Assembly: GCA_964387775.1 (NCBI GenBank)
Contig: CAYLZO010000002.1
Coordinates: 8,003 to 72,002 of the forward strand
Origin: an uncultured Anaerolineaceae bacterium
Lineage (GTDB): Bacteria > Chloroflexota > Anaerolineae > JAAYZQ01
Direction: 5' to 3'
DNA: 64,000 nucleotides
In this document: one piece after another, positions 1 through 64,000 of the stretch
Position numbering within the stretch: position 1 is the stretch's first letter
Layout: the number at the start of each line of letters is the position of its first letter
The notes under the pieces: generated by a model
What the model saw: the letters and a program-made list of their open reading frames with translations, nothing else
Database searches by the model: none
Told to the model about the DNA's origin: nothing
Made by a program: the position numbers and the translations under genes

Positions 1-639
1 GACCGCCAGGCGGACCTGGACGCGGCCCGGCGCTTCGACGGCTACCTGAATCGCTGGTTCCTCGATCCCCTCTTTGAGGGCCGCTATCCCGACGACCTCC
101 TCGACTATTGGGGGGGGCGGGCACCGGGCGTGGAGGCGGACGACCTGGCGGGCCTGCCTGACCGCCTCGACTTCCTGGGCATCAACTACTACTTTCGGAC
201 GATCATCCGGGCCGGAGAGGACGGGCCGGTGGCGACTGAGGCTTACAAGCCGGAGGGGGCCCGGTACACCGAGATGGACTGGGAGGTCTATCCCAATGGC
301 TTCTACCAACTCCTCGTGCGCCTCCAGCGGGACTATGAGCCCGCCGCTGTGTACGTCACCGAAAATGGGGCGGCCTTTGACGACGTGCTCCAGCCCGGCG
401 GCGTGGTGGACGATCCAGAGCGGCTCGAATACTTGCAGGGCCATCTGTTCGCCACTCGCCAGGCGTTGGACGCAGGCGTGCCGCTCCGCGGCTACTTTGT
501 CTGGTCGCTCCTGGACAACTTTGAGTGGGCCTTTGGCTACAGCAAGCGGTTCGGCATCGTCTACGTGGACTATGCTACGCAGGCGAGGTTCGTCAAGGAG
601 AGTGGACACTGGTACCGGCGCGTGATTCGGGGCCAGTGA
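1..639 (+). CDS. GH1 beta-glucosidase, C-terminal part (5' end lies outside the window)
   Basis: Frame 1 is open from nt 1 (DRQADLDAARRFDGYLNRWFLDP...) into the listed 130..639 ORF. GH1 hallmarks are present: YVTENGAAF (nucleophile Glu region) and GYFVWSLLDNFEWAFGYSKRFGIVYVDY. Confidence 0.9.
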   Translation, partial: DRQADLDAARRFDGYLNRWFLDPLFEGRYPDDLLDYWGGRAPGVEADDLAGLPDRLDFLGINYYFRTIIRAGEDGPVATEAYKPEGARYTEMDWEVYPNGFYQLLVRLQRDYEPAAVYVTENGAAFDDVLQPGGVVDDPERLEYLQGHLFATRQALDAGVPLRGYFVWSLLDNFEWAFGYSKRFGIVYVDYATQARFVKESGHWYRRVIRGQ

Positions 640-649
640 CCTCAGTGCC

Positions 650-1228
650 CTATTCGTTGAAAACCAGGCTGAGGAAGCGGTGGAGGATGCGGGCCGTCAG
701 CCCCCAGATGGTGTGCGAGCCGTAATCCCAAAAGAGAACCTCGTGGGGGCGTCCCTCGTGCTCCCAATATTCCACGCGCAGGTGTTTGGGTTCAAGCAAA
801 AAATCGAGAGGCAGCTCCACCACGCCGTCGACTTCGTGGGGATTCAGCCGGTAGTCAAAGGGGTGGGGAACCACGCCGACAAAGGGCGTCACGACAAAGT
901 CGCTGATGGTCGGAAAATCGTCCAGGACGCCCAACACTTTCACACGCTCCGGGGGAATGCCGATCTCTTCGTGGGTTTCGCGCAGGGCCGTCTCCTGGAG
1001 GGAGGCGTCCTGGGGCTCGCAGGCGCCACCGGGGAGGGAGATCTGCCCCTTGTGATGTTCCACGTTCTGGGTCCGCTGGGTGACGAGGACGTGCCACACG
1101 CCTGCCTTGCGCAACAGAGGGATGAGCACCGCCGCGCAGGTCAACGAAGGATCGGCCAGAACGCCTCGCTCTTGCCCGGCGAGGACGCGGCGGACGTGGC
1201 CCTTGAACGCTTCGGGATCGCGGTTCAC
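650..1228 (-). CDS. NUDIX hydrolase, CoA-pyrophosphatase-like
   Basis: Nudix box GGACEPQDASLQETALRETHEEIGI, preceded by LVTQRTQNVEHHKGQISLPGG (NuCoA-like motif). Start placed at GTG 1228, which overlaps the upstream TGA (GTGA); the longer 650..1345 ORF runs into the upstream gene. Confidence 0.8.
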   Translation of the reverse strand: MNRDPEAFKGHVRRVLAGQERGVLADPSLTCAAVLIPLLRKAGVWHVLVTQRTQNVEHHKGQISLPGGACEPQDASLQETALRETHEEIGIPPERVKVLGVLDDFPTISDFVVTPFVGVVPHPFDYRLNPHEVDGVVELPLDFLLEPKHLRVEYWEHEGRPHEVLFWDYGSHTIWGLTARILHRFLSLVFNE

Positions 1229-4200
1229 GTGGGGCTGCGCCTGACCGCGACCAGCGTAAAATCGTCGAACCGGGGGGCGTTGCCGACGAAATCGCCGATG
1301 ACATGCTCGATGGTCTGGGCCAACTCCTCCGCCGTCTGCTGCCAATGGGCGCTGACCAGTTCCCTGAATCGCTCGCGCCCAAACATCTCCCCCTCGGCAT
1401 CCGACGCCTCCACGACCCCGTCGGTGTAGAGGATCAGTAGGTCGCCGGGGTCCAGGTTCACATAGTGCTCGTCAAATTCTACGTCTGGCAGTACGCCCAG
1501 GGCCATGCCGTCCCGCCGCAGCTCCTCCGCCGTGCCGTTGGCGGCGCGGACGAGCAGAGGCGGCATGTGCCCGGCGTTGACAAAGCGCACCTCGCCCGAG
1601 TTTGGCTGAAGAATGGCGTAGAAAAGGGTGACGAACAGGGTAGACCGGGCGTCGGCCAGGATCAGGTTGTTGGCCTGGGCGACGGCCGTCGCCGGGGGAC
1701 GCCCGTCAATGGCCATGGTCCGCACCAACGTGCGTGAGAGGGCCATGAACAAGGCGGCCGGCACCCCCTTGTCCGCCACATCGGCGATGACCACGCCCGT
1801 CCGGCCCGGGCCGTCGCTGCCCCCGTCGGCAGGGAGGGGGATAAAGTCGTAAAAGTCGCCGCTGACCTGCCGCGCCGCGCGCCAGACGGTGGCCAGCTCC
1901 CAGCCGGGCACGTGGGGGCAGCATTCGGGCAGGAAGCTGGTCTGGATGCGCCGGGCCACGTCCAATTCCTGGCGCAATCGCTGCTGTTCGGCGGCCTCTT
2001 GGAGCAACCGGTCGTTTTCGATGGCGATGGCCGCCTGGCCCGCGATCCCGGTCAGAATGTCGAGCCAGCGCTGGCTGATGCGCTGGGCCGGCCCGGTATA
2101 GTCCACGGTCATCATGCCCAGCAACTCGCCCTTGCTGACCAGGGGAAAGGCCAGCACCGAACCCTCTCCCAGGATCTGAGCGCTTGCCTCTGTTTCGGAC
2201 GTCTCTCCCAGGGGCACAAAGGCGACGTCCTGGCGCAACGCCTGGGTCAGGGGATGATCGCCGGGAAAGCGCAGGCCCCAGAAGGCTCGTTGATCTTTGC
2301 CCTCCAGGCCATAGTCGCGGTAGGGCAGGAAGGCGTCGGCACTCAGGTCCCACAAAAAGACGGTGCAAGCCTCGACGCCGGCCAGCAGGGGCGTGATGCG
2401 CACCAGCGTCTCCAGGGCTTCCTCCAGGTCGGCGGCGCGGCTGACGGCTTCGGCCACCTGCACCAGGGCCATCGAGACGTAGGCCTCTTCTTGCTGGGCC
2501 TGCAACAGCCGGGCGCTCTGGATGACCATCGCCGCCTGGTTGGCGATGCCCGTCAGCATCTCGACCGTCCGCTCGCTAAAATGGTGGGGCTGCCCCGCAT
2601 AGTCGACCATCATGACCCCCAGCAGCTCGCCCTGAGCCAGGAGGGGCAGCAGGGCCATCTCCTGAATGTCAAAGGTCTCGGCCAGCTCGGGTGGGATGAG
2701 GCCCGCCTCGTCCTCGGCCTGGACGACGACGGGCACCTTCTCCGAGCAGAGTCGCGCTATTGCGGGGATCGCCTCGGGCGCGAACCAGGTATTCTCGTAG
2801 GCGCTGCGGAGCTCCGGGCGGAGGCCGTGGGTTTGGGCGGGCACGAAGGACTCCAGGTCCGTGTCCCAAAGCAAAATGGCGCAGCGGTCCACGCCGGCCA
2901 GGATGGGCGTCAGGCGCACGATAGTGGTCAGCACGGCGTCAATGTCCGCGACGTAGCTCATCGACTCGGCCACCTGGAGCAGGGCGGTGGAGAGCCAGGC
3001 CTGCTGCCGCTCGGCCTCGTAGAGCTGGGCTTCCTGGATGGCGATGGCGATCTGGTCGCCCAGGGTCTCCAGGATAAAGAGGTCGTCGTCGCCAAAGGCA
3101 TTGGCCTCCCTGCTCTGCACGTCGAGCACGCCCACCAGCCGGTCCTCGAGCAGGAGCGGGACGGACATTTCGGACAGGGTCTCTTCCAGCGCTTCGACGC
3201 AGCGGTAGCGGGTGTCGGTTTCGACGTCGTTGACGATGACGGCCTCGCCGTGGGCGGCGACCCAGCCGATGAGGCCCTCGCCCCAGGCCACGTCAAAGGC
3301 GACGTCGTGGGTTCCGGCGCTGGCGCTGGCCTCAAAATTCACCACCTGGCGCTCGGGGTCGGCGGTAAAGATGGCGATGTGATAGTAGCCGAAATTCTCG
3401 CGCACCAGGTGGACGATCCGTTCAAAGAGTTCGTCCAGTTCCAGCGTGGCGGTCACCTGGCGGCTGACTTGGCTGATGGTCTCCAGTTGGCGGGCGCGCC
3501 GGCGCTCCTGGTTGTAGAGCTGGGCTTTCTGGATGGCGACGGCTGCCTGGTTGGCCATGGCCGACAGCACGCGCAGGTCGCTCTCGCCGTAGGCGCTCCG
3601 CTGGAAGGATTGGATCGACATGGTGCCGATGACGGTTTCGCCGGCGATGAGCGGCACAAAGAGGGCGGAATGGGGCGGCCGTTCCGAGACGTAGGCGGGC
3701 TGGGCCGGCAGCGACTCCAATTCCCTCTCAAAGTCACGGACCAGGATCGGCTGCTTCGATTCCCGCAGCCAGTTAACCAGTCCGACACCGGGGGCGAGAC
3801 GAAAGGAGCGCCTCGGTTCTGGCTGTCCCTCGCGGACCCAGAGCCGGATGTCATAGTCGTCGCCCTCGAAAAAGCCCAGGTGAAAGATGGTCGTGTCCAC
3901 GATGCGGCGGGCGTGTTCGTACATGAGCTGGCAGAGCTCGTCGATGTCCCACTGGGCCTGGACGATGGCCCGGCCCACCTGCTCGATGGTGGTCAGCTCG
4001 GCGACCCGTTGGGTCAAGGCGGTGCGGGTATCGGCCCAGCGCTGGGTCAGGAGCGCGACGGCGACGATGGCCAGCGCCAGCAGAACGAAGGGCAGCCCGC
4101 CGAGTTCGGTGTAGGCCAGGGCAACGACGAGGCTAAGGGGCAGGGGCAGCAGCTCGATGAGCAGGGCGGTAGGGATGGCGTCCTGCACAAAGGTTCGCAG

Positions 4201-4788
4201 GCGCGACAACCCGCCGTCCAGGTAGTCAAAGAAGCCCCAGCCGACGTGATCCAGGGTGAACCACAGGAGGCAGACGGTAGCCAGGGCCAGGGCGGTCTGC
4301 CCGTTGGCGCCCGTCGCGCCGCCGACGGGCAACCGTCCGTTGAGGACCGCGAACAGCCAGCCGCCCAGCAGGGCCATCGAGGCCTTGAGCCCGGCGTTAA
4401 AGAGGGGCACTTCGATGAGGTGCCGCCGGGTCAGCCTGCGGTGGCGCAAGGCGTTCAGCTCCAGATAGGTCAGCCCGCTCCAGGCGGCGACGGCCGCGCC
4501 CCCGGCCGGTCCCAGGGCAAAGACGGCGGCCAGGTCGATGACGCCGGCCAGGCTGTGGACGATGGGTGAGCCCAGGTGAAAGCTGGATCGCTGAACGAGG
4601 AAGGAGAGGATGACAAAGAGAAGGATAGAGGGCCAGGAGGGGAGCTGGGGGGCGGTCACGAGTCGGTAGCCCAGGATGCTCAATCCGGCCAGGCCGACGA
4701 CCACGCTGTAGAACAGGGCGAGCCAGGGATGGCCCGTCGGTGACGTGCGACCTGCCTGGTTCAGCGGTGCAGGGTTCCTATTCGCCAC
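1225..4788 (-). CDS. Membrane-anchored 4xGAF PP2C/SpoIIE-type serine phosphatase (RsbU/RsbP-like output domain)
   Basis: Hydrophobic multi-pass N-terminus. Four copies of the GAF C-terminal helix motif (ANQAAVAIQKAQLY, GDQIAIAIQEAQLY, ANQAAMVIQSARLL, AGQAAIAIENDRLL). C-terminal SpoIIE motifs are SGDFYDF, VVIADVADKGVPAAL, FVNAGHMPP and LILYTDGVVEA. GTG start with an AAGAGG RBS. Confidence 0.85.
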   Translation of the reverse strand: MANRNPAPLNQAGRTSPTGHPWLALFYSVVVGLAGLSILGYRLVTAPQLPSWPSILLFVILSFLVQRSSFHLGSPIVHSLAGVIDLAAVFALGPAGGAAVAAWSGLTYLELNALRHRRLTRRHLIEVPLFNAGLKASMALLGGWLFAVLNGRLPVGGATGANGQTALALATVCLLWFTLDHVGWGFFDYLDGGLSRLRTFVQDAIPTALLIELLPLPLSLVVALAYTELGGLPFVLLALAIVAVALLTQRWADTRTALTQRVAELTTIEQVGRAIVQAQWDIDELCQLMYEHARRIVDTTIFHLGFFEGDDYDIRLWVREGQPEPRRSFRLAPGVGLVNWLRESKQPILVRDFERELESLPAQPAYVSERPPHSALFVPLIAGETVIGTMSIQSFQRSAYGESDLRVLSAMANQAAVAIQKAQLYNQERRRARQLETISQVSRQVTATLELDELFERIVHLVRENFGYYHIAIFTADPERQVVNFEASASAGTHDVAFDVAWGEGLIGWVAAHGEAVIVNDVETDTRYRCVEALEETLSEMSVPLLLEDRLVGVLDVQSREANAFGDDDLFILETLGDQIAIAIQEAQLYEAERQQAWLSTALLQVAESMSYVADIDAVLTTIVRLTPILAGVDRCAILLWDTDLESFVPAQTHGLRPELRSAYENTWFAPEAIPAIARLCSEKVPVVVQAEDEAGLIPPELAETFDIQEMALLPLLAQGELLGVMMVDYAGQPHHFSERTVEMLTGIANQAAMVIQSARLLQAQQEEAYVSMALVQVAEAVSRAADLEEALETLVRITPLLAGVEACTVFLWDLSADAFLPYRDYGLEGKDQRAFWGLRFPGDHPLTQALRQDVAFVPLGETSETEASAQILGEGSVLAFPLVSKGELLGMMTVDYTGPAQRISQRWLDILTGIAGQAAIAIENDRLLQEAAEQQRLRQELDVARRIQTSFLPECCPHVPGWELATVWRAARQVSGDFYDFIPLPADGGSDGPGRTGVVIADVADKGVPAALFMALSRTLVRTMAIDGRPPATAVAQANNLILADARSTLFVTLFYAILQPNSGEVRFVNAGHMPPLLVRAANGTAEELRRDGMALGVLPDVEFDEHYVNLDPGDLLILYTDGVVEASDAEGEMFGRERFRELVSAHWQQTAEELAQTIEHVIGDFVGNAPRFDDFTLVAVRRSPT

Positions 4789-5206
4789 GCGGCAACCTCT
4801 TGACCATGGTCAGTTCGTTGCCTTCCTCGGGGTCGAAGGAAAAGCGGACCTCGTCCATGAACTTTCGGATCAAAAAGAGCCCCAGGCCGCCCAGGGAGCG
4901 CTCCTCCAGGGGAGCGTCCACGTCGGGCTTGGGCACGTCCTCCGGTTCAAAGCTCCGGCCCCAATTACGAACGCGCATGACGAACTTTTTGTCACCGAGG
5001 TGACAGCTGACTTCCATATCGCCCGGCTCCATGTCGCGGTAGGCGTGGTGGACGACGTTGGCGCAGGCTTCGTCCACGGCGAGCTCGATCTGGTGTAGAG
5101 TCCGCTCACTGAAACCGGCCCGCTGGGCCGCCTCGCGCACGCAGGCCATGGCGCGGGGCACGTTTTCCAAAACGGCTTTCATTCTGAACTTGGCGATCTG
5201 TTCCAT
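4778..5206 (-). CDS. RsbW/SpoIIAB-like anti-sigma-type serine kinase (HATPase_c)
   Basis: 142 aa. N-box ELAVDEACANVVHHAY and G-box GGLGLFLIRKFMDEV. Lies directly downstream of a STAS gene and overlaps the PP2C gene by 11 nt. Confidence 0.8.
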   Translation of the reverse strand: MEQIAKFRMKAVLENVPRAMACVREAAQRAGFSERTLHQIELAVDEACANVVHHAYRDMEPGDMEVSCHLGDKKFVMRVRNWGRSFEPEDVPKPDVDAPLEERSLGGLGLFLIRKFMDEVRFSFDPEEGNELTMVKRLPRGE

Positions 5207-5343
5207 CGAATCCCCAGGTAATCAAGCCGGTGGGTTCACCGGCTCTATTACGAATTTTCCCGGGAGGGTGACACGAACAAGACCGCCTCGCATCCCCAGG
5301 GAATTGTGGCGGCCTTGTCCTGTGCCTGTGCCTGTGGTGGGTG

Positions 5344-5682
5344 CTAAAAGCTTCCGACGGCGTGCACGTCCTCGTCGTAGAACTTGAACAGGCGATCAAA
5401 CCCCACGAGGTCAAAGCTCTCTTTTAGTTTGGGCGTGATCTCGGAGATGACGACGTCCCCGCTCGGAATCGCCTTGCGGACCTTCATCTGAGCCGAGAGG
5501 AGTGCTTTGAGCCCGGCGCTGCTAATGTAGGGTGCGTCGGCCAGGTTCACGACGATGTTCTTCTGGCCTGCCTGGATCAGGCCCAGCAGGACCTTTTCCA
5601 ATTCTGGAGCGGTGGTGCTGTCAATCCGGCCCGAGACGGTGACCAACTCACAGCGCTTCATGGCCTCGGTCTTGATCTCCAT
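5344..5682 (-). CDS. STAS-domain anti-sigma-factor antagonist (RsbV/SpoIIAA-like)
   Basis: 112 aa from ATG 5682, with an AGGAGG RBS 7 nt upstream. Conserved phosphorylatable Ser context APYISSAGLKALL. The 197-aa ORF in the track is an upstream extension through non-coding repeats. Confidence 0.85.
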   Translation of the reverse strand: MEIKTEAMKRCELVTVSGRIDSTTAPELEKVLLGLIQAGQKNIVVNLADAPYISSAGLKALLSAQMKVRKAIPSGDVVISEITPKLKESFDLVGFDRLFKFYDEDVHAVGSF

Positions 5683-5737
5683 GGTTCGACCTCCTGTCTG
5701 ATTGAGTTTCGGAGCGTTGGCTTGAGCAACGTTGGGC

Positions 5738-5766
5738 ATTGTACCACAGTTACTTGCAGAGAGCAA
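5738..5766 (-). promoter_or_regulatory. Sigma-70-like promoter for the RsbV/RsbW/PP2C operon
   Basis: Minus strand reads TTGCTC (5766-5761), a 17-nt spacer, then TGgTACAAT (extended -10; hexamer 5743-5738). It lies about 55 nt upstream of ATG 5682. The -35 hexamer is inside the proximal copy of a 15-bp tandem repeat. Confidence 0.45.
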
Positions 5767-5785
5767 ACGTGCAGAGAGCAAACGA
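5756..5785. repeat. 15-bp tandem direct repeat (gcagagagcaaacgt / gcagagagcaaacga)
   Basis: Two adjacent copies, 14/15 identical, read directly. The proximal copy overlaps the putative -35 element. Confidence 0.9.
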
Positions 5786-5900
5786 GCGGGATTTCGTATC
5801 TTCCTGCCGTGGCCAACAGGATGATTTGCATTGTCCCACCGCAAGGCGGCAGGGCTGGTTGGCTGACAAAACTCTATTCGGCTTCTTGGCGGCAGGGACA

Positions 5901-5964
5901 GGACGCAGATTAGCGCAGATTCTTTGTGCTTTTTCATCTGCGTTTATCTGCGAAATCTGCGTCC
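5901..5964. repeat. Small palindromic intergenic element, copy 1 (GCAGATT/AATCTGC family)
   Basis: Perfect 11-bp terminal inverted repeats: ggacgcagatt (5901-5911) and aatctgcgtcc (5954-5964). Internally there are 2 forward gcagatt units and 3 reverse atctgc units around a T-rich spacer. Confidence 0.8.
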
Positions 5965-6040
5965 AGAGAGATCTGTCAGTCAACCAGGGCGGCAGGGTCT
6001 CCAGCGCGAAGGATTCTATAAAACTTCTTTGCGTCAAGAT

Positions 6041-7495
6041 CTAGGGGATTGTTCCACCCGTCTCGGTTGCCAGGCGCACGGCGGTCATCGCCAGGCCCAG
6101 GTAGAGCCAAAAGATCGAGACTGAGTGGGGAAAGTTTAGGTTAAAGAAATAGTGGTCGAGGACGCCGCCCACCAGGATGCCCGCCACCGCAGCCGTCAGC
6201 CCCAGCAGGATGGCTTCCAGGCCGGCGCGCTGACGGACCTGGGGCCAGGCCCGCCACACGTGCCAGAAAAAGAGGCCGATGGTGAGGAGAAAGACGGCCA
6301 GGCCGATGAGTCCCATTTCCTCAGCCATGAGGAGGTAGACGCTAGAAACGCCGATGTAGAGGCTGGTCTCCGGCGTGGACACGAACCCGACCCCGATCCA
6401 CGGGTGGCGGCTGATCAGCGCAAAGGCATCCTTGTATTCGCCCAGGCGCATCTGGGTTGCCAGGTCCTGGGTGCGGATGCCCTCCACAAAGTGCTGGACA
6501 TAATCCTGAGCCTGGGGCAGGAGGAGCAGGAGGGCCGCGCCCACCACGAGGGCAGGGATGAGCTTCCGGTACTTGACCAGGGCCAACACGCCCAGGCCCA
6601 CCGCCAGGCCGGCCATCGAGCCCCGGGAGTAGGTGAGGTAGAGGCAGAAGGCGTCGATCACAAACATGGCGGCCAAAAGGCGGCGCGAGAGAAGGGGCTC
6701 GCGGGCAAAGAGCTGGGCGCCCGTCAGGGTGGTGATGAGGATGAGCAGGCCGCCTAGCACGTTGGGGTCGGTGGAGGTCGAGATGGCGCGCAGGGGCAGG
6801 TCGGGATTGTCCTCGACGTAGCGCAGCACGCCCGGCCCGGAGGGATAGCCCACCCGCCCCAGGGCCGAGAGCAGCCGGATGCTCCAGTCGGCGGGCAGGT
6901 AGTAGAGCACCACGCCGATGACGGCAGCGCCGAATCCGGCCAGGAGAAGGGCGGTGACCAGCAGGCGCAATTGCGGGCGGGTCTGCACGGTATTGACCAC
7001 GACGAAAAAGAGCCCAATGCTGAGCAAAAGCTCGACAAAGTGGCGTAGGATGTATTGGTCGAGGTAAGCGTGAGCCAGGCCGGCGATGAACGAGGCGCAG
7101 GCCAGCAGCATAAAGACGACGATGGGCAGGCCCAGGGGTGTGGCGACGAACTGCCCTGCCTTGCCGGTGGCGATGCGCATCAGCCACACGAAATAGAGGG
7201 CGATGAGGGCCAGGTCCAGGAAGGTGGGCGTGAAGCCGATCTTGAAGGGCAGGGCGCCAAAGGGGAGCAGGCAGATCACGCCGGCGACGGCGATGAGGCT
7301 CCACTGGGTGTCGCGCAGCATCAGCAGCCCGCCGGCGAGGGCCACGACCCCCGCCACGGCAAAGAGGGGCGAGAGGATGGCCACGTAAGCGCCGGCCAGC
7401 AGCCCGGCGGCGAGGCAAAATGCAACGACCGCCGCCAGGGCAAAGCGACGGTCACTTTCGACGAATATCCGTTGCAAAGCGGTCACAGTTTCCAA
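6041..7495 (-). CDS. O-antigen ligase/polymerase-like (Wzy_C family) multi-pass membrane protein
   Basis: 484 aa, hydrophobic throughout. Has the YSRGSMAGLAVGLGVLAL motif region typical of O-antigen ligase domains. Confidence 0.7.
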   Translation of the reverse strand: METVTALQRIFVESDRRFALAAVVAFCLAAGLLAGAYVAILSPLFAVAGVVALAGGLLMLRDTQWSLIAVAGVICLLPFGALPFKIGFTPTFLDLALIALYFVWLMRIATGKAGQFVATPLGLPIVVFMLLACASFIAGLAHAYLDQYILRHFVELLLSIGLFFVVVNTVQTRPQLRLLVTALLLAGFGAAVIGVVLYYLPADWSIRLLSALGRVGYPSGPGVLRYVEDNPDLPLRAISTSTDPNVLGGLLILITTLTGAQLFAREPLLSRRLLAAMFVIDAFCLYLTYSRGSMAGLAVGLGVLALVKYRKLIPALVVGAALLLLLPQAQDYVQHFVEGIRTQDLATQMRLGEYKDAFALISRHPWIGVGFVSTPETSLYIGVSSVYLLMAEEMGLIGLAVFLLTIGLFFWHVWRAWPQVRQRAGLEAILLGLTAAVAGILVGGVLDHYFFNLNFPHSVSIFWLYLGLAMTAVRLATETGGTIP

Positions 7496-7529
7496 TGCCC
7501 GGTTTCCAGTCTACGCTTCAGATGGCCGA

Positions 7530-7626
7530 CGGGAGTGGATGGGAGTCGAACCCACCAGGGCCGCTTCTGCAGCGCCCCTCATACGGTTTTGAAGACCGCG
7601 GAGCCCACCGGGACTCAACCACCCCC
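7530..7626 (-). tRNA. selC: tRNA-Sec (anticodon UCA)
   Basis: Hand-folded from the minus-strand sequence:
- 8-bp acceptor stem GGGGGTGG/CCACTCCC (one G-U pair).
- 6-bp D stem GAGTCC/GGGCTC with the 4-nt loop CGGT.
- Anticodon arm GCGGT-CTTCAAA-ACCGT (anticodon TCA).
- 27-nt variable arm.
- T arm GTGGG-TTCGACT-CCCAT, discriminator G; CCA is not encoded.
The architecture mirrors E. coli selC as recalled. Confidence 0.85.
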
Positions 7627-7637
7627 ACGCGGCTACT

Positions 7638-7666
7638 AGGATACCCGTTTTCTCTCGATTCGTCAA
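7638..7666 (-). promoter_or_regulatory. Sigma-70-like promoter for tRNA-Sec
   Basis: Minus strand reads TTGACG (7666-7661), a 17-nt spacer, then TATCCT (7643-7638). It ends 11 nt upstream of the mature tRNA 5' end. Confidence 0.5.
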
Positions 7667-7699
7667 GAATCTGGTGAGGTGGTGGAGGGAGGGGGACCG

Positions 7700-8491
7700 T
7701 CAGCGGGTGCGGCGTCGCCACTCTTTTTTCACAGAGAGCTGGTCCAACTGCTCCGGGGTCTCGACGTCCATGAAATCGCGGAGCAGGCGGGCGAACTTGG
7801 CCGTCTCGTCGAGCATGGGAAAATGGTGGGACTTGGAGAGCACGATAGCCCGGGCGGCATAGTGGTTTCGCTCCAGTTCGTCGGCCTGGTTGGGGTCGAT
7901 CACATTGTCCCGCTCGCCATAGACGGTCAGCAGGGGGACGTCTATTTCGTCCAGGATCGTGCGCAGATCGAGTTGAGCCACGGTCTGGATAGACAGGGCA
8001 ATGGCGTGCTCGGCGGTCTTGCTGACTGCCATCTCGACCTCAGGATAGGGGCGCTGCCGGTGCCAGAAGAGTCGGGCCATGGCGTCGTTAGGACCGGCTG
8101 AGAGGAGCCGGCGGTTGATCCCATCGGGCTTGAGGGGCAGGCCCACGGCCATCACCTTGCTCACCCGATCGGGCTGCTGCGCCGCGAGCTTGGCCGCGAT
8201 GGCCGCACCCAGCGTATGGCCCACCACCGGTGCCTGCCAGATGCCCAGCTCGTCCATGAAGGATAGGATCAGGTCTGTGTAGCGGTCCAAGTTGTACCGC
8301 TCTTTTGACTTGTCCGAATCCCCAAACCCCCACAGATCCAGGGCATAGGTGCGGAACTCGCGGGAGAGATCGTCCATCACCGGGACCCAATAGCGCCAGG
8401 AGCCAAGCCAGCCGTGGATAAAGATGACGGGCTTGCCCCGGCCAAAGATCTCGTAGTGTATGAGGTTGCCGTGAACCAGGATTCCGCTCAT
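7700..8491 (-). CDS. Alpha/beta hydrolase-fold protein with Thr at the nucleophile position
   Basis: 263 aa. HGWLGSWRYW oxyanion region. The nucleophile elbow reads GHTLGA (Thr codon ACG at 8213-8215) instead of GxSxG. Asp (GERDNVI) and His (SHHFPMLDE) are retained. Paralogue of the gene at 34478-35260. Confidence 0.8.
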   Translation of the reverse strand: MSGILVHGNLIHYEIFGRGKPVIFIHGWLGSWRYWVPVMDDLSREFRTYALDLWGFGDSDKSKERYNLDRYTDLILSFMDELGIWQAPVVGHTLGAAIAAKLAAQQPDRVSKVMAVGLPLKPDGINRRLLSAGPNDAMARLFWHRQRPYPEVEMAVSKTAEHAIALSIQTVAQLDLRTILDEIDVPLLTVYGERDNVIDPNQADELERNHYAARAIVLSKSHHFPMLDETAKFARLLRDFMDVETPEQLDQLSVKKEWRRRTR

Positions 8492-8526
8492 ATCTTTTTC
8501 GATTTGAACCGAATGTTCTCTCCCCT

Positions 8527-8907
8527 TTACGAGAGCTTTTCCAGCAAGACGGTGACGCGCTTGTACAACTCGTCCGGCGCGAATGGTTTCAGGATGTACT
8601 CCTCGGCGCCGAGCTCCAAGCCGTGCTTGATTTCGGCTTCTTGGCCGCGGGCAGACAAAAAGACGACGGGAATGTGCTTTGTCGAGTCCTGGGACTTGAG
8701 CGCCTGACAGGCCTCGTAGCCGTTCATTTTGGGCATGCGGACGTCTAGAAGGATCAGATCCGGCTGTTCCTTGGCAGCCTTGGTCACGGCGTCCTGGCCG
8801 TTGATGGCCTGCACCACGGTGAGTCCAGCAAACTGCAAGCTGTAGGTGATGAGTTGTCGAATATCAGGCTCATCCTCTGCTATGAGGACCTTCTTGTTCT
8901 GAGACAT
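8527..8907 (-). CDS. Single-domain CheY-like response regulator receiver
   Basis: KVLIAEDEPDIRQLI ... DLILLDVRMPKMNGYE ... PVVFLSARG ... KPF. Start placed at ATG 8907 with a GGAG RBS; the track ORF begins at an upstream TTG. Confidence 0.85.
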   Translation of the reverse strand: MSQNKKVLIAEDEPDIRQLITYSLQFAGLTVVQAINGQDAVTKAAKEQPDLILLDVRMPKMNGYEACQALKSQDSTKHIPVVFLSARGQEAEIKHGLELGAEEYILKPFAPDELYKRVTVLLEKLS

Positions 8908-8939
8908 GGTAGACTCCAAACTGAGAATTCAGTTGCCGC

Positions 8940-9536
8940 TCAGGTGTCGTCGCCGGACACTTCCAGGACCGCCACTGCGACGTCGTCCTTGCTGCTGCCA
9001 AAGCGCTCGACGATCTCGTGGGCCACGGTTTCGGGTGCCGCTTCTGGCAGGGCCGCCAAGCCCCCTTGCCGGATAAACTCGGACGAGATCCCGTCGGTAT
9101 AGATGGCGAGCCGATCTCCCGGCGAACAGTCGTAGCGGAACTCGATCAACTCGGGCAACCGGTGGCCCACCACCCCGTTCTGCGAGAAGGGCTGCATCGA
9201 CTCCCGGCTGTCGGCGTTAAAGCCGACGTTGCCCACCCCTACAAAAGACAGCTTTTTCGCCCGGTGTTCCACGCGGACGAGGGCTGCAACGATCCCTCGC
9301 GTCCCGTGCAGGGCTTTATGGCAATCGGTCAGAATCTCGACCAAGGGCCGGTTGCGGTTCGCTGCCACCCAGGCCACCGCTCGGCGCGAAGCTTCGGCGG
9401 CCGGCGGCCCGCTGCCCAGGCCGTCGACCACGGCAAGCAGGGTGCTGGCCTCGTCCTGCCAGACGCCGACGGTGTCTCCAGACGCCGACTCGCCATCCTT
9501 GGGACGGCAGACCGCGGCAGCTTTGGCGGTGATCAC
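8940..9536 (-). CDS. rsbX: RsbX-like PP2C feedback phosphatase
   Basis: 198 aa. Motifs are SGDTVGVW, LLAVVDGLGSGPPAAEAS, FVGVGNV and LAIYTDGI. Resembles B. subtilis RsbX (recalled) and sits directly after the RsbT-like gene. Confidence 0.75.
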   Translation of the reverse strand: MITAKAAAVCRPKDGESASGDTVGVWQDEASTLLAVVDGLGSGPPAAEASRRAVAWVAANRNRPLVEILTDCHKALHGTRGIVAALVRVEHRAKKLSFVGVGNVGFNADSRESMQPFSQNGVVGHRLPELIEFRYDCSPGDRLAIYTDGISSEFIRQGGLAALPEAAPETVAHEIVERFGSSKDDVAVAVLEVSGDDT

Positions 9537-9539
9537 GGG

Positions 9540-9941
9540 CTAGGGCAACCACTTGCAGGCGACCACCGTCGTGCCGCTGCCGACCTCTGACTCGATCTCG
9601 AACTCGTCCATCAGTCGTTTCGTTCCGGGCAGGCCCATTCCCAATCCTTGTGTCGTCGAATAGCCATTTTGCATCACCAGTTCCAGGTCCTTGATCCCGG
9701 GCCCCTGATCCTCGCAGATGATCTGGAGCCCTTCCTTTTCGTTGTGCTCGATTCTGTTCAAGATGATCTGCCCGCTATTGGCATAAAGCACCACGTTCCG
9801 TGCCAATTCCGAGATGGCCGTTGCGATCCGGGCCTGGTCGATGATGCCAAAGCCCATCTGCCGCGCCAGGTTGCGACCCTCGACGCGGGCGGCCACGATG
9901 TCCAGGTCGCTGTTGATGACGACGCGCTGTATTTCAGACAT
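9540..9941 (-). CDS. rsbT: RsbT-like stressosome serine kinase
   Basis: DIVAARVEGRNLARQMGFGIIDQARIATAISELARNVVLYA ... EDQGPGI ... GLGMGLPGTKRLMDEF is near-collinear with B. subtilis RsbT (recalled). ATG 9941 has GGAGG 9 nt upstream; the alternative start is ATG 9947. Confidence 0.85.
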   Translation of the reverse strand: MSEIQRVVINSDLDIVAARVEGRNLARQMGFGIIDQARIATAISELARNVVLYANSGQIILNRIEHNEKEGLQIICEDQGPGIKDLELVMQNGYSTTQGLGMGLPGTKRLMDEFEIESEVGSGTTVVACKWLP

Positions 9942-10314
9942 GGGCATCTTCCTCCACCGACAGGCGGCGCAAGATCTCGATGCCCTTCTCCAGGTTGAGG
10001 GCCGTGATAACGCCCCGCAACTCGACGCCCAGTTCGACCAGCGTGACGGCCACGGCGGGTTGCAGGCCCGAAACGACGACCTGGGTGCCCATCAGGGCGG
10101 CCATCTCGGCGATGTCGCCCGTGAGTTTGGCGATAAAGCTGTCCACGATCTCCATCGCCGTGAGATCCAGGATGAGGCCCCGGGCCTTTGTGTCGTAGAT
10201 GCGCTGGAGCAGATCGTCCTTGAACTGGGTCGCCGCCTTGTCGTGGAGCTGGGTTTGCACCGAGGCCACGAGAAAGTCCTGGATCTGCAAAATTGGAATC
10301 CGCGAAACTTCCAT
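9934..10314 (-). CDS. rsbS: RsbS-like STAS scaffold protein
   Basis: 126 aa: MEVSRIPILQIQDFLVASVQ ... GLILDLTAMEIVDSFIAKL ... VVSGLQPAVAVTLVELGVEL. Closely resembles B. subtilis RsbS, including the DS phosphosite. The 250-aa ORF in the track is an out-of-context extension. Confidence 0.9.
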   Translation of the reverse strand: MEVSRIPILQIQDFLVASVQTQLHDKAATQFKDDLLQRIYDTKARGLILDLTAMEIVDSFIAKLTGDIAEMAALMGTQVVVSGLQPAVAVTLVELGVELRGVITALNLEKGIEILRRLSVEEDAHV

Positions 10315-10802
10315 CAGTTGGCCCTCCCCTCCCCGTTCACTTGGGTGACTTGGAATCCCCGCTCGCTCAGCGCGTATTCGATGCCGGCCTGCAAATTGCT
10401 CCGGGTCACCACGCCCCCCAGGTCCAGGCCGAGCGTGACGATCGAGATGGCGGTCTCGTGGCTGATGCCCACCAGCACGCACTGGGCGCCCAGAAACGAC
10501 GCGGCCTTGATCGTCTTCATTAGGTGGTGGGCAACGGCCGTATCCACCATCGGCACGCCGGTAATGTCCAAGATGACGATCTCGGCCTGGTTGCGCACGA
10601 TGCCGTTTAGCAGATTCTCCATAATCCGCGAGGCGCGGGCTGCATCGATGGTGCCAACCAGCGGTACGGCCAGCACCCCTTCCCACACCTGGATCACGGG
10701 CGTGGACATCTCTTCAAACACACCTAGTCGAATTCGGCACTGGGCGAGTTGGGATCGGAGTTTCTCTATGTCGTTGGTTGTCTCGGTCGTTTTCTCGTTC
10801 AT
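10314..10802 (-). CDS. RsbR-type STAS protein, minimal (short coiled-coil N-terminus)
   Basis: 162 aa with an RsbR-type STAS domain: STPVIQVWEGVLAVPLVGTIDAARA ... ILDITGVPMVDTAVAHH ... LVGISHETAISIVTLG. Confidence 0.85.
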   Translation of the reverse strand: MNEKTTETTNDIEKLRSQLAQCRIRLGVFEEMSTPVIQVWEGVLAVPLVGTIDAARASRIMENLLNGIVRNQAEIVILDITGVPMVDTAVAHHLMKTIKAASFLGAQCVLVGISHETAISIVTLGLDLGGVVTRSNLQAGIEYALSERGFQVTQVNGEGRAN

Positions 10803-11767
10803 CGCTCCTGCGCCACCAATTCCATGGCATATTCGATGCCGGCTTGAAGGTTGCTGCGCGTCACCAGCTCCGAAAGGTCTACGCCCAATGTGACAATGAT
10901 CTCGGCCACGTTGGGGCGCAGCCCGGTGAGGACCGCCCTGGCACCCAACAGGCGGGCTGCGCGGGCCGCCTGGAGCAACGAGTGGGCGACGTTCGTGTCT
11001 ACCTGGGGCACGCCGGTGATGTCGATAATCACGACCCGGGCGTCGTGCTCCTCGATGCCCGTCAGCAATGCCTCCAGGATGCGGTCCGCCCGGCCCGGGT
11101 CCACGGCTCCGATCAGGGGCAGCACCAGGACCTCGTCGTGGACCGGCACAATCGGCGTCGAAAGCTCCTCCAGCGCCTCCTGGACCTGCCGGAAGAGGCG
11201 GTTGTTCTCGATAGCCACGGCGGCCTGGTTGGCGATCATGCCCAGGAGTCGGCGCTCGCGGGTGTCATAGACGCCGACCTCGTAGCTCTGGACCGAGATG
11301 ACACCCTTGACCTGGCCCCGGACCTTCATGGGCACCCCCAGCCACGAGCGGGCCTTTTTCCGTTCCTGCCCATAACGCTCCGGCTCCAGTTCAAAGCGCT
11401 CTCGGGCCTGGGCATAGACGTCGTCGAACAGGAGCGGCTGCCCATGTTCGATGATCCAACGCAGCAAAGGCCCCAGCTTTCGCTCCTCTGGCGGATAGAG
11501 CACTCCGTTGTCGGCGAACAAGGGAAAAAAGCCCCTCGTGGCGCCCGGCGCCGCCAGGACGATGTAGAACGCATCGACGGACAGCACCGCACAGATCTGC
11601 TGGTAAATGGTCTGGTACAGTTTTTCCAGCCTGGAGGACTCGAGCCCCAGGAACTGGCTGACCTGGTCGATGAGTTGCAGATCGGCCTCGTATTGCTTCA
11701 GCAGCTCCCTCAGCCGCTGGACGTCTGACCGGACGCCGGGCTCAGCCGGCAACCTGGTTTCAGCCAT
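10799..11767 (-). CDS. RsbR-type STAS protein with an N-terminal GAF domain
   Basis: 322 aa. GAF helix ANQAAVAIENNRLF, then STPIVPVHDEVLVLPLIGAVD ... IDITGVPQVDTNVAHS. ATGA overlap with the next gene. Confidence 0.85.
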   Translation of the reverse strand: MAETRLPAEPGVRSDVQRLRELLKQYEADLQLIDQVSQFLGLESSRLEKLYQTIYQQICAVLSVDAFYIVLAAPGATRGFFPLFADNGVLYPPEERKLGPLLRWIIEHGQPLLFDDVYAQARERFELEPERYGQERKKARSWLGVPMKVRGQVKGVISVQSYEVGVYDTRERRLLGMIANQAAVAIENNRLFRQVQEALEELSTPIVPVHDEVLVLPLIGAVDPGRADRILEALLTGIEEHDARVVIIDITGVPQVDTNVAHSLLQAARAARLLGARAVLTGLRPNVAEIIVTLGVDLSELVTRSNLQAGIEYAMELVAQER

Positions 11768-12851
11768 CGCCGACGATCCTCTTGCTCATCTTGGTCAGGG
11801 CGTGCTCGACGCCGCTTTGCAAGTTGCGTTTCGTATCCAGATGGCGCAAATCCACGCCGACCCGGATCATCTCGGCGGCTGATCGGGCGTGAAGGCCGAC
11901 GAGCAACACCTCTGCCCCCAGGAGCCGTCCGGCCTGGCCCATCGCTTCCAGGTGGTGCACGGTCTCCTCGTCCATTTCGAGCAAGCCGGTCAGGTCGATA
12001 ATGGCGACCTTGGCCCCGTGCTCGGCGATGCCGTGCAGCAGGGAGTGGCGGATGAGGTCGGCCCGGTGGGCGTCCATGTAGCCCACGATGGGCAGGACGA
12101 TGATCTGATCGTGCACGGCAATGACCGGCGCCGCCAGCTCTTCGATGGCCTCTAGAAGCCGTGCCTGCTGTTCGGTCCGAGCTTGCAGGTCGTTCAGGAG
12201 CACGGCCTGGTCGCGGCGCGCCGCCTGCAACTCTTCCGCCTGCTGGTGGGCCTCGTGAAGGGCCAGGGACAAGTGCCGGTTGCCGATCCAGTTGAGCACG
12301 GCCACCAGCAGCAGCACCAGGCCCAGGCTGAGGACGCTGGGCAACAAGGGCCACTGCAGCGGGATTTCACTTATCCCCAGGTGTTGCAGCAGGCCCACGA
12401 CGGCATAGAGCGCCCAGGCAATCACCGCCGTCACGATGCTCCCCTTGCCACCCAACAGCAAGCCGGCCAGGCTGACGGCCAGGAAATAGAGGACCACGTC
12501 GTTGATCTCGATCCCCGCCCGCCAGAGCGCCCAAGTGGTAAAGCCCAGCAGCGCGCCGATCAGGACGTAGCTGGTCACCTGCACCGCGCCCCGGCGGGAG
12601 AGAACATAGACGGCCGCACAGGCGGCCAGACCGACCCCCAGGGCCGCGAAGGAGGGCCACTGCATGGGGAGCCGAGTCGTTTCTGTGCCCGGGGTCAGCC
12701 ACAGCAAGAGATTGCTGGCCAGCCAGAGCACCCCGACGATGATCAGGCTGATGGCCGTCGCATTGAGCACCACCTCGCGAAGGGCCACCTCCGGATCGTC
12801 CGAGCGCCCGCCGAGAATCGATTGCAGGAAAGGCGGCATCCTAAGGCTCAT
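11760..12851 (-). CDS. RsbR-type STAS protein with a multi-pass membrane N-terminus
   Basis: 363 aa. About 190 aa of consecutive hydrophobic helices, a coiled coil, then STAS: AAPVIAVHDQIIVLPIVGYMD ... IDLTGLLEMDEETVHH. Confidence 0.8.
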   Translation of the reverse strand: MSLRMPPFLQSILGGRSDDPEVALREVVLNATAISLIIVGVLWLASNLLLWLTPGTETTRLPMQWPSFAALGVGLAACAAVYVLSRRGAVQVTSYVLIGALLGFTTWALWRAGIEINDVVLYFLAVSLAGLLLGGKGSIVTAVIAWALYAVVGLLQHLGISEIPLQWPLLPSVLSLGLVLLLVAVLNWIGNRHLSLALHEAHQQAEELQAARRDQAVLLNDLQARTEQQARLLEAIEELAAPVIAVHDQIIVLPIVGYMDAHRADLIRHSLLHGIAEHGAKVAIIDLTGLLEMDEETVHHLEAMGQAGRLLGAEVLLVGLHARSAAEMIRVGVDLRHLDTKRNLQSGVEHALTKMSKRIVGDG

Positions 12852-13996
12852 CCACCCGACCTCCCGCCCGGCGATTGGGGCGCAAACCCCGGTGGTCTCA
12901 CCGTGAGCTGCTGGCCCAGGATCGTCAAGGCGTGCTGAAAGCCACTCTGCAAATCCCGGCGCGTGACCACGTCTCCCAGCTTGACGCCAAGGGCTATCAA
13001 CGTCTGGGCGACCTCCGGCCGGATGCCGACCAGGATCGTCTCAGCGCCGAGAAGCCGCGTGGCCTTGGCCGTCTGCTTGACGGCCTGGGCCACCTGGGTG
13101 TCGACCTCGGGCACCCCGGTGACGTCCACGATCACCACCCGGGCGCTCTCCGCTTCGATGGTTGCCAGGAGATTGTCCATCAGGCGCTCGGTACGCGCTG
13201 CGTCCATGTGTCCGATCAGCGGGGTGACGATCACCCCCTCGTGGACCGGGATGATCGGTATGGAGAGCTGCTCCACCGTGTTCCATAGCCGCTGTTGTTC
13301 TGCCAGGCTGGCCTCCAGTTGATGGGCCGATTCGGTTCGCCGATCTACTTCTGCTTCTAGCTGCTCGCGGATCTCTTCCAGCACCTGGGCGTAGGCCAGG
13401 GCCTGGTGCTGCGATTCCAGGGCCTCGCCCAGCGCCCGCCTCACCTCGCGGTGAGAGAGCCAGACGATGACGGCCAGGGCCAGCAGCGCAATGCCCAGGG
13501 CGAGGCTGTCGGCGGCGAGGCTGTCGCCGGGCATCACCGGACGGGGCAGCCTGCCGGCCCGCTGGACCAGGCCCACGATAGCATAGCTTGCGGTACAGAG
13601 CAGAGCCAGGATGACGGCCGGCCAGACGCCGATGAGGACCCCGGCCATCACCGTCGCCAGGGCCAGGCCCACCAACGTGCTATGCCCGATGCCCAGGCGG
13701 ATGAGAATGGCCAGCATGGTCAAAAACAAGATCCCCGTGGGAATGTAGGCGGCCAGCCGCACCCGGCCCTGTCGCCCCAGCCAGTAGGCCAAACCGTAGA
13801 ACGGAATCTGGACAAAGGTATAGAGCATGCCGATGGCCGGCGAGTAGCCCATCAGCCAGGCCCACACGCTGGCCAGCCAGAGCACGAGGCTCAGCCCGCC
13901 CACGCCGACGAGCACCCGGTTCAGCACGTACTGCTGCCGGGCGACCTCCGGGTCGGACGAGGTTGGCGCCAGCCACATCGAGAGAGGCACCGTCAT
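12848..13996 (-). CDS. RsbR-type STAS protein with a multi-pass membrane N-terminus
   Basis: 382 aa. Hydrophobic N-terminal half, a coiled coil, then STAS: LSIPIIPVHEGVIVTPLIGHMD ... VDVTGVPEVDTQVAQA ... GIRPEVAQTLIALG. Confidence 0.8.
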   Translation of the reverse strand: MTVPLSMWLAPTSSDPEVARQQYVLNRVLVGVGGLSLVLWLASVWAWLMGYSPAIGMLYTFVQIPFYGLAYWLGRQGRVRLAAYIPTGILFLTMLAILIRLGIGHSTLVGLALATVMAGVLIGVWPAVILALLCTASYAIVGLVQRAGRLPRPVMPGDSLAADSLALGIALLALAVIVWLSHREVRRALGEALESQHQALAYAQVLEEIREQLEAEVDRRTESAHQLEASLAEQQRLWNTVEQLSIPIIPVHEGVIVTPLIGHMDAARTERLMDNLLATIEAESARVVIVDVTGVPEVDTQVAQAVKQTAKATRLLGAETILVGIRPEVAQTLIALGVKLGDVVTRRDLQSGFQHALTILGQQLTVRPPGFAPQSPGGRSGG

Positions 13997-16623
13997 GGAC
14001 TCTTCCCCTTGCCCGGTTTCTGCGCCGTGAGTCGCCGGCCGATGGCGTCGAGTGCGTATTGAAAGCCGCTTTGCAGATCGCTGCGCGTCACCATGTCGCC
14101 CAGGTTTACGCCGAGCGTCACCAGGGTCTGGGCCACGTCGGGCCGGATGCCAACCAGGATCGCCTCGGCGCCCAGGAGCCGCGCAGCGCGCACGCTCTGC
14201 ATCAGGTAGTTGGCCACTTGAGTGTCGATGACCGGCACGCCCGTGATGTCCAGAATGACGACCTTGGCCCGGTGTTCCTCGACCCCCCCGAGCAGGGTCC
14301 CCAGGATCTGCCCCGCGCGGCGTTCGTCCACGCGGCCCACCAGGGGCACGACGATGACCCCGTCTACGATGGGCACGACGGGGCTGGCCAGCTCCTCCAC
14401 GGTGTGGAGCAATTGTGCCTGGGCGCCCACCAGTTCCTGGAGGTCGAGGTTCAGCAACTGCATGTCTTTGAGCAACTGAAAGTTCTGGAGGGCCAGTGCC
14501 GTCTCCTGGGCAAAGAGCTCGATGATGTGCAGGCTCTCGGCCGTAGGGCGCCGGCCGTCCTGCGGATCATCCAGGCCGATGATGCCCAAGATCCGCCGGT
14601 CCCGGCCGTAAAGGGGCACGTAGAGCAGGTCCTGGGGATGCCAGGATTCGGTTTCTTTGGCGCTCACGCGACTCTTGACGCCTTGCACGTGCTCGCGGAC
14701 CCAGGGGTCGCTCCAGGGCAAATAATAGCACTGGCCGATGCGGAACCGTTCGAATTCCTCGCCGAATCGCTTTTGCCATTCGCTGCCCGGCAGGAGGTTG
14801 GCCCGCAAGGCGGCTTCGTCCTCGGGGCGAAAGCCGGCGCAGACCAACTCCGTAACGTTCAAGTCTGCGTCTCGCAGCGACACCGAGACCCGCCCCCAGC
14901 CGGTCTCCCGGATGCCCTCGGCAATGATCCGGAGCTTGTCCGGCAGGACGTCGGTTTTCTGCACCTCCAAGACGACGCGGTGCAGGCGGGCCAGTTTGTC
15001 CCGCTCCTCGGCGGCGCTCCGGTGGGCCTGCTGGACGTCTTCGTAGAGTTGGGCGTTTTGCAGGCTAATGCCCGCCTGATTGGCGATGGCCGTGAGCAGC
15101 CTCATCTGCCGGCCAGAGAAGGCGTAGGGCTCATAGCTCTGGGCGCTGATCACGCCCAGCACCTGGCCCTTGGCGATGATGGGCGCACCGAGCCAGGACT
15201 GGGTCGGTGCGCCGATGACCTCCGGCGCGATGGGTAATTGGTCTCGCTCCATTTCCATGTTTCGGATCAGCAGCGGCTGGAGCGTGCTCACGACGTGGGC
15301 CGTCAGACTCTGGTGTCTGGCCAGGGGGCGGCTAAAGGCGGCCAGCCGCTCGCCCTGGTCGTAGACCAGCTTAAAATGCAGTTCGTCCCGGTCCCGGTCA
15401 TAGAGGGCGACGAAAAAGGCCCGGGTATCCATGATCTCGCCGGCCTGCTCGTAGATGGTCTGAAGGACGTGGTCCACGTCGAGGCTGGAGGCCATCACCG
15501 CGCCGATGTTGGAAATGCTCTCCATCTCCCGGGCGCGGCGGGTGGCCTGATCGAGGAGCCTGGCCCGCTGGATGGCGGCGGCCACCTGGGTGGCCGTGAT
15601 GTTCAGGAACTTGAGATCGGCCTCGCCAAAGGCAAAGGGTTCGTGGCGAAAGGCATAGATCGTGCCGATGGCCTGCCCGTCGACGAGGAGCGGCACGCCC
15701 ACGGCCGAGCGGATCGGGTCGGTGCGGCCGCCGATGTGGATGCGGCGGGGGTCGGTGTCGGCGTCGCCCACCAGGGTGGGTTGGCCCTCCCGATAGATCC
15801 AGGCGTTGATGCCCTGGTCGAGGGGAAACTCGAGGCCCAGCATCGATTCTGCCAGCGAACCCACGGCGGCCCGCACGCGCAGGGCCTGGCCGCTGGACGT
15901 CGCCAGGTTGATGAAACAGCCGTCAAAGTCCAGCACGTGGCCGACCTGGGAGAGGACTGTGGCCAGCATCTCGTCGAGATGGGTCGCCTGGGCCAGGGTC
16001 GCCGCGATTTCGTAGAGGGAGCCCATCTCCTCGGCGTGGCGCCGCGTCTGGTCCAGCAGGCGGGCATTTTCGATGGCTATCGCCACCTGGCTGGCAAAGA
16101 TAGCGAGCACGCGCACGTCGTCGCTCTGAAAGTCGCGCCCTTGGCGTTTGTTGCAGACCTGGATGGCTCCCAGGAGCTTGCCCTCGTGTTGGAGTCCAAC
16201 GGCCAGAACGGTCTCGACCTCGATCTGCCGGGCCATTTCGTCCAGGCCCAGCCCTCGGATCAAGGGATCGTTCTGGGCGTCGTTCACGAGCAAATAGGCG
16301 CCATTCTCCCAGATGTCGCGGATGGGGCTTGCTTCGTCGATGGGGACCTGGTAGTCGGCGAGGATCTCGTCGGAGACGCCCATGGCCGGGGCCTGGGCAA
16401 TCAGGGCCTCTGCCTCGGCGTCGTAAAGCAGGATGATGGCGATCTCGGCCTGCAGCAGCTGGGCGGCCTGTTCGGTCAACTGGTGATAGATGTCCTCGCC
16501 CAGGTGAGTGGCCGCGCCAAAGACGCGAGCCGCCCGCTCCAACGCCGAGATCTCGCGATTTCGGGCTTTGAGCAAGGTTTTCAATTTTTCACAATCGGTT
16601 GCCTTTTGCTCCAGGTCGCCCAT
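13993..16623 (-). CDS. RsbR-type STAS protein with four GAF-like domains
   Basis: 876 aa. Four GAF-helix motifs (ASQVAIAIENARLL, ATQVAAAIQRARLL, ANQAGISLQNAQLY, AQETALALQNFQLL), then STAS: ASPVVPIVDGVIVVPLVGRVD ... LDITGVPVIDTQVANY ... GIRPDVAQTLVTLG. Confidence 0.85.
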   Translation of the reverse strand: MGDLEQKATDCEKLKTLLKARNREISALERAARVFGAATHLGEDIYHQLTEQAAQLLQAEIAIILLYDAEAEALIAQAPAMGVSDEILADYQVPIDEASPIRDIWENGAYLLVNDAQNDPLIRGLGLDEMARQIEVETVLAVGLQHEGKLLGAIQVCNKRQGRDFQSDDVRVLAIFASQVAIAIENARLLDQTRRHAEEMGSLYEIAATLAQATHLDEMLATVLSQVGHVLDFDGCFINLATSSGQALRVRAAVGSLAESMLGLEFPLDQGINAWIYREGQPTLVGDADTDPRRIHIGGRTDPIRSAVGVPLLVDGQAIGTIYAFRHEPFAFGEADLKFLNITATQVAAAIQRARLLDQATRRAREMESISNIGAVMASSLDVDHVLQTIYEQAGEIMDTRAFFVALYDRDRDELHFKLVYDQGERLAAFSRPLARHQSLTAHVVSTLQPLLIRNMEMERDQLPIAPEVIGAPTQSWLGAPIIAKGQVLGVISAQSYEPYAFSGRQMRLLTAIANQAGISLQNAQLYEDVQQAHRSAAEERDKLARLHRVVLEVQKTDVLPDKLRIIAEGIRETGWGRVSVSLRDADLNVTELVCAGFRPEDEAALRANLLPGSEWQKRFGEEFERFRIGQCYYLPWSDPWVREHVQGVKSRVSAKETESWHPQDLLYVPLYGRDRRILGIIGLDDPQDGRRPTAESLHIIELFAQETALALQNFQLLKDMQLLNLDLQELVGAQAQLLHTVEELASPVVPIVDGVIVVPLVGRVDERRAGQILGTLLGGVEEHRAKVVILDITGVPVIDTQVANYLMQSVRAARLLGAEAILVGIRPDVAQTLVTLGVNLGDMVTRSDLQSGFQYALDAIGRRLTAQKPGKGKSP

Positions 16624-16633
16624 GTGTGTCCCG

Positions 16634-18844
16634 TTACTCGTCTTTCACTGCTTTCGCCACCGGAAGCGTAAAGCTGAAGGTGCTGCCCTGTCCCGGTGTG
16701 CTTTCGACCCAGATCCGCCCCCCGTGGAGCTCGACCAGGGATCTGGCGATGGATAGGCTCAACCCTCGTCCCGCGTGTTCCTGGACGAGGGGGTGCTCGG
16801 CGCGGAAGAACCGCTCAAAGACCAGGGGCTGGTCTTCGGGCGCAATGCCGATGCCGCTGTCAGACACCGAGACGGTGACCCAGTCGGGCACGCGCCGCTG
16901 CAGCCAGTGCCCGCCCTTGGCCTCCCCTTCGATGGCGATGCGGCCCTTGGGCAGCGTGTAGAGAAAGGCGTTGGTCAGCAGGCTGCTGAGCACCTGGACG
17001 ATCCGCTCTTCGTCCACGTACACGTCGGGCAGGCGCGAGGAGACCTTGACCCCCAGCTTGAGATTCTTGGCCTGCAATCGTTGCTCATAGGAAGACACCA
17101 GGGGCGCCACGATCTGTTTGAGGGCAATCGGCTTTCTCTGCAACTCGGTTTCGCCCGTTTCCAGGCGAGCGATGTCCAGCATGTCCTCCATCAGGGTGAT
17201 GAGGTACTGGGTGCTGTTCTGGATCTTGCGGACGCTTTCGACGTGCATGATGTCCAATTCGCCCATCGCGCCGGACAGCAGCATGTCGCTGTAGCCCTTG
17301 ATGGACGTCAGCGGCGAGCGAAGCTCCTTGGCCACCTTGGTCACGAATCGGCTCTGGGCAGCGTGGAGCTCGCGGGCTTCCCGGTAGAGGCGGGCATTCT
17401 CCAGGGCAATGGTCACCGAGCTGGCCACGTTGCTGAGGCGATCCATGTCGTCCTGGGTAAAGGGGCCATCGACTTTGTTGAGCAATTCGATGACGCCGAT
17501 GCAGCGGTCGCGGAGCAGGAGCGGGGCACAGAGGATGGACCGCGTCGTGAAGCCGGTCGCATCGTCCACGTGGTCGTAAAAGCGCTCGTCGCTGTAGGCG
17601 TCGTTTACGACGGCCGGTTGGCCTGTCAGGGCCACCTGGCCGGCCACCCCCTGTCCCAGCTTGAGGCGGATGCCGCGCAGCGGCTCGGGGTCGCCCAGCC
17701 AGTTGGTGACGAATTCCAATTCCTGCGTCTCTTCGTTCAGCAGCAAGAGCGCCCCGGCCTCGACGTGGAACATGTCCATGATCCGGGCGGCGATCAGGTC
17801 AAAGACCTGTTCCCGGTCCAGGGTCGAAGTCACGGTGCGGGTGATGTCGTAGAGGTAGGTCAGCTCCTCCACCCGGCCGGCCAGGGCTTGATCCGTGGCC
17901 TGGTAGGAGCGGGCGTTTTCGATGGCGATGGCCGCAAAGTCGGCCAGGGCCTGGAGCATGGCTTCGTTGTTGGCGTTGAAGGGCTGGCTGCGCGTCCGGT
18001 TTGCGACGATCAGCACCCCGAAGGGCTCGTCCTTGATCACCAGGGGCACCGAAAGGAGCGACTGTACTTGGTAGTCGGCCGCGATCTCGATGCCCTGGTC
18101 GCTCTCCCCGGCCTGCATCCGCAGGGGGCGCGAGCCGTGCAGCATCTGGCCGGCAAAGGTCTCTTTGAGGGGCAGCCGCTCCAGGCTCGATCTCTGGAGC
18201 TCCAGGTTCTTTTGGGTGCGCAGCTCGAGTTGCTCTGTCTGGGGCGCCAGCAGCCACAGGGCACTTTCCTCGGCCTTGGTGATAAAGACGGCGGCTTCCA
18301 CCACCCGCTCCAGCACCCGGTCCAGGTCGAGCTGGGCGGCGACCGACTTGCTGAGGCCAAAGAGGACGCTCAACTCGCGCACCCGCTGCTCCAGGTCGCT
18401 GCGGGTCCTTTTCAACGCCCGGTTGAGCCGCTCTTTTTCGCGCCGGAGCCGGGCCTGCTCCAGGAGGCGGTCAATGATGGCCTGGGCGGTGTCCGTGTCA
18501 AAGGGCTTGGCCAGATAATCCTTGACGCCCAGCCGGAAAGCGTCCACCACCACCCCTTCCGACCCGTGGGCGGTCATGAGTATGACAGAGCTGGTGATGC
18601 CGCGCTCCTTCATCTCCTTCAAGACGTCGATGCCCGTCATGTCGGGCAGTTGCAGGTCGAGCATGACCAGGTCGGGCTTCTCCGCGACGAGGAGATCGAG
18701 CCCGGCCTGGCCCGTGGCGGCAGTCAGCGTCTCGTAGCCGAACTGGGGCAGCATCTCTTTACCCAGGAAGGTCCGCAGTTCCTTGCTGTCGTCCACGACC
18801 AGGATGCGCCCGGCTGTTTCGACTCTTCCGGCGTCAGGAGCCAT
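16634..18844 (-). CDS. Hybrid sensor histidine kinase: REC - 2xGAF - HisKA - HATPase
   Basis: ILVVDDSKELRTFL ... DLVMLDLQLPDMTG (REC). Two GAF helices (AAIAIENARSY, SVTIALENARLY). HisKA (RSPLTSIKGYSDML). HATPase (GRGLSLSIARSLVELHGGRIWVES). Start placed at ATG 18844 with a GAGGAGG RBS. Confidence 0.85.
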   Translation of the reverse strand: MAPDAGRVETAGRILVVDDSKELRTFLGKEMLPQFGYETLTAATGQAGLDLLVAEKPDLVMLDLQLPDMTGIDVLKEMKERGITSSVILMTAHGSEGVVVDAFRLGVKDYLAKPFDTDTAQAIIDRLLEQARLRREKERLNRALKRTRSDLEQRVRELSVLFGLSKSVAAQLDLDRVLERVVEAAVFITKAEESALWLLAPQTEQLELRTQKNLELQRSSLERLPLKETFAGQMLHGSRPLRMQAGESDQGIEIAADYQVQSLLSVPLVIKDEPFGVLIVANRTRSQPFNANNEAMLQALADFAAIAIENARSYQATDQALAGRVEELTYLYDITRTVTSTLDREQVFDLIAARIMDMFHVEAGALLLLNEETQELEFVTNWLGDPEPLRGIRLKLGQGVAGQVALTGQPAVVNDAYSDERFYDHVDDATGFTTRSILCAPLLLRDRCIGVIELLNKVDGPFTQDDMDRLSNVASSVTIALENARLYREARELHAAQSRFVTKVAKELRSPLTSIKGYSDMLLSGAMGELDIMHVESVRKIQNSTQYLITLMEDMLDIARLETGETELQRKPIALKQIVAPLVSSYEQRLQAKNLKLGVKVSSRLPDVYVDEERIVQVLSSLLTNAFLYTLPKGRIAIEGEAKGGHWLQRRVPDWVTVSVSDSGIGIAPEDQPLVFERFFRAEHPLVQEHAGRGLSLSIARSLVELHGGRIWVESTPGQGSTFSFTLPVAKAVKDE

Positions 18845-21446
18845 CGACGGCCTCCTCTGAGGTGGGCAGCGTGAACCCAAAGATGCTGCCTTCGCCCATT
18901 TTGCTCTTGAGCCAGATCCGCCCGCCGTGCAGCTCGACCAGGGACTTGGTGATAGCCAGGCCCAGGCCGGTGCCCGATTGATCCTGCACCAGCGGGTCCT
19001 CGCTGCGGTAGAATCGCTCGAAAACGTGGTCGAGTTCGTCCGGCTGGATGCCGATGCCGGTGTCCCGGATCGTGGTTTCCACCACGCCGTCCAGCCGGCT
19101 GGCGGCGATGGTGATCTGCCCGCCTACGGGCGTGTAGCGGCAGGCGTTGCTGACCAGGTTGGTCAGGATCTGCACCACGCGCTGGGGATCGCCCAACACC
19201 CGGGCGCTTTCGGGCTCGATCTGGACCGCGACCTCCAGCTCCTTCTCCGAGACCAGGGTGGAGAGCGCCTCCAGGGTGTCGCCGACGGCCTCTTGCAGGT
19301 CGAGGGGCTCGGCCAAGATCGTCAGGCGGCCGTCGTCGATCTTGGAAATGTCCGAGAGGTCGGCCACTAGCCGCATGAGGCGCCGGATGTTCCTCTGGGT
19401 CGTCGTCAAGCACCGGGTCTGCTTCGCGGTCAAGGGGCCGGCCCGCTCGGCCGCCAGGAGGTCGGTATAGCCCCGGATGGCCGTCATAGGGGCACTCAGC
19501 TCGTGATAGATGGCCGAGACGAAATTGCGCAGTTCTTTGGTCCGCTCCCGGACCTTTTCTTCCAGCTCCCGGCTGGCGGCCCGGACCTCTTCGTAGAGGC
19601 GGGCGTTCGCGATGGCGACGGCGGCCTGGTTGGCCAGCGCCCGCAGCAGGTCGAGCTCCTGCCGGGCATAGATGTCGCCCGACCGTTTCGGACCTAGCAG
19701 GTAGACTCCGACCATGCTATTGCCGCTGACGAGGGGCAGTACGACGCGAACGTCGGCTTGTCCCCAGGCTTCCGGCAGTTGGTCGGCCAGGGTCTGGGCT
19801 TTGTCGCCCTCGCCATCCAGCAGCAGGATCTGGCCGGGACGGGCGAGGTTCACGGCCGGGCCGCTGCGGGAAGAAAAAGAGAGGTCCAGGGCCGGTGCTG
19901 GGTCTGCCTGGCTGCCGGCTGTTTGCGCTGGCAGGGGCTCGAAGGTGGTCTCGTCTTTATTGAGCACCAACAGCCACGCCCAAGAGATCGACATCTGTTC
20001 GGGCACGCGTTCGAGGAGGAGCTGGCCCAGGTGGCTGAAGCGCAGGCTGGTGCCCAGCTCCAGGCTCCAGCGGACGATGGCCTGCTGGAAGCTGACCTGC
20101 TGCCGAAAAAAGTGCCGGTCGATGACGGTCTGGATGCGGCGCCGCAGGGGATCGACCAGTATGCCGATGATCAGCGCCGAAACAAAGACCAGGAGTGTGT
20201 AGCCGCTGCTGCCGGTGGCCAGGCCCAGGGCCGTGGAAGCCAGGGTGATGAGCAGCAGGTAGATGGCGGCCAGGGTCCCCGTCAGCAGGCTATAGACCAC
20301 GCTGCGGTTGAGGACCAGGTCGATGTCCAGCAGGCGGTAACGCAGGATGGAAAAGCCGAACGTGACGGGCAGGGGCAGCAGGCCCAAGAGCAAGAGGACG
20401 CTGGTTTCGGCCGTGTGCAGCCTCAGGATCGTCAGGATGATGTCGATGACGTTAACCACGACAGCACAGCTCAGGCCGACCATGATCCACTGGATCTGGC
20501 GTTTCACGACGGGCTGGGCCGTGGTCGTATAGACGTAGGCCAGGCTGGCCAGGCCAAAGGCTGCGCTGATTCCCAGGTAGCCAAAGGCCACGTTGTTTAG
20601 CAGCTCGTACTGCGGACCGGCGTATTTCCCGGTGCCTCTGGCCACCGATCCGGCCAGGGTGTAGATGAGTAGCCCCATCAGGACCAGACCGGGCAGGTGA
20701 AGGAGGGCCGACCAGCGATTCCGCACAAAGGGCCGTTCTTCCGGATAGCTGAGGAAAAAGAGGATGGCCATGCCGGGCGTCATGGTGAGGGCGATGATCT
20801 GGACGTAGATGAGCGGGACGAGTTCTGCCCTGAACAGGGAAAAATACAAGCCCAAGGGAAGCGCGGTCAGGAAAAAGAGGCGCGCCGCTCTGCGTTCGGG
20901 GTGTTGAAAGAGCACCAAGACGCCCATAGCCAGAAAGGCAAAGGTGACGATGTTGCGCAGGAACAGAGGCAGCGCGGGCGGAGGCCCTTCAATCGAGGCC
21001 GGGAGTGTAAGTGTTTCGCCGTCCCGCGCCACGTCGATGGTAATTGTGGCGCCCGGCGCAAACTCCCTGAGGGCTCGGCGGTAGCCCATCACGGTGGAAA
21101 TGGGTTTGCCATGGATGGCCAGCAGTTGATCGCCCGCTTGAAAGCCCAATTCGCCGCCCAGGGGGCCAACCCCGGCAATGACGAGCGTTTCGGGATTCAG
21201 CCGGTCATAAACCTCGCGGCTGACGAATCTTTTGCTCAACTCGCCATAGATTCCCGTCCCCTGCAAGACCAGAAAGAGAGCCGCCAACACCAGGGCGCCG
21301 ACGCGAATTCGTTGCGCCCGCACCAGACCCCTGTCGTGCTGGATCTCGGCCGGGCTGTGCGGCTGCGTCCCGACTTTGGGAGCGCTGATGTCTTGGGTGC
21401 CAGGCGATGCCGACAGTGTCGGGGCCGCCCTCCGTTGGCGATTCAT
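18834..21446 (-). CDS. Membrane sensor histidine kinase: TM - PDZ - multi-TM - GAF - HisKA - HATPase
   Basis: 870 aa. PDZ-like segment GGELGFQAGDQLLAIHGKPIS ... ITIDVARDGETLTL lies between TM1 and a multi-helix hydrophobic block. GAF helix ANQAAVAIANARLY; H-box IYHELSAPMTAIRGY; G-box GTGLGLAITKSLVELHGGRIW. Confidence 0.8.
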   Translation of the reverse strand: MNRQRRAAPTLSASPGTQDISAPKVGTQPHSPAEIQHDRGLVRAQRIRVGALVLAALFLVLQGTGIYGELSKRFVSREVYDRLNPETLVIAGVGPLGGELGFQAGDQLLAIHGKPISTVMGYRRALREFAPGATITIDVARDGETLTLPASIEGPPPALPLFLRNIVTFAFLAMGVLVLFQHPERRAARLFFLTALPLGLYFSLFRAELVPLIYVQIIALTMTPGMAILFFLSYPEERPFVRNRWSALLHLPGLVLMGLLIYTLAGSVARGTGKYAGPQYELLNNVAFGYLGISAAFGLASLAYVYTTTAQPVVKRQIQWIMVGLSCAVVVNVIDIILTILRLHTAETSVLLLLGLLPLPVTFGFSILRYRLLDIDLVLNRSVVYSLLTGTLAAIYLLLITLASTALGLATGSSGYTLLVFVSALIIGILVDPLRRRIQTVIDRHFFRQQVSFQQAIVRWSLELGTSLRFSHLGQLLLERVPEQMSISWAWLLVLNKDETTFEPLPAQTAGSQADPAPALDLSFSSRSGPAVNLARPGQILLLDGEGDKAQTLADQLPEAWGQADVRVVLPLVSGNSMVGVYLLGPKRSGDIYARQELDLLRALANQAAVAIANARLYEEVRAASRELEEKVRERTKELRNFVSAIYHELSAPMTAIRGYTDLLAAERAGPLTAKQTRCLTTTQRNIRRLMRLVADLSDISKIDDGRLTILAEPLDLQEAVGDTLEALSTLVSEKELEVAVQIEPESARVLGDPQRVVQILTNLVSNACRYTPVGGQITIAASRLDGVVETTIRDTGIGIQPDELDHVFERFYRSEDPLVQDQSGTGLGLAITKSLVELHGGRIWLKSKMGEGSIFGFTLPTSEEAVDGS

Positions 21447-21451
21447 CGAGC

Positions 21452-24400
21452 CTACCTCTCCGATATGGCGCTCTTGATCTCGTCAACGAGCCCTTCGATG
21501 GACAGCGGCTTGGTCACGTATTGATCGGCGCCCATGCCCAGGACACGGACGCGATCCCGCTCCTTGTCCACCGGGCTGGCGGTGATGACGATGATGGGGA
21601 TGAAAAGGGTGGCTTCGTCCGATTTCAGGCGGCGGATGACCTCGTACCCATCTATGCCCGGCATCCTCAGGTCGAGCAAGATGAGGTCGGGGTGGCTTTC
21701 GGCCACTTGGTCCAGCGCCTCCCGGCCGTTCTTGGCGGTCCGGATGTGGTAGCCGTGGAAGGACAGCGCCTCTTCGAGGAATCCTCGGATGTCGGGATCG
21801 TCGTCCACGACGAGGAGGTGGCGTGGTGCGTCGTCGTCGTGGGGACGCAGCGCTTGCTCGATGCTTTCTAGCAGCTTTTCCTCGGCGAAAGGCTTGACGA
21901 CGTAATCCACAGCCCCTAACGCATAGCCCTTGTCTTTCTCGGTGAGGACTGCCGAAGCAATCACCACCGGGATCGGGCTGGTCAAGGGATGGGCTTTGAG
22001 CTTTTCCAGCACCACAAAGCCGTCGATGTCGGGCAACATGATGTCCAGGGTGATGAGTTGGGGCTGCTCTTCCCGGGCCAGCCAGATGGCGTCCTCGCCG
22101 CTGCCGGCCAGCAGCACCTGGTAACCCTCGAATTCAAGCTGCCGGCGCAGGAGCAGGGCCAGGTCCCGATCGTCCTCCACGACGAGGATTTTCGGGCGGC
22201 GGCTAATGACCGTCGTCGCCTCGGGGCTGAGCAGGTCGGGGTCCACGTCGGGCGCGTCGGCCGTCGCCAGGGGCAGGGTGAAGCTAAAGGTCGAGCCTAC
22301 GTCCACCTCGCTTTCGACCCAAATCTGGCCGCCCAGCATGTCCACGAACATCTTGACGATGGACAGTCCCAGGCCGGTGCCCCCCGCCTCCTCGACGACC
22401 GGGTCGTCCACCCGGTAGAAGCGGTCAAAGATGCGGGCCGCGTCGTCCTCGGCAATGCCGATGCCGGTGTCGGCGACGTCGATCCGGACGAATCCGTCCA
22501 ATTCTGTAGCCGACACGGTGACCCGCCCGCCTTCGAGCGTGTACTGCCAGGCGTTGGCGATGAGGTTGTTCAGCACCTGCGTGACCCGGTCTTTATCGCC
22601 GCGTACTTCGGGCAGCCCCTTGGGAACGTGGCACTCCAACGTGATGTACTTTTCCCGATACTGCTCCTGGAAGGCGAGTTCGACCTGGGAGATAATCTCT
22701 CTCAGGTCCAGAGCCTCGATGTTCAGCCGGATGCGCCCGGTTTCGATGCGCGAGATGTCGAGGATGTCGTTCACCAGGGCCGTGAGGCGGTCGGCGTTGG
22801 CCTTGATAATCTGCAAAAAGTTCCGCTGGCTGTCGCTGAGCCCCCCGGCCATGCCCAGGAAGAGCAGGTCGGTGTAACCCTTGATGGACGTCATCGGCGT
22901 CCGCAGCTCGTGGGAGACGGTCGAGATGAATTCGTTCTTGAGCCGCTCGATCTCCACCTCGCGGCTGATATCGCGCAGTGCCGCTACCACGCCGGGCGCG
23001 CCGCCGATGGCGGTGATGAGCGGCGCGAGGTTGACGGCCAGGGCCCGCTTGCCCGCTTCGAGGCGGACGGTGCTGGTCTCAAAGAGCCGGTCGCGGCTGG
23101 TCGGATCTTCCAACCGGTGGCGCAGCTCGGAGTAGAGGCCCTGGGCCAGCTCGCGCTGGGCCGGCGTCTCGCCCAGGCCCAACATGTAGCGAAAGTGGTC
23201 GCCTTCCAGCGCCTTGGCCGAGATGCCCAACAGCTCCTCGGCGGCCGGGTTCACCAGGAGCACACGGCCGTTGTGGTCGATCACGAGCACGCCGTCGGCG
23301 ATTGATTCGAGAACCGCCTGGTTCTTGGCGGCTTCCTCCTGCTGCGATTGGAGCATCGAGCCAAGCTGGTCGGCCTGGTCGGTGATGAAGGCATAGAGGT
23401 CCGAGTTGTTGACCGCCATCGCGATCTGAGAGGCCGCGGCGGTGACCAGTTTGAGGTGCTCCTCGGTAAAGAAGCCGATCGACGGGTGGCCCAGCGTCAA
23501 CACGCCGAGGATGTCGCCACCGCCCAGCGACAGTGGGGCCGCCAGGGCCGAGTGGATCTCGAGTTCCCGGCCCGGGATCTTGAGCCAGCGCGACTCCTCG
23601 GCAATGTTCGGCACCAGGACCGGCTCTCGGTGTTCGACCGTCCAGCCGGCCAGGCCCACGCCCGCTTTCAGCGGCGTGCGCTCGCCCACGGCAATCTCGA
23701 TCACTTCGGGCGGCATCTCGTCCTTGTTCCAGTGGACGGCGACCTCGACGGGGTTCAACGTGGCCCGCAGCTCGAGAAAGCGCGACTCCTGGTCGAGCAG
23801 CATGATGGTGCCGTGGGTCACGCCCAGGGCATCGGCAAAGAGTTGCAGCGCCCGCTCCAGGACCCGCTCCAGCTCCAGGGTGGTGCCCAGCTCGCTGGTG
23901 ATGCGGTACAGGGTCTCGACCCGGTCGCGCTCCAGCGTCAACTCTTCGAGGGCCTGCTCCAGGTCGCGGGTGCGCGCCTCGACGCGGTCCTCCAGCTCGT
24001 TGCTAAAGTCCACGATCTGCCGATAGAGCTGGGCGTTGCGCACGGCTGCCGCCGTCCCCGCGGCCAGCGTAGAAAAGAGGGCCAGGTCCTGTTCATCGTA
24101 GACCCTGTCTCGCGTGTAGTCCTGGATGGCCATCACGCCCACGATCCGGTCGGCAGCGACCAGCGGCACGCCCATCCACGATCTAGCCCGCTCGCCGACC
24201 TGGCCGATGCCATACTTTTCGTGGAAGGCCACGACCTCGTCGAGGCTGCGGAGCAAGATCGGCTCCCGGGTGCGGAGGATGTAGCCGGTAAGTCCCGCCT
24301 TGACGCTGTACCGGGCGACGGGCTCTCGCTCGCCATGTTCCTGGGCAAAGGCCAGGGTCCACTCCTCCTGGCCTTCCTGGTAGGTTGCGATGTAAAAGTT

Positions 24401-27400
24401 GGTGGTGTCAAAAATGCGGTTGACCTGTTGGTGGATCGTTTCCAGCAGGTCCTTCAACTCCAGGCTGGAGCTGATGGTCTGGCCCATCTCGTTGAGCACC
24501 GAAAGCTCGTTGATGCGCCGCTGGCGTTCCTCAAAGAGGGAGACGTTCTGGAAGGCGATGGCCGCCTGCCCGGCGACGGTGGCCAGCAGATTCAGGTGGC
24601 CCTCGTCAAAGGCATTTTCCTGGTCAAAACTCTGCACGGCGATGGCGCCGATGGCCCGGTCTTCGGCGATCATGGGCACGCCCAACCAGGATTTGGCCGG
24701 GTCTCGCTCCAGGGTCAGATCGTGCTCGCGCAGGAATTCGGTGGTGCCGTGGGTCAGCAGGATCGGCTCGCCGGTGCTGATGAGGTAGCTGGTGAGCCCC
24801 TGGCCCAGCTCGAGCTGGACCTTGGGCTGGCGCTGGCTGTTTTCCACCAGATATTCGACGTCGATGGTCTGGGCCTCGGCATCGTAGAGCGCGATGTGAA
24901 AGTTCCGGGTGTCCAGGAGTTTGCCGACCTGGGTGTAGATCATCTCGGCCAGTTGCTCGGCGTCGAGCGCGCTGCTGATGGCCCGGCCGATCTCGTTGAT
25001 CGTGGCCAGCTCGGCGACGCGGCGCTGGGTCTCTTCAAAGAGGGAGGCGTTTTGGATGGCGACGGCCAACTGGTCGGCTGCGATCTCGAGGGAGGCGGCG
25101 TCTTCTTCTGTAAAGGCCCCGGCGTGATCCGCTTCGGCGTGTAGAACCCCCGCCACCCTCTCTGCAATGCGGATGGGGACCGAGAGGCTGGCCGGCGCAT
25201 CCCAGGCCCCGGTGCGATAGTATCGCTCGTCAGTGCGTGTATCGTTTACGAGCACGGTCTCGCCCTCGGCGGCCGCTGTGCCGATCAGGCCCTGGCCCGG
25301 CGCCTGCCGATAGTTGGACGGGATGACGTCCCAGAAGCTCTCGTTGGCCGCGGCTACGGCCAGCTCGCCGGACTTTTCGTCCACCAGCAGGACGGCCACG
25401 CGAAAGTAGCCCAGGTTTTGATGCAGGGCGTTGACCGTCGTCTCTAGCATCTCTTGCAGTTCGAGTTGGGCAGCGGCCCGGCGGCCGATGACGTTCAGCA
25501 GCGAAAGCTGCACGGCCGCCTGCTGCGTGCCGGCAAAGAGGCGGGCGCTTTCGAGGACCACTGCGGCCTGGTCGGCCAGGGTGCTGAGCAAGACCTCGTC
25601 CGATTGGGAGAAGGCGTGGGTCTCGGTGCTCCCCGCGGTCAGTACGCCAATGACCTGCCGGCCGGCCATCATCGGCACGCAGATCATCGAACCGATGGGG
25701 CTGGGACCCTCGACGAAGCGGGGTTCACGGCTGGCGTCGGGGACCAGCAGGGGGCTGCCCGTCGCCGCCACGTGGCCGACCAGCCCCTCGCCGAGGCCGA
25801 AGCGGAGGTCGGCCAGCTCGTCGGGGCTGGGACCCTGGCTGGCGACCGCCACAAAGAGTCCGTGTACCGGGTCGGGCTGAAAGACGGCGCTCAGGTCGCA
25901 TTGCAGCATCTCGCTCACGGCCCGAACCGCCGTGTTGCGTACGTGGTCGGGGTCCAGCACCTGGGTCAGCGAGCGCCCGACTTCGTTGATGCGGGCCAGG
26001 TTGTCGGCCCGGGTTTGGGCGTCGCTGTAGAGTTGGGTGTTCTCGGCAGCGATGGCGGCCTGGTTGGCAAAGATGGCCAGGGCTTCGAGGGTCTGGCGGG
26101 AGGGCCGCCGGTCGTCCCGGGGATCGTCCACCGAGATGATGCCCAGCAGCCGCCCGCCACTGCCCCGCAGCGGGGCGAGGAGCATGTCGTTGGCGTGCCA
26201 CTGCCCCTCCTGCCAGTCGCCCCGGCCGACCATCGGGGCGTGGGTGTGGAGTTTGGCCGCCCAATCCTCCCGTTTTTGAAAGGGGAAGAAGTAGCAGAGA
26301 CCCTGGCGGTACTCCTCGCGCAAGATTTTTTCGTAGCGCGCTACGGGCTGGCGGACCTTTTGCAGTTGCTCAAAGGCGCGAAGTGTCAGACCGGCGGCGG
26401 CCATGCGTCGCAGGGTGGGCCGGGTGCTCTGCCAGTTCTCGACTACGCTGATGAGCACCACGTTAAAGCCGACCGTCTCCTGGATGGCGTAGGCGATCTC
26501 TTCCAGCGCCTCTCCCAGCGGCACGTCGGCGCGGAGCTTCTGGCTGATCTCCAGCAGGCGGCCCATCTGCTCGGTGCGATGGCGCAGGCGGGTGTTGGCC
26601 CGGATCTGGTCCTCGTAGCGCAGGGCATTGCCGATGGCGATGGCCGCTTGCTCGGCCAGCGATTGGACAAAGGTCAGGTCGTCCTGGTCAAAGGCCTCGA
26701 CGTCGGTGTGGCGCAGGTTGATGAGGCCCACGACGACCTGTTCGTAGAAAATGGGCACGACGAGGGCCGATCGGGTATCCTGCCGCACGCAGACGCTGCA
26801 CGTCTCCCGGCGGGCATCGTCGACGATGCGGGCCTCGCCGCTGCGGCTGACCTGGAGGGTCAGGCTGTCGCCGCTGGCGTCGAGCAGCAGCGCTTCGATG
26901 TCGGCCTGCTCTTCGGGCGAGTAGCCCTGGCTGGTTCGCAGCGAGAGTTCCCCCGTCTCCCTGTCGGTGAGCATCAGGTTGCCGTGGGTGGCGCCCGTCG
27001 TCTGCACCGCCGACTCGAGGACGACCTGGAGGATGTGGTCGAGGGCCAGCGTGGCGTTGAGCTCCTCGATGGTGTGTTGCAGGGCGGTCAATTCCTCCAG
27101 GCGGGCGCGCAGACGCTCGTCAGTCTGTTCGTAGAGCCGGGCGTTCTCGATGGCCACGGCGGCCTGGTTGGCCAGGGCTTGGCCCAGGCGGACGTCGGCC
27201 TCGGAAAACTCGCGGACGTGGCGGCTCTCGTACAGCTCCAAGAGCCCGACGACGTTGTCGCGGGCGATGAGGGGCATCATCATCAGCGATTTTTGCTGCA
27301 TCTCTTTGAGCAGCGCCACCTCAGCCTCGTCGGCGTCTGGATCGTCAACCTGAATCACGACCGGCTGGCGGCGTTTCAGAGCTTCGGCTGTGGCGGGATA

Positions 27401-30370
27401 GTCGTCCAGGGGGTAGGCCACGCCGACGTCTGACGGTGGCAGGCCAGGGATGACGTCCTCGTGCACCAGGGTCGTGACCAGGCCTCGCTCCGGGTCCCAA
27501 TCGGAGATGCTGCACGTCGAGACGTTCAGGGCGCGGGCCATCTGCCGGGCCACGGTCTGGAGGACCTCGTCGAGGGCCAGGCTCGAAGAAATGGCCGCGC
27601 TCGTTTCGAACAGGATGCCCAGCTCGCGGAGCCGTTCTTGCTGGGCTTCAAAGAGGCGGGCGTTGTCGACCACGGTGCCGGCCTGCCAGGCGATGGCATT
27701 GGCGACCTGGAGTTCTTCCTGGCTAAATTCGCGCTTCTCCGTGCTCCACACGAGATAGACGCCGCCGATGACTTGGTCGCGGGCCACCATCGGGGCAAAG
27801 AGGGTGGTCTCGTTGGGAAAGGCTTCGAGGGTCGCCGGGTCCAGCCGCGGATCGTGGGTTGGGTCCAGGCTATAGACGGCCTGGTGGGTCTGCCACGCTT
27901 CTTCGATGAAGGGATGGCCCTCGATGGGGACCCGAAAATCGCGATAGAGTTCCAATTTGTCCTTGGGAATGTGGTAGCCGGCGACGGCCCGCAGGCGGGT
28001 GCCCGTTTCGTCGGGCAAATAGACGCCGGCCATGTCGGCGTCTAGGGCGCGGCACATCTGCCGGGCGACCTGGCGGACCGTCTCGGTCAGGTCGAGGGTC
28101 GAGCCGATGGCCTCGCTGACCCGGAGCAGGAGCTGGGTCTGCTCGAATTGCTGCTCGGTCTCTTGGTAGAGACGGGCGTTCTGGATAGCGACGGCCGCCT
28201 GGTCGGCGATGATCTGTAGGATCGCGAGGTCGTCGGCGTTGTACGCGTCCAACTCGTCGCTGGCAATTTCCAGCGTGCCCACCAGCTCGTCACCGGTCTT
28301 GAGGGGCAGGCCCAGATAGGAGCGGAGCGGCGTGGCTTCTGCCTCCATCTTGGGGCGCACGTCGTGGCGGACGGGGATGTCGGCGATCAAGAGGTGTTCC
28401 TGGTGGCGGGCGATCCAGCCGGTGTAGCCCTCGTCGAGGTGGTAGATGCCGCCGCTGGCCGCCGTGTAGCGCGGGTCGCCGGCGCTGGCGTGGGTGATCA
28501 TCACCTGGTCCGTCTCGTCCCAGAGGCAGATCTCGGCGATGTAATAGTCCACCAGGTCTTTGACGCGGGCCAGGATGAGGTTGAGGGTCCGCTCCAGGTC
28601 GAGGCTGGTGCGGATTTCGCGGCCGATCTCGCCGATGGTGCGGAGCATCCGAACGCGCTGCCGCTCCTCTTCAAAGATGCGGGCGTTCTCCATGGCGATG
28701 GCGGCCTGGTTGGCAAAGGTCTTGAGCGTGTCGAGCTCGACAGAGCTGAACGAGTGCGGCTCGGCGAAATAGACGGTCAGCGTGCCGAGGTTGGCCTCGC
28801 GGCCGCGCAAGGGAAGATCGGCCAGGGCACGGAATCCCTCGCGCCGGGCCAGAGGTAGAAAGTCGGCCAGTTCGGGCTCGTCCTCGATGTCGGACACGAC
28901 CAAGGGTTCCTTGGCCAGTGTGGCCCTGGCCCGGCTGTCGGGCGTGACCTCGACGTCCTGGGCTCCGGCGACGTATTCGTCGCTGAGGCCGTGGCTCACT
29001 CTCAGGCTGACCCGGTCCTCCTCCAGGACAAAGATGGCGGCCTTTTGGCAATTGGATACTTCGATGACCGAGTCGAGGATCGTGGTGAGCACTTGCTCGG
29101 AGTCGAGCACCGAGCTGACCGTGGCCGAGACCTCGTTCAGGGTGGCCAGGTTGGCGGCGCGGCGTTGCTCTTCGCGAAAGAGGCGGGCGTTCTCCAACGC
29201 AATGCCGACGTGGTCGGCCAGGTGCTCCATGAAGTGGAGATCGTCCGGTGTGAAGGCGGCCGGCCGGTCACTCTCCAGGTTGAGCACGCCGATGACCTGT
29301 TCGGTGCCCTCGCCTGTTCCGCGTCTCTTGATCGGCACCGCGACCTCGGAGCGGGTGGTCTCGCTGACGGCTTCATAGTCCGGATCGGTCCGCACGTCGT
29401 CGATGCGGGTCGGCTCGCCGCTGCGAACGACCCGGCCGACGATGCCCCGATCCACCGGCCACGCCCGGGTCCCGGTGACGGCTTTCTGGTCGGCGCCTGA
29501 CGGGCCGGAGAAACGGGCCTCCAGCCGCTCTCCGTCGTCGCTGAGCGTGCCGATCATGCCGCTGCTGGCGTTGCAGGCTTCGATGGCCCGTTTCAAAACC
29601 AGGTCAATGATCCGGTCGTAGTCGAGGTTGGTGCCCAGTTCGTGGTCGATCTCTTCGATGGTCGCCAGTTCCCGGTGGCGCCGGGTCAGGACTCGCTCGG
29701 TTTCCGCCAGTTGGGCTTCGGCCTGGGCCAGTTGGCGCCGGGTCTCGGCGTGGGCGCGGGCGTTTTCGAGGGCGACGGCGACCTGGGCCGCAAAGGTGGA
29801 GAGGAGCTCGAGGTCCTGGCTGCTGAACGGGGCGTCGTCGGCGCCGCTCCAGACTTCCAGGGCGCCAAGGGGATGGTCGGGGCCAAGGAGCGGCACGCAG
29901 AGCAGGGACCGAACCGGGAAGCCGGGGTCGGCGTCGGGGGCGTCGGCCCATTTTTCGTCCTGGGGCAGATCGTGGACGAGTAGGCCCCGTCCCGTTTTGA
30001 GGACGGTTCCGGCGATGCCCTCGCCGGCGACAGGCCGCCGGGCGAGGAATACGCCGGCGACGGGGCCCTCGGAGGCTCGAAATACCAACTGGCCGCTCTC
30101 GCCGTCCACCCAGGCCAGCGCGGCGGCTGTCGCCTCCAGGATCTCGACGGCCTGGGTCGCCGCCTGGCCGGCGACGACGTCGAATTCCAGGGAAGCCGAG
30201 ATCGCCTGCCCGGCCTCGTAGGCCTTTATCAGGCGCTGGAGGCGGTCGAACGCACCGTTCTCGCAGCCAGAGCCGTCGGACGGCATCGTTTGCTGGATTT
30301 CCTCCAGTGCTCGCGCCAGGCGGCTTTCCCTATCCGTTTTTAGGCTGGACATTTGTACACTCATGGCCAA
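21452..30370 (-). CDS. Giant cytoplasmic hybrid histidine kinase: 13xGAF - PAS - HisKA - HATPase - REC - REC (2972 aa)
   Basis: Single uninterrupted ORF. Thirteen GAF terminal-helix motifs were counted (see finding). Also PAS (LESIADGVLVIDHNGRVLLVNPAAEELLG), H-box (FISTVSHELRTPMTSIKGY) and G-box (GTGLGLSIVKMFVDMLGGQIWVES). Two receivers are present (KILVVEDDRDLALLL..LDIMLPDIDG and HLLVVDDDPDIRGFL..LDLRMPGIDG). The start is uncertain: TTG 30370 or ATG 30364. Confidence 0.85.
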   Translation of the reverse strand: MAMSVQMSSLKTDRESRLARALEEIQQTMPSDGSGCENGAFDRLQRLIKAYEAGQAISASLEFDVVAGQAATQAVEILEATAAALAWVDGESGQLVFRASEGPVAGVFLARRPVAGEGIAGTVLKTGRGLLVHDLPQDEKWADAPDADPGFPVRSLLCVPLLGPDHPLGALEVWSGADDAPFSSQDLELLSTFAAQVAVALENARAHAETRRQLAQAEAQLAETERVLTRRHRELATIEEIDHELGTNLDYDRIIDLVLKRAIEACNASSGMIGTLSDDGERLEARFSGPSGADQKAVTGTRAWPVDRGIVGRVVRSGEPTRIDDVRTDPDYEAVSETTRSEVAVPIKRRGTGEGTEQVIGVLNLESDRPAAFTPDDLHFMEHLADHVGIALENARLFREEQRRAANLATLNEVSATVSSVLDSEQVLTTILDSVIEVSNCQKAAIFVLEEDRVSLRVSHGLSDEYVAGAQDVEVTPDSRARATLAKEPLVVSDIEDEPELADFLPLARREGFRALADLPLRGREANLGTLTVYFAEPHSFSSVELDTLKTFANQAAIAMENARIFEEERQRVRMLRTIGEIGREIRTSLDLERTLNLILARVKDLVDYYIAEICLWDETDQVMITHASAGDPRYTAASGGIYHLDEGYTGWIARHQEHLLIADIPVRHDVRPKMEAEATPLRSYLGLPLKTGDELVGTLEIASDELDAYNADDLAILQIIADQAAVAIQNARLYQETEQQFEQTQLLLRVSEAIGSTLDLTETVRQVARQMCRALDADMAGVYLPDETGTRLRAVAGYHIPKDKLELYRDFRVPIEGHPFIEEAWQTHQAVYSLDPTHDPRLDPATLEAFPNETTLFAPMVARDQVIGGVYLVWSTEKREFSQEELQVANAIAWQAGTVVDNARLFEAQQERLRELGILFETSAAISSSLALDEVLQTVARQMARALNVSTCSISDWDPERGLVTTLVHEDVIPGLPPSDVGVAYPLDDYPATAEALKRRQPVVIQVDDPDADEAEVALLKEMQQKSLMMMPLIARDNVVGLLELYESRHVREFSEADVRLGQALANQAAVAIENARLYEQTDERLRARLEELTALQHTIEELNATLALDHILQVVLESAVQTTGATHGNLMLTDRETGELSLRTSQGYSPEEQADIEALLLDASGDSLTLQVSRSGEARIVDDARRETCSVCVRQDTRSALVVPIFYEQVVVGLINLRHTDVEAFDQDDLTFVQSLAEQAAIAIGNALRYEDQIRANTRLRHRTEQMGRLLEISQKLRADVPLGEALEEIAYAIQETVGFNVVLISVVENWQSTRPTLRRMAAAGLTLRAFEQLQKVRQPVARYEKILREEYRQGLCYFFPFQKREDWAAKLHTHAPMVGRGDWQEGQWHANDMLLAPLRGSGGRLLGIISVDDPRDDRRPSRQTLEALAIFANQAAIAAENTQLYSDAQTRADNLARINEVGRSLTQVLDPDHVRNTAVRAVSEMLQCDLSAVFQPDPVHGLFVAVASQGPSPDELADLRFGLGEGLVGHVAATGSPLLVPDASREPRFVEGPSPIGSMICVPMMAGRQVIGVLTAGSTETHAFSQSDEVLLSTLADQAAVVLESARLFAGTQQAAVQLSLLNVIGRRAAAQLELQEMLETTVNALHQNLGYFRVAVLLVDEKSGELAVAAANESFWDVIPSNYRQAPGQGLIGTAAAEGETVLVNDTRTDERYYRTGAWDAPASLSVPIRIAERVAGVLHAEADHAGAFTEEDAASLEIAADQLAVAIQNASLFEETQRRVAELATINEIGRAISSALDAEQLAEMIYTQVGKLLDTRNFHIALYDAEAQTIDVEYLVENSQRQPKVQLELGQGLTSYLISTGEPILLTHGTTEFLREHDLTLERDPAKSWLGVPMIAEDRAIGAIAVQSFDQENAFDEGHLNLLATVAGQAAIAFQNVSLFEERQRRINELSVLNEMGQTISSSLELKDLLETIHQQVNRIFDTTNFYIATYQEGQEEWTLAFAQEHGEREPVARYSVKAGLTGYILRTREPILLRSLDEVVAFHEKYGIGQVGERARSWMGVPLVAADRIVGVMAIQDYTRDRVYDEQDLALFSTLAAGTAAAVRNAQLYRQIVDFSNELEDRVEARTRDLEQALEELTLERDRVETLYRITSELGTTLELERVLERALQLFADALGVTHGTIMLLDQESRFLELRATLNPVEVAVHWNKDEMPPEVIEIAVGERTPLKAGVGLAGWTVEHREPVLVPNIAEESRWLKIPGRELEIHSALAAPLSLGGGDILGVLTLGHPSIGFFTEEHLKLVTAAASQIAMAVNNSDLYAFITDQADQLGSMLQSQQEEAAKNQAVLESIADGVLVIDHNGRVLLVNPAAEELLGISAKALEGDHFRYMLGLGETPAQRELAQGLYSELRHRLEDPTSRDRLFETSTVRLEAGKRALAVNLAPLITAIGGAPGVVAALRDISREVEIERLKNEFISTVSHELRTPMTSIKGYTDLLFLGMAGGLSDSQRNFLQIIKANADRLTALVNDILDISRIETGRIRLNIEALDLREIISQVELAFQEQYREKYITLECHVPKGLPEVRGDKDRVTQVLNNLIANAWQYTLEGGRVTVSATELDGFVRIDVADTGIGIAEDDAARIFDRFYRVDDPVVEEAGGTGLGLSIVKMFVDMLGGQIWVESEVDVGSTFSFTLPLATADAPDVDPDLLSPEATTVISRRPKILVVEDDRDLALLLRRQLEFEGYQVLLAGSGEDAIWLAREEQPQLITLDIMLPDIDGFVVLEKLKAHPLTSPIPVVIASAVLTEKDKGYALGAVDYVVKPFAEEKLLESIEQALRPHDDDAPRHLLVVDDDPDIRGFLEEALSFHGYHIRTAKNGREALDQVAESHPDLILLDLRMPGIDGYEVIRRLKSDEATLFIPIIVITASPVDKERDRVRVLGMGADQYVTKPLSIEGLVDEIKSAISER

Positions 30371-30442
30371 ACCATCACCAGCTTTTCAAATCTACCACTG
30401 CCAAAGATGTTCCAAGACACGCGATTCCGGGGAAGCCGCTGT

Positions 30443-31339
30443 TTACAATCCCTGCTGTGCCCGCCGGCGGGCATCGGCGGCGACCTCGGTGATCTCGCGG
30501 ATGTCGGCAAAGGGCGCTGTGTCGTATCGGATGAGACCGACGGCCAGCGTCATGAGCGGTTTCTCTTCGACGTTTCCGTCGCTGTCCACCACCTCGATGT
30601 GGCCGCGCTCCCGGTCTCTGAAATTGTAAAAGGTCATCACTTCTTCGTTGAAACGCTGCACGAGGCGTGCTTTCATCTCGGACGCGTGCTGGGGCAGCGT
30701 GATGATCATAAAGTCGTCGCCGCCGATGTGCCCGATAAAGTCCCCGCCCGTGCCGATCTCGTCTACGACTTCGGTCAGGAGCATGGCCGTGAAGCGCAAC
30801 ACGTCGTCACCGGCGACGAAACCGTACACGTCGTTAAAATCTTCGATGTTTTTGATGCCGATGTAGAGCACGGCCCAGTCGTCCCGGCGGATGATCTCGC
30901 GTAACTGCTCCTCGACGAGTTTGCTGCTGGGCAGGCCGGTCACGGGGCTGGTGAGGCTGAGCCAGCCGGCCCGCTGGATCGAGTTCTGCACCCGCAGGAG
31001 CAGGAGCTGGAGGTCGAAGGGCTTGGTGACGTAATCGTCAGCTCCGAGCTCCAGCCCAGCGATCTGATCGCTCCGTTCGTCCTTTTGCGTCAAAAAGATG
31101 ATGGGGATGTGGCTGGTGCGCAGGTTGCCCCTCAGCCGGCGGCAGACTTCGTAGCCGTTGATGTCGGGCAACATGATGTCCAGGATTACCAGGTTGGGCA
31201 GTTTGCGCCGGCACATCTCCAGGCCCTCTTGGCCCCGGGGAGCGACCATCGTTTCGTAGCCTTGGGAATCGAAGTAGATGCGGAGCATGTTCGAGATGTC
31301 AAAGTCGTCTTCGACGATGAGTATCCGTCCTTTGCTCAT
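30443..31339 (-). CDS. Response regulator: REC + GGDEF-family domain with a GGDDF motif
   Basis: RILIVEDDFDISNML ... LVILDIMLPDINGYE (REC). The C-terminal cyclase-like domain has YGFVAGDDVLRF and IGHIGGDDFMII. No RxxD I-site is visible upstream of the motif. Confidence 0.8.
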   Translation of the reverse strand: MSKGRILIVEDDFDISNMLRIYFDSQGYETMVAPRGQEGLEMCRRKLPNLVILDIMLPDINGYEVCRRLRGNLRTSHIPIIFLTQKDERSDQIAGLELGADDYVTKPFDLQLLLLRVQNSIQRAGWLSLTSPVTGLPSSKLVEEQLREIIRRDDWAVLYIGIKNIEDFNDVYGFVAGDDVLRFTAMLLTEVVDEIGTGGDFIGHIGGDDFMIITLPQHASEMKARLVQRFNEEVMTFYNFRDRERGHIEVVDSDGNVEEKPLMTLAVGLIRYDTAPFADIREITEVAADARRRAQQGL

Positions 31340-31383
31340 CCTATTTTACCTCCCCCACGAATTTCGTGTCTTGGAATCTATCC

Positions 31384-32469
31384 TCACGACGACCTCGGTT
31401 CTACTTTTCGCGCCTTGGCCTTGACGGCTTCGATCTCCTGATCGGTTAGGACTCGCTCAAAGCTGCGAAATCCGGAAAGGCGGAAGCCGTGTGTGGTCGC
31501 GAGCTCGGCAATCTCGTCCACCTTTTCCAGCGAGATCTCTTTGCCGAGTGTATAACATTCGTACCGTTCCTCCAGGGCCAGGATCATCGTCTCTGCCATG
31601 CAGGCATAGGCCTTGCCCGGCGGGAAGCCAAAGTCAAATCCAAAGTTGGCCTGACCGGGCACGTCCATCACGCCTCCCTCGATGACGAGTACGTCGTCTC
31701 GCTCGTCGGCCACGCAGCGGGAGACGTTTCGGGGCCGGGCCACGTCACAGACGACGGCGCCCGGCTTTAGATGGGCCGGCTCGATGATCGGCTCGACGGC
31801 GCTGGTTACGGTGAGCACCACGTCGGCTTGCCGGACGTCGGCCAGCCGGGTGCTGGTGGTGGCCCGAGCGCCCAGCAGCTCGACCTGCCCCTTGACCCTC
31901 TCCAACCGGGCTGCGTCCCGGCCGACGAGCAGCAGGTGGGGCACCGTCCGGGCCAGAAGTTGGGCGCAAGCCTGGCCGATGGCGCCGTAGGCCCCGACCA
32001 CGGCGGCCAGGCAGCGGCCGGGTTCGAGGCCCATGCGCCGGGCGGCTTCCAGCGCCGCCTCGACCGCTACGGCAATGGTCAGGCTGTTGCCCGTCGTTAC
32101 CGGAATGGACAGTTTGCGCGAGACCGTCATGCCCGCGTCGCCGACGACCGACGTAAAGGCCCCCAGGCCGAGAATTCGCGCCCCCTGGCGCTCGGCGAGG
32201 TGCCCCGTCTGGACGATCTTGTTGTAGGCTGCCGAGACCGGGATCTCGAGCATCCGCTTAGGCGTGACCGGGCAGGCGACCAACCAGCCCTCGATCTCGG
32301 CACCGGTAGCTTTGGAGCGGATGCCGGTGACGTGACTCAGATACACCGGCGGGAAGTAGCGCGAAAAGTAGTCGATGACGTTCGCGGGCAACTTGCCCAG
32401 CAAGGGAAACTTGCGGGCTACGTCCTTTTGCGGCTCGATGGGATGGATCATGAAGGCAAAGTTGTTCAT
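31384..32469 (-). CDS. Acyl-ACP reductase-like NAD(P)-dependent oxidoreductase (cyanobacterial AAR / shikimate-DH-like family)
   Basis: 361 aa. GLGAFTSVVGD, VTTGNSLTIAV, Rossmann segment AAVVGAYGAIGQACAQLL and YACMAETMILALEE are collinear with recalled S. elongatus AAR motifs (GGFTSI, TTGNTHTAYV, VAVVGATGDIGSAV, FACFAEAMLLEFEG). Confidence 0.6.
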   Translation of the reverse strand: MNNFAFMIHPIEPQKDVARKFPLLGKLPANVIDYFSRYFPPVYLSHVTGIRSKATGAEIEGWLVACPVTPKRMLEIPVSAAYNKIVQTGHLAERQGARILGLGAFTSVVGDAGMTVSRKLSIPVTTGNSLTIAVAVEAALEAARRMGLEPGRCLAAVVGAYGAIGQACAQLLARTVPHLLLVGRDAARLERVKGQVELLGARATTSTRLADVRQADVVLTVTSAVEPIIEPAHLKPGAVVCDVARPRNVSRCVADERDDVLVIEGGVMDVPGQANFGFDFGFPPGKAYACMAETMILALEERYECYTLGKEISLEKVDEIAELATTHGFRLSGFRSFERVLTDQEIEAVKAKARKVEPRSS

Positions 32470-32557
32470 CGTCTAGCCCGCTTGGAGCAAAGGTGGCCTG
32501 CTCCCCGGCGATTCGGTGTATGTGCGTCCCTTCCCCTCGCTCAATCATGACTCCCTG

Positions 32558-33808
32558 CTACCGTGGATAGAGTCTGGGATGAAAATCGGCATCCGGCCAG
32601 TCCAGGTGATCGCTCTCTTCGTACGCGACGTTGTGCGAGATCACGGACCGGTCATCCTTCTTGGCCAAGATGACGTCCGACTCGATGATTCTGGCCGGAT
32701 AAATGGTCAGGTCGGCGCCAATGCGGCAATGGTGGCCGACGCAGCCGCCCAGCACCGTCGCCCCCACGTCCTCCAGGTGATCCCGGTGGATGGTGCGCAG
32801 GGGCTTGGGAATCAAGTTAAAATCGGTAAAGGTCGTGCCTGCGCCAATAAAAGAGTCGCGGCCCACGACGCAGAATTGCAGGCAGGCGTTCTGGGCCACC
32901 ATGGTGTCTTCCATGAGCGTGCTCATAAAGAGTGAGGATCGGAAGGGCAGATAGCAGCGGTCGCCGATCACGCTGATGAGCAGTTCATTGCCGTGCAGGA
33001 TGCTGACATTGTTGCCGATGATGCAATTCGAAATGGTCACGCCGGCCCCAATGTAGACGTTGTCGCCGATGATGGTTGGCCCCTGGATCACGGCGGTCGG
33101 GTCGATCTGGCTGTTGCGGCCGATCTCGACCATGTGGGAATTGCTCAGGAATTGCTTTCGCTCCAACAGCGAGCGCCAAAAGACCTTGAGTTGCATTCTG
33201 AACCTGCTGAGGCTGCGCTCCATGCGCGCGCCCTCGGCCAGGACGCCAAAGAGGCAGTTGGTGACATAAATGTGAACCCAGTTCTCGATAGAGAGGAAGG
33301 CGCGGGTGGGGATCTGAAAGACCAGGTCGCCCTTGGCCGTGGACATGTGGGTGGGCACCCGATAGGAGCCGAACTCGTAGGCGCCGCAGTCGACAACCAG
33401 GGGGCGGGTCATCTCCTCCAGCCCCCGGGGATAGTACCACATGTTGCCGACGTAGACGTCCCCTTCGCGGCGGATGCCGCTCTGGAGGGTGAGGGCGTGG
33501 CTGGTGATGACCTTGTCGTCCAGCGAAAAGGCGACGCGGCACGCTTTGCCCAGGGATCTGGCTTTGGAGAGGAAGGCCTCGATGAATGCCTCGTCGAAAA
33601 AGAGGTTGTCGCGATAGACGAGGGTCTCCTCGTATTCGCCGTTAGGGATCTGCTCAAAAAAGTCTACTTCGATCTCGGAGCCGGTGTAGGGGGCCAGTAC
33701 GTCTTTTTGGTGGAGCCAGAGGGGCTTGTTGAGTACTCTCAGATCGCGGGCAGGCTCGTTGAACGGAGGTATCTTTCGTTTGTCCCGAATGATGACCTTT
33801 CTCATCAC
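32558..33808 (-). CDS. Left-handed beta-helix (hexapeptide-repeat) transferase-like protein with an uncharacterised N-terminal domain
   Basis: 416 aa. Hexapeptide run IDPTAVIQGPTIIGDNVYIGAGVTISNCIIGNNVSILHGNELLISVIGDRCYL, and later GAGTTFTDFN ... GHHCRIGADLTIYPARIIESDV. Confidence 0.55.
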   Translation of the reverse strand: MMRKVIIRDKRKIPPFNEPARDLRVLNKPLWLHQKDVLAPYTGSEIEVDFFEQIPNGEYEETLVYRDNLFFDEAFIEAFLSKARSLGKACRVAFSLDDKVITSHALTLQSGIRREGDVYVGNMWYYPRGLEEMTRPLVVDCGAYEFGSYRVPTHMSTAKGDLVFQIPTRAFLSIENWVHIYVTNCLFGVLAEGARMERSLSRFRMQLKVFWRSLLERKQFLSNSHMVEIGRNSQIDPTAVIQGPTIIGDNVYIGAGVTISNCIIGNNVSILHGNELLISVIGDRCYLPFRSSLFMSTLMEDTMVAQNACLQFCVVGRDSFIGAGTTFTDFNLIPKPLRTIHRDHLEDVGATVLGGCVGHHCRIGADLTIYPARIIESDVILAKKDDRSVISHNVAYEESDHLDWPDADFHPRLYPR

Positions 33809-33813
33809 GGTGC

Positions 33814-34470
33814 TTAATCCAATGGCCGCTTGTCAATGACGTAGGTACACGTTGCATCCCCTTTGGCGATGCAGAGCGTCTCCTCCACCCGCATGTTCTT
33901 CCCGCCGGTGACCCAGTGCAGGCCCTCCAGCAGGAGGCCCAGGCCGCCGTGGCAAATCGGGACGTCCGATTCTCTCTGCCAGCACACGGGGCAGCGGTCG
34001 ATGTGATAGAGAAAGTGATCGACCTCTTCTTCAACCCGGACGATCTGGTCGCTCGTTTTGTTAAAGGTCTCGGCCATGGCGTTGAGGCCCACTTTCATCT
34101 TCATGCCCAGGGGCAGCAGACGAAAGGCCAGGTCGGCGACGCCCAGGACGGCACCAAAGTCCTTGAGGGCGTAGTAGAGTCCCGCTCGCCCGGCTCGAAC
34201 GGAAAGCCCCTTGCCTCCGCGCGGGCCGTACATGTCGTCCAGCGCCTGGTTCAGGGCCCCCATTTCCTCAAAACTCCAGCCGAGGTCCAGGTTGTTGGGC
34301 GGATAGTTGTTGATGAGGTGACGCAACTTGGCCAAATTGAGGACCGCGTTCACCCCGTTCTTGCCCATGACGTCTTCCAGGGCGAGGAGGTACATCCGCC
34401 CCATTTTGTTGGGCCAGTAATACTGCTCGGTGGATTCCGCTTTGATCTGTTCGTCGTTGGTCATCCTCAC
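33814..34470 (-). CDS. V4R (4-vinyl-reductase) small-molecule-binding domain protein
   Basis: 218 aa. C-terminal V4R signature: IDRCPVCW ... ICHGGLGLLLEGLHWVTGG ... VEETLCIAKGDATCTYVI. Confidence 0.7.
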   Translation of the reverse strand: MRMTNDEQIKAESTEQYYWPNKMGRMYLLALEDVMGKNGVNAVLNLAKLRHLINNYPPNNLDLGWSFEEMGALNQALDDMYGPRGGKGLSVRAGRAGLYYALKDFGAVLGVADLAFRLLPLGMKMKVGLNAMAETFNKTSDQIVRVEEEVDHFLYHIDRCPVCWQRESDVPICHGGLGLLLEGLHWVTGGKNMRVEETLCIAKGDATCTYVIDKRPLD

Positions 34471-34477
34471 TTGCCTT

Positions 34478-35260
34478 TCAATTAGCCAGGAAGCTCAGGA
34501 GAATTGGATAAAAGTCCTCCGGTTCATCCAGCATCGGGAAGTGGCGTGAACCCGCCATCAACTCCACGCGGGAACGCGCGACGCGACGGAACAATTCTGC
34601 CTGTCTGGGGTCGACGATCTTGTCGCCCTGCCCGTAGACGCCCATCGTTGGCATGCGCAAGGTACCCAGCCGGGGACGCAGGTCGGTGCGGTGGAGGGAG
34701 TGGATGCTCCATAGAAAGGATTCCAAGGTCATTTTGGACAGATCGCCCATCAACAAGTCGTACCAATCGCTCCAGTTGGCCGCGATCCAGGGCGCAAAAA
34801 GCTTGATGCCCAGGCGCAACAGCGCCGGCGAGTTCCAAACCAGGAACGCGATCCACGGCTGGCCTGCCAATTTGAGAAAGACGTTCAACGAGCGGCCGTC
34901 TATAGGCGAGCCGACGACGGCTACCTTTTCCACACGTTGCGGGCGATCGAGGGCCAGGTTCAGCGCGACGGTGCCCCCCATCGAGTGGCCAATGACCGGC
35001 GCACGCTGGATGCCCAGCCTTTCCATAAACTGATCCACCAACGCGACAAAATCCGAGACGTTGTAGCTTTCACGGCGCTTGTCCGATTCACCAAACCCCC
35101 AAAAGTCGAGGGCGTAGGCCCGGTATCGCGAGGACAGGGCCTCCATAGTGCCCAACCAACAGCCCCACGAGCCCAGCCATCCGTGAAGCAGCACGACCGG
35201 TTTGCCGCGTCCATAGGTTTCGTAATGGACGACGCCTTGGTTAGTAACGATGGAGCTCAA
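34478..35260 (-). CDS. Alpha/beta hydrolase (canonical Ser nucleophile), paralogue of 7700-8491
   Basis: 260 aa. Motifs are HGWLGSWGCW, GHSMGG, GQGDKIV and SRHFPMLDE. Alignable end to end with the 263-aa protein at 7700-8491. Confidence 0.85.
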   Translation of the reverse strand: MSSIVTNQGVVHYETYGRGKPVVLLHGWLGSWGCWLGTMEALSSRYRAYALDFWGFGESDKRRESYNVSDFVALVDQFMERLGIQRAPVIGHSMGGTVALNLALDRPQRVEKVAVVGSPIDGRSLNVFLKLAGQPWIAFLVWNSPALLRLGIKLFAPWIAANWSDWYDLLMGDLSKMTLESFLWSIHSLHRTDLRPRLGTLRMPTMGVYGQGDKIVDPRQAELFRRVARSRVELMAGSRHFPMLDEPEDFYPILLSFLAN

Positions 35261-35317
35261 AGTCTCTCCTTCTCAAGACATATTCGTTCCCAGACAGTCC
35301 CTGCGGCTTCCTCCAGG

Positions 35318-35689
35318 TCAGATCAATCGGCTCAAATCCTCGGCGGCGCGGCGCATGTCCAAAAAGACCAAGCCCAGCTTGGCATCTTTGTGAGCCAGTA
35401 CGGTGAGTACGGCGTCTTCTCCGACTGAAGTCAGGATCACGTAGCCGTTGGCGCCCCGGATGTAGACCTGGTCCAGGATCCCCCGCCCCAATTCGCCCGC
35501 AATTCGCTCGCCCAAGCTGAGCATGGCCGCACTCATGGCCGAAACCCGGTCTTCTTCCACGTCCGTGGGGAGTGCGGAGGCGATGATGAGCCCGTCGACG
35601 CTCACCACGGCGGAGGCCTCAATATCGGGCGTGCTGATTTGTAGATCTTTGAGGCGAGCTACCATCTGTTCCGTGCGTGATCGTGTCAT
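35318..35689 (-). CDS. Roadblock/LC7 (MglB-like) domain protein
   Basis: 123 aa. Motifs IEASAVVSVDGLIIASALP ... MSAAMLSLGERIA ... GYVILTSVGEDAVLTVL are typical of Roadblock/LC7. Confidence 0.8.
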   Translation of the reverse strand: MTRSRTEQMVARLKDLQISTPDIEASAVVSVDGLIIASALPTDVEEDRVSAMSAAMLSLGERIAGELGRGILDQVYIRGANGYVILTSVGEDAVLTVLAHKDAKLGLVFLDMRRAAEDLSRLI

Positions 35690-35735
35690 TTGTTATTGCT
35701 CCTTCCTTCGTTCAAAATAAACTCGTTTCGGTTGC

Positions 35736-36266
35736 CTATTCGGGGGTCTTGTCCAGTATGGTATAGAGCAGCTCCAATAGAACTCGTTTTACACTTTCTT
35801 TTTCCGTTGCTACACAAGGCAGCAATTTGATGTCCGGCCGGACCTTGAGGGCGATGCGCAGGTCTTCAGGGGGCCAGGCGTCCTCCATGTCCTGCTTGTT
35901 GGCGGCGACGACGTAGGGGGTATGGGCGTAATTGCGAAAGATGTCCAGGATGCGGCGCGCTTCGCGAAAGGTCTCAGGGCGGACACTGTCCACCAAAACG
36001 ACAAAGCCGAGCATGCCTTCGGAGAGGATCTCCCACATAAAATCGAAGCGTTTCTGGCCGGGCGTGCCAAATAGGTAGAGGACAAGGTCTTCGTCCACTG
36101 CGATGCGCCCAAAGTCCATGGCGACGGTGGTTTCCCGTTTGATCCGGGAGGTGGCGTCCGTGATCTTGCGCTCGGTGGATACGACGTCAATCTCGCTAAT
36201 GGTGCGAATGAATTCGGTCTTGCCAGCGCTAAAGGGGCCGGTAATAACCATCTTTACTGTTTGCAT
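35736..36266 (-). CDS. MglA/CvnD-like small GTPase (ATP/GTP-binding protein)
   Basis: 176 aa. G1 is GPFSAGKT, G3 is LFGTPGQ (lacks the canonical Asp, as in MglA-type GTPases), and G4 is ANKQD. Confidence 0.8.
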   Translation of the reverse strand: MQTVKMVITGPFSAGKTEFIRTISEIDVVSTERKITDATSRIKRETTVAMDFGRIAVDEDLVLYLFGTPGQKRFDFMWEILSEGMLGFVVLVDSVRPETFREARRILDIFRNYAHTPYVVAANKQDMEDAWPPEDLRIALKVRPDIKLLPCVATEKESVKRVLLELLYTILDKTPE

Positions 36267-36369
36267 CTTTGCATCAACCTTGTCCTATATCACCAATGAT
36301 CTAGTAAGCCGAATGCTTCAACTTGGGACGGCATCCCGGCCGATCCTGGGATGCTGCCCATGCACTCCC

Positions 36370-37197
36370 CTAAAGCCGCTTGATCCGGTCGATCAGCTTG
36401 TGGATGACGGATCGTTTGACCGCCGGCGGCCGCGAGATGACCTTTTCCATCGCGGCGGTTGGGGCTCTGCGCGGTTTTGCGCCTTCCGGTTCTATGATCT
36501 CAACCAGGCCGGCCTGCAAGAGCCCATAGACGATCTTGCGGATCTGGAAATCGTCCATCCCGATGCGCTGGCCGATCCGCTTGATGGAGTTTTTGGGATT
36601 GATGTAGGAGATAACGCGCCACTCGTCTACGCTCAGGTTGATGTTACGCAACTGGGCCTGGGGGCGGTCGGTGAATTTGAGCGCCATCTCCAGATCGGGC
36701 AGTTCGTCCTGCAGCCGCTCCCATTCCTTGACCCGGCGGCTTCCTTCCAGGATGATGTTCTCCAGGTCTATGGAGACGGTGATGGCGTCGTTGGCCGGCA
36801 ATTGGTTGGGCTCAAAGTGGAACAAGCCCTCGGTCCACGTAAAGAGGCTGTAGACCACGTCCAGAAAGTCGCTGCGGACACTGTTCAGGATGTCCGACTG
36901 GCTGACGTGACCAGCGCTGATGAGGAGCATTCCCAGCTCCTTGTCGGTCTTGACGCCGGCTCGCTCCCGGATCACCCTGGCCTGCTCGCGGGTCAGCTTT
37001 CCGCCCCGGGCCAATACGCTGGCCAAGTGCGAGTCTCTGCCGCTTGCCGTGGCGTAGACCAACTTGCCCTCGCGAAAAAAGAGGGTTGTCACGCCCGGCT
37101 GGACCTGTGTCGTCAGGGCACCGGTCTTGCGTGCCAGGTGGATCAGATTCAAGAGCTGTGTCGTGCTAAAGTCTCTGAGGTTCCCTTTCAGCGCCAT
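36370..37197 (-). CDS. DUF4388 (PATAN-like) domain protein with a C-terminal winged-helix-like segment
   Basis: 275 aa. The N-terminus LKGNLRDFSTTQLLNLIHLARKTGALT is the typical DUF4388 opening. The C-terminus LSVDEWRVISYINPKNSIKRIGQRIGMDDFQIRKIVYGLLQAGLVEI looks like a wHTH (DUF742/CvnC-like). Confidence 0.7.
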   Translation of the reverse strand: MALKGNLRDFSTTQLLNLIHLARKTGALTTQVQPGVTTLFFREGKLVYATASGRDSHLASVLARGGKLTREQARVIRERAGVKTDKELGMLLISAGHVSQSDILNSVRSDFLDVVYSLFTWTEGLFHFEPNQLPANDAITVSIDLENIILEGSRRVKEWERLQDELPDLEMALKFTDRPQAQLRNINLSVDEWRVISYINPKNSIKRIGQRIGMDDFQIRKIVYGLLQAGLVEIIEPEGAKPRRAPTAAMEKVISRPPAVKRSVIHKLIDRIKRL

Positions 37198-37281
37198 CTC
37201 GACTTATCCTTTGATTCGTTGTCGGCCCTGGCCTCATTTCTCGGTCAACGGCCATCCTCGGTGCTGACCTTGCTGCCGCCC

Positions 37282-37310
37282 ATTATACCTTGTCTCCAAG
37301 TATAAGTCAA
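37282..37310 (-). promoter_or_regulatory. Near-consensus sigma-70 promoter driving the minus-strand supercluster
   Basis: Minus strand reads TTGACT (37310-37305), a 17-nt spacer, then TATAAT (37287-37282). It lies about 85 nt upstream of ATG 37197. Confidence 0.6.
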
Positions 37311-37382
37311 CTGCTCTTTCGGTTCTTATCCCCGCGATCGCCGATTTCTTTGAGGTGCAGTCTGCTGCTGCCCCTTGCGGAT

Positions 37383-37412
37383 TTGAAGGAAGGGGCGGAC
37401 GTGTGTTATAAT
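37383..37412 (+). promoter_or_regulatory. Sigma-70-like promoter (extended -10) for the DUF3048 gene
   Basis: TTGAAG (37383-37388), an 18-nt spacer, then TGtTATAAT (hexamer 37407-37412). It lies about 60 nt upstream of ATG 37475. Confidence 0.5.
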
Positions 37413-37474
37413 GACCGGCACTCAGGTCCCATTGCCGTCGAGATGAAGGGAATGCCGATGGAGGATGAGAGAGA

Positions 37475-38770
37475 ATGGACCCAAAACAGACGGGGCGATT
37501 GAGATTTGCTGTCTTGACCGTGCTCTTGGTGCTGGTCACGGCCTATGTCACTGCCTGTTTGCCTTCAGAAACGGCCAGCGTCACGCCGACACCCACCAAG
37601 ACCTTGCGCCCGGCCAAGACCGAGGTTTCGGTCCTTCCGACCTCAACTCATACGCCACCGGCCACGGCGACACCTACGGCCGCCGACCAACCCCTGGCTC
37701 AGATTACGACTGAGCCTCCAACCGAGACCCCCTCGCCCACAGCCAAGCCGACCGAGAGCCTGGACCCCACGCCGACGCCCTGGCCAACCCTGGCCGCCGA
37801 CCTCTGCCCCCTGACCGGCCTGCCGGTGGACGATCCGGCCCGGCTGGATCGCCGGCCCCTGGCCGTCAAAGTACAGAACGCACCCATCTCCCGCCCCCAG
37901 TACGGCCTGACCCAGGCCGACATCGTCTACGAACACCTGTCAGAGGCCGGCATCACCCGCTTCACGGCCATCTACTTGTGCCAGGAGGTGGACAAGATCG
38001 GCTCGATCCGCAGCGCGCGCTTTATCGACCTGGAGATCCCGGCCATGTACGAGAGCTTGACGGCGTTCTCCGGGACCAGCGCCGGGCTCTATCCCAAGTT
38101 TCTCAACGCCGATTTCTACGACCGCGAGTTCTGTTACGGCTGGGGCCTGCATCCGGAGGGCTTTTACCGCGACAAGGAGCTTCGCCAGCAGGGCATCCCT
38201 ATTGAGCACACCCTCTTTGCCGACCCGGTCAAGATCTGGAAGATCGCCGACGAGCTGGGCGTCAACGAGCGGCAGACCCTGGACGACATGAACTTTGCGG
38301 CCGAGGTGCCCGAGGGCGGGCAGCCGGCGACTCACATTTACCTGCCCTTCCCCCACAAGGACATGATCGTGGACTATTACTACGACGAGGCGCTGGGCGC
38401 CTACCTGCGCTGGGATGGCGGCAAGCCTCACGTGGACGCCGAGACGGGGGAGCAGATCAGCGCCACCAACGTCGTCGTGGTCTATGCCACGCACGTGGAT
38501 ACCGACATCTACGAGGACGAACCCCGGCGCAACCACCCCTCGGTCCAGATCCAGCTTTGGGGCACCGGACCGGCCGTCCTCTTTCGCGACGGACAGGCTT
38601 TCGAGGGCTTGTGGGCGCGGCCGGAGCGCGATCACATGCTTGTACTCCGCGACGCGGCGGGCCAGGTGCCCATCCCGCTCAAGCCGGGTAACACCTGGTT
38701 CCAGCCCGTCCCGCTGCCCGGCCATCGCTGGGCGTTCGAGGCATCGTGGGATACTGAGGAGCGACCGTGA
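37475..38770 (+). CDS. DUF3048 (YerB-like) lipoprotein
   Basis: Signal peptide with a lipobox-like VTAC, then a Pro/Thr-rich linker. DUF3048 core: RPLAVKVQNAPISRPQYGLTQADIVYEHLSEAGITRFTAIY. Confidence 0.75.
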   Translation: MDPKQTGRLRFAVLTVLLVLVTAYVTACLPSETASVTPTPTKTLRPAKTEVSVLPTSTHTPPATATPTAADQPLAQITTEPPTETPSPTAKPTESLDPTPTPWPTLAADLCPLTGLPVDDPARLDRRPLAVKVQNAPISRPQYGLTQADIVYEHLSEAGITRFTAIYLCQEVDKIGSIRSARFIDLEIPAMYESLTAFSGTSAGLYPKFLNADFYDREFCYGWGLHPEGFYRDKELRQQGIPIEHTLFADPVKIWKIADELGVNERQTLDDMNFAAEVPEGGQPATHIYLPFPHKDMIVDYYYDEALGAYLRWDGGKPHVDAETGEQISATNVVVVYATHVDTDIYEDEPRRNHPSVQIQLWGTGPAVLFRDGQAFEGLWARPERDHMLVLRDAAGQVPIPLKPGNTWFQPVPLPGHRWAFEASWDTEERP

Positions 38771-39186
38771 TGATTGTAACAGGGCGGATCAAGTTGAATA
38801 CGCAGGGCCACGGCGACGTCATCGACATAACGGGTGAGGTGAATCGTGAGATCCGGGAGGCGGGCTTGGGCGATGGGACCGTGACGGTCTTTACGCCGAG
38901 CTCTACCAGCGCATTGACGACCATCGAGTACGAGTCGGGGGCGGTGCACGATCTGCAGCAGTTGTTCGACCGCATCGTGCCGCCGGATAGGGAGTACCGG
39001 CACAACCTGCGGTGGGGTGACGGAAACGGCCACTCCCACGTCCGCCATGCACTGCTGGGGCCATCGCTCACCGTTCCTTTCGTCGACGGGCGCATGACGC
39101 TGGGCACGTGGCAGCAGATTGTCTTTGTCGATTTCGACAACCGCGCCCGATCCCGGTCTCTGGTCGTCCAGATCATGGGCGAGTGA
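38770..39186 (+). CDS. YjbQ/UPF0047 family protein (secondary thiamine-phosphate synthase family)
   Basis: 138 aa: VIDITGEV ... GTVTVFTPSSTSALTTIEYESG ... GNGHSHVRHALLGPSLTVPF ... LGTWQQIVFVDFD. ATG overlaps the upstream TGA (TGATG). Confidence 0.8.
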   Translation: MIVTGRIKLNTQGHGDVIDITGEVNREIREAGLGDGTVTVFTPSSTSALTTIEYESGAVHDLQQLFDRIVPPDREYRHNLRWGDGNGHSHVRHALLGPSLTVPFVDGRMTLGTWQQIVFVDFDNRARSRSLVVQIMGE

Positions 39187-39389
39187 GCCTGACGGCGGCC
39201 AGGACCTGGTTCGCTTTTCGATTGTTAAAGAGCGGATCCTACGCGCCCCATCGGGCTTTGTAGGCATTTCAACCGAGTGAAAGCAGGTCAGATTCATTAT
39301 AGCACACGGCCAAGGGGCGGACAATAGGCTTTTGGTATTAAATGAAGGTACTACCTCAAGAACCTGGGGTGTAGGCTGAGAGGGGGCAT

Positions 39390-40058
39390 TTGAACAGAAT
39401 GGCTGAGAAATCCGCTGCGGACCTCCATTCTCAGCGTCAGCCCGAGGCCTGGCTGCACGAGCGGGCCAGGCTGGCGCCTCGCTTGCGGATCGAATCTTCC
39501 CCCTGGGTTCGCAGCGTGTTCGAGCACGCCTGGGCGCCGATGCAGGCGCTCACAGACCACTTGCGCTGTCTGCCCGATGCGGTTTGGGATTACTTGTTGA
39601 GCTGTGACGGAGGGTTTGCCCTGATCGGTGTGGGGGAATCCCACTACGAGCCGGGTCCCGCGCGGATTCGGCGGCTCGCGGTGCGAAACGTGGCCCACAT
39701 CTCGGTGGAAGACCTGGCCGACGAAAACGAGCGGCCGCTGCACGTCCTGGGCCACTTGCTCGATCACCATTTGGGCTGTGGGGGCGCGCCGGAGGGTCCC
39801 TGGCTCTCCGATGGGGGCGGCCTGGTGCCCCGCTGGCGGGAGGCGGGCGCCCGGCTGCTACGCCTCTTCGACCTGGGCTACGGCCCGGACGACGTGGCTC
39901 TGAGCGACGCGCGGAACTACTTTGCCCAATCCCTGGCCTACTATTGCCGCGATCGCCAGCGGTTGAACGTGGCCGATCCCCAGATCTGGAAATGGTTCCG
40001 CAGCACCCTCTGGGACGACGGCTTCTGGCGGGCGGCCAACAACCGGAAGGGAGCGTGA
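39390..40058 (+). CDS. Hypothetical protein
   Basis: 222-aa ORF with coding-like composition and no motif I can name. Preceded by a 200-bp AT-richer spacer. Confidence 0.5.
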   Translation: MNRMAEKSAADLHSQRQPEAWLHERARLAPRLRIESSPWVRSVFEHAWAPMQALTDHLRCLPDAVWDYLLSCDGGFALIGVGESHYEPGPARIRRLAVRNVAHISVEDLADENERPLHVLGHLLDHHLGCGGAPEGPWLSDGGGLVPRWREAGARLLRLFDLGYGPDDVALSDARNYFAQSLAYYCRDRQRLNVADPQIWKWFRSTLWDDGFWRAANNRKGA

Positions 40059-41165
40059 ATGTACGAGACTCGACTGGAAGCTCTGCGAGCGCTGGCCAAG
40101 GCCAACGGCGTCGACTGTGTAGCCTTGATGCCGGGGGCCAATCTGCGCTACTTTACCGGTTTGACCACCCGTCTGAGCGAGCGGCCGACGGTCCTCTTTG
40201 TGCCAACCGAGGGGCCGCTGGCCGTCGTCGTGCCCCAGCTCGAGGCTGCGGCGGCCGAGGATCAGCTACCGGAAGGTGCCCGGCTGTTCGTCTATCGAGA
40301 CGAGGAGGGCCACGAGCATATCTTTTATCAAGTTGCTGAGGCGCTGGACCTGGCCGGCAAGGCCATCGGCGTCGAGTACCTGGCCATGCGCGTCATGGAG
40401 ATGCGGCGGATCGAGCAGGCGGCGCCGGGCTGCCAATTGTTGGCCACCGAGCCGTGGCTGCCCCAGCTCCGCAGGGTCAAGGACGAGGTCGAGATCGCCC
40501 ACATGCGCCGCGCCGTCGAGGTCGCCGAGCGGGCCATGGCGCGCCTGCTCGACGAGGGCGGCATCCGGCCCGGCCGCACCGAGTTGGAGGTGGCCGCTGA
40601 CCTAAAGATCGCCCTGCTGCGAGAGGGGACGCAGGGCGAGCCGTTTGAGCCCCTGGTCGTCGCCGGCCCGAACTCGGCCTTGCCTCACGCCGGCCCGTCC
40701 AACCGGCCCCTGGCCGAGGGTGACCTGGTCATCGTCGATTGGGGGGCGGTGGTGGAGGGCTATCGCTCCGACATCACCCGCACCTTTGTGCTGGGCGAGC
40801 CCACGGCCGAGATGGTCCGCATCCACGACGCGGTGCTGGCTGCCAACCGGTCGGCGCGGCTGGCCGTGCGTCCCCAGATGCCGGCCCAGGAGGTGGATTG
40901 TCTGGCCCGGCGGGCCATCACGTCGGCCGGCTACGGCGAGTTTTTCATCCACCGCACCGGTCACGGCCTGGGCCTGGAGACCCACGAGCCGCCGTACCTG
41001 GTCGAGGGCAACCTGGCGCTTTTGGAGCCGGGCATGACGTTCACGGTCGAGCCAGGGGTCTATGTGCCCGGCCTGGGCGGCGTGCGCATCGAGGACGACG
41101 TGCTGGTCACGCCCGATGGCTCGGAGACGTTGACGACGCTGCGGCGTGGGTTGATTGCCTTGTGA
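40059..41165 (+). CDS. M24 family Xaa-Pro aminopeptidase/dipeptidase
   Basis: Metal-ligand motifs are IVDWGAVVEGYRSDITRT, HRTGHGLGLETHEPPYL, FTVEPGVY and GVRIEDDVLVT. Confidence 0.85.
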   Translation: MYETRLEALRALAKANGVDCVALMPGANLRYFTGLTTRLSERPTVLFVPTEGPLAVVVPQLEAAAAEDQLPEGARLFVYRDEEGHEHIFYQVAEALDLAGKAIGVEYLAMRVMEMRRIEQAAPGCQLLATEPWLPQLRRVKDEVEIAHMRRAVEVAERAMARLLDEGGIRPGRTELEVAADLKIALLREGTQGEPFEPLVVAGPNSALPHAGPSNRPLAEGDLVIVDWGAVVEGYRSDITRTFVLGEPTAEMVRIHDAVLAANRSARLAVRPQMPAQEVDCLARRAITSAGYGEFFIHRTGHGLGLETHEPPYLVEGNLALLEPGMTFTVEPGVYVPGLGGVRIEDDVLVTPDGSETLTTLRRGLIAL

Positions 41166-41176
41166 CCCGGCCCGCG

Positions 41177-41205
41177 TTGCCTATCTGCCCCCTTTGGGTT
41201 ATCAT
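41177..41205 (+). promoter_or_regulatory. Sigma-70-like promoter for the Uma2 gene
   Basis: TTGCCT (41177-41182), a 17-nt spacer, then TATCAT (41200-41205). An AGGAGG RBS precedes ATG 41226. Confidence 0.4.
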
Positions 41206-41225
41206 GAGGCAGGAGGGAATGAGCC

Positions 41226-41996
41226 ATGAGCGAGAGAGATAACGTGACGGTGGCCGAGGTGAAGGAGCTGGTGATACGCGAGCTGCCCCGTTGGCTCCGG
41301 GAGACGCCGGCGTTCTGGGACCAACTGGACGTGGCGTGGCGTGAGCGCCCTTCCCGGCTGCGCATGAGCTACGACGAATTCCTGGCCTGGGCCGATGAGG
41401 ATACCCTGGCCGAGTGGGTGGATGGGGAGGTGATCATGTACAGCCCGGCTTCCCGGCGGCATCAAGACATCGCCGATTTCCTGACAAGTATCATGCGCTC
41501 CTTTGTGGAACAGTGGGACCTGGGGGTGATTTTGAGCACACCTTTCCAGATGAAGCTGTCCCGTTCAGGGCGAGAGCCGGACCTGTTGTTCGTGGCCCGC
41601 GAGCGCCTGGATCGGCTGAAGGCGACCTACCTCGACGGCCCGGCTGATCTGGCCGTGGAGATCGTCTCGGCGGAGAGCGAGAGGCGGGACCGCGTGACCA
41701 AGTTCTACGAGTACCAGGCGGAAGGCGTGCGAGAGTACTGGCTGATCGACCCCAACCGCCGTCAAGCCGAATTCTGCTGTCTGGGAGAGGATGGGCGGTA
41801 CGAGGCCGTCCAGCCTGGGGAGGAGGGGAAATTCCACTCCCAGACGCTGCCCGGCTTCTGGCTGCGGGCGGAGTGGCTGTGGCGGGAGCCGCTGCCTGCT
41901 GTGGCGCGCACTGCCTGGGAAATCATGGGCGTTGAGGAACTACACCGCTTGTTGGCCGAGTTGGGGCGCCCGGCTCCTGCTGGAGATGAGGAGTAG
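41226..41996 (+). CDS. Uma2 (DUF820) family putative endonuclease
   Basis: EWVDGEVIMYSPASRRHQDIADFL ... REPDLLFV ... PADLAVEIVSAESERRDRVTKFYEYQAEGVREYWLIDP is the PD-(D/E)xK-like Uma2 pattern. Confidence 0.8.
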   Translation: MSERDNVTVAEVKELVIRELPRWLRETPAFWDQLDVAWRERPSRLRMSYDEFLAWADEDTLAEWVDGEVIMYSPASRRHQDIADFLTSIMRSFVEQWDLGVILSTPFQMKLSRSGREPDLLFVARERLDRLKATYLDGPADLAVEIVSAESERRDRVTKFYEYQAEGVREYWLIDPNRRQAEFCCLGEDGRYEAVQPGEEGKFHSQTLPGFWLRAEWLWREPLPAVARTAWEIMGVEELHRLLAELGRPAPAGDEE

Positions 41997-42135
41997 GCGC
42001 CTCGGCGAGGAATCATGCCTGACGGGTTGGACACTCCCTCAAAATCCGTTAATCCTGCGCATCCGATGTTCTTCTGGCAGCGATGATTTTCGCCAATCTT
42101 ATTTGCGCCCAGTATCTTGCGAGGGGGTCTTTTGA

Positions 42136-44621
<2,486 letters not shown>

Positions 44622-44635
44622 CCGGAATAGGTCGG

Positions 44636-45691
44636 ATGGGTCAGATGGTGATGGATGACCGTGGAAGCAAGAGAATCGAGTCATCTGTGATTCTGGAGCA
44701 AATGATATTGTCCGGTGGGCCTCCTCGGAGTGGAACGATGCTCCTGGCCAAGATCTTGAACGCACATCCCGAGATATCGGTGGCCATGGACAACAGCGTT
44801 TATGAGAGCTGGAGCTTGTACTATTACCGCACGCGGCAAGGACTGGTTCAGGAACTCCGCGTCGGGATGCTGACCCCAGACCAGGCCCGGGCGCGCATGC
44901 TGGAATATCTGGTCAAAGATGGGCAGGTGTGGGGAGTCGCGCCCTCACCGAAGGTGGCCGGGTACCCGCTGGCTCCGGCGCCGGTTCGTCCTGGCTCTGA
45001 TGAACCCGTGCGATGGGGATTCACTTGGAGGATAAGTCGTTCGGTTCGACGGCGTTTGGGGTGGAGGGGGACTGACCCGCACAGATTCGTGCGGCACCGT
45101 GTGCCTGTGGCGTCCTATCGCGACGATCTACGGCTCTGCCTGAAATCGCCCGAGATCGTGTTCGTACTGCCTGAACTGGTCAGGGCTTTTCCACAATCCA
45201 AGATCGTGCTGGTCTACCGGCCAATTATCGAGATTGCCGAGTCTATGTATCGCAAAGGGTTTGAATGGCGGTTGTCATCCTATCACCGGCGTTGGAAGCA
45301 AGAAGTCGACGAATACGGCGATCTGATTCCGCCGCCGGGTGTACCCGAGAAATGGCGTGAATTGTGGTCTGGGGTGAGTGATTTTCAGCGATGCGTTATC
45401 TATGCCGCGAGTTATCTGCGGGCCATGGCCTTGGATGTTCCCAAACTCCCGGAGCCGGTCTTTATCTACGATCACGTCGACTTGAGGCAAGAGCCCTCAT
45501 CCGTGCTCGATCCTCTGGCTGAGTACCTGGGGGTAGAGGCTGGCGGCTGGCAAAGGGCGACCAAAATGATACAGAAAACGAGGCCCAAGGTTTCTTTGGA
45601 ACTCGAGATAGAGTATGCCGAAATCGCGCCGGAGATTGCCGTTCAAGAATGGAGCACGCGGATTGCGCGCCTTGCTACGAAAGGCTATTAG
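44636..45691 (+). CDS. Sulfotransferase-family protein (ST1)
   Basis: PAPS 5'-phosphosulfate-binding loop GGPPRSGTMLLAKIL. Later LVYRPIIEIAESMYRKG (3'-phosphate-binding-like R...S). Confidence 0.7.
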   Translation: MGQMVMDDRGSKRIESSVILEQMILSGGPPRSGTMLLAKILNAHPEISVAMDNSVYESWSLYYYRTRQGLVQELRVGMLTPDQARARMLEYLVKDGQVWGVAPSPKVAGYPLAPAPVRPGSDEPVRWGFTWRISRSVRRRLGWRGTDPHRFVRHRVPVASYRDDLRLCLKSPEIVFVLPELVRAFPQSKIVLVYRPIIEIAESMYRKGFEWRLSSYHRRWKQEVDEYGDLIPPPGVPEKWRELWSGVSDFQRCVIYAASYLRAMALDVPKLPEPVFIYDHVDLRQEPSSVLDPLAEYLGVEAGGWQRATKMIQKTRPKVSLELEIEYAEIAPEIAVQEWSTRIARLATKGY

Positions 45692-45697
45692 TCGTCC

Positions 45698-46576
45698 ATG
45701 TTTTTTGTTGTCAGCACTGGCCGATCCGGAAGCAAGACGATAGCGCACATGCTCTCTTTGGTAGAGGGATGTGTTTGTCTGCACGAGCCGCCCCCAGAGT
45801 TGATCCTGGAATCATCGGCCTATCGCTACGGCAGCATCGATGAAGCCGAGCTGCGAGCGATCTTGGAGAAGACACGGTCTCCTTACGTAAATGGGTCCGT
45901 ATACTGCGAATCCAATCAGACCCTGTCTCTCATTATCCCCGTCTTGGTCGATGTGTTTCCTCAAGCTCGCTACGTCTGGCTCATGCGCAATGGCCTGGAC
46001 ACGGTTGCTTCGGCCTATAGTAAGCAGTGGTACAGTGGCCACTCGGAGAACCACGATCGCTACGAAGATTGTTCCCCGCTGGAGCAAGCCTGGATTGACG
46101 GTCGCATTGAGGGGGATCTTTGCGGCGATGTGAGCTCGAAACAATGGGTGCAACTGGATCGGTTTGAGCGCTGCTGCTGGTATTGGAGCTATGTCACGCG
46201 GCTCATAGGATCGGATTTGCAGACATATGCCCCTGATCGCTTCCGGCTCTTGCGGCTGGAAGAACTGGATCGGCAGTTTCCCGATATTCTCCGCTGGATG
46301 GGCTCGAAAGCAGCGATTGTTCCCGTAGCCAAGCAGATTAATGTTGGCAAGCGGGAGCCTTATCCCTGGACGGCCTGGACCCCTGAACAGCGCAGCACCT
46401 TTGAATACTGGTGTAGCGACCTGATGGATCGTTTCTATCCCTCATGGCGCACGCCCACCGGGGAATGGCGGGGCATCGAGTACGTCGCCCGTTCTGATTT
46501 ACTTGCCAGGGTGGCCCGCATATACAGATTGGTGCGGCTTGTAAACGCCTGGCTGGCACCCAATCGGGTACGATGA
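45698..46576 (+). CDS. Sulfotransferase-family protein (ST2)
   Basis: MFFVVSTGRSGSKTIAHML loop, and WLMRNGLDTVASAYSK. Confidence 0.65.
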   Translation: MFFVVSTGRSGSKTIAHMLSLVEGCVCLHEPPPELILESSAYRYGSIDEAELRAILEKTRSPYVNGSVYCESNQTLSLIIPVLVDVFPQARYVWLMRNGLDTVASAYSKQWYSGHSENHDRYEDCSPLEQAWIDGRIEGDLCGDVSSKQWVQLDRFERCCWYWSYVTRLIGSDLQTYAPDRFRLLRLEELDRQFPDILRWMGSKAAIVPVAKQINVGKREPYPWTAWTPEQRSTFEYWCSDLMDRFYPSWRTPTGEWRGIEYVARSDLLARVARIYRLVRLVNAWLAPNRVR

Positions 46577-47562
46577 AGATCTCGGTGTTCATCACGTCTT
46601 ACAATCAGAAGCAGTATCTGATCGAGGCGATTGACAGCGTCCTGGCACAAACCTTGCCACCCACCCAGATCGTCATCGTGGACGATTGCTCCCAGGATGG
46701 CTCCCAGGAAGTGATCGCGGGCTATGCCTCCCGATACCCAGATCTCATCACGCCGATCTATCATGCCCATAACCGAGGAGTATCCCAGACTCGCATTGAT
46801 GCGTTGAGTGTTGTGACAGGCGACTATGTGACCTATGTCGATGGGGACGACAGGTTTCTCCCTGACAAACTCGAAAAAGAAGCCGGGGTTCTGCGTGGAC
46901 ATCCGATCGCCAAGATTGTATTTGCAAACAACTACCATATCACCGATGAGGGAGTTCGAACCAAGGTATGGGCGGACGAGGAACTGCCGCCAGGAGGGGA
47001 CGTTTTCTGCCAGACGTTTGCCCGGGATTTCCCTAGACATAATCTTTTCCGAATGGAGCTGGTGGATTATCGGTCCTGGAAACGTGTTGGCTTTCACGAT
47101 CCCGATCTGCGTCTGTACGAAGATTGGGACATGCGCATTCGTTTGACAAAACACTACCAGGTTGCGTATTGCAATCAATTGCTTTCCGAGATCCGCGTTC
47201 ACCGAAAAGGACTCTCCAGTGCGGGTGCGGCTGAACATCTGGCCGCTTTGGAGCACATCGTGCAAAAGAATGCACACCTGTTGGATGATATTGAGCCTCA
47301 GCAGCGCCGCTACGTGCATCAGAGACTAGACGAGCGCCGGGCAAGGATGATGCGGCGTGGGGCAAGAGAGGCGCTGGGCGTGAAACCTGGTCAAAAGGCA
47401 GAGCGAAAGCAGGCGCTGGCGCTCTATATCCAGAGCTGGAGGTACCAGCCGCTCTACTTCGACCACGAACTACTCTTTCGGCTTATACTGCCCAGGGGGG
47501 CATACCGATTGTTGAAAAGCATGTCCGTTGGGTTCAGGCTGCGCAAGCATTCAGGTCAGTGA
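46573..47562 (+). CDS. Family 2 glycosyltransferase
   Basis: ISVFITSYNQKQYLIEAIDSVLAQT ... IVIVDDCSQDGS ... YVDGDD. ATGA overlap with ST2. Confidence 0.85.
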   Translation: MKISVFITSYNQKQYLIEAIDSVLAQTLPPTQIVIVDDCSQDGSQEVIAGYASRYPDLITPIYHAHNRGVSQTRIDALSVVTGDYVTYVDGDDRFLPDKLEKEAGVLRGHPIAKIVFANNYHITDEGVRTKVWADEELPPGGDVFCQTFARDFPRHNLFRMELVDYRSWKRVGFHDPDLRLYEDWDMRIRLTKHYQVAYCNQLLSEIRVHRKGLSSAGAAEHLAALEHIVQKNAHLLDDIEPQQRRYVHQRLDERRARMMRRGAREALGVKPGQKAERKQALALYIQSWRYQPLYFDHELLFRLILPRGAYRLLKSMSVGFRLRKHSGQ

Positions 47563-48572
47563 TGCATTTTTCCAGTGACAATTTGATTCTTCTCATCTCC
47601 CAGCCCCGCGCCGGCTCGACGATGCTGCAGCGCATCCTGGCCGGCCATTCAGAGGTGTACACCACCGCCGAGCCGTGGCTCATGCTTCACCCGGTCTATG
47701 CCCTGCGCGAGGAGGGCCACGAGGCCGAGTATGGGGCGCGCACCGCCTACCGCGCTCTACAAGACTTTCTTGGCACGCTCAACGGCGGCGAGGCGCATTA
47801 CCTGGCGGCGCTGCGTGCCATGGGCCTGCACCTGTATGGCGCCGCCTGCCAGCAGGCCGGCAAACCTTACTTCCTGGACAAGACGCCGCGCTACTTTTTC
47901 ATCATCCCCGAGTTGGCCCGGATTTTCCCTGAGGCGCGGTTCATCCTCTTGCAACGCAACCCCCTGGCTGTGCTGGCCTCCATCCTGCACACCTGGGTCC
48001 AGGGGGATTGGATCCGGCTAGCGCGCCACTACGACAACCTGGTCCAGGCCCCGTGCTTCTTGCTGGAGGGCGCCGAGTTGTTGGACGAGCGGGCCATCGT
48101 CGTCCAGTACGAAAAGCTGGTGGAAGAGCCGGCGTCGCAGGTGGCCGAGCTGTGCGCTCGGTTGGGCCTGACTTTCGAGCCAGACATGGTCGACTATGGG
48201 ACGCGGCCCGCCTTTGAGGGCCGCTACGGAGATCCCGCCGGCGTGGAGCAGCACACGCGGCCCAGCGCCGCCAGCCTAGATCGCTGGCTGGAACTGGGAC
48301 GATCGCGCCAGGGGCGGCACCTCGCCGGAGCCTACCTGGCTGCCCTGGGGCCGGAGCTGGTGGCGGCCCTGGGCTACGACGCCGCCGAACTGGCCGCCCG
48401 CCTGGAGGCCGAGCCGCTCACCGAGCGGGGCCTGGTCGTCTCCTGGGATCGCATCTTTGGCAAGCCCACGTTTGCCAACCGGCTGTCGTTGATCCTGGGC
48501 GAACTGCTGCAAAAGCGCCAGCCGGCCCACGCCGGCCGCCAGATCGCCAAGCTGCTGCTGGGGCGCCTGTGA
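47562..48572 (+). CDS. Sulfotransferase-family protein (ST3)
   Basis: LILLISQPRAGSTMLQRIL loop, and ILLQRNPLAVLASILH. TGATG overlap with the preceding GT2 gene. Confidence 0.65.
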   Translation: MHFSSDNLILLISQPRAGSTMLQRILAGHSEVYTTAEPWLMLHPVYALREEGHEAEYGARTAYRALQDFLGTLNGGEAHYLAALRAMGLHLYGAACQQAGKPYFLDKTPRYFFIIPELARIFPEARFILLQRNPLAVLASILHTWVQGDWIRLARHYDNLVQAPCFLLEGAELLDERAIVVQYEKLVEEPASQVAELCARLGLTFEPDMVDYGTRPAFEGRYGDPAGVEQHTRPSAASLDRWLELGRSRQGRHLAGAYLAALGPELVAALGYDAAELAARLEAEPLTERGLVVSWDRIFGKPTFANRLSLILGELLQKRQPAHAGRQIAKLLLGRL

Positions 48573-48591
48573 GCCGGGGAGGGTAGAAACA

Positions 48592-49488
48592 GTGTCCACG
48601 TCAGGCAGGTTGCACCGGGGTCTCACCCGCCGCATCGGCCGGGTCGTCCATCCCCTCTGGCCCGGCGAGATCCGTGACGTCGTATTCGTCGTCGGCTGCC
48701 CCCGCTCGGGCACGTCGGTCTTTGGCCGCATCCTGAGCCGCTATCCCGATTTTCTCTACATGCACGAGCCGCGCTACATCTGGCGGGGGGTCAACCCCGC
48801 GTTGAACGTCTGGCGCGGCCACGAGACGCGGGGCTGGCTGGCCTGGGACGCCGGCGATGTGAACGAGCAGGATCGCCGCCGCCTGGCGCGCTGGTTCCAC
48901 CTGGCGTTGACCCTCAGCTTTCGCCGGCGGCTGGTGGAAAAGATGCCGCTCAACGTCTTCCGGCTGCCCTGGCTGGCGGCTACCTTCCCCGAGGCGCAGT
49001 TCATCCATGTCGTCCGCCACGCCCGCGACGCGGCGCTGTCGCTGCAAGAGGCCGTGGGCCGCTGGTTTTCGGCCGAGCGGGGTTACGAGCCGGGCCACTG
49101 GGCGTCGAGTTGGAACTATCTCATGTTCGAGGAATACGCCGAGGGCCTGCCCGAACTGCGCGACAAGGTTCCCCTGGTCCGCGCCCACGACGACGATTAT
49201 GCGCGCGGGCTGCTCGTCTGGCTGTGCTCTGTGTGGGCCGGTCGCCAGGCCGGTCGGGAGCTGGGCGAAGCGCGCTACCTGGAGGTCCGCTACGAACCGC
49301 TGGTGGCCGACCCAGCCGCCGAACTGCGCCGCGTCCTGGACTTTTTGGGGGAGCCGTTCGACGCGGCCCCGGCGGACCACGCCCGCGCCGTGCTGCACCG
49401 GGGGTCGCTGCGCAAACCCGACCCCAATCCCCAGGCCACGCGGGCCATCGCTGGCGATCTGCTGGCCGAGTTGGGCTACGAGGTGTAA
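48592..49488 (+). CDS. Sulfotransferase-family protein (ST4)
   Basis: VVFVVGCPRSGTSVFGRIL loop, and FIHVVRHARDAALSLQE. GTG start; the exact start is uncertain. Confidence 0.7.
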   Translation: MSTSGRLHRGLTRRIGRVVHPLWPGEIRDVVFVVGCPRSGTSVFGRILSRYPDFLYMHEPRYIWRGVNPALNVWRGHETRGWLAWDAGDVNEQDRRRLARWFHLALTLSFRRRLVEKMPLNVFRLPWLAATFPEAQFIHVVRHARDAALSLQEAVGRWFSAERGYEPGHWASSWNYLMFEEYAEGLPELRDKVPLVRAHDDDYARGLLVWLCSVWAGRQAGRELGEARYLEVRYEPLVADPAAELRRVLDFLGEPFDAAPADHARAVLHRGSLRKPDPNPQATRAIAGDLLAELGYEV

Positions 49489-49494
49489 AGACCG

Positions 49495-50346
49495 ATGACC
49501 GACCTGCCCTGGGTGTCCATCGTGACGCCGTCTTACAACCAGGCGCAGTACCTCGAAGAGACGCTGCGCTCGGTGCTCGACCAGGGCTATCCCAACCTGG
49601 AGTACATCGTCATGGACGGCGGCTCCACCGACGGCAGTGTGGACGTGATTCGTAAATACGAGGATCGGCTGGCCTACTGGGTCAGCGAGCCGGACGACGG
49701 CCAGGCCGACGCCATCAATCGCGGCTTTGCGCGGGCGACGGGCCACATCCTGGCCTGGCTCAACTCCGACGATACCTACGAGCCGGGCGCCATCCGGGCC
49801 GTGGTGGACGCCTTCCGGGCCCATCCCGAGGCGCGGCTGGTCTATGGCGAGGGTTGGTACATCGACCCCGCCGGTGAGCGCATCCGGCCCTGCAAATTCG
49901 TGCGCGACCGCTTTCCGGCCAGTTATATTTGCAACAAGGACCCCATTTTGCAGCAGGCCGCTTTCTGGACCCGCGACTTGTGGGACGAGGTCGGCCCGTT
50001 GAACGAAGCCTTGAACTGGGTCTTTGACTGGGAGTGGTTCATCCGCGCCCACCGAGCCACCCAGTTTCACTACCTGCCCCGTTTCCTGGGCAGCTATCGC
50101 GTCCATCCCCAGGCCAAGACGCGCACCAAGGATGTGGCGCGGCGCCAGGAGCACGCCTGGATCACGCGCACCTACGGCGCCTGGTGGCATCCCAACTATC
50201 TCGTGCAGCGGGCGCGCATCGTGTCTCACCGGGTGGATGCGGCCACGGCCCGCTGGCCTCGCTGGCTGGCGGCTCCGATGCAGGCGCTGGCCGCCCTGCC
50301 CCGGCGCGCCGCCGAGCACCTGTTCTACGGGATGTACACGACCTGA
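49495..50346 (+). CDS. Family 2 glycosyltransferase
   Basis: [42 protein letters not shown] ... LNSDD. Confidence 0.85.
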
Positions 50347-50347
50347 C

Positions 50348-51412
50348 ATGGAACTCACCGTCGCCTTTTTGCCCGTCTACCAAAACCCCTACCAGCACCT
50401 GCTCACCGCCGAGTTGGAAAAGCTCGGCGTCCACGTCGAGCACCTGGACGGCATGCCTTCGGCGGCCTGGCTGCTGCGCAACCGGGGGCGGGTGCGCGTG
50501 CTCCACCTCCACTGGCTCTACGGCCTCTACATGAAGCACCTGCTGACGCCCGCCCGCCTGCTGGCCTTCCTGGCCCGCTTCCATCTGGCGCGGCACCTGG
50601 GTTACCGCTTCGTCTGGACTGTCCATAACATCCTCCCCCACCGCCAGCCCTTCCCGCCCATGCACCGCCTGGTCCGCCGCCTGGTGATGCGCCGCGCCAG
50701 CGCCGTCATCGCTCACTGCGAATATGGCCGCCGCGAGATTCTGCGCCTCTTTCCCAGCGACGTGCCGGTCCACGTCGTGCCCCACGGCAACTATGCCGGC
50801 GTCCACCCCGTGACCGTGACCCGCACCGAGGCCCGCGCCGCGCTGGACATCGAGCCGGGACGTTTCGTCTACGCGCTGTTGGGCAATATCTCGGCCTACA
50901 AGGGGGTCGAAGCCTTCGTCGCGTCCTTCCAGGCCGGCGCCGGGCCGGATGACGTGGCCCTCGTCGCCGGGCGCAACCGGGCGCCGGCCCTGGTCGAGCG
51001 GCTGGAGGCCCTGGCCGCCGCCGACCCGCGCCTGCGCATCCACGCCGGCTTTATCCCTGACGACGCGATGCAGTGCTACTTGCTGGCTTCCGACGTGGCC
51101 GTTTTCTGTTTCCGCGAGGTGCTGACCAGCGGCTCGGTGCTCCTGGCCATGACCTACGGCCTGCCCGTCATCGCGCCCGCCCGCGGCTGCCTGCCCGAAT
51201 TGGTCACGCCCGAAGCCGGCCTGCTCTACGACCCCGACGACCCGGCGGCCCTGGGCCAGGCGCTGCGACGCATCAAGAATCTGGACGCGGCCCAGATGGG
51301 CGCCGAGGCACGACGCATCGCCGACGAGTTGCGTTGGGGGGACATTGCCCGCCAGACGGCGGCCGTCTACCGGGCGTGCCTGTCAGGCCCGCACCCGGCG
51401 TGGGGCATTTGA
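50348..51412 (+). CDS. GT-B fold (group 1-like) glycosyltransferase
   Basis: Starts at ATG 50348 (MELTVAFLPVYQNPYQHLL), 1 nt after the GT2 stop. The C-terminal half has FCFREVLTSGSVLLAMTYGLPVIAP (EX7E-like region). The 462-aa ORF in the track is an overlapping extension. Confidence 0.7.
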   Translation: MELTVAFLPVYQNPYQHLLTAELEKLGVHVEHLDGMPSAAWLLRNRGRVRVLHLHWLYGLYMKHLLTPARLLAFLARFHLARHLGYRFVWTVHNILPHRQPFPPMHRLVRRLVMRRASAVIAHCEYGRREILRLFPSDVPVHVVPHGNYAGVHPVTVTRTEARAALDIEPGRFVYALLGNISAYKGVEAFVASFQAGAGPDDVALVAGRNRAPALVERLEALAAADPRLRIHAGFIPDDAMQCYLLASDVAVFCFREVLTSGSVLLAMTYGLPVIAPARGCLPELVTPEAGLLYDPDDPAALGQALRRIKNLDAAQMGAEARRIADELRWGDIARQTAAVYRACLSGPHPAWGI

Positions 51413-51437
51413 TCTCCCAGACGGCCTGTGCTACAAT
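51409..51437 (+). promoter_or_regulatory. Sigma-70-like promoter (extended -10) for the MNT/HEPN pair
   Basis: TTGATC (51409-51414), a 17-nt spacer, then TGcTACAAT (hexamer 51432-51437). It overlaps the stop codon of the upstream GT gene. Confidence 0.45.
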
Positions 51438-51454
51438 GTCGTGGGACTGGCAAA

Positions 51455-51829
51455 ATGGCAAGTGACAAGGCGCAAAGCAAACCCTTTGACACGAGTGTAC
51501 TCGATGCCGCGCTGGAGCAGCAGCGGGAGGCCCTCGAACAGGAGCGACGGCAGGTCGTAGCCCGGCTTCTGTCGCTCCTGGACCGCTGGGGGCCGGTTTA
51601 TGGCATCCGCCGGGCGTATCTATTCGGCTCGGTGGCCCATCCGGGTCGCTTCCGGTCCGATTCGGACGTGGACCTGGCCGTGGACCAGATCGATCCGCTG
51701 TCGTTTTTCCGTGCCTGGGGGCGACTTTCCGGCGATCTGGGCCGGCCCTTGGATCTGGTCGAGATGGCGCATTGTCCTTTTGCCAACAAGATCCGGCGTG
51801 AGGGAATCAAATGGACCCAATCCGCTTAA
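51455..51829 (+). CDS. Nucleotidyltransferase-domain antitoxin (MNT-like)
   Basis: RRAYLFGSVAHPGRFRSDSDVDLAVD is the minimal nucleotidyltransferase GS...D.D motif. It overlaps the next ORF by 19 nt. Confidence 0.75.
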   Translation: MASDKAQSKPFDTSVLDAALEQQREALEQERRQVVARLLSLLDRWGPVYGIRRAYLFGSVAHPGRFRSDSDVDLAVDQIDPLSFFRAWGRLSGDLGRPLDLVEMAHCPFANKIRREGIKWTQSA

Positions 51830-52284
51830 AAGTATTGGAGGCTGAAGTGCAGGTCCAATGGGCGTCCATAAACGATCTGTACACCACGGTCGAGGCGCGG
51901 GCCCAGGGCCTGCGGCCCGACGACCCCGCTTCCCTGGAGGGCCTGGCCTATCAACTGCACAACCTCTACAACGCCCTGGAAGACCTGTTCAAAATCGTGG
52001 CCGACGCTTTCGAAAACAGTGTGACGGACACGAGCCGCTGGCACACAGAGCTTTTGGGTCGGATGCGACTAGAGATCGAGGGGGTGAGGCCGGCCTTGAT
52101 TTCCACGGGGCTTTATCCCCTGTTGGACGAACTGCGAGCTTTTCGCCACTTTTTCCGTCACGCCTATGGCCGACGGCTGGAAGAGGCCCGGGTGCAGCTT
52201 GTGCTGGACCGGGCGAGGGAAGCCAGGTCCCTCTTGCAGCAAGATGTGACCGGCTTTTTGTCCCAACTGGGTTCCGATCGCTAG
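51811..52284 (+). CDS. HEPN-like putative toxin (partner of MNT)
   Basis: 157 aa, all-helical in appearance. The R-x4-H-type motif LRAFRHFFRHAYG resembles the RN(x)3H(x)Y motif of HI0074/HepT-type HEPN proteins. Position is directly after the MNT gene. Confidence 0.6.
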   Translation: MDPIRLKVLEAEVQVQWASINDLYTTVEARAQGLRPDDPASLEGLAYQLHNLYNALEDLFKIVADAFENSVTDTSRWHTELLGRMRLEIEGVRPALISTGLYPLLDELRAFRHFFRHAYGRRLEEARVQLVLDRAREARSLLQQDVTGFLSQLGSDR

Positions 52285-52290
52285 GGGTAG

Positions 52291-53427
52291 ATGGCCAAAG
52301 TCTGCATCCTGTCCAGCGTCCACGACGCCCTGGACAACCGCGTCTTTTACCGCGAGGCCCGCAGCCTGCAGCGCGCCGGCTACGACGTGACCCTGGTCGC
52401 CATCCACGGCCGGGACGAGGTCAAGGACGGCGTGCGCATCGTCAGCCTGCCGCGGCTGCCGCGCTGGCAGCGCCCCCGCCTGTGGCTCACGCTGCTGCGC
52501 CACGCGCTGAATGCCGAGGCCGACGTCTACCACTTTCACGACCCCGAGCTGCTGCTGGTGGCGCCCTGGCTGCGCCTGCTGACCGGCAAGCCGACCATCT
52601 ACGACGTGCACGAGGCCTACCCTGATTTTGTCCGGGTCAAGGACTATTTGCCGCGCTGGGTGCGCGATCCGGTCGCCTGGACTTTTGGCTGGCTGGAGCC
52701 GCTGCTGGCCCGCTTGCAGAGCGGCCTCGTCTTTGCCGACGACCAGATCGCCGCGGCGTTCCAGGGCGTCCGGCGGCCCAAGACGACGTTGTTCAACTTT
52801 CCGGCATTGAGCTTTGTGGAGGAGGCCGCTGCCGCCACGCGCGACATCGAGCAACGCGAGCCCGTGGTCCTCTACCTGGGCGGCCTGGAGCGTAATCGCG
52901 GCTCGCGGCTGATGGTCGAAGCTTTTGCCCGGGTGCTGGCCGAGTATCCGCAAGCGCGGCTGCTGCACGTCGGCCACATGGCCCCGCCCGATCTGGCCGA
53001 CGAGGTGCGCGCCGACCTGGACGCGCGGGGCATCGAGGCGGCCGTGACGTTGGCCGGGCGCGTGCCGTTCGAGCAGATCGGCGCCTATCTGCAGCGCGCC
53101 GCCGTGGGCTGGGTCACCTGGCAGCCGGTGCCCAAAAACGAGAAGAACATCCCGACCAAGCTCTTTGAGTACATGGCCTACGGGCTGCCGGTGGTCAGCA
53201 GCAGCCTGGCCAGCACGCGGCCCTTTGTCCGGCCGGGCGAGAATGGCTTCCTGGTCACGGCCGACGATCCGAGCGCCCACGCCGGGGCGATCCTGCACCT
53301 CTTGCGGCGGCCCGGAGAGGCGGCGGCCATGGGCCGGCGGGGCCAGGCGATGGTCCGCGCTCGCTACAATTGGGCCGAGATGGAGAAAAAGCTGTTGAAA
53401 CTGTATGAAGAACTATTAAAACCCTAA
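52291..53427 (+). CDS. GT4-family (group 1) glycosyltransferase
   Basis: MAKVCILSSVHDALDNRVFYREARSLQRAGYDVTLV N-terminus. C-terminal EYMAYGLPVVSS ... GENGFLV (EX7E region). Confidence 0.8.
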   Translation: MAKVCILSSVHDALDNRVFYREARSLQRAGYDVTLVAIHGRDEVKDGVRIVSLPRLPRWQRPRLWLTLLRHALNAEADVYHFHDPELLLVAPWLRLLTGKPTIYDVHEAYPDFVRVKDYLPRWVRDPVAWTFGWLEPLLARLQSGLVFADDQIAAAFQGVRRPKTTLFNFPALSFVEEAAAATRDIEQREPVVLYLGGLERNRGSRLMVEAFARVLAEYPQARLLHVGHMAPPDLADEVRADLDARGIEAAVTLAGRVPFEQIGAYLQRAAVGWVTWQPVPKNEKNIPTKLFEYMAYGLPVVSSSLASTRPFVRPGENGFLVTADDPSAHAGAILHLLRRPGEAAAMGRRGQAMVRARYNWAEMEKKLLKLYEELLKP

Positions 53428-53462
53428 GGGTCTCGCCCCCACCGGCCAGACCCTTAGGGTTT
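53419..53462. terminator. Perfect 15-bp-stem palindrome between convergent genes (bidirectional terminator candidate)
   Basis: aaaccctaagggtct (53419-53433), a 14-nt loop, then agacccttagggttt (53448-53462). The arms contain both stop codons (TAA 53425-53427 on the plus strand and TAA 53456-53454 on the minus strand). Confidence 0.6.
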
Positions 53463-54449
53463 GTTCAGCCGCGCCATCAGCGGCGCGATGAGGGGCTCGA
53501 TGCGGGCGATGGCCTCGGGGTTCTCGCGGCGCCATTTTTCGCGGTCCGGCGCCGAGACGACGTTGATGCGCGGCAGGCCCTCGGCAAAGCGGGCCAGGTT
53601 CGTTTCAAAGTCAATGTCGAGAAAGGCGGCGACCTGGGGCAGCACCGCGCCGGGGTCGGCGATCAGGTCCTCGTAGCGGATGGTCAGATACGGGGCCTGG
53701 CCGGTCTCGCGGTGGGCCAGCACCGCCTCGTTGCAACGGATCCACTGCCAGGCGCAGACCTCCTCCAGGGGGCTATCCGTCAGGTCGTGCCAGCCGGGGA
53801 TGAGGGTGAAGGCCCAGCGGTCGCGGGTGTAGCCGAGGATGTGCAGCGGCTCCGGCACCCGGTAGCCGGGGAAGAGGTGGGGCTGCCGCCAGCCCTCGAT
53901 GAGCGAGTTGACGTTGCTGCGCCCGTCGCGGGTCAGGTAGAGGACGCGGGCGTCGGGAAAGAGGGCCAGCAGAAAGGGCAGCCGCAGGCAGTTCTCGGGC
54001 GTCTTTTCCAGGAGGCGGATCGGCCCGTCGGGCTTGCGGAACGTATTTCGCAGGCGGACCAGGCGGCGGACCGCGTCCAGCCCCTGCTGGGGCAGCGCGC
54101 TGCTGACGCCCGAGCCGGGCTCGGTGGTCCGGCCCCGGCGCTTGACCTGGTGCCACAGACGATTGCCGCGCAGCCAGGCGCGAAAACGGTTGACCCGCTG
54201 CCAGAAGGTGCCCGGCGCCGCCTGGCGCTCGAACTCGGCCAGGATGTAGGCTCGCGACTCGGGGGTCAGGTCGTCGGCGTCGAGGGCGCCCGAATCCCAG
54301 CCTTTCGTGCGGGGATGGTGGTAGCGCTCGATGATGGCCTTGCTCTCGTAGCCGATGGACCACAGCGAGGGCACCTCGGAGAGGATGTTGAACAACAGCG
54401 TCGTGCCCGAGCGCGGGCAGCCGATGACCAGAACCGGTGATTGAATCAT
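53454..54449 (-). CDS. Sulfotransferase-family protein (ST5)
   Basis: MIQSPVLVIGCPRSGTTLLFNIL loop, and LYLTRDGRSNVNSLIEG. Start placed at ATG 54449 with a GAGGTG RBS. Confidence 0.75.
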   Translation of the reverse strand: MIQSPVLVIGCPRSGTTLLFNILSEVPSLWSIGYESKAIIERYHHPRTKGWDSGALDADDLTPESRAYILAEFERQAAPGTFWQRVNRFRAWLRGNRLWHQVKRRGRTTEPGSGVSSALPQQGLDAVRRLVRLRNTFRKPDGPIRLLEKTPENCLRLPFLLALFPDARVLYLTRDGRSNVNSLIEGWRQPHLFPGYRVPEPLHILGYTRDRWAFTLIPGWHDLTDSPLEEVCAWQWIRCNEAVLAHRETGQAPYLTIRYEDLIADPGAVLPQVAAFLDIDFETNLARFAEGLPRINVVSAPDREKWRRENPEAIARIEPLIAPLMARLNKP

Positions 54450-54529
54450 GCGCACCTCAACCGTTTGTTGCCTGATGGGCCGGATGATACTCGACAGGCA
54501 GGCAGATGTCAAGTTGCGGGGAGTACGAG

Positions 54530-55486
54530 ATGTCTGGTTCCAAAAGCCCTATCTTTATCGTCGGCGTGCACCGCTCGGGCACGACGCTGCTGCGCTTCAT
54601 GCTCAGCAGCAGCCCGCGCCTCTACATCCCGCCCGAGTCGGACTTTATCCCGCGCTTTTTCGGTAGCAATCCGACCGGGACGTTGAGCGAGGCGCGCATC
54701 GCCCATCTCCTGGACGTCATCTTTGGCCGCTACCGCCTGGTCAAGGAGTGGCAGGGCGAGCGCCCCACGGTCCAGCAATTCGTCGCGGCGATGCCGGGCC
54801 GGACGCCGGCTGACTTTCTCGACACCCTCTACGGCACCTACGCCCGGCAGCACGGCGCCGCGCGCTGGGGCGACAAGACGCCGATTTACGCCAGCTACGT
54901 GGATCTCATCCACGAGATATTCCCGACAGCCCAGTTCGTGCACATCGTGCGCGACGGGCGCGACGTGGCCCTGTCGATGCTCGACAAGTGGGCGCACGAG
55001 ATCCACATCGACGTCTATTTCTCCACCCGCAACTGGGTGCGCCGCATCCGCCAGGCGCAGGCTTCGGGGGCGCGGCTGGGGCCGGACCTCTACTACGAGC
55101 TGCGCTACGAGGACCTGGTGGCCGACCCCGAGGCAGAGCTGCGGCCCCTGTGTGATTTTTTGGACGAGCCCTTTTTGCCCCAGATGGCCGAGCCGCACCG
55201 CCTGGGCCGCCGGCAATTCGACGAGGGTGACTTTCACGCGGCCCTGCGCCGGCCGCCTAGCACGGCCCGCATCGCCCGCTGGCGAGACGAGATGCCGGCG
55301 CCTGACCAACGCCTCTTCCAGCGCATCGCCGGGCCGCTGCTGGCTGAGCTGGGCTACGAGGTCCCCGACGCGGGGCCGATGCCGCCCGTCGAGTGTCTGC
55401 GCTACGCCGCGTTGGGGCTCAAGTACGCGACCTTGCAGGCCGGCCGCCGCGTCTTGCAGGCATTGGGCCTCGTGCCGCCGATCTAG
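54530..55486 (+). CDS. Sulfotransferase-family protein (ST6)
   Basis: IFIVGVHRSGTTLLRFML loop, WGDKTP, and VHIVRDGRDVALSMLDK. Start placed at ATG 54530 with a GGGGAG RBS. Confidence 0.8.
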   Translation: MSGSKSPIFIVGVHRSGTTLLRFMLSSSPRLYIPPESDFIPRFFGSNPTGTLSEARIAHLLDVIFGRYRLVKEWQGERPTVQQFVAAMPGRTPADFLDTLYGTYARQHGAARWGDKTPIYASYVDLIHEIFPTAQFVHIVRDGRDVALSMLDKWAHEIHIDVYFSTRNWVRRIRQAQASGARLGPDLYYELRYEDLVADPEAELRPLCDFLDEPFLPQMAEPHRLGRRQFDEGDFHAALRRPPSTARIARWRDEMPAPDQRLFQRIAGPLLAELGYEVPDAGPMPPVECLRYAALGLKYATLQAGRRVLQALGLVPPI

Positions 55487-55516
55487 ACCGAGGCGATTGA
55501 CTGGCGGATCTCTTGA

Positions 55517-55600
55517 GGACACGGATTTACACAGATTTCACAGATTGTCTGGCCGAGACGGGGCTGAAAAATCTGTGTGAATCTGTGAGAATCTGTGTCC
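55517..55600. repeat. Small palindromic intergenic element, copy 2 (CAGATT/AATCTG family)
   Basis: Terminal inverted repeats ggacacggatt (55517-55527) and aatctgtgtcc (55590-55600) match 10/11. There are three forward ac(g/a)gatt units and three reverse aatctgt units around a 22-nt spacer. Confidence 0.8.
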
Positions 55601-55637
55601 TAGATCGAATTGACCAGGACAGAAGGGGAGAACTGCC

Positions 55638-56597
55638 ATGACTAACTTGCCGGAACGGCCCTTTTTCGTCGTGGGCAACCCCCGCTCGGGGACCACGCTG
55701 CTGCGCTTCATCCTCAGCAGCCACCCGCGCCTGTACACTCCCTCGGAGACGGGCTTTGTGCCCTTTCTCGGATTCGACGCCGACGCCAGGCTGACGCCGG
55801 CCCAGGCCCGCGCCGTGTTGGCCCGGATCGAGCGGCTGAACCGCGAGTGGGCCGGCCTGGTGGAGGACGTGGGCGCGTTCTACCGCGGACTCCCCGAGCC
55901 GACCCTAGCGCATCTGCTCGACGCGCTCTATCGCCGCAAAATCGCCGGGCAGGACGCCGCGCGCTGGGGCGACAAAACGCCGAGCTACGTCCTGCACGTT
56001 TCCTGGCTCGCCCGCATCTTTCCCACGAGCCAGTTCGTGCACGTCATCCGCGACGGCCGCGACGCGACGCTCTCGGCCCGGAAAAAGTGGGGGCGCTGGT
56101 ACATGGACAACTACTACCTCTTGCGCAACTGGGTCCGCCACGTCGAGGCGGGACGCCGGGCCGGGCGTGCGCTGTCGCCGGAGCGTTACCTGGAGATTCA
56201 CTACGAGGACCTGGTGCGGCAGTCCGAGGCGGTCGTTGCTCAAACCTGCGAGTTTCTGGGCGAAGCGTTCCATCCCGAGATGCTGGATCACACCCAACTG
56301 GCCCGCGAGCAGATCGGGCCACGCGGCCACGTCGAGGTTCGTAAGCCGATCTCGACGGCGAGCGTGGCGCGCTGGAAGACGGATATGTCGGATTCCGACA
56401 AGAGAGTGGCCGACCGGGTGGCTGGTCCGACCCTGACCGCCTGTGGCTACGAACTCTCGGGCTTGGGGCCGCCGACCGGCAGCGAACGGCTCAAATTCAT
56501 GCTTCTTGCATCCAAATACGTCCTGGTCCAGGCCGGCCGCCAGGCGCTCACGCGGCTGGGATGGCTGACGCTCAACCGCGGCAAGCGAAGCGGGTGA
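55638..56597 (+). CDS. Sulfotransferase-family protein (ST7), paralogue of ST6
   Basis: FFVVGNPRSGTTLLRFIL loop, WGDKTP, and VHVIRDGRDATLSARKK. Collinear with ST6. Confidence 0.8.
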   Translation: MTNLPERPFFVVGNPRSGTTLLRFILSSHPRLYTPSETGFVPFLGFDADARLTPAQARAVLARIERLNREWAGLVEDVGAFYRGLPEPTLAHLLDALYRRKIAGQDAARWGDKTPSYVLHVSWLARIFPTSQFVHVIRDGRDATLSARKKWGRWYMDNYYLLRNWVRHVEAGRRAGRALSPERYLEIHYEDLVRQSEAVVAQTCEFLGEAFHPEMLDHTQLAREQIGPRGHVEVRKPISTASVARWKTDMSDSDKRVADRVAGPTLTACGYELSGLGPPTGSERLKFMLLASKYVLVQAGRQALTRLGWLTLNRGKRSG

Positions 56598-56622
56598 CAC
56601 TGGCTCCCAGGCAAAACCACAA

Positions 56623-56651
56623 TTCGCGCTTTTGGCGAAATGTGCTATAAT
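56623..56651 (+). promoter_or_regulatory. Possible extended -10 promoter upstream of the GT1 gene
   Basis: TGcTATAAT (hexamer 56646-56651) with a weak -35 TTCGCG 17 nt upstream. It has the same gtgcta(c/t)aatg core as the 51.4-kb promoter. Confidence 0.3.
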
Positions 56652-56693
56652 GGGGCGCGTCTGTCCTGGCGGGGATGGACCTTGAGGGGGGGG

Positions 56694-57881
56694 ATGCGGA
56701 TTCTGTGTCTGACGTCTCGCTTGCCCTATCCGCCCAACCGGGGCGACCGGCTGCGAGCGTTCCATTTTATCGAGCATCTGGCACAGGAACACGAACTGAG
56801 CCTGGTGTCGTTCGTCGCCAGCGAGTCAGAGCGGGCGCACGTGGCGCCCCTGTTGGATCATTGCCAGCAGGTTCATGTGCTGCGGATGGACGCCCGGCGC
56901 TCGGCACTGGCCGTGTCGGCCAACTTTTGGCGGCGCGAGCCACTGCAAGCGCTCTACTACCGCTCGCGGGCGATGCAGCGCCTGGTGGATCGCACCTTAG
57001 CAGAAAATGAATTTGACGTAATCTACGTGCACCTCTTTCGGATGGCGCCCTACGTGGCCCACCGCCCGGACCTGTACCGCGTCGTGGACCTGACCGACGT
57101 GATTTCGCAGGAGGTGGTCCGCTCTTTGCCCTACCGGGGGCTGCCCTGGCGCTTGCTTTACCGCTTTGAGCGGCCGCGCATCGAGCGCTACGAGCGCTAC
57201 GTGGCTGAGACGTTTGAGGAGACGTGGCTTATCTCCGAGGCGGACCGGCAGGTACTGGCCGCGGCCTGCCCTTCGGCCCACATCCGCGTGGTGCCCAATG
57301 GCGTGGACGCGGATTATTTCCACCCCACCGGCCAGCCCGCCGAGCCGGATAGCCTGGTGTTCGTCGGGCACCTGCGCGTCTTTCACAACGTGGATGCCGC
57401 CACGCACCTGGTCCACGACGTGCTGCCGCTGGTGCGAGAGCGGGTTCCGGGTTGCACGCTGACCATCGTCGGCGCCAATCCCGCCCCCCAGGTCGAGCGG
57501 CTGGGCGATGTGCCGGGCGTTGAGGTGACGGGCTTTGTGCCCGACCTGAACGACTATTTGAACCGGGCGGCCGTCTTTTGCGCGCCACTCCGTTTTGCGG
57601 CCGGGGTGCAGAACAAGGTCCTGGAGGCGATGGCCGCCGGCCGGCCGGTGGTGACCACGTCGGTGGTCAACGCCGGGCTCGGTGCCCGGGCCGGCGAAGA
57701 GGTCCTGGTCGCCGACGATGCCGCAACGACGGCGGTCCACGTCGTGGCCCTGTTGCGCGACCCTGACCTGCGGGCGCGCCTCGGCCGCGCGGGGCGGCGC
57801 TTTGTACGCCGCACCTACGACTGGGCCCACGCCGTGCGACGCATGAACGAGATCGAGGAATCACTGGCAAAGCGTACCTGA
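56694..57881 (+). CDS. Group 1 glycosyltransferase (resembles the EpsH1/PEP-CTERM-associated sugar transferase family)
   Basis: MRILCLTSRLPYPPNRGDRLRAFHFIEHL N-terminus (family signature as recalled). C-terminal GVQNKVLEAMAAGRPVVTT. Confidence 0.7.
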   Translation: MRILCLTSRLPYPPNRGDRLRAFHFIEHLAQEHELSLVSFVASESERAHVAPLLDHCQQVHVLRMDARRSALAVSANFWRREPLQALYYRSRAMQRLVDRTLAENEFDVIYVHLFRMAPYVAHRPDLYRVVDLTDVISQEVVRSLPYRGLPWRLLYRFERPRIERYERYVAETFEETWLISEADRQVLAAACPSAHIRVVPNGVDADYFHPTGQPAEPDSLVFVGHLRVFHNVDAATHLVHDVLPLVRERVPGCTLTIVGANPAPQVERLGDVPGVEVTGFVPDLNDYLNRAAVFCAPLRFAAGVQNKVLEAMAAGRPVVTTSVVNAGLGARAGEEVLVADDAATTAVHVVALLRDPDLRARLGRAGRRFVRRTYDWAHAVRRMNEIEESLAKRT

Positions 57882-57902
57882 CGTAGGAGAGAAGAAGCCT
57901 GT

Positions 57903-60900
57903 ATGCGAACGAAATTGAGTCTTTTTTGTGACAAGATCATCGAGGCGGGCTGGCTGGCGGCACTGATCATCGTGCCCCTCTTTTTCAACATCTACTCCCA
58001 GCGCGTCTTTGAGCCCGACAAGCTGTCTCTGCTGCGTTCCCTCGCCCTGGTGATGAGCACGGCCTGGGTCATCCGCGTCGTCGAAGACTGGCGCTCCGGC
58101 GCGGAGCGAAACGATGACCAGCCCTCATTCTGGCAGCGCGTGGTCAAGACGCCTATGGTGCTGCCTACGCTCTTGCTTGTTTTGGTCTACCTCGTCAGCA
58201 CGGTCCTCTCGGTGACGTGGAAGGTCAGCTTGCTGGGCTCCTACCAGCGCTTGCAGGGCACCTATACCACCTTTTCCTACATCGTCATCTTTTTCCTGAT
58301 GCTCGATGGCTTGCGCAACCGGCGCCAACTCGATCGCATCATCACTCTTGTGGTCATTGTGAGCTTTCCCATCGCCATGTACGGCCTGGTCCAGCACTTT
58401 GGCCTCGACCCCCTGCCCTGGGGCGGGGACGTGAAGCGGCGCGTGGCCTCCAATATGGGCAACGCCATCTTTGTCTCCGCCTACATGATCATGATCTTGC
58501 CCCTGACCCTCTCGCGTCTGCTGGAAAATTGGAAAAGCGTCGTCGGCGACGTCGAGACGCGGGACGGCATCCTGGGCGTGGTCGCTTTTGTCGTCCTGGT
58601 CGCCGCCCTGTTGGTCGGCATGCTGGTGCGCCGGGGCGAGAGCGTCATCTGGCTGCGCTGGGCGGCTTTGGCGGTGGGCGTCGCTCTCCAGGTGCCCATC
58701 TATCTCCTCAGTCCCGCCGAGCGCCGCTCCAAGGTGCTCTCGATCTCGCTGCCGCTGACCTTTGCCTTTCTCGTCGGCTTTTCCTGGGTCCTGGAACTCT
58801 TTTTCCCGCCCGAGGCCGGGGGCACCATCGACCGCTACTTCTGGCTGGGATTGGGCGCGGCCGGGGTCTTTGTTTTGGCCATGGTGGCCTTTGCCTACTA
58901 CCTGCGCAAGCCGGTCGCTCGCCTGCTGCTCCTTTCGTGCTACGCCGTCATCCTCATCGCCCAGTTGGTCATGATCTTCTATACCCAGAGCCGGGGTCCG
59001 CTACTCGGGCTCCTGGCCGGTGTCTTTGCCTACTTTGCCCTGTTGGGCGTCATTCGCCGGCGGGTCTGGCTGCCGTGGTTGATGACGGCTGGTGCAGTGG
59101 GATTGGGCGTTTTTCTCATCGCGTTCAACACCGTCGAGTCGCCCTTTTTCGATAGGCTGCGCGAGACGCCCTACGTCGGGCGCCTGGGCAAAGTCTTGCA
59201 GACCGAGGAAGGCACGGGCAAGGTTCGCGTCCTCATCTGGGAGGGCGTGACGAACATGATCGACTGGCACGAGCCGCTGGAGGCGCCCGTGGACGACTGG
59301 GAGGACCCCTACAACGCCATCCGGCCCATCGTCGGCTACGGGCCAGAGTCGATGTATGTGGCCTACAACCGCTTCTACCCGCCCGACCTGGCCCACTATG
59401 AAAAGCGCAACGCCTCGCCCGACCGCTCTCACAACGAGACCTTTGACTCGCTGGTTATCACCGGCGGGATTGGCTTTGTCATCTATATGCTGGTCTTTTC
59501 CAGCGTCTTCTACTTCGGCTTGAAGTGGCTGGGTCTCATCCGTGAGCGCTGGCAGACGATCCTCTTCGTTGCCCTCTGGATCGGGGGCGGGATCGCCGGC
59601 GCCATCGGGACTTGGGCCTGGCGGGGGCCGGTCTATGTAGGGGTCGGCATCCCTGGCGGGGTGATGCTCGGTCTTGGCCTCTATGTCTTTATCGAGGTCC
59701 TGCTGGCGACGTTTAGGCCCCAGGCGCAACGCCCGGCGACGGGGCGCTACTCGATCTGGATCTTGGCCCTCTTTGCCGCCATCATGGCCCACTTTGTCGA
59801 GATCCATTTTGGCATCGCCATCGCTGCCACGCGGACCTACTTTTGGATCTATACCGCGCTGCTGGTCGTGATCGGCAGCCGCCTGGTGACGCTGCCGGCC
59901 GGTGGGGAAGAACCCGCTGCCGAAGCCGTGGCCCAAGAGGAACCTTCTCAACCCCGGCGGCGCCGACGTCGCAGATCGTCGCCCCGGCGCCAGCCGCGGA
60001 CATCACGGGCCCACGACTGGCAGGGCTCCCTCCTCGTCTGGAGCTTGCTGGCGATTTTGATCCTCAGCACCATGTTGTTCAATTCGATCACCATCCAGCA
60101 GGGCGATCCGGGTGTGATATTGACCATCCTGAACTCACTCATCGAGGCCCGGGGCCAGCCCTCTCTGGTCATGCTCGTCCTCTTTGTCAGCACCTGGACC
60201 ATGATCGGCCTCGTCGGCCTGGGCGACCTGGCGACGCGCCGCGAATCGGCCGGGAAAGAGCCCGTGGACTGGTTGGCGGCGGCTGGCATCTTTGCCCTGG
60301 TGACCTTTGGCGGCTGGCTCATCTTTGCCCTGCTGCACGCCACGCGCCTCCGGCCGGTGACCATCACCAGCGTCGATGCGCCGAATCCGTTGGCGAATAC
60401 GGTTACGTTCTACTACGTCTTTGCCCTCGTCGTCCTGCTGGCGTTGGCCGGCGTGATGACCTTCCTTTTCCGGCACCGCACCTTGCCCTTCCGCTGGACC
60501 GGCGAGTTGGGCGACATCGGCGTGGTGGCCCTGTCTGTCGTTCTGCCCATTGTCGTCGCGGTGCTGATCTTTGCCACCAACACCAGCATCATCCGTGCCG
60601 ATATCGTCTACAAGCAGGGGCTCAGTGCCGAGAAGGCCCGCCAATGGGACGGGGCCATCTACTTTTACGAAAAGGCCATCGAGATGGCCCGCGAGCAGGA
60701 CTTTTACTACCTCTTTCTGGGGCGGGCCTACATGGAAAAGGGCAAGTCGGCCAAGGGGCAGAATCGTGAGGCCCTGCTCCAGCGCAGCGAGGATGCCCTC
60801 CGCCAGGCCCGGCAGTTGGCGCCCCTCAACACAGACCACTCGGCCAACCTGGCCCGCCTCTACCGGACCTGGGGCGGGCTGAGCCAGGGCGAGGAGCGCA

Positions 60901-62375
60901 GGACGCGCCTCAACAAGGCCCTCGAATTCTACGCCGACGCCACCAGCTTGAGCCCCCACAATGCCCAGCTCTTTAACGAGTGGGGCCAGACCTACTTTGC
61001 CCTGGGGGACGTGGACCAGGCTCAGGAGATGTACGACCGGTCGCTGGCCCTGGACCAGCAGTACGTACAGACCTATCTCCTTCGCGGTGAACTGCACATG
61101 CAGCAGAGCCAGTGGGAGGAGGCCGCTGCCGCCTACGAGCAGGCCATCGAGGTCTCGCCGAAATCGGTGCAGGCCTACAGCGCCCTGGGCTACGTCTTGA
61201 CCCAGTTGCAGGATTTCGAGGGGGCGCTCGATGCCTACCTGCAGACCGTCGAGCTCCAGCCCAACAACTGGAATCACCACAAGAACCTGGCCGTCCTTTA
61301 CAACGAGATGGGCCGGGTGGAGGACGCCGTCCGCGAGGCGACCCAGGCCCTCGAACTGGCGCCGGAGAATCAAAAGCCCCAGCTCCAGAGCTTCCTGGCC
61401 CAACTTCGCCAAACCCAGTCGGCGCTCTCGCCCGAGGATGAGGAGCGGGTGCAGGCGTTGATCGCCCAGGGCCGCGAGCAGTTGGATGCTGAAGAATGGG
61501 ACGCCGCCGAGCAGACCTTCAAGGAGTTGCTGGCCCTCGATCCCAATCACCCCCAGGGCCACAGCGGCCTGGCCTACGTCTATGCCCGGCAGGGCCGCAT
61601 CGACGAGGCCATTGCCCAGAATCTCATCGTGGCCGAGTTGCTGCCCAACGACTATAACAGCCACAAGAACCTGGCCCTTCTCTACCAGCAGCAGGGGGAG
61701 ATTGACAAGGCTATCGCCGCGACCGAGGCCGCCATTGCCCGGGCGCCCGATGCGGAAAAAGAGGCGCTCCAGACCTACCTGGAGCAGCTACAACAGATAC
61801 AGGGACAGTCGCCGCCGGCCGGCGAGACCGACCAGCAGGCCGGTGAACTGGCCCCTGAGGAGAGGAACAACATGTATAATTCGCCACCGCCGCTGGTCAT
61901 CGACCCGGAGAAGGATTACCAGGCGACCATCGTCACCGAGAAGGGCAACGTCGTCGTGGAGCTTTACGACGACCTCGTGCCCAACACCGTCAACAACTTT
62001 GTCTTTTTGGCTCGCGAGGGGTTCTACGACAACACGGTCTTCCACCGGGTGCTGCCCGGCTTCATGGCCCAGGCCGGAGACCCAACCGGCACCGGGATGG
62101 GCGGGCCGGGCTACCGCTTCGCCGACGAGTTCACGCCCGAACTGCGCCACGACGAGCCCGGGACACTCTCCATGGCCAACGCCGGGCCGAACACCAATGG
62201 CAGCCAGTTCTTTATCACCTACGACGCGACGCCCTGGCTGGACGACCGCCACGCCGTGTTCGGCCAGGTGATCGAGGGCATGGAGGCCCTGCAATCACTG
62301 ACGCCCCGCGATCCCCAGCAGAATCCCGATTTTGCGGGTGACGAGATCCTGACGATCCTCATCCAGGAGCAGTAG
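57903..62375 (+). CDS. Fusion protein: Wzy/O-antigen-ligase-like multi-pass membrane domain - TPR repeats - cyclophilin-type PPIase
   Basis: 1490 aa. Wzy_C-like motif [21 protein letters not shown] with about 20 hydrophobic helices. Arg-rich insert [16 protein letters not shown]. About 10 TPR-like repeats (A..YE.AIE..P.....Y..LG). C-terminal cyclophilin domain: [31 protein letters not shown] ... [19 protein letters not shown]. Confidence 0.85.
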
Positions 62376-62419
62376 CGCAAAATGGCATTTTGCGCTACAG
62401 GGCGCCCCCGGAGCCGTAT

Positions 62420-63466
62420 ATGACGACGACTTTCATGCTCATCTTTGCCAGCGCGTTGGTGCTGGCCATCGGGGGCACCCCCCTGGCCCGCCGCTTTGCG
62501 CTGCGCCTCGACTTGACCGACAAACCCAGCGCCCGCAAGCTCCACGTCAGTCCCATCCCCCTGCTGGGCGGAGTGGCCATCTATGCGGCCTTTATCGCTG
62601 CCGTGCTGCTCTTCGGCAACCGCTTTCGCCTCGACGAGTTGGTCAGCATCCTGGTCGGCGCCAGCCTCATGTCCTTTCTCGGCGTCTGGGACGACCGCCG
62701 CAGCCTGAGCCCCCTGCTCAAGCTGGTCGGCCAGTTCGCCGCGGCCTCGATCCTGATCTTTACCGGCGTGCGCATCGGCACGTTCGTCTGGGAGCCGCTG
62801 AACGTCGTCGTCACCCTGGGCTGGGTGGTGGTTATCACCAACGCCCTGAACTTGCTGGACAACATGGACGGGCTGTCGGGCGGCGTGGGCGCGGCGGCGG
62901 CCGTCTTTTTCCTGCTGCTGGCGGCCATGAACGGCCAATATCTGGTCGGCGCGCTGTCGGCGGCGCTGGTGGGCGCCTGCCTGGGTTTCTTGATCTACAA
63001 CTTTAACCCGGCCAGCATTTTCATGGGCGACGCCGGCAGCCTCTTCCTGGGCTTTATCCTGGCGGCGACGGCCATCAAGCTCCGTTTCCCGGACAACGTC
63101 GAGATGGTGACCTGGATGGTGCCGGTCCTCATCCTGGGTCTGCCCCTGTTCGACACGACGCTCGTCATCGTCTCCCGGCTGCGGCGGGGCTTCAACCCCC
63201 TGACTACGCCGGGCAAGGACCACGTCTCCCATCGCCTGGTGGCCCTGGGCTACACCCGGCGCGAAGCGGTGCTCATCTGTTACCTCGCTTGCGCCGGGCT
63301 GGGCGTGCTGGCCCTCTTTGTGACGCAGGCCGGCATCGTCGAGGGCTACGTGGTTGGGGGCAGCGTGGCTGCGTTTGCTGCCTGGGCCTTGTGGCGGCTG
63401 GAGCAGGTGGATTTTCCGGGGAAAGAGGTGCGGGGGAAATTCTTGCGACGGAGACAGGTACATTGA
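62420..63466 (+). CDS. Polyprenyl-phosphate N-acetylhexosamine-1-phosphate transferase (MraY/WecA family)
   Basis: [17 protein letters not shown] and [19 protein letters not shown]. Start placed at ATG 62420 with a GGAG RBS. Confidence 0.85.
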
Positions 63467-63503
63467 TGGCTCTTTTTCCTTGTCCTTATCTGAATGGGGA
63501 CGT

Positions 63504-63611
63504 ATGGAAACGACCTTAACTTTTGAATATGATCGTGACGCTGATATTCTTTATATCGTGGCTGCTCACCTGCGTCTGGTCACATCCGAGCCCCTGGTTT
63601 CATCTTTGTGA
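63504..63611 (+). pseudogene. Possible DUF2283-like remnant (35 codons)
   Basis: METTLTFEYDRDADILYI resembles the N-terminus of DUF2283 proteins but is about half their length. It lies in an AT-richer spacer. Confidence 0.3.
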
Positions 63612-63622
63612 GGGTTACAACC

Positions 63623-64000
63623 TTGAATGCATTAGCGCATAGTATTGCCGACAAATCGGCCCGGATCGCCGTCATCGGCCTGGGCTACGTGGGCCTGCCG
63701 CTGGCCGTGGGCTTTGCCAAGGCCGGCTATACGGTCCTCGGCCTCGACGTGGACGGGCGAAAGCTGGAGGCGCTGCACGAGGGCCGCAGCTACATCCCCG
63801 ACGCGGACACCGCCGACGTGGCAGCGACGGTCCGCGAGGGCCTGCTGTCGGCCAGCGACGACTACGACCGGCTATCCGAGAGCGAGGCCATCTTTATCTG
63901 TGTGCCGACGCCCTTTGACGCCATGAAGGCCCCCGACCTGAGCTACGTCGAGGAGTCGGCGCGGGGCATCGCCTCGCGGCTGCGGGCCGGGCAGTTGATC
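63623..64000 (+). CDS. UDP-sugar (UDP-glucose/GDP-mannose family) dehydrogenase, N-terminal part (3' end outside the window)
   Basis: This frame is absent from the ORF track because no stop falls inside the window. It reads (TTG)NALAHSIADKSARIAVIGLGYVGLPLAVGFAKAGYTVLGLDVDGRKLEALHEGRSYIPD, the classic NAD-binding N-terminus. A GAGGG RBS lies upstream. Confidence 0.8.
   Translation, partial: MNALAHSIADKSARIAVIGLGYVGLPLAVGFAKAGYTVLGLDVDGRKLEALHEGRSYIPDADTADVAATVREGLLSASDDYDRLSESEAIFICVPTPFDAMKAPDLSYVEESARGIASRLRAGQLI

Follow-up and report, generated by a model that had tools for sequence, protein, structure and literature searches.

The gene at 21452..30370 on the minus strand of the window (the whole stretch of 64,000 nt analysed here; all features given below lie on that strand) probably encodes a cytoplasmic hybrid histidine kinase in which a dimeric helical spine integrates inputs from some of 13 GAF units, within an array that evolves in a modular fashion. 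The kinase itself is an ordinary member of a large, deposited and unstudied family of the Chloroflexota; its rarity was overstated in the initial annotation, as 13 units fall in the mid-range of a populous family with 6–22 units and the identical protein is public. New are the orthology and turnover of the units, indels of exact unit length, quantised junctions, continuous helices across the junctions, and an S-helix-like signature at the last one. An open question is how a kinase receives its signal through sensor modules that are chained together by coiled-coil linkers; for this, the family constitutes a natural deletion series, with dozens of orthologues differing by clean, in-register removal of a single GAF, from which one could learn which modules sense, how far along the spine a signal reaches, and in what way output depends on helical phase.

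Open reading frame and domain architecture

The uninterrupted 8.9-kb reading frame claimed initially was borne out: 21452..30370 comprises 2972 codons counted from TTG, its translation contains no stops, and the single intact frame ends with a stop codon at 21452–21454. The actual start is probably not the TTG, but one of the two ATGs at codons 3 and 7 (30362–30364 or 30350–30352, respectively); GGTGA is found upstream of codon 3, and an identical protein already deposited at NCBI (P0001) is 2966 aa long, which matches the ATG at codon 7.

Delineation with Pfam, which had been proposed as a check, identified 13 GAF domains, PAS, HisKA, HATPase_c and two receivers (REC), in agreement with the order deduced from the sequence before. 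The repeats score as GAF far above the curated threshold (PF01590: 13 stretches, E=5.5e-201, 658 bits against a cut-off of 22.4; GAF_2, PF13185: 12 stretches, E=2e-218, 715 bits). They are followed by the PAS domain (PAS_4 match, aa 2354–2472; 22955..23311), the HisKA/DHp domain (aa 2478–2545; 22736..22939; 74.5 bits), the HATPase_c domain (aa 2591–2702; 22265..22600; 103.7 bits), and the receivers (Response_reg, two stretches, 173 bits) at approximately aa 2727–2841 (21848..22192) and at aa 2853–2965 (21476..21814). The H-box histidine (H2487 in SHELRTP, with HELRTP at 2487) is present together with the N box (NLIANA at 2602), the G1 box (DTGIG at 2634), and the G2 box (GGTGLGL at 2663), as in the sequence definition of class I (HisKA-type) kinases. 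Each receiver contains a motif with a putative phospho-acceptor aspartate (DIMLPD at 2776 and DLRMPG at 2900), and upstream DD pairs can be seen in the translation. None of the named kinases in NCBIfam (PnpS, PhoR, WalK, BarA, TorS, and others) reached its curated equivalog cut-off; PnpS matched best, with 313.8 bits against a cut-off of 400, and the NCBIfam matches span the PAS-kinase-receiver part only. No HPt family was among the Pfam matches of the kinase and of 33 other open reading frames of the window that were scanned; another part of the genome may encode one.

The highest mean Kyte-Doolittle hydropathy of any 19-residue window is 1.66 and is located in β-strand segments of the PAS and GAF domains; there is thus no convincing membrane helix, which agrees with the absence of hydrophobic segments noted before. 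In a simple pattern test, a regular-expression scan, the NKFDE motif of cyclic-nucleotide binding was found in 0 of the 13 GAF units; likewise, the 13 units hold no “CH” dipeptide and, hence, no bilin Cys-His motif, and units 10–13 are devoid of any cysteine.

All 13 GAF terminal-helix/linker motifs quoted in the initial annotation were recovered, each with exactly one occurrence in the kinase (at aa 194, 385, 553, 722, 894, 1067, 1239, 1435, 1599, 1765, 1933, 2103, and 2313) and with a spacing of 164–210 aa; the terminal helix motif of each module is ...QAAxAxENARLF. Pairwise protein identity among the units is 13–37% (mean 24%), and this matrix confirms that they are diverged rather than recent duplicates; the closest paralogue of unit 11 (aa 1779–1946; 24533..25036) is unit 12 (aa 1947–2116; 24023..24532), at 37%.

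Turnover of GAF units

More than 100 homologues carry 6–22 GAF units, and those named come from Anaerolineae or Chloroflexia; the largest array, of 22 units, belongs to a homologue of the same architecture. These giants (P0002–P0120 and P0127–P0268) are uncharacterised “GAF domain-containing proteins” from metagenome-assembled genomes of the two groups. The 40 closest homologues are 41–67% identical to the kinase, and the units are orthologous one to one and collinear over 38–40 orthologues. The source names of the homologues point to an Anaerolineae-type genome for the kinase as well. A search of genome contigs was dominated by the receiver pattern MPGIDGYE, which retrieved unrelated hybrid kinases from many phyla with 26–39% identity; these were rejected as orthologues since they are generic receiver-domain matches only.

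Retention differs between the units. Unit 7 (aa 1081–1252; 26615..27130), unit 8 (aa 1253–1448; 26027..26614), which has an internal insertion, and unit 13 (aa 2117–2326; 23393..24022), with the C-terminal motif ASQIAMAVNNSDLY, occur in each of the 40 orthologues, unit 9 (aa 1449–1612; 25535..26026) and unit 10 (aa 1613–1778; 25037..25534) in 38 of 40, and units of the 11/12 type occur in one to four copies. Highly variable are units 3, 5, 6, and b: unit 3 (aa 399–566; 28673..29176) is the one most often missing (present in 9 of 40); unit 5 (aa 736–907; 27650..28165) is present in 16 of 40 and unit 6 (aa 908–1080; 27131..27649) in 27 of 40. The N-terminal part of the array also contains unit 1 (aa 40–207; 29750..30253), which ends with the motif AAQVAVALENARAH, unit 2 (aa 208–398; 29177..29749), and unit 4 (aa 567–735; 28166..28672).

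The comparison of copy number among orthologues, which had been called for, showed that unit number varies, with 29 architectures in the 38 orthologues compared; the order 1-2-3-4-5-6-7-8-9-10-11-12-13 of the kinase was found in no other of the 38. Large indels between orthologues measure exactly one or several whole units; those of 168, 172, 173, 341, 345, 509, 682, 330, and 170 aa are in register and have their breakpoints inside the linker motif. On a neighbor-joining tree, which is approximate, the unit changes require at least 51 parsimony steps, a count that depends on the tree. The comparison shows that the array changes as whole modules are lost, or less frequently gained, in register, and that the helical phase of each junction is kept.

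Two alleles, P0007 and P0017, document such a change in module count at the nucleotide level: their DNA is 97.0% identical apart from a single indel of 504 bp, that is, one unit, whose junction falls in a 33-nt linker repeat with 32 of 33 positions matching, and the linker pair concerned has the longest exact run (24 nt) of all adjacent linker pairs. Breakpoints within the motif fit recombination between short tracts of linker DNA that are almost identical, which in this case would have taken place within a conserved patch of ~33 nt. Domain gain or loss by way of the linker, as suggested initially, is supported by both the whole-unit indels and this allelic difference. The DNA repeat with a period of 500 bp that was proposed to underlie it held in part: there is no full repeat, but a patch of 46–82 nt with 60–80% identity recurs every 492–588 nt. 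Tandem Repeats Finder detected no periodic array over 21–31 kb; the DNA of the array therefore does not qualify as an ordinary tandem repeat. Its longest exact repeat, shared by linkers 3 and 8, measures 24 nt, as opposed to just 12–17 nt in 30 codon shuffles of the same DNA.

Where retained, orthologous units are 50–73% identical, as compared with 63–82% for PAS, DHp, CA, and REC, and every unit has a conserved signature peculiar to it. With a conservation near that of the catalytic domains, the GAF modules appear to be under selection.

Junctions and structure models

Junction length was defined as the number of residues from the N of the motif to the conserved L of the next unit. The 1326 junctions of 120 homologues fall into classes of 28 (809 junctions), 32 (192), 35 (184), 46 (20), and 53 residues (97), and lengths in between are almost absent; it is the downstream unit that sets the length, whatever unit precedes it. 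Thus, the junction upstream of unit 8 invariably has 35 residues in the orthologues, and the one upstream of unit 7 has 32 in 39 of 40, the exception being P0025 with 39. Only four deviations were seen among orthologous junctions: +7 (twice), +14 (once), and −1 (once). Junction 1→2 of the kinase (29648..29755) is unusually long, with 46 residues versus 32 in orthologues (+14, two heptads), and contains a heptad-like repeat, QLAQAEA/QLAETER; generally, hydrophobic positions of the long junctions obey a heptad (3-4) pattern. The 53-residue junction 12→13 harbors an S-helix-like segment, NELEDRVEARTRDLEQALEEL (23939..24001). It reads ELEDRVEARTRDLEQALEEL, which by comparison with the consensus keeps R-T from the “ERT” signature and has A in place of E; at this position the consensus of the family is RVEERTRDL. 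The hydrophobic spacing is 3-4-7-7-3-3-4.

Two stretches were modelled with AlphaFold2 as monomers, using shallow alignments of 13–14 sequences. Units 9–11 (pLDDT 86.6) are predicted to adopt the secondary structure typical of the GAF fold, which is an antiparallel β-sheet with helices at the N- and C-terminal ends packed behind it. Continuous helices at residues 155–200 and 321–365 span both junctions, such that the terminal motif of one module passes unbroken into helix 1 of the following one. From junction 12 via GAF13 and PAS to DHp, helices are predicted at residues 4–74, 214–265, 380–419, and 424–454; only secondary structure was used from this model, its mean pLDDT being 64, with values under 50 along portions of the long helices. 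Helices crossing the modelled junctions are continuous and 45–71 residues long. The “long helical spine” envisaged from sequence is, therefore, supported by continuous model helices at every junction examined, together with the quantised lengths and the heptad pattern. Profile matches of the GAF units in the PDB are the GAFs of CyaB2, PDE5, PtsP, and DevS; Foldseek matches solved tandem GAFs (E ~1e-15), and those of PDE5A come out on top (target-normalised TM-score 0.62–0.64).

Gene neighborhood

Upstream of the kinase lies a gene for REC plus a degenerate GGDEF domain (GGDDF; 30443..31339). Downstream, and beginning 5 nt past the kinase stop, a PDZ-GAF-HisKA-HATPase_c kinase is encoded (18834..21446), followed by a REC-GAF-GAF-HisKA-HATPase_c kinase (16634..18880); the synteny of all three is conserved. 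Further downstream is a gene for four GAF units plus STAS (13993..16623). The neighborhood is conserved in the orthologue contigs read (P0007, P0010, and P0017), and four adjacent syntenic genes hold eight further GAF units that end in the terminal motif of the kinase's own units.

Signal transmission and alternative explanations

By analogy with solved tandem-GAF, phytochrome, and S-helix proteins, the kinase is probably a parallel homodimer whose junction helices would join into one coiled-coil spine measuring tens of nanometres. A ligand or partner that binds at some GAF modules would shift the packing or rotation of the helices, and the shift would be relayed from module to module to the S-helix-like segment, GAF13, PAS, and finally the DHp bundle, whose state would set autophosphorylation. 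The phosphoryl group may then pass to the kinase's own receivers and on to response regulators of the same conserved gene cluster, where the REC-GGDEF-like protein, the REC-GAF-GAF kinase, and a stand-alone REC are candidate acceptors. The frequent loss of N-terminal units means that each of them can be dispensed with, and perhaps not every one carries a signal.

It is unlikely that the kinase integrates 13 inputs, that is, that each GAF unit binds a ligand or partner of its own and the output combines ~13 signals. Such a function would be in keeping with units that are so dissimilar to each other (13–37%), that carry a distinct conserved signature each, and that are conserved (50–73%) almost as well as the catalytic domains; however, close relatives have lost units 1–6 repeatedly and independently, so that many inputs would be expendable, neither NKFDE nor the Cys-His bilin motif is found in any of the 13 units, neither sequence nor fold allows assignment of a ligand, and other GAF domains exist that have no known ligand and chiefly dimerise. 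Doubtful, albeit conceivable, is that a few units sense, for example, the universally conserved units 7–13, and that the rest are a rigid dimeric spacer or scaffold, which would set length or might dock the GAF-containing neighbors (PDZ-GAF kinase, REC-GAF-GAF kinase, GAF-STAS proteins). The presence of units 7, 8, and 13 in every orthologue and of 9 and 10 in nearly all, with units 3, 5, 6, and b being variable, would fit such a rod, as would the strictly conserved geometry of the junctions and the eight additional GAF units of the same motif encoded next door; but the variable units are, where retained, conserved beyond the need of a simple spacer.

The periodic motif within the gene, and the fact that its relatives are mostly from metagenome assemblies, might raise the suspicion that repeats were collapsed or expanded by the assembler, giving rise to the long reading frame or to its unit number. 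This is extremely improbable: the units are too dissimilar, no tandem array was detected, and the longest exact repeat of 24 nt is shorter than the k-mers indicated in the contig titles of relatives (k141); moreover, the identical protein is independently present in NCBI, unit-by-unit collinearity holds across dozens of orthologues from independent assemblies, and the alleles P0007 and P0017 were each assembled on 3–5 separate contigs. An assembly artefact, a pseudogene, and a gene fusion were considered and rejected. A spine integrating the inputs of some units remains the preferred explanation. A further-reaching and rather improbable scenario is that the linker DNA drives frequent deletion and duplication of modules, making the kinase a re-configurable sensor with in-register array variants among strains or cells, possibly within a larger GAF-based complex comprising the neighboring GAF kinases and GAF-STAS proteins; if so, it would amount to a contingency-like re-wiring of signaling input.

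Relation to known signaling proteins

The best profile and fold matches of the kinase are the tandem GAFs of phosphodiesterases (PDE5, PDE2, PDE6) and of CyaB2 (1ykd, E=5e-27; 3lfv, E=2e-25, TM-score 0.62–0.64), which share with it the GAF fold and the terminal helix motif (..NAQLY/F) and carry two GAFs on one long connecting helix, much like the junctions described above. They differ in having two GAFs, which bind cAMP or cGMP via NKFDE, and a phosphodiesterase or cyclase output, whereas the kinase has 13 GAFs lacking NKFDE and a histidine-kinase output. Since the bacterial tandem GAFs of CyaB2 form antiparallel dimers (PMC1592074), a parallel spine in the kinase is not guaranteed.

Phytochromes and multi-GAF cyanobacteriochrome kinases are, like the kinase, soluble and have modules of the GAF family on a helical spine leading into DHp, and the GAF-PHY modules of Cph1, Cph2, and bacteriophytochromes are among its Foldseek matches. 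Up to seven GAF domains are mentioned for one such protein (PMC5812497, PMC6696110); the kinase has nearly twice as many, does not have the Cys-His bilin motif, and stems from Chloroflexota instead of cyanobacteria. In the literature searched, seven GAFs was the maximum, and no description of long GAF arrays, their evolution, or multi-GAF kinases of Chloroflexota was found. DevS/DosS kinases (PDB profile E ~1e-19) are also cytoplasmic with N-terminal GAF sensing, but possess two GAFs, one of them haem-binding, and no receivers.

The S-helix (Anantharaman, Balaji and Aravind 2006) is roughly five heptads long, bears an “ERT” signature, and is located between two signaling domains (PMC1592074). 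Junction 12→13 shares the heptad pattern, R-T (VEARTRDL; family consensus VEERTRDL), and the position between two signaling domains, but here these are two GAFs and the segment is not placed directly before the kinase domain, and the remaining eleven inter-GAF junctions are without the ERT signature. The GAF giants of Anaerolineae and Chloroflexia share a GAF array leading into PAS, HisKA, and HATPase_c, to which two REC domains may be added; from these, the kinase differs only in its exact complement of units and in the 14 extra residues of junction 1→2.

Domain architecture of the giant kinase

The giant kinase is encoded by a single ORF (21452..30370, minus strand) of 2,972 codons if counted from a TTG; ATG codons follow at positions 3 and 7, and the identical protein in NCBI (P0001, 2,966 aa) starts at the latter. 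The initial annotation had described a soluble protein with 13 GAF domains followed by PAS, HisKA, HATPase and two receivers, and Pfam finds exactly that set: 13 GAF stretches (PF01590, E = 5.5e-201; GAF_2, E = 2e-218), one PAS (aa 2354-2472), HisKA (aa 2478-2545), HATPase_c (aa 2591-2702) and two receivers. All of the H, N, G1 and G2 boxes are intact, as are the Asp motifs of both receivers. Each of the 13 quoted terminal motifs (…QAAxAxENARLF) is present once, at a spacing of 164-210 residues, and no membrane helix is found in the protein, as had been stated; the highest 19-residue hydropathy (1.66) lies in beta-strand cores. The units are also diverged and not recent duplicates, their mutual identity being 13-37% (mean 24%, with units 11 and 12 closest to each other). 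The finding is genuine and was correctly described; small corrections concern only the start codon and how strong the DNA repeat is.

A profile of the 13 units matched GAF domains of solved structure, namely those of CyaB2 (1ykd, 5e-27), PDE5 (3lfv, 2e-25), PtsP and DevS. The terminal motif aligns with a “..NAQLF/Y” helix located at the same place in CyaB2 and PDE5 and is, therefore, general in this GAF branch rather than specific to the query. Neither the NKFDE cyclic-nucleotide motif nor the Cys-His bilin motif is present in any of the 13 units. An AlphaFold2 model of units 9-11, for which 13 orthologous segments served as input, predicts three GAF folds (mean pLDDT 86.6) linked each time by one unbroken helix of 45-46 residues (155-200, 321-365); the tandem GAFs of PDE5A are its best structural matches (TM-score normalised to target 0.62-0.64), and CyaB2, PDE2/6 and phytochrome GAF-PHY modules come next. 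A second model of lower confidence (pLDDT 64), comprising the 12→13 junction, GAF13, PAS and DHp, gave the same helical picture, with a 71-residue helix into GAF13, 52 residues from GAF13 to PAS, and 40 from PAS to DHp.

Family size and distribution

A protein search with the giant kinase returned 1,399 matches at E ≤ 1e-50, the best 120 of which are 1,680-4,407 aa long and have essentially the same domain set; where a name is given, it is “GAF domain-containing protein”, and the source is Anaerolineae, Chloroflexia, Chloroflexales or Kouleothrix. An HMM of the 13 query units counts 6-22 units per protein among these 120, and the query is thus mid-range; the extreme, P0094, has 22 GAF_2 stretches in Pfam besides HisKA, HATPase_c and two REC domains. 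When 1.84 billion representative proteins were searched exhaustively with a profile, the top 150 listed carry 7-21 GAF stretches each. The giant kinase belongs to the multi-GAF sensor kinases, a known kind, and its large family is already deposited, though unstudied. No description of arrays beyond seven GAF domains was found in the literature searched, where the long-array class looks undescribed; in sequence databases it is not rare.

Modular evolution of the GAF array

Every unit of the 40 closest homologues was placed on the query units. The units correspond one to one as orthologues (typically 55-79% identity), and their order is strictly collinear; entire units, however, are there in some proteins and missing in others. 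Clustering into unit orthogroups gave 29 different architectures for the 38 full-length orthologues. Units 7, 8 and 13 are found throughout, units 9 and 10 in 38/40; unit 3 is found in 9/40, unit 5 in 16/40 and unit 6 in 27/40, an extra unit “b” (missing in the query) lies between units 1 and 2 in 17/40, and the 11/12-type unit is present in one to four copies. Fitch parsimony on a neighbour-joining tree of the invariant parts requires at least 51 gain/loss steps, a value that is approximate and tree-dependent. Units 1-6 are often lost, which shows single distal units to be dispensable. Orthologous units are nevertheless 50-73% identical across the family, comparable to PAS (71%), DHp (82%), CA (68%) and the receivers (63-72%), and each orthogroup retains its own conserved signature; purifying selection therefore acts on the units, which are no mere filler.

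The large alignment gaps add up exactly to whole units (168, 172, 173, 341, 345, 509, 682, 330 and 170 aa), and in pairwise alignments most have both breakpoints at equal offset, within ~10 residues of the motif Asn. The clearest case is a near-identical allele pair from different metagenomes, the genes of P0007 and P0017 (L002 2109-11396 versus L006 3001-11784), which are 97.0% identical across 8,784 aligned bases and differ by a sole indel of 504 bp, exactly unit 3. It is a deletion, because unit 3 orthologues occur in the query and several other branches. Its junction falls within a 33-nt stretch in which linkers 2 and 3 match at 32/33 positions, and this linker pair shares a 24-nt exact run, the longest of any adjacent linker pair in that gene; each allele has been assembled repeatedly, in different data sets. 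The proposal that the linker drives gain and loss of domains is supported by these comparisons: the array is best explained as evolving through indels of whole modules, in register, at the conserved linker, and we infer recombination between linkers as the mechanism.

The “~500-bp DNA repeat” of the initial annotation does recur every 492-588 nt, but merely as a 46-82-nt patch of 60-80% identity, and Tandem Repeats Finder reported no array in the gene. The longest exact repeat is 24 nt (linkers 3 and 8), as compared to 12-17 nt in codon-shuffled controls. Collapse or expansion of repeats during assembly might be suspected for such a gene; this is excluded because the units are too diverged, exact repeats do not exceed 24 nt, and independent collinear orthologues exist.

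Junction lengths and a proposed helical spine

Measured from the motif Asn to the conserved Leu in the first helix of the next unit, the lengths of 1,326 junctions are almost all 28 (809), 32 (192), 35 (184), 46 (20) or 53 (97) residues. Among the orthologues the length is set by the downstream unit, whatever precedes it after a deletion, and is fixed at 32 before units 2 and 7, 35 before unit 8 and 53 before unit 13. Four deviations occur in this orthologue set: one junction each in P0025 and P0030 (+7), the 4→6 junction of P0015 (-1; 27 instead of 28), and the 1→2 junction of the query (29648-29755, minus strand), which is 14 residues, or two heptads, longer than in all orthologues. The latter also contains a heptad-like repeat (QLAQAEA/QLAETER); length and repeat together suggest that the linker helix expanded in this lineage with heptad phase kept. 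Hydrophobic positions in the junctions are spaced by 3-4, and the 53-residue junction before GAF13 (12→13 in the query) has an S-helix-like segment resembling the signature of Anantharaman et al. (family consensus RVEERTRDL; VEARTRDL in the query, with A for the E of the ERT signature).

Together with the models, the junction data argue for a coiled-coil spine whose helical connections are rigid and preserve phase, and a dimeric helical-spine hybrid histidine kinase would best explain the protein. A parallel dimer may be proposed by analogy to the S-helix, DHp and PDE/phytochrome precedents, although the GAFs of bacterial CyaB2 pair antiparallel. The finding is of value less for the one protein than for the family's natural series of module deletions and the quantised rule of junction lengths, through which experiments could approach how signals pass along tandem sensor modules.

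Gene neighbourhood

The giant kinase is part of an extended series of minus-strand genes whose order is kept around P0007, P0010 and P0017, the orthologues whose contigs were read. Upstream, listed in gene order, are genes for a DUF4388/PatA_N protein (36370-37197), a Ras-like small GTPase (35736-36266), a Roadblock/LC7 protein (35318-35689), a hydrolase, a V4R protein, a hexapeptide transferase, a shikimate-dehydrogenase-like protein and a REC-GGDEF protein (30443-31339). Downstream, the PDZ-GAF kinase gene starts 5 nt past the stop codon of the giant kinase and is followed by a REC-GAF-GAF kinase, a STAS protein with four GAFs (13993-16623), four more STAS proteins (12848-13996; 11760-12851; 10799-11767, with one GAF; 9934-10686), an RsbT/RsbW-like HATPase_c_2 kinase (9540-9947), a SpoIIE/PP2C phosphatase (8940-9536), a stand-alone receiver (8527-8919), a hydrolase and Wzy_C. 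No HPt domain was seen in this neighbourhood. The giant kinase thus forms part of a conserved signalling island that combines several kinases with partner switching.

Four neighbour genes (13993-21446 and 10799-11767, minus strand) contribute eight further GAF units that share the terminal ..QAAxAIENARL[FY]-type motif, which makes 21 units in five nearby genes; as they are just 24-32% identical to those of the giant kinase over full-length matches, they are not recent copies. The gene of the REC-GGDEF protein is syntenic in those orthologous loci that were read. Its product carries GGDDF instead of GG(D/E)EF and matches the GGDEF profile only in part, over positions 5-107 of 161; from its sequence the GGDEF domain is probably degenerate and non-catalytic. 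The GTPase, Roadblock/LC7 and DUF4388/PatA_N genes (35318-37197, minus strand), which precede the kinase cluster at the P0010 locus (L004) too, resemble an MglA/MglB-type pair. Directly downstream of the three kinases, 8527-16623 (minus strand) holds a stressosome-like or partner-switching module, whose GAF-STAS fusions are of interest as candidate RsbR-like sensors.

Other features of the window

A selenocysteine tRNA gene (7530-7626, minus strand; anticodon TCA by ARAGORN; Rfam RF01852, 69.6 bits) sits between the hydrolase and Wzy_C genes. On the plus strand, 42142-62375 is a polysaccharide biosynthesis locus with a flippase (43089-44621), four sulfotransferase-family ORFs (44636-45691, 45698-46576, 47559-48572 and 48592-49488), GT2 and GT4 glycosyltransferases, an epimerase, and a 1,490-aa protein (57903-62375) combining Wzy_C, many TPR repeats and a C-terminal cyclophilin domain; at 42-48 kb the GC content is down to 0.56-0.59.

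Follow-up and report, generated by a model that had tools for sequence, protein, structure and literature searches.

Small-molecule enzymes are encoded within the signalling operons of RsbQ-RsbP, which pairs an alpha/beta hydrolase with a PAS-PP2C protein, and of the Streptomyces conservons, which comprise CvnA-D and in some cases a P450. The polarity modules known as MglA/MglB/PATAN combine a GTPase with Roadblock and PATAN proteins, an association already described (Makarova 2006; Wuichet and Sogaard-Andersen 2014, PMC4316618), and the hallmark of MglA is, according to the abstract of PMC3000849, a Thr that replaces the Asp of the DxxGQ motif. [quoted passage not shown] V4R proteins, such as BchJ and the sensor domains of MopR, PoxR and DmpR, are homologous to palmitate-binding TRAPPC3 (PMC2253512; PMC10933270), and the ligands that occupy the cavities of V4R/TRAPPC3 proteins are phenols or palmitate (PMC10933270).

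In the window, the whole stretch of 64,000 nucleotides from an uncultured Anaerolineaceae bacterium analysed here, the initial annotation had placed four tightly spaced genes for an alpha/beta hydrolase (ABH), a V4R protein, a left-handed beta-helix (LbH) protein and an AAR-like reductase (AARl) between a GTPase switch and a REC-GGDEF gene. All four open reading frames were found where it had located them, on the minus strand (Table 1), and domain annotation confirmed both flanks. Measured between the longest reading frames, the spacings are indeed 7, 5 and 88 nt; the V4R-LbH gap becomes 8 nt if LbH begins one codon later, at the probable ATG at 33805, as in the database copy P0001 (415 aa). 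The four genes have a high GC3 (0.75-0.82).

Table 1. Features of the operon and its surroundings, in the direction of transcription
Feature	Coordinates	Strand	Length	Matches or motif
Sigma-70-like promoter candidate, 5' of the operon's first gene	37282-37310	-		TTGACT-17-TATAAT
PATAN (DUF4388) protein, opening the conserved block	36370-37197	-		PF14332, E 1.4e-28
MglA-type small Ras-like GTPase	35736-36266	-		Pfam ATP_bind_1, Ras, Arf
Roadblock/LC7 (MglB-like) protein, lineage-specific	35318-35689	-		PF03259, E 3.5e-20
ABH, predicted catalytically competent alpha/beta hydrolase	34478-35260	-	260 aa	PF00561, 115 bits
V4R, predicted stand-alone BchJ/MopR-like ligand-binding protein	33814-34470	-	218 aa	PF02830
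LbH, nucleotidyltransferase-like N-domain plus left-handed beta-helix	32558-33808	-	416 aa	Hexapep, 63.8 bits
AARl, AAR/PigE-N-type thioester reductase	31384-32469	-	361 aa	NF053554, TIGR04058
Response regulator with REC and a degenerate GGDEF-like domain, closing the conserved core	30443-31339	-		PF00072, 1e-27; PF00990, 2.9e-11
Sensor kinase	21452-30370	-	2972 aa	~12 GAF, PAS, HisKA/HATPase, two REC domains
REC gene (8527-8919) and ABH2 (7700-8491)	7700-8919	-

The GTPase contains the motifs GPFSAGKT (P-loop), GTPGQ and NKQD, and the PATAN protein is recognised through DUF4388, which we take to be the same domain. DUF4388 and PATAN are named together in bioRxiv 2021.06.11.447907. The locus resembles the MglA/MglB/PATAN modules in encoding a PM3 GTPase of the Thr type along with Roadblock and PATAN proteins, but it adds four enzyme or ligand-binding genes, a cassette that the passages of PMC4316618 covered here do not mention, and a REC-GGDEF-like regulator whose PF00990 match (motif GGDDF) spans only positions 5-107 of 161. 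The large sensor kinase opens a variable downstream kinase array, and PP2C, STAS and RsbW-like partner-switching genes are also present in the window. The promoter candidate, a consensus match only (11 of 12 positions) within a 277-nt divergent intergenic region, is the one strong promoter-like site 5' of the block; terminator-like matches were not above chance.

The block was compared across 80 species-level Chloroflexota (Anaerolineae) loci, with counts that cover the loci testable for each gene. The GTPase was present in all 63 and PATAN lay 5' of it in all 54; ABH was found in 67 of 71, V4R in 59 of 71, the reductase in 62 of 70 and REC-GGDEF in 59 of 64, and the four cassette genes occurred together in 45 of 63. 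The four genes are thus real, recur together elsewhere and are embedded among recurring signalling genes, but the four-gene unit first proposed was drawn too small: as the cassette in related loci always lies between PATAN plus the MglA-type GTPase and the REC-GGDEF-like regulator, the unit is a signalling operon of seven to eight genes, in the order PATAN, MglA-type GTPase, (Roadblock), ABH, V4R, nucleotidyltransferase-like (NT)-LbH, AAR/PigE-type reductase, REC-GGDEF-like. V4R is gone from the block in Thermoflexus loci and most Caldilineaceae-labelled loci, and the reductase is missing in 8 of 70, so neither is essential to the core. Of 68 related loci, no more than 11-12 carry Roadblock; elsewhere, and so in the majority, GTPase and hydrolase are immediate neighbours, 11-100 nt apart. 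The most conserved proteins are LbH (56-89% identity across Anaerolineae, median 62%) and the GTPase (median 79%). The upstream flank is kept in only 13 of the 80 loci, which argues that the block itself is under selection. On the downstream side, 25-48 related loci encode GAF-rich relatives, with identity at domain level only (24-37%). Dozens of species-level genomes with diverged outer flanks share this order and strand, which is far beyond chance, and the operon, of which the four genes form the middle, is vertically inherited in Anaerolineae.

The reductase matches the PigE-N model NF053554 over residues 4-353 (E 1.6e-61) and, in the PDB, 4ppm (1.5e-36), whereas matches to the AAR family model TIGR04058 (E 9.5e-31) and to 6jzq (8e-24; residues 11-330) are weaker. 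Its Cys290 (YACMAETM; codon 31600-31602) falls in the alignment on the Cys in AAR 'FACFAE' (Cys294) and PigE 'NGCMAET' (Cys296), as the suggested collinearity with cyanobacterial AAR motifs had implied, and both this residue and the Rossmann GxxGxxG motif (GAYGAIG at 159) are conserved in relatives. The AAR-like designation holds to the extent of near full-length homology, the acyl-enzyme Cys and GxxGxxG; by sequence comparison, however, the protein is nearer to PigE-N, its best-scoring characterised relative, than to alkane-pathway reductases, and it is encoded in a signalling operon of a non-cyanobacterial Chloroflexota. It differs from PigE in being a stand-alone protein that carries no class III aminotransferase fusion, and pig and tam genes are absent from its surroundings.

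The V4R assignment gained support from PF02830, which matches all 16 of 16 family members (best E 8.7e-14; 28.9 bits for the window copy). The invariant residues C173, E197, C200 and C208 align with MopR C155, E178, C181 and C189, which we take to be zinc ligands. Unlike MopR, PoxR, DmpR and BchJ, to the last of which it has weak similarity over its full length, this V4R protein is stand-alone, has no AAA+ activator fusion, lies outside a photosynthesis cluster and contains an additional conserved CxxC pair (C160/C163). The cassette hydrolase was likewise correctly assigned, given its PF00561 match and an intact, conserved triad of Ser93 (GHSMG, kept in 69 of 72 orthologues), Asp213 and His240. 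It has no special similarity to RsbQ or KAI2, with which a receptor parallel had been drawn, and the composition of the cassette differs from that of RsbQ-RsbP; the window locus also lacks the DUF742/CvnC and CvnA-type kinase genes of conservons. The array's second hydrolase, ABH2, is a paralogue of the first with no nucleophile (motif GHTLG; at the nucleophile position Ala in 16, Gly in 7, Thr in 4 and Ser in 2 orthologues) and looks like a non-catalytic receptor. Many loci have the REC-ABH2 pair again, 6-8 kb beyond the block on its downstream side, and its composition fits a scheme in which a ligand receptor accompanies a ligand-processing enzyme.

The LbH protein has the two-domain fold architecture of bifunctional ST0452 and GlmU and of the non-catalytic paralogues GMPPA and eIF2B gamma/epsilon. 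No Pfam or NCBIfam model recognises its N-domain, but a Foldseek search, a check suggested at the outset, with an AF2 model (pLDDT 76.7, pTM 0.80) returned CobY (2.4e-5), GMPP, GMPPA/B, ST0452 (TM 0.51, whole length), GlmU and eIF2B. The LbH profile is homologous to ST0452 (E 1.2e-15), its closest solved relative, yet Gln305 aligns with the catalytic acetyltransferase His308, and the Gly-rich nucleotidyltransferase loop (G-x-G-T-R) is missing. Of the transferase-like label the hexapeptide repeats stand, whereas an acyl- or acetyl-transferase step is uncertain, and the protein may be a pseudoenzyme. Distant LbH proteins of one clade, 29% identical and with no GTPase nearby, have a gene resembling SDR-type thioester reductases directly upstream in 19 of 27 contigs, a 7TM/GAF histidine kinase directly downstream in 22 of 29, and both in 16 of 24; at one distant locus (L086) a class III aminotransferase gene adjoins LbH. 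The SDR-type reductase is unrelated in fold to the AAR/PigE type, so the same partnership recurs with a different reductase, which supports a recurring link of LbH, reductase and sensor.

Taken together with the residues described above, these associations lead us to propose, tentatively and at somewhat less than even probability, that the cassette produces and binds a ligand derived from a thioester and tied to the signalling operon. The reductase would load Cys290 with the acyl group of a thioester (acyl-ACP, acyl-CoA, or one bound to a carrier or protein) and use NAD(P)H to reduce this group to an aldehyde, while the hydrolase would form or break a related ester or thioester through its triad. 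The V4R protein, presumably stabilised by zinc, could hold the hydrophobic substrate or product, and NT-LbH may partner the reductase and play a ligand-binding or regulatory role, like the subunits GMPPA and eIF2B gamma/epsilon. Jointly, these proteins might control or signal how much of a small acyl-derived metabolite is present, and this amount would be linked to the GTPase switch, to the REC-GGDEF-like regulator and to the downstream array of GAF kinases, stressosome and partner-switching proteins. Several observations count against this proposal: the similarity of ABH is at generic family level only, V4R or the reductase is absent from some loci, LbH lacks the catalytic His, and genes for an acyl carrier protein, an acyl-activating enzyme or an aminotransferase are missing from the block.

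Conserved synteny does not separate a sensing (input) role from that of a regulated pathway (output), and it is possible, if rather unlikely, that the cassette instead forms a small pathway of biosynthesis or modification governed by its neighbours, with a product, such as a cell-envelope lipid, glycolipid or secondary metabolite, that they do not sense. The intact active sites of reductase and hydrolase would suit this role, as would a distant family member (P0348) fused to an HpnB/CruG-like lipid glycosyltransferase, another (L085) beside a PlsC-type acyltransferase, and a Wzy_C-like membrane protein in the array with a polysaccharide cluster nearby. However, the block has too few enzymes for a pathway and lacks a carrier or activating enzyme, LbH is missing canonical catalytic residues, the genes remain inside a signalling operon, from GTPase to response regulator, across class-level divergence, and LbH is again paired with a sensor kinase in the distant clade. 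We regard as distinctly improbable a protein complex in which V4R and NT-LbH would regulate or be effectors of the GTPase (as GEF, GAP or scaffold) and the enzymes would switch it through an acyl-thioester, the substrate of hydrolase and reductase then being protein- or carrier-bound. The high conservation of LbH and GTPase, the absence of both catalytic signatures from NT-LbH and the eIF2B and GMPPA fold matches agree with such a complex; V4R has a TRAPPC3/Bet3-like fold, TRAPPC3 belongs to TRAPP, a Rab GEF, and the absence of a Roadblock GAP from most loci implies another GTPase regulator. Against it, the GEF activity of eIF2B resides outside the NT and LbH domains, some lineages keep GTPase and LbH without V4R, and the distant clade has LbH without the GTPase.

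Every related locus belongs to a single class, Anaerolineae sensu lato, so inheritance contributes to the shared order, but a set of functionally unlinked housekeeping genes, adjacent merely through shared ancestry, is very unlikely: outer flanks diverged quickly while order, strand and short gaps held down to 56% LbH identity, and the LbH-reductase-kinase adjacency occurs independently in the distant clade. Least credible is a cyanobacterial-type fatty aldehyde/alkane pathway or a shikimate/quinate dehydrogenase, despite orthologue labels from JGI ('fatty aldehyde-generating acyl-ACP reductase', for many) and NCBI ('shikimate dehydrogenase', for some). With TIGR04058 the protein scores 107, far below the family cut-off of 450, and no ADO was found among the annotated genes of the window, which agrees with the earlier view that this is not an alkane operon; the Pfam Shikimate_DH match (38.6 bits) covers the NAD-binding domain only and is outranked by the full-length PigE-N and AAR matches, with Cys290 conserved.

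Literature searches found no characterised system of this composition, as the initial annotation had supposed. The place of the cassette in a conserved operon with a small GTPase suggests a link between a small hydrophobic metabolite and the signalling system of these Anaerolineae.

Four minus-strand genes that encode an alpha/beta hydrolase (ABH), a V4R-family protein (V4R), a left-handed beta-helix protein (LbH) and a reductase resembling the cyanobacterial acyl-ACP reductase AAR (AARl) lie exactly where the initial annotation had placed them, with gaps of 7, 5 and 88 nt between the longest ORFs (the LbH start in the database copy is the second codon, which gives a protein of 415 aa and a V4R-LbH gap of 8 nt). 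GC3 is high in all four, as in the real genes of this genome; the DNA of the window is high in GC, and the closest named relatives of its proteins are from Anaerolineae metagenome-assembled genomes. When looked up by exact sequence, LbH and AARl had no names and the hydrolase cluster had no more than a generic COG name, and the V4R ORF as called was absent from the collection. This cassette belongs to an operon that also encodes an MglA-type GTPase and a PATAN protein: genes for the PATAN (DUF4388) protein, the small GTPase and a Roadblock protein lie upstream, that for a REC-GGDEF-like protein lies downstream, and all are part of a single co-directional signalling array. Upstream of the PATAN gene is a strong promoter-like site, and matches that resemble terminators show no excess over chance.

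Positions and strands of the cassette genes and other features, in window coordinates
Feature	Position	Strand	Description
ABH	34478-35260	-	alpha/beta hydrolase, 260 aa ORF
V4R	33814-34470	-	218 aa ORF
LbH	32558-33808	-	416 aa longest ORF
AARl	31384-32469	-	AAR-like reductase, 361 aa ORF
Roadblock	35318-35689	-	MglB-like
REC-GGDEF	30443-31339	-	REC-GGDEF-like protein
GAF kinase	21452-30370	-	one 2972-aa protein: about 12-13 GAF domains, then PAS, HisKA/HATPase, two REC
Signalling array	1225-37197		co-directional; 2972-aa kinase, more GAF kinases, stressosome-like RsbR/S/T/X, RsbV/RsbW/GAF-PP2C, ABH2
Stressosome and partner-switching set	1225-13996	-	three RsbR-like STAS, RsbS-, RsbT- and RsbX-like proteins, REC; then RsbV-like, RsbW-like, 4xGAF-PP2C phosphatase
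REC gene	8527-8919	-	adjoins ABH2
ABH2	7700-8491	-	second hydrolase of the array
tRNA-Sec	7530-7626	-	Rfam 69.6 bits; ARAGORN anticodon TCA
Polysaccharide-type cluster	42142-57881	+	lower GC; NDP-sugar epimerase, Wzx-like flippase, several sulfotransferases, GT1/GT2/GT4 glycosyltransferases
Toxin-antitoxin pair	51428-52284		nucleotidyltransferase/HepT

Within the array, the REC-GGDEF protein has GGDDF in place of GG[D/E]EF and TGLPSS in place of TGLxNR, and it matches the GGDEF model over the first two thirds only, so that a canonical diguanylate cyclase is improbable. The GAF array of the 2972-aa kinase is unusually long, and the stressosome and partner-switching set is complete. The tRNA-Sec gene also lies inside the array, with the gene for ABH2 on one side and that for a Wzy_C-like membrane protein on the other.

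A scan of one genome per GTDB species, with the LbH alignment as query, yielded 221 relatives, and the best 80 of these were all from Chloroflexota (Anaerolineae, including genomes labelled Thermoflexales and Caldilineae). Across the related loci, the block, which comprises the cassette and its conserved flanking genes, does not vary in order or strand. Among loci with enough flanking DNA for the gene in question, it was found that the PATAN gene (54/54) and the GTPase gene (63/63) were always present, as were ABH in 67 of 71, V4R in 59 of 71, AARl in 62 of 70 and REC-GGDEF in 59 of 64. All four cassette genes occurred together at 45 of the 63 testable loci, which disposes of the possibility, raised in the initial annotation, that they never co-occur elsewhere. 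Outside the block, the upstream flank is kept in only 13 loci and the downstream array at the domain level only. The Roadblock gene is found at 11-12 of 68 related loci (L002-L081), and most relatives have the MglA-type GTPase without an adjacent GAP and with the hydrolase directly next to it. The block has no V4R in the Thermoflexus loci and in most loci labelled Caldilineaceae, and 8 of 70 loci have no AARl; therefore, a ‘core’ of PATAN-GTPase-ABH-LbH-REC/GGDEF can be defined, beside which V4R and AARl are frequent members. The block appears to have been vertically inherited within one class, and a mobile island was rejected for this reason.

Comparison of AARl with curated models places it among thioester reductases. 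Its match to the N-terminal domain in the PigE model (NF053554; PigE is the thioester reductase of the prodigiosin pathway) has an E value of 1.6e-61, with residues 4-353 aligned to model positions 2-357, and that to the acyl-ACP reductase model TIGR04058 has an E value of 9.5e-31; its scores for the full PigE model (208.7) and TIGR04058 (107.3 bits) are below the respective cut-offs of 850 and 449.7. Among solved structures, it matches PigE (4ppm_A, 1.5e-36) and AAR (6jzq, 8e-24). The initial annotation had recognized an acyl-enzyme Cys in the YACMAETM region, and this holds: Cys290 (YACMAE) corresponds in the alignments to the catalytic Cys of AAR (FACFAE) and PigE (4ppm_A), known as AAR Cys294 and PigE Cys296 (PMC8341465), and is kept in at least 97% of 66 AARl sequences. 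An NAD(P)H-binding Rossmann motif (GAYGAIG at 159) is also present, and its glycines (GxxGxxG) are kept among about 66 orthologues. AARl is thus like PigE, for which thioester reduction is supported by evidence in PMC8341465, across the whole reductase domain and in its Cys, but it is a stand-alone protein of 361 aa without the class III aminotransferase fusion of the full PigE architecture. It shares the Cys and the Rossmann motif with long-chain AAR (TIGR04058), but differs in its sub-cut-off score and in the lack of pairing with an aldehyde-deformylating oxygenase (ADO), as none was found in the block, in other annotated window genes or among conserved neighbours.

The hydrolase ABH is a standard Abhydrolase_1 protein (PF00561, 115 bits) with the triad Ser93, Asp213 and His240 and a GHSMG elbow that 69 of 72 orthologues share. 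Its NCBIfam matches, and its similarity to named families and structures, are generic; the best 60 PDB matches bear the names of esterases, peroxidases, epoxide hydrolases and C-C hydrolases, and none of them is named as a receptor of the RsbQ, KAI2 or D14 type. An RsbQ-like receptor role for ABH was rejected in view of the intact triad and the lack of specific similarity. A separate observation concerns ABH2, a paralogue (38% identity) in which the nucleophilic Ser is replaced (GHTLG in the window; Ala in 16, Gly in 7, Thr in 4 and Ser in 2 orthologues). ABH2 looks like a non-catalytic alpha/beta-hydrolase fold and is possibly a ligand receptor; the pair that it forms with the adjoining REC gene is also encountered at related loci, 6-8 kb downstream of the block.

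The window copy of V4R scores 28.9 bits against PF02830, slightly below the gathering score of 31, but 16 of 16 sampled orthologues match the model at E <=0.01 (best 8.7e-14). A single-sequence phmmer search of solved structures gave no match, and a family profile gave weak matches to MJ1460, a V4R protein, and to the MopR and PoxR sensor domains. In the alignment, the zinc ligands of MopR, C155, E178, C181 and C189, correspond to the invariant C173, E197, C200 and C208 of V4R. A further conserved CxxC pair, with C163 invariant and C160 found in at least 90% of sequences, is unmatched in the alignment with MopR and may represent an additional metal site or a redox site.

The LbH protein was initially described as transferase-like. 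The beta-helix is confirmed by clear hexapeptide repeats (PF00132, 63.8 bits), and the best alignment of the LbH profile is with ST0452 (E 1.2e-15). The first 220 residues gave no sequence-family match, and an HMM profile of this N-terminal domain gave none among PDB sequences. A first AF2 model, from a shallow alignment (68-89% identity), had a pLDDT of 51 and no significant Foldseek match; a second AlphaFold model from a deeper alignment had a pLDDT of 76.7 (>90 in the N-domain) and a pTM of 0.80. The second model matched CobY, GDP-mannose pyrophosphorylases, GMPPA/B, ST0452 (TM 0.51 over the whole length), RmlA and GlmU at E values of 2e-5 to 1e-3, with eIF2B just above E 0.001. Because these matches are nucleotidyltransferases of such kinds, the predicted architecture is that of GlmU, ST0452, GMPP and eIF2B gamma/epsilon, a nucleotidyltransferase-like N-domain followed by a beta-helix (NT-LbH). 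Pyrophosphorylases have a canonical Gly-rich motif, G-x-G-(T/S)-R, after strand 1. In LbH the corresponding loop, RDKRKIPPFN, lacks glycine, and in the family alignment no Gly is conserved within columns 1-30, where P14 and F15 are the only conserved positions. In addition, the acetyltransferase His is absent: ST0452 His308 is matched by Gln305 (a Gln or Glu throughout the family) and ST0452 Asn331 by the invariant Asp328, pairings that the repeat register makes somewhat uncertain. Thus LbH shares both folds with GlmU and ST0452 but lacks the Gly loop and the catalytic His, so an acyl- or acetyl-transferase label is not justified and LbH is a probable pseudoenzyme. The family is broad, with 869 representatives at E <=0.001 and a two-domain layout common to its members; among longer relatives, the single fusion is to a GT2 glycosyltransferase (HpnB/CruG-like), and none is to V4R, ABH or a reductase.

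A distant NT-LbH clade (29% identical to the window LbH) has its own conserved neighbours. At loci L082, L084 and L087-L125, LbH lies in a triad between an SDR-type thioester-reductase-like gene (directly upstream at 19 of 27 testable loci) and a 7TM/GAF histidine kinase gene (directly downstream at 22 of 29), with both neighbours at 16 of 24; this triad is another uncharacterised enzyme-sensor unit. The best named matches of the SDR-type reductase are thioester-reductase and fatty-acyl-CoA-reductase models (TIGR01746, PRK07201), all below cut-off. At other single loci, the LbH neighbour is a class III aminotransferase or a PlsC-type acyltransferase. Search patterns for a metagenome scan were drawn from 8 closer sequences, as an alignment of 19 distant LbH relatives was too diverse to give any. 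The observation that two unrelated reductase folds adjoin the LbH family together with a sensor is the strongest argument that LbH and the reductase cooperate and are tied to signalling, and it suggests a general, undescribed design in which a thioester reductase of either fold is combined with LbH and a sensor kinase.

The initial annotation had proposed that the cassette makes, modifies or perceives a lipid-derived signal for the kinases. By their conserved residues, AARl and ABH are two enzymes with intact active sites, V4R is a putative zinc-site, ligand-binding protein, and NT-LbH is very highly conserved and apparently without canonical catalytic residues. It is possible that AARl converts an acyl-thioester to an aldehyde via Cys290, while ABH would make or remove a related ester or thioester. 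V4R would bind the hydrophobic compound, much as phenols are bound by PoxR and palmitate by TRAPPC3 (PMC10933270), and LbH could be a partner or sensor subunit in the manner of GMPPA and eIF2B gamma/epsilon. The ligand state would then be coupled to the GTPase, the REC-GGDEF-like regulator and the downstream kinases. This mechanism as a whole, in which a thioester-derived ligand is made, bound and coupled to signalling, is advanced tentatively, at somewhat below even probability.

In the main rival to ligand-coupled signalling, the cassette would be a regulated output pathway, and this reading has a modest chance of being correct. A regulatory complex of proteins only has a slim chance. That the cassette and the signalling genes are adjacent by chance is unlikely, given their constant order across the class. 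Alkane and shikimate readings are also unlikely. The resemblance of AARl to AAR recalls the former, but no ADO is present among annotated window genes or conserved neighbours, and the alkane operon was rejected here as it had been initially. The initial annotation had also considered a shikimate dehydrogenase with a non-conserved Cys; the full-length matches are to the PigE N-terminal domain and AAR, Cys290 is kept, and the Pfam Shikimate_DH match is restricted to the NAD-binding domain, so that this identity fails. The most speculative reading, a long shot, is that the block is a bacterial small-GTPase regulatory machine from eukaryotic GTPase-regulator folds, a lipid-state-gated switch thrown by an acyl-thioester mark or ligand. 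Its parts would be a TRAPPC3-like ligand-binding subunit (V4R), an NT-LbH pseudoenzyme like eIF2B gamma/epsilon or GMPPA and, in some lineages, Roadblock; the hydrolase and the AAR/PigE-type reductase would remove or convert the mark or ligand, and the outputs would be c-di-GMP-like, two-component and partner-switching.

Signalling operons with a dedicated enzyme have precedents in RsbQ-RsbP and in conservons with a P450, and small Ras-like GTPase modules (MglA/MglB, conservons) are mainly polarity or developmental switches whose inputs are poorly understood. The window locus shares with the MglA/MglB/PATAN module, in one place, a GTPase with a Thr-type PM3 (TxxGQ; GTPGQ at position 67), Roadblock (PF03259) and PATAN (PF14332). 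A Thr-type PM3 is described as an MglA hallmark (PMC3000849), and the GTPase-PATAN-Roadblock association is already reported (PMC4316618). In contrast to the Streptomyces conservon (CvnA-D, with the CvnA kinase and DUF742/CvnC), the locus has no DUF742 and its first gene encodes PATAN, so conservon identity was rejected. A PADLOC scan of the block proteins found no anti-phage defence match except a weak one to the REC domain. No description of the cassette was found in literature on DUF4388/PATAN, Roadblock, MglA-type GTPases or V4R. Each cassette protein is a member of a known superfamily; what appears to be new is the composition of the block, its class-wide conservation and the recurrence of LbH with a reductase and a sensor, none of which was found in the searched literature or PADLOC.

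The operon has been kept throughout a class of bacteria that are abundant, filamentous and for the most part uncultured, and in it the genes for a thioester reductase, a hydrolase, a predicted hydrophobic-ligand binder and a probable pseudoenzyme stand directly between those for a GTPase and a response regulator. Should a metabolite be made or read by the cassette, a small-GTPase switch would gain a concrete, testable input (or output). In that case the cassette would also be the first functional context for NT-LbH, a large family without an assigned function, for non-cyanobacterial AAR/PigE-like reductases and for stand-alone bacterial V4R proteins.
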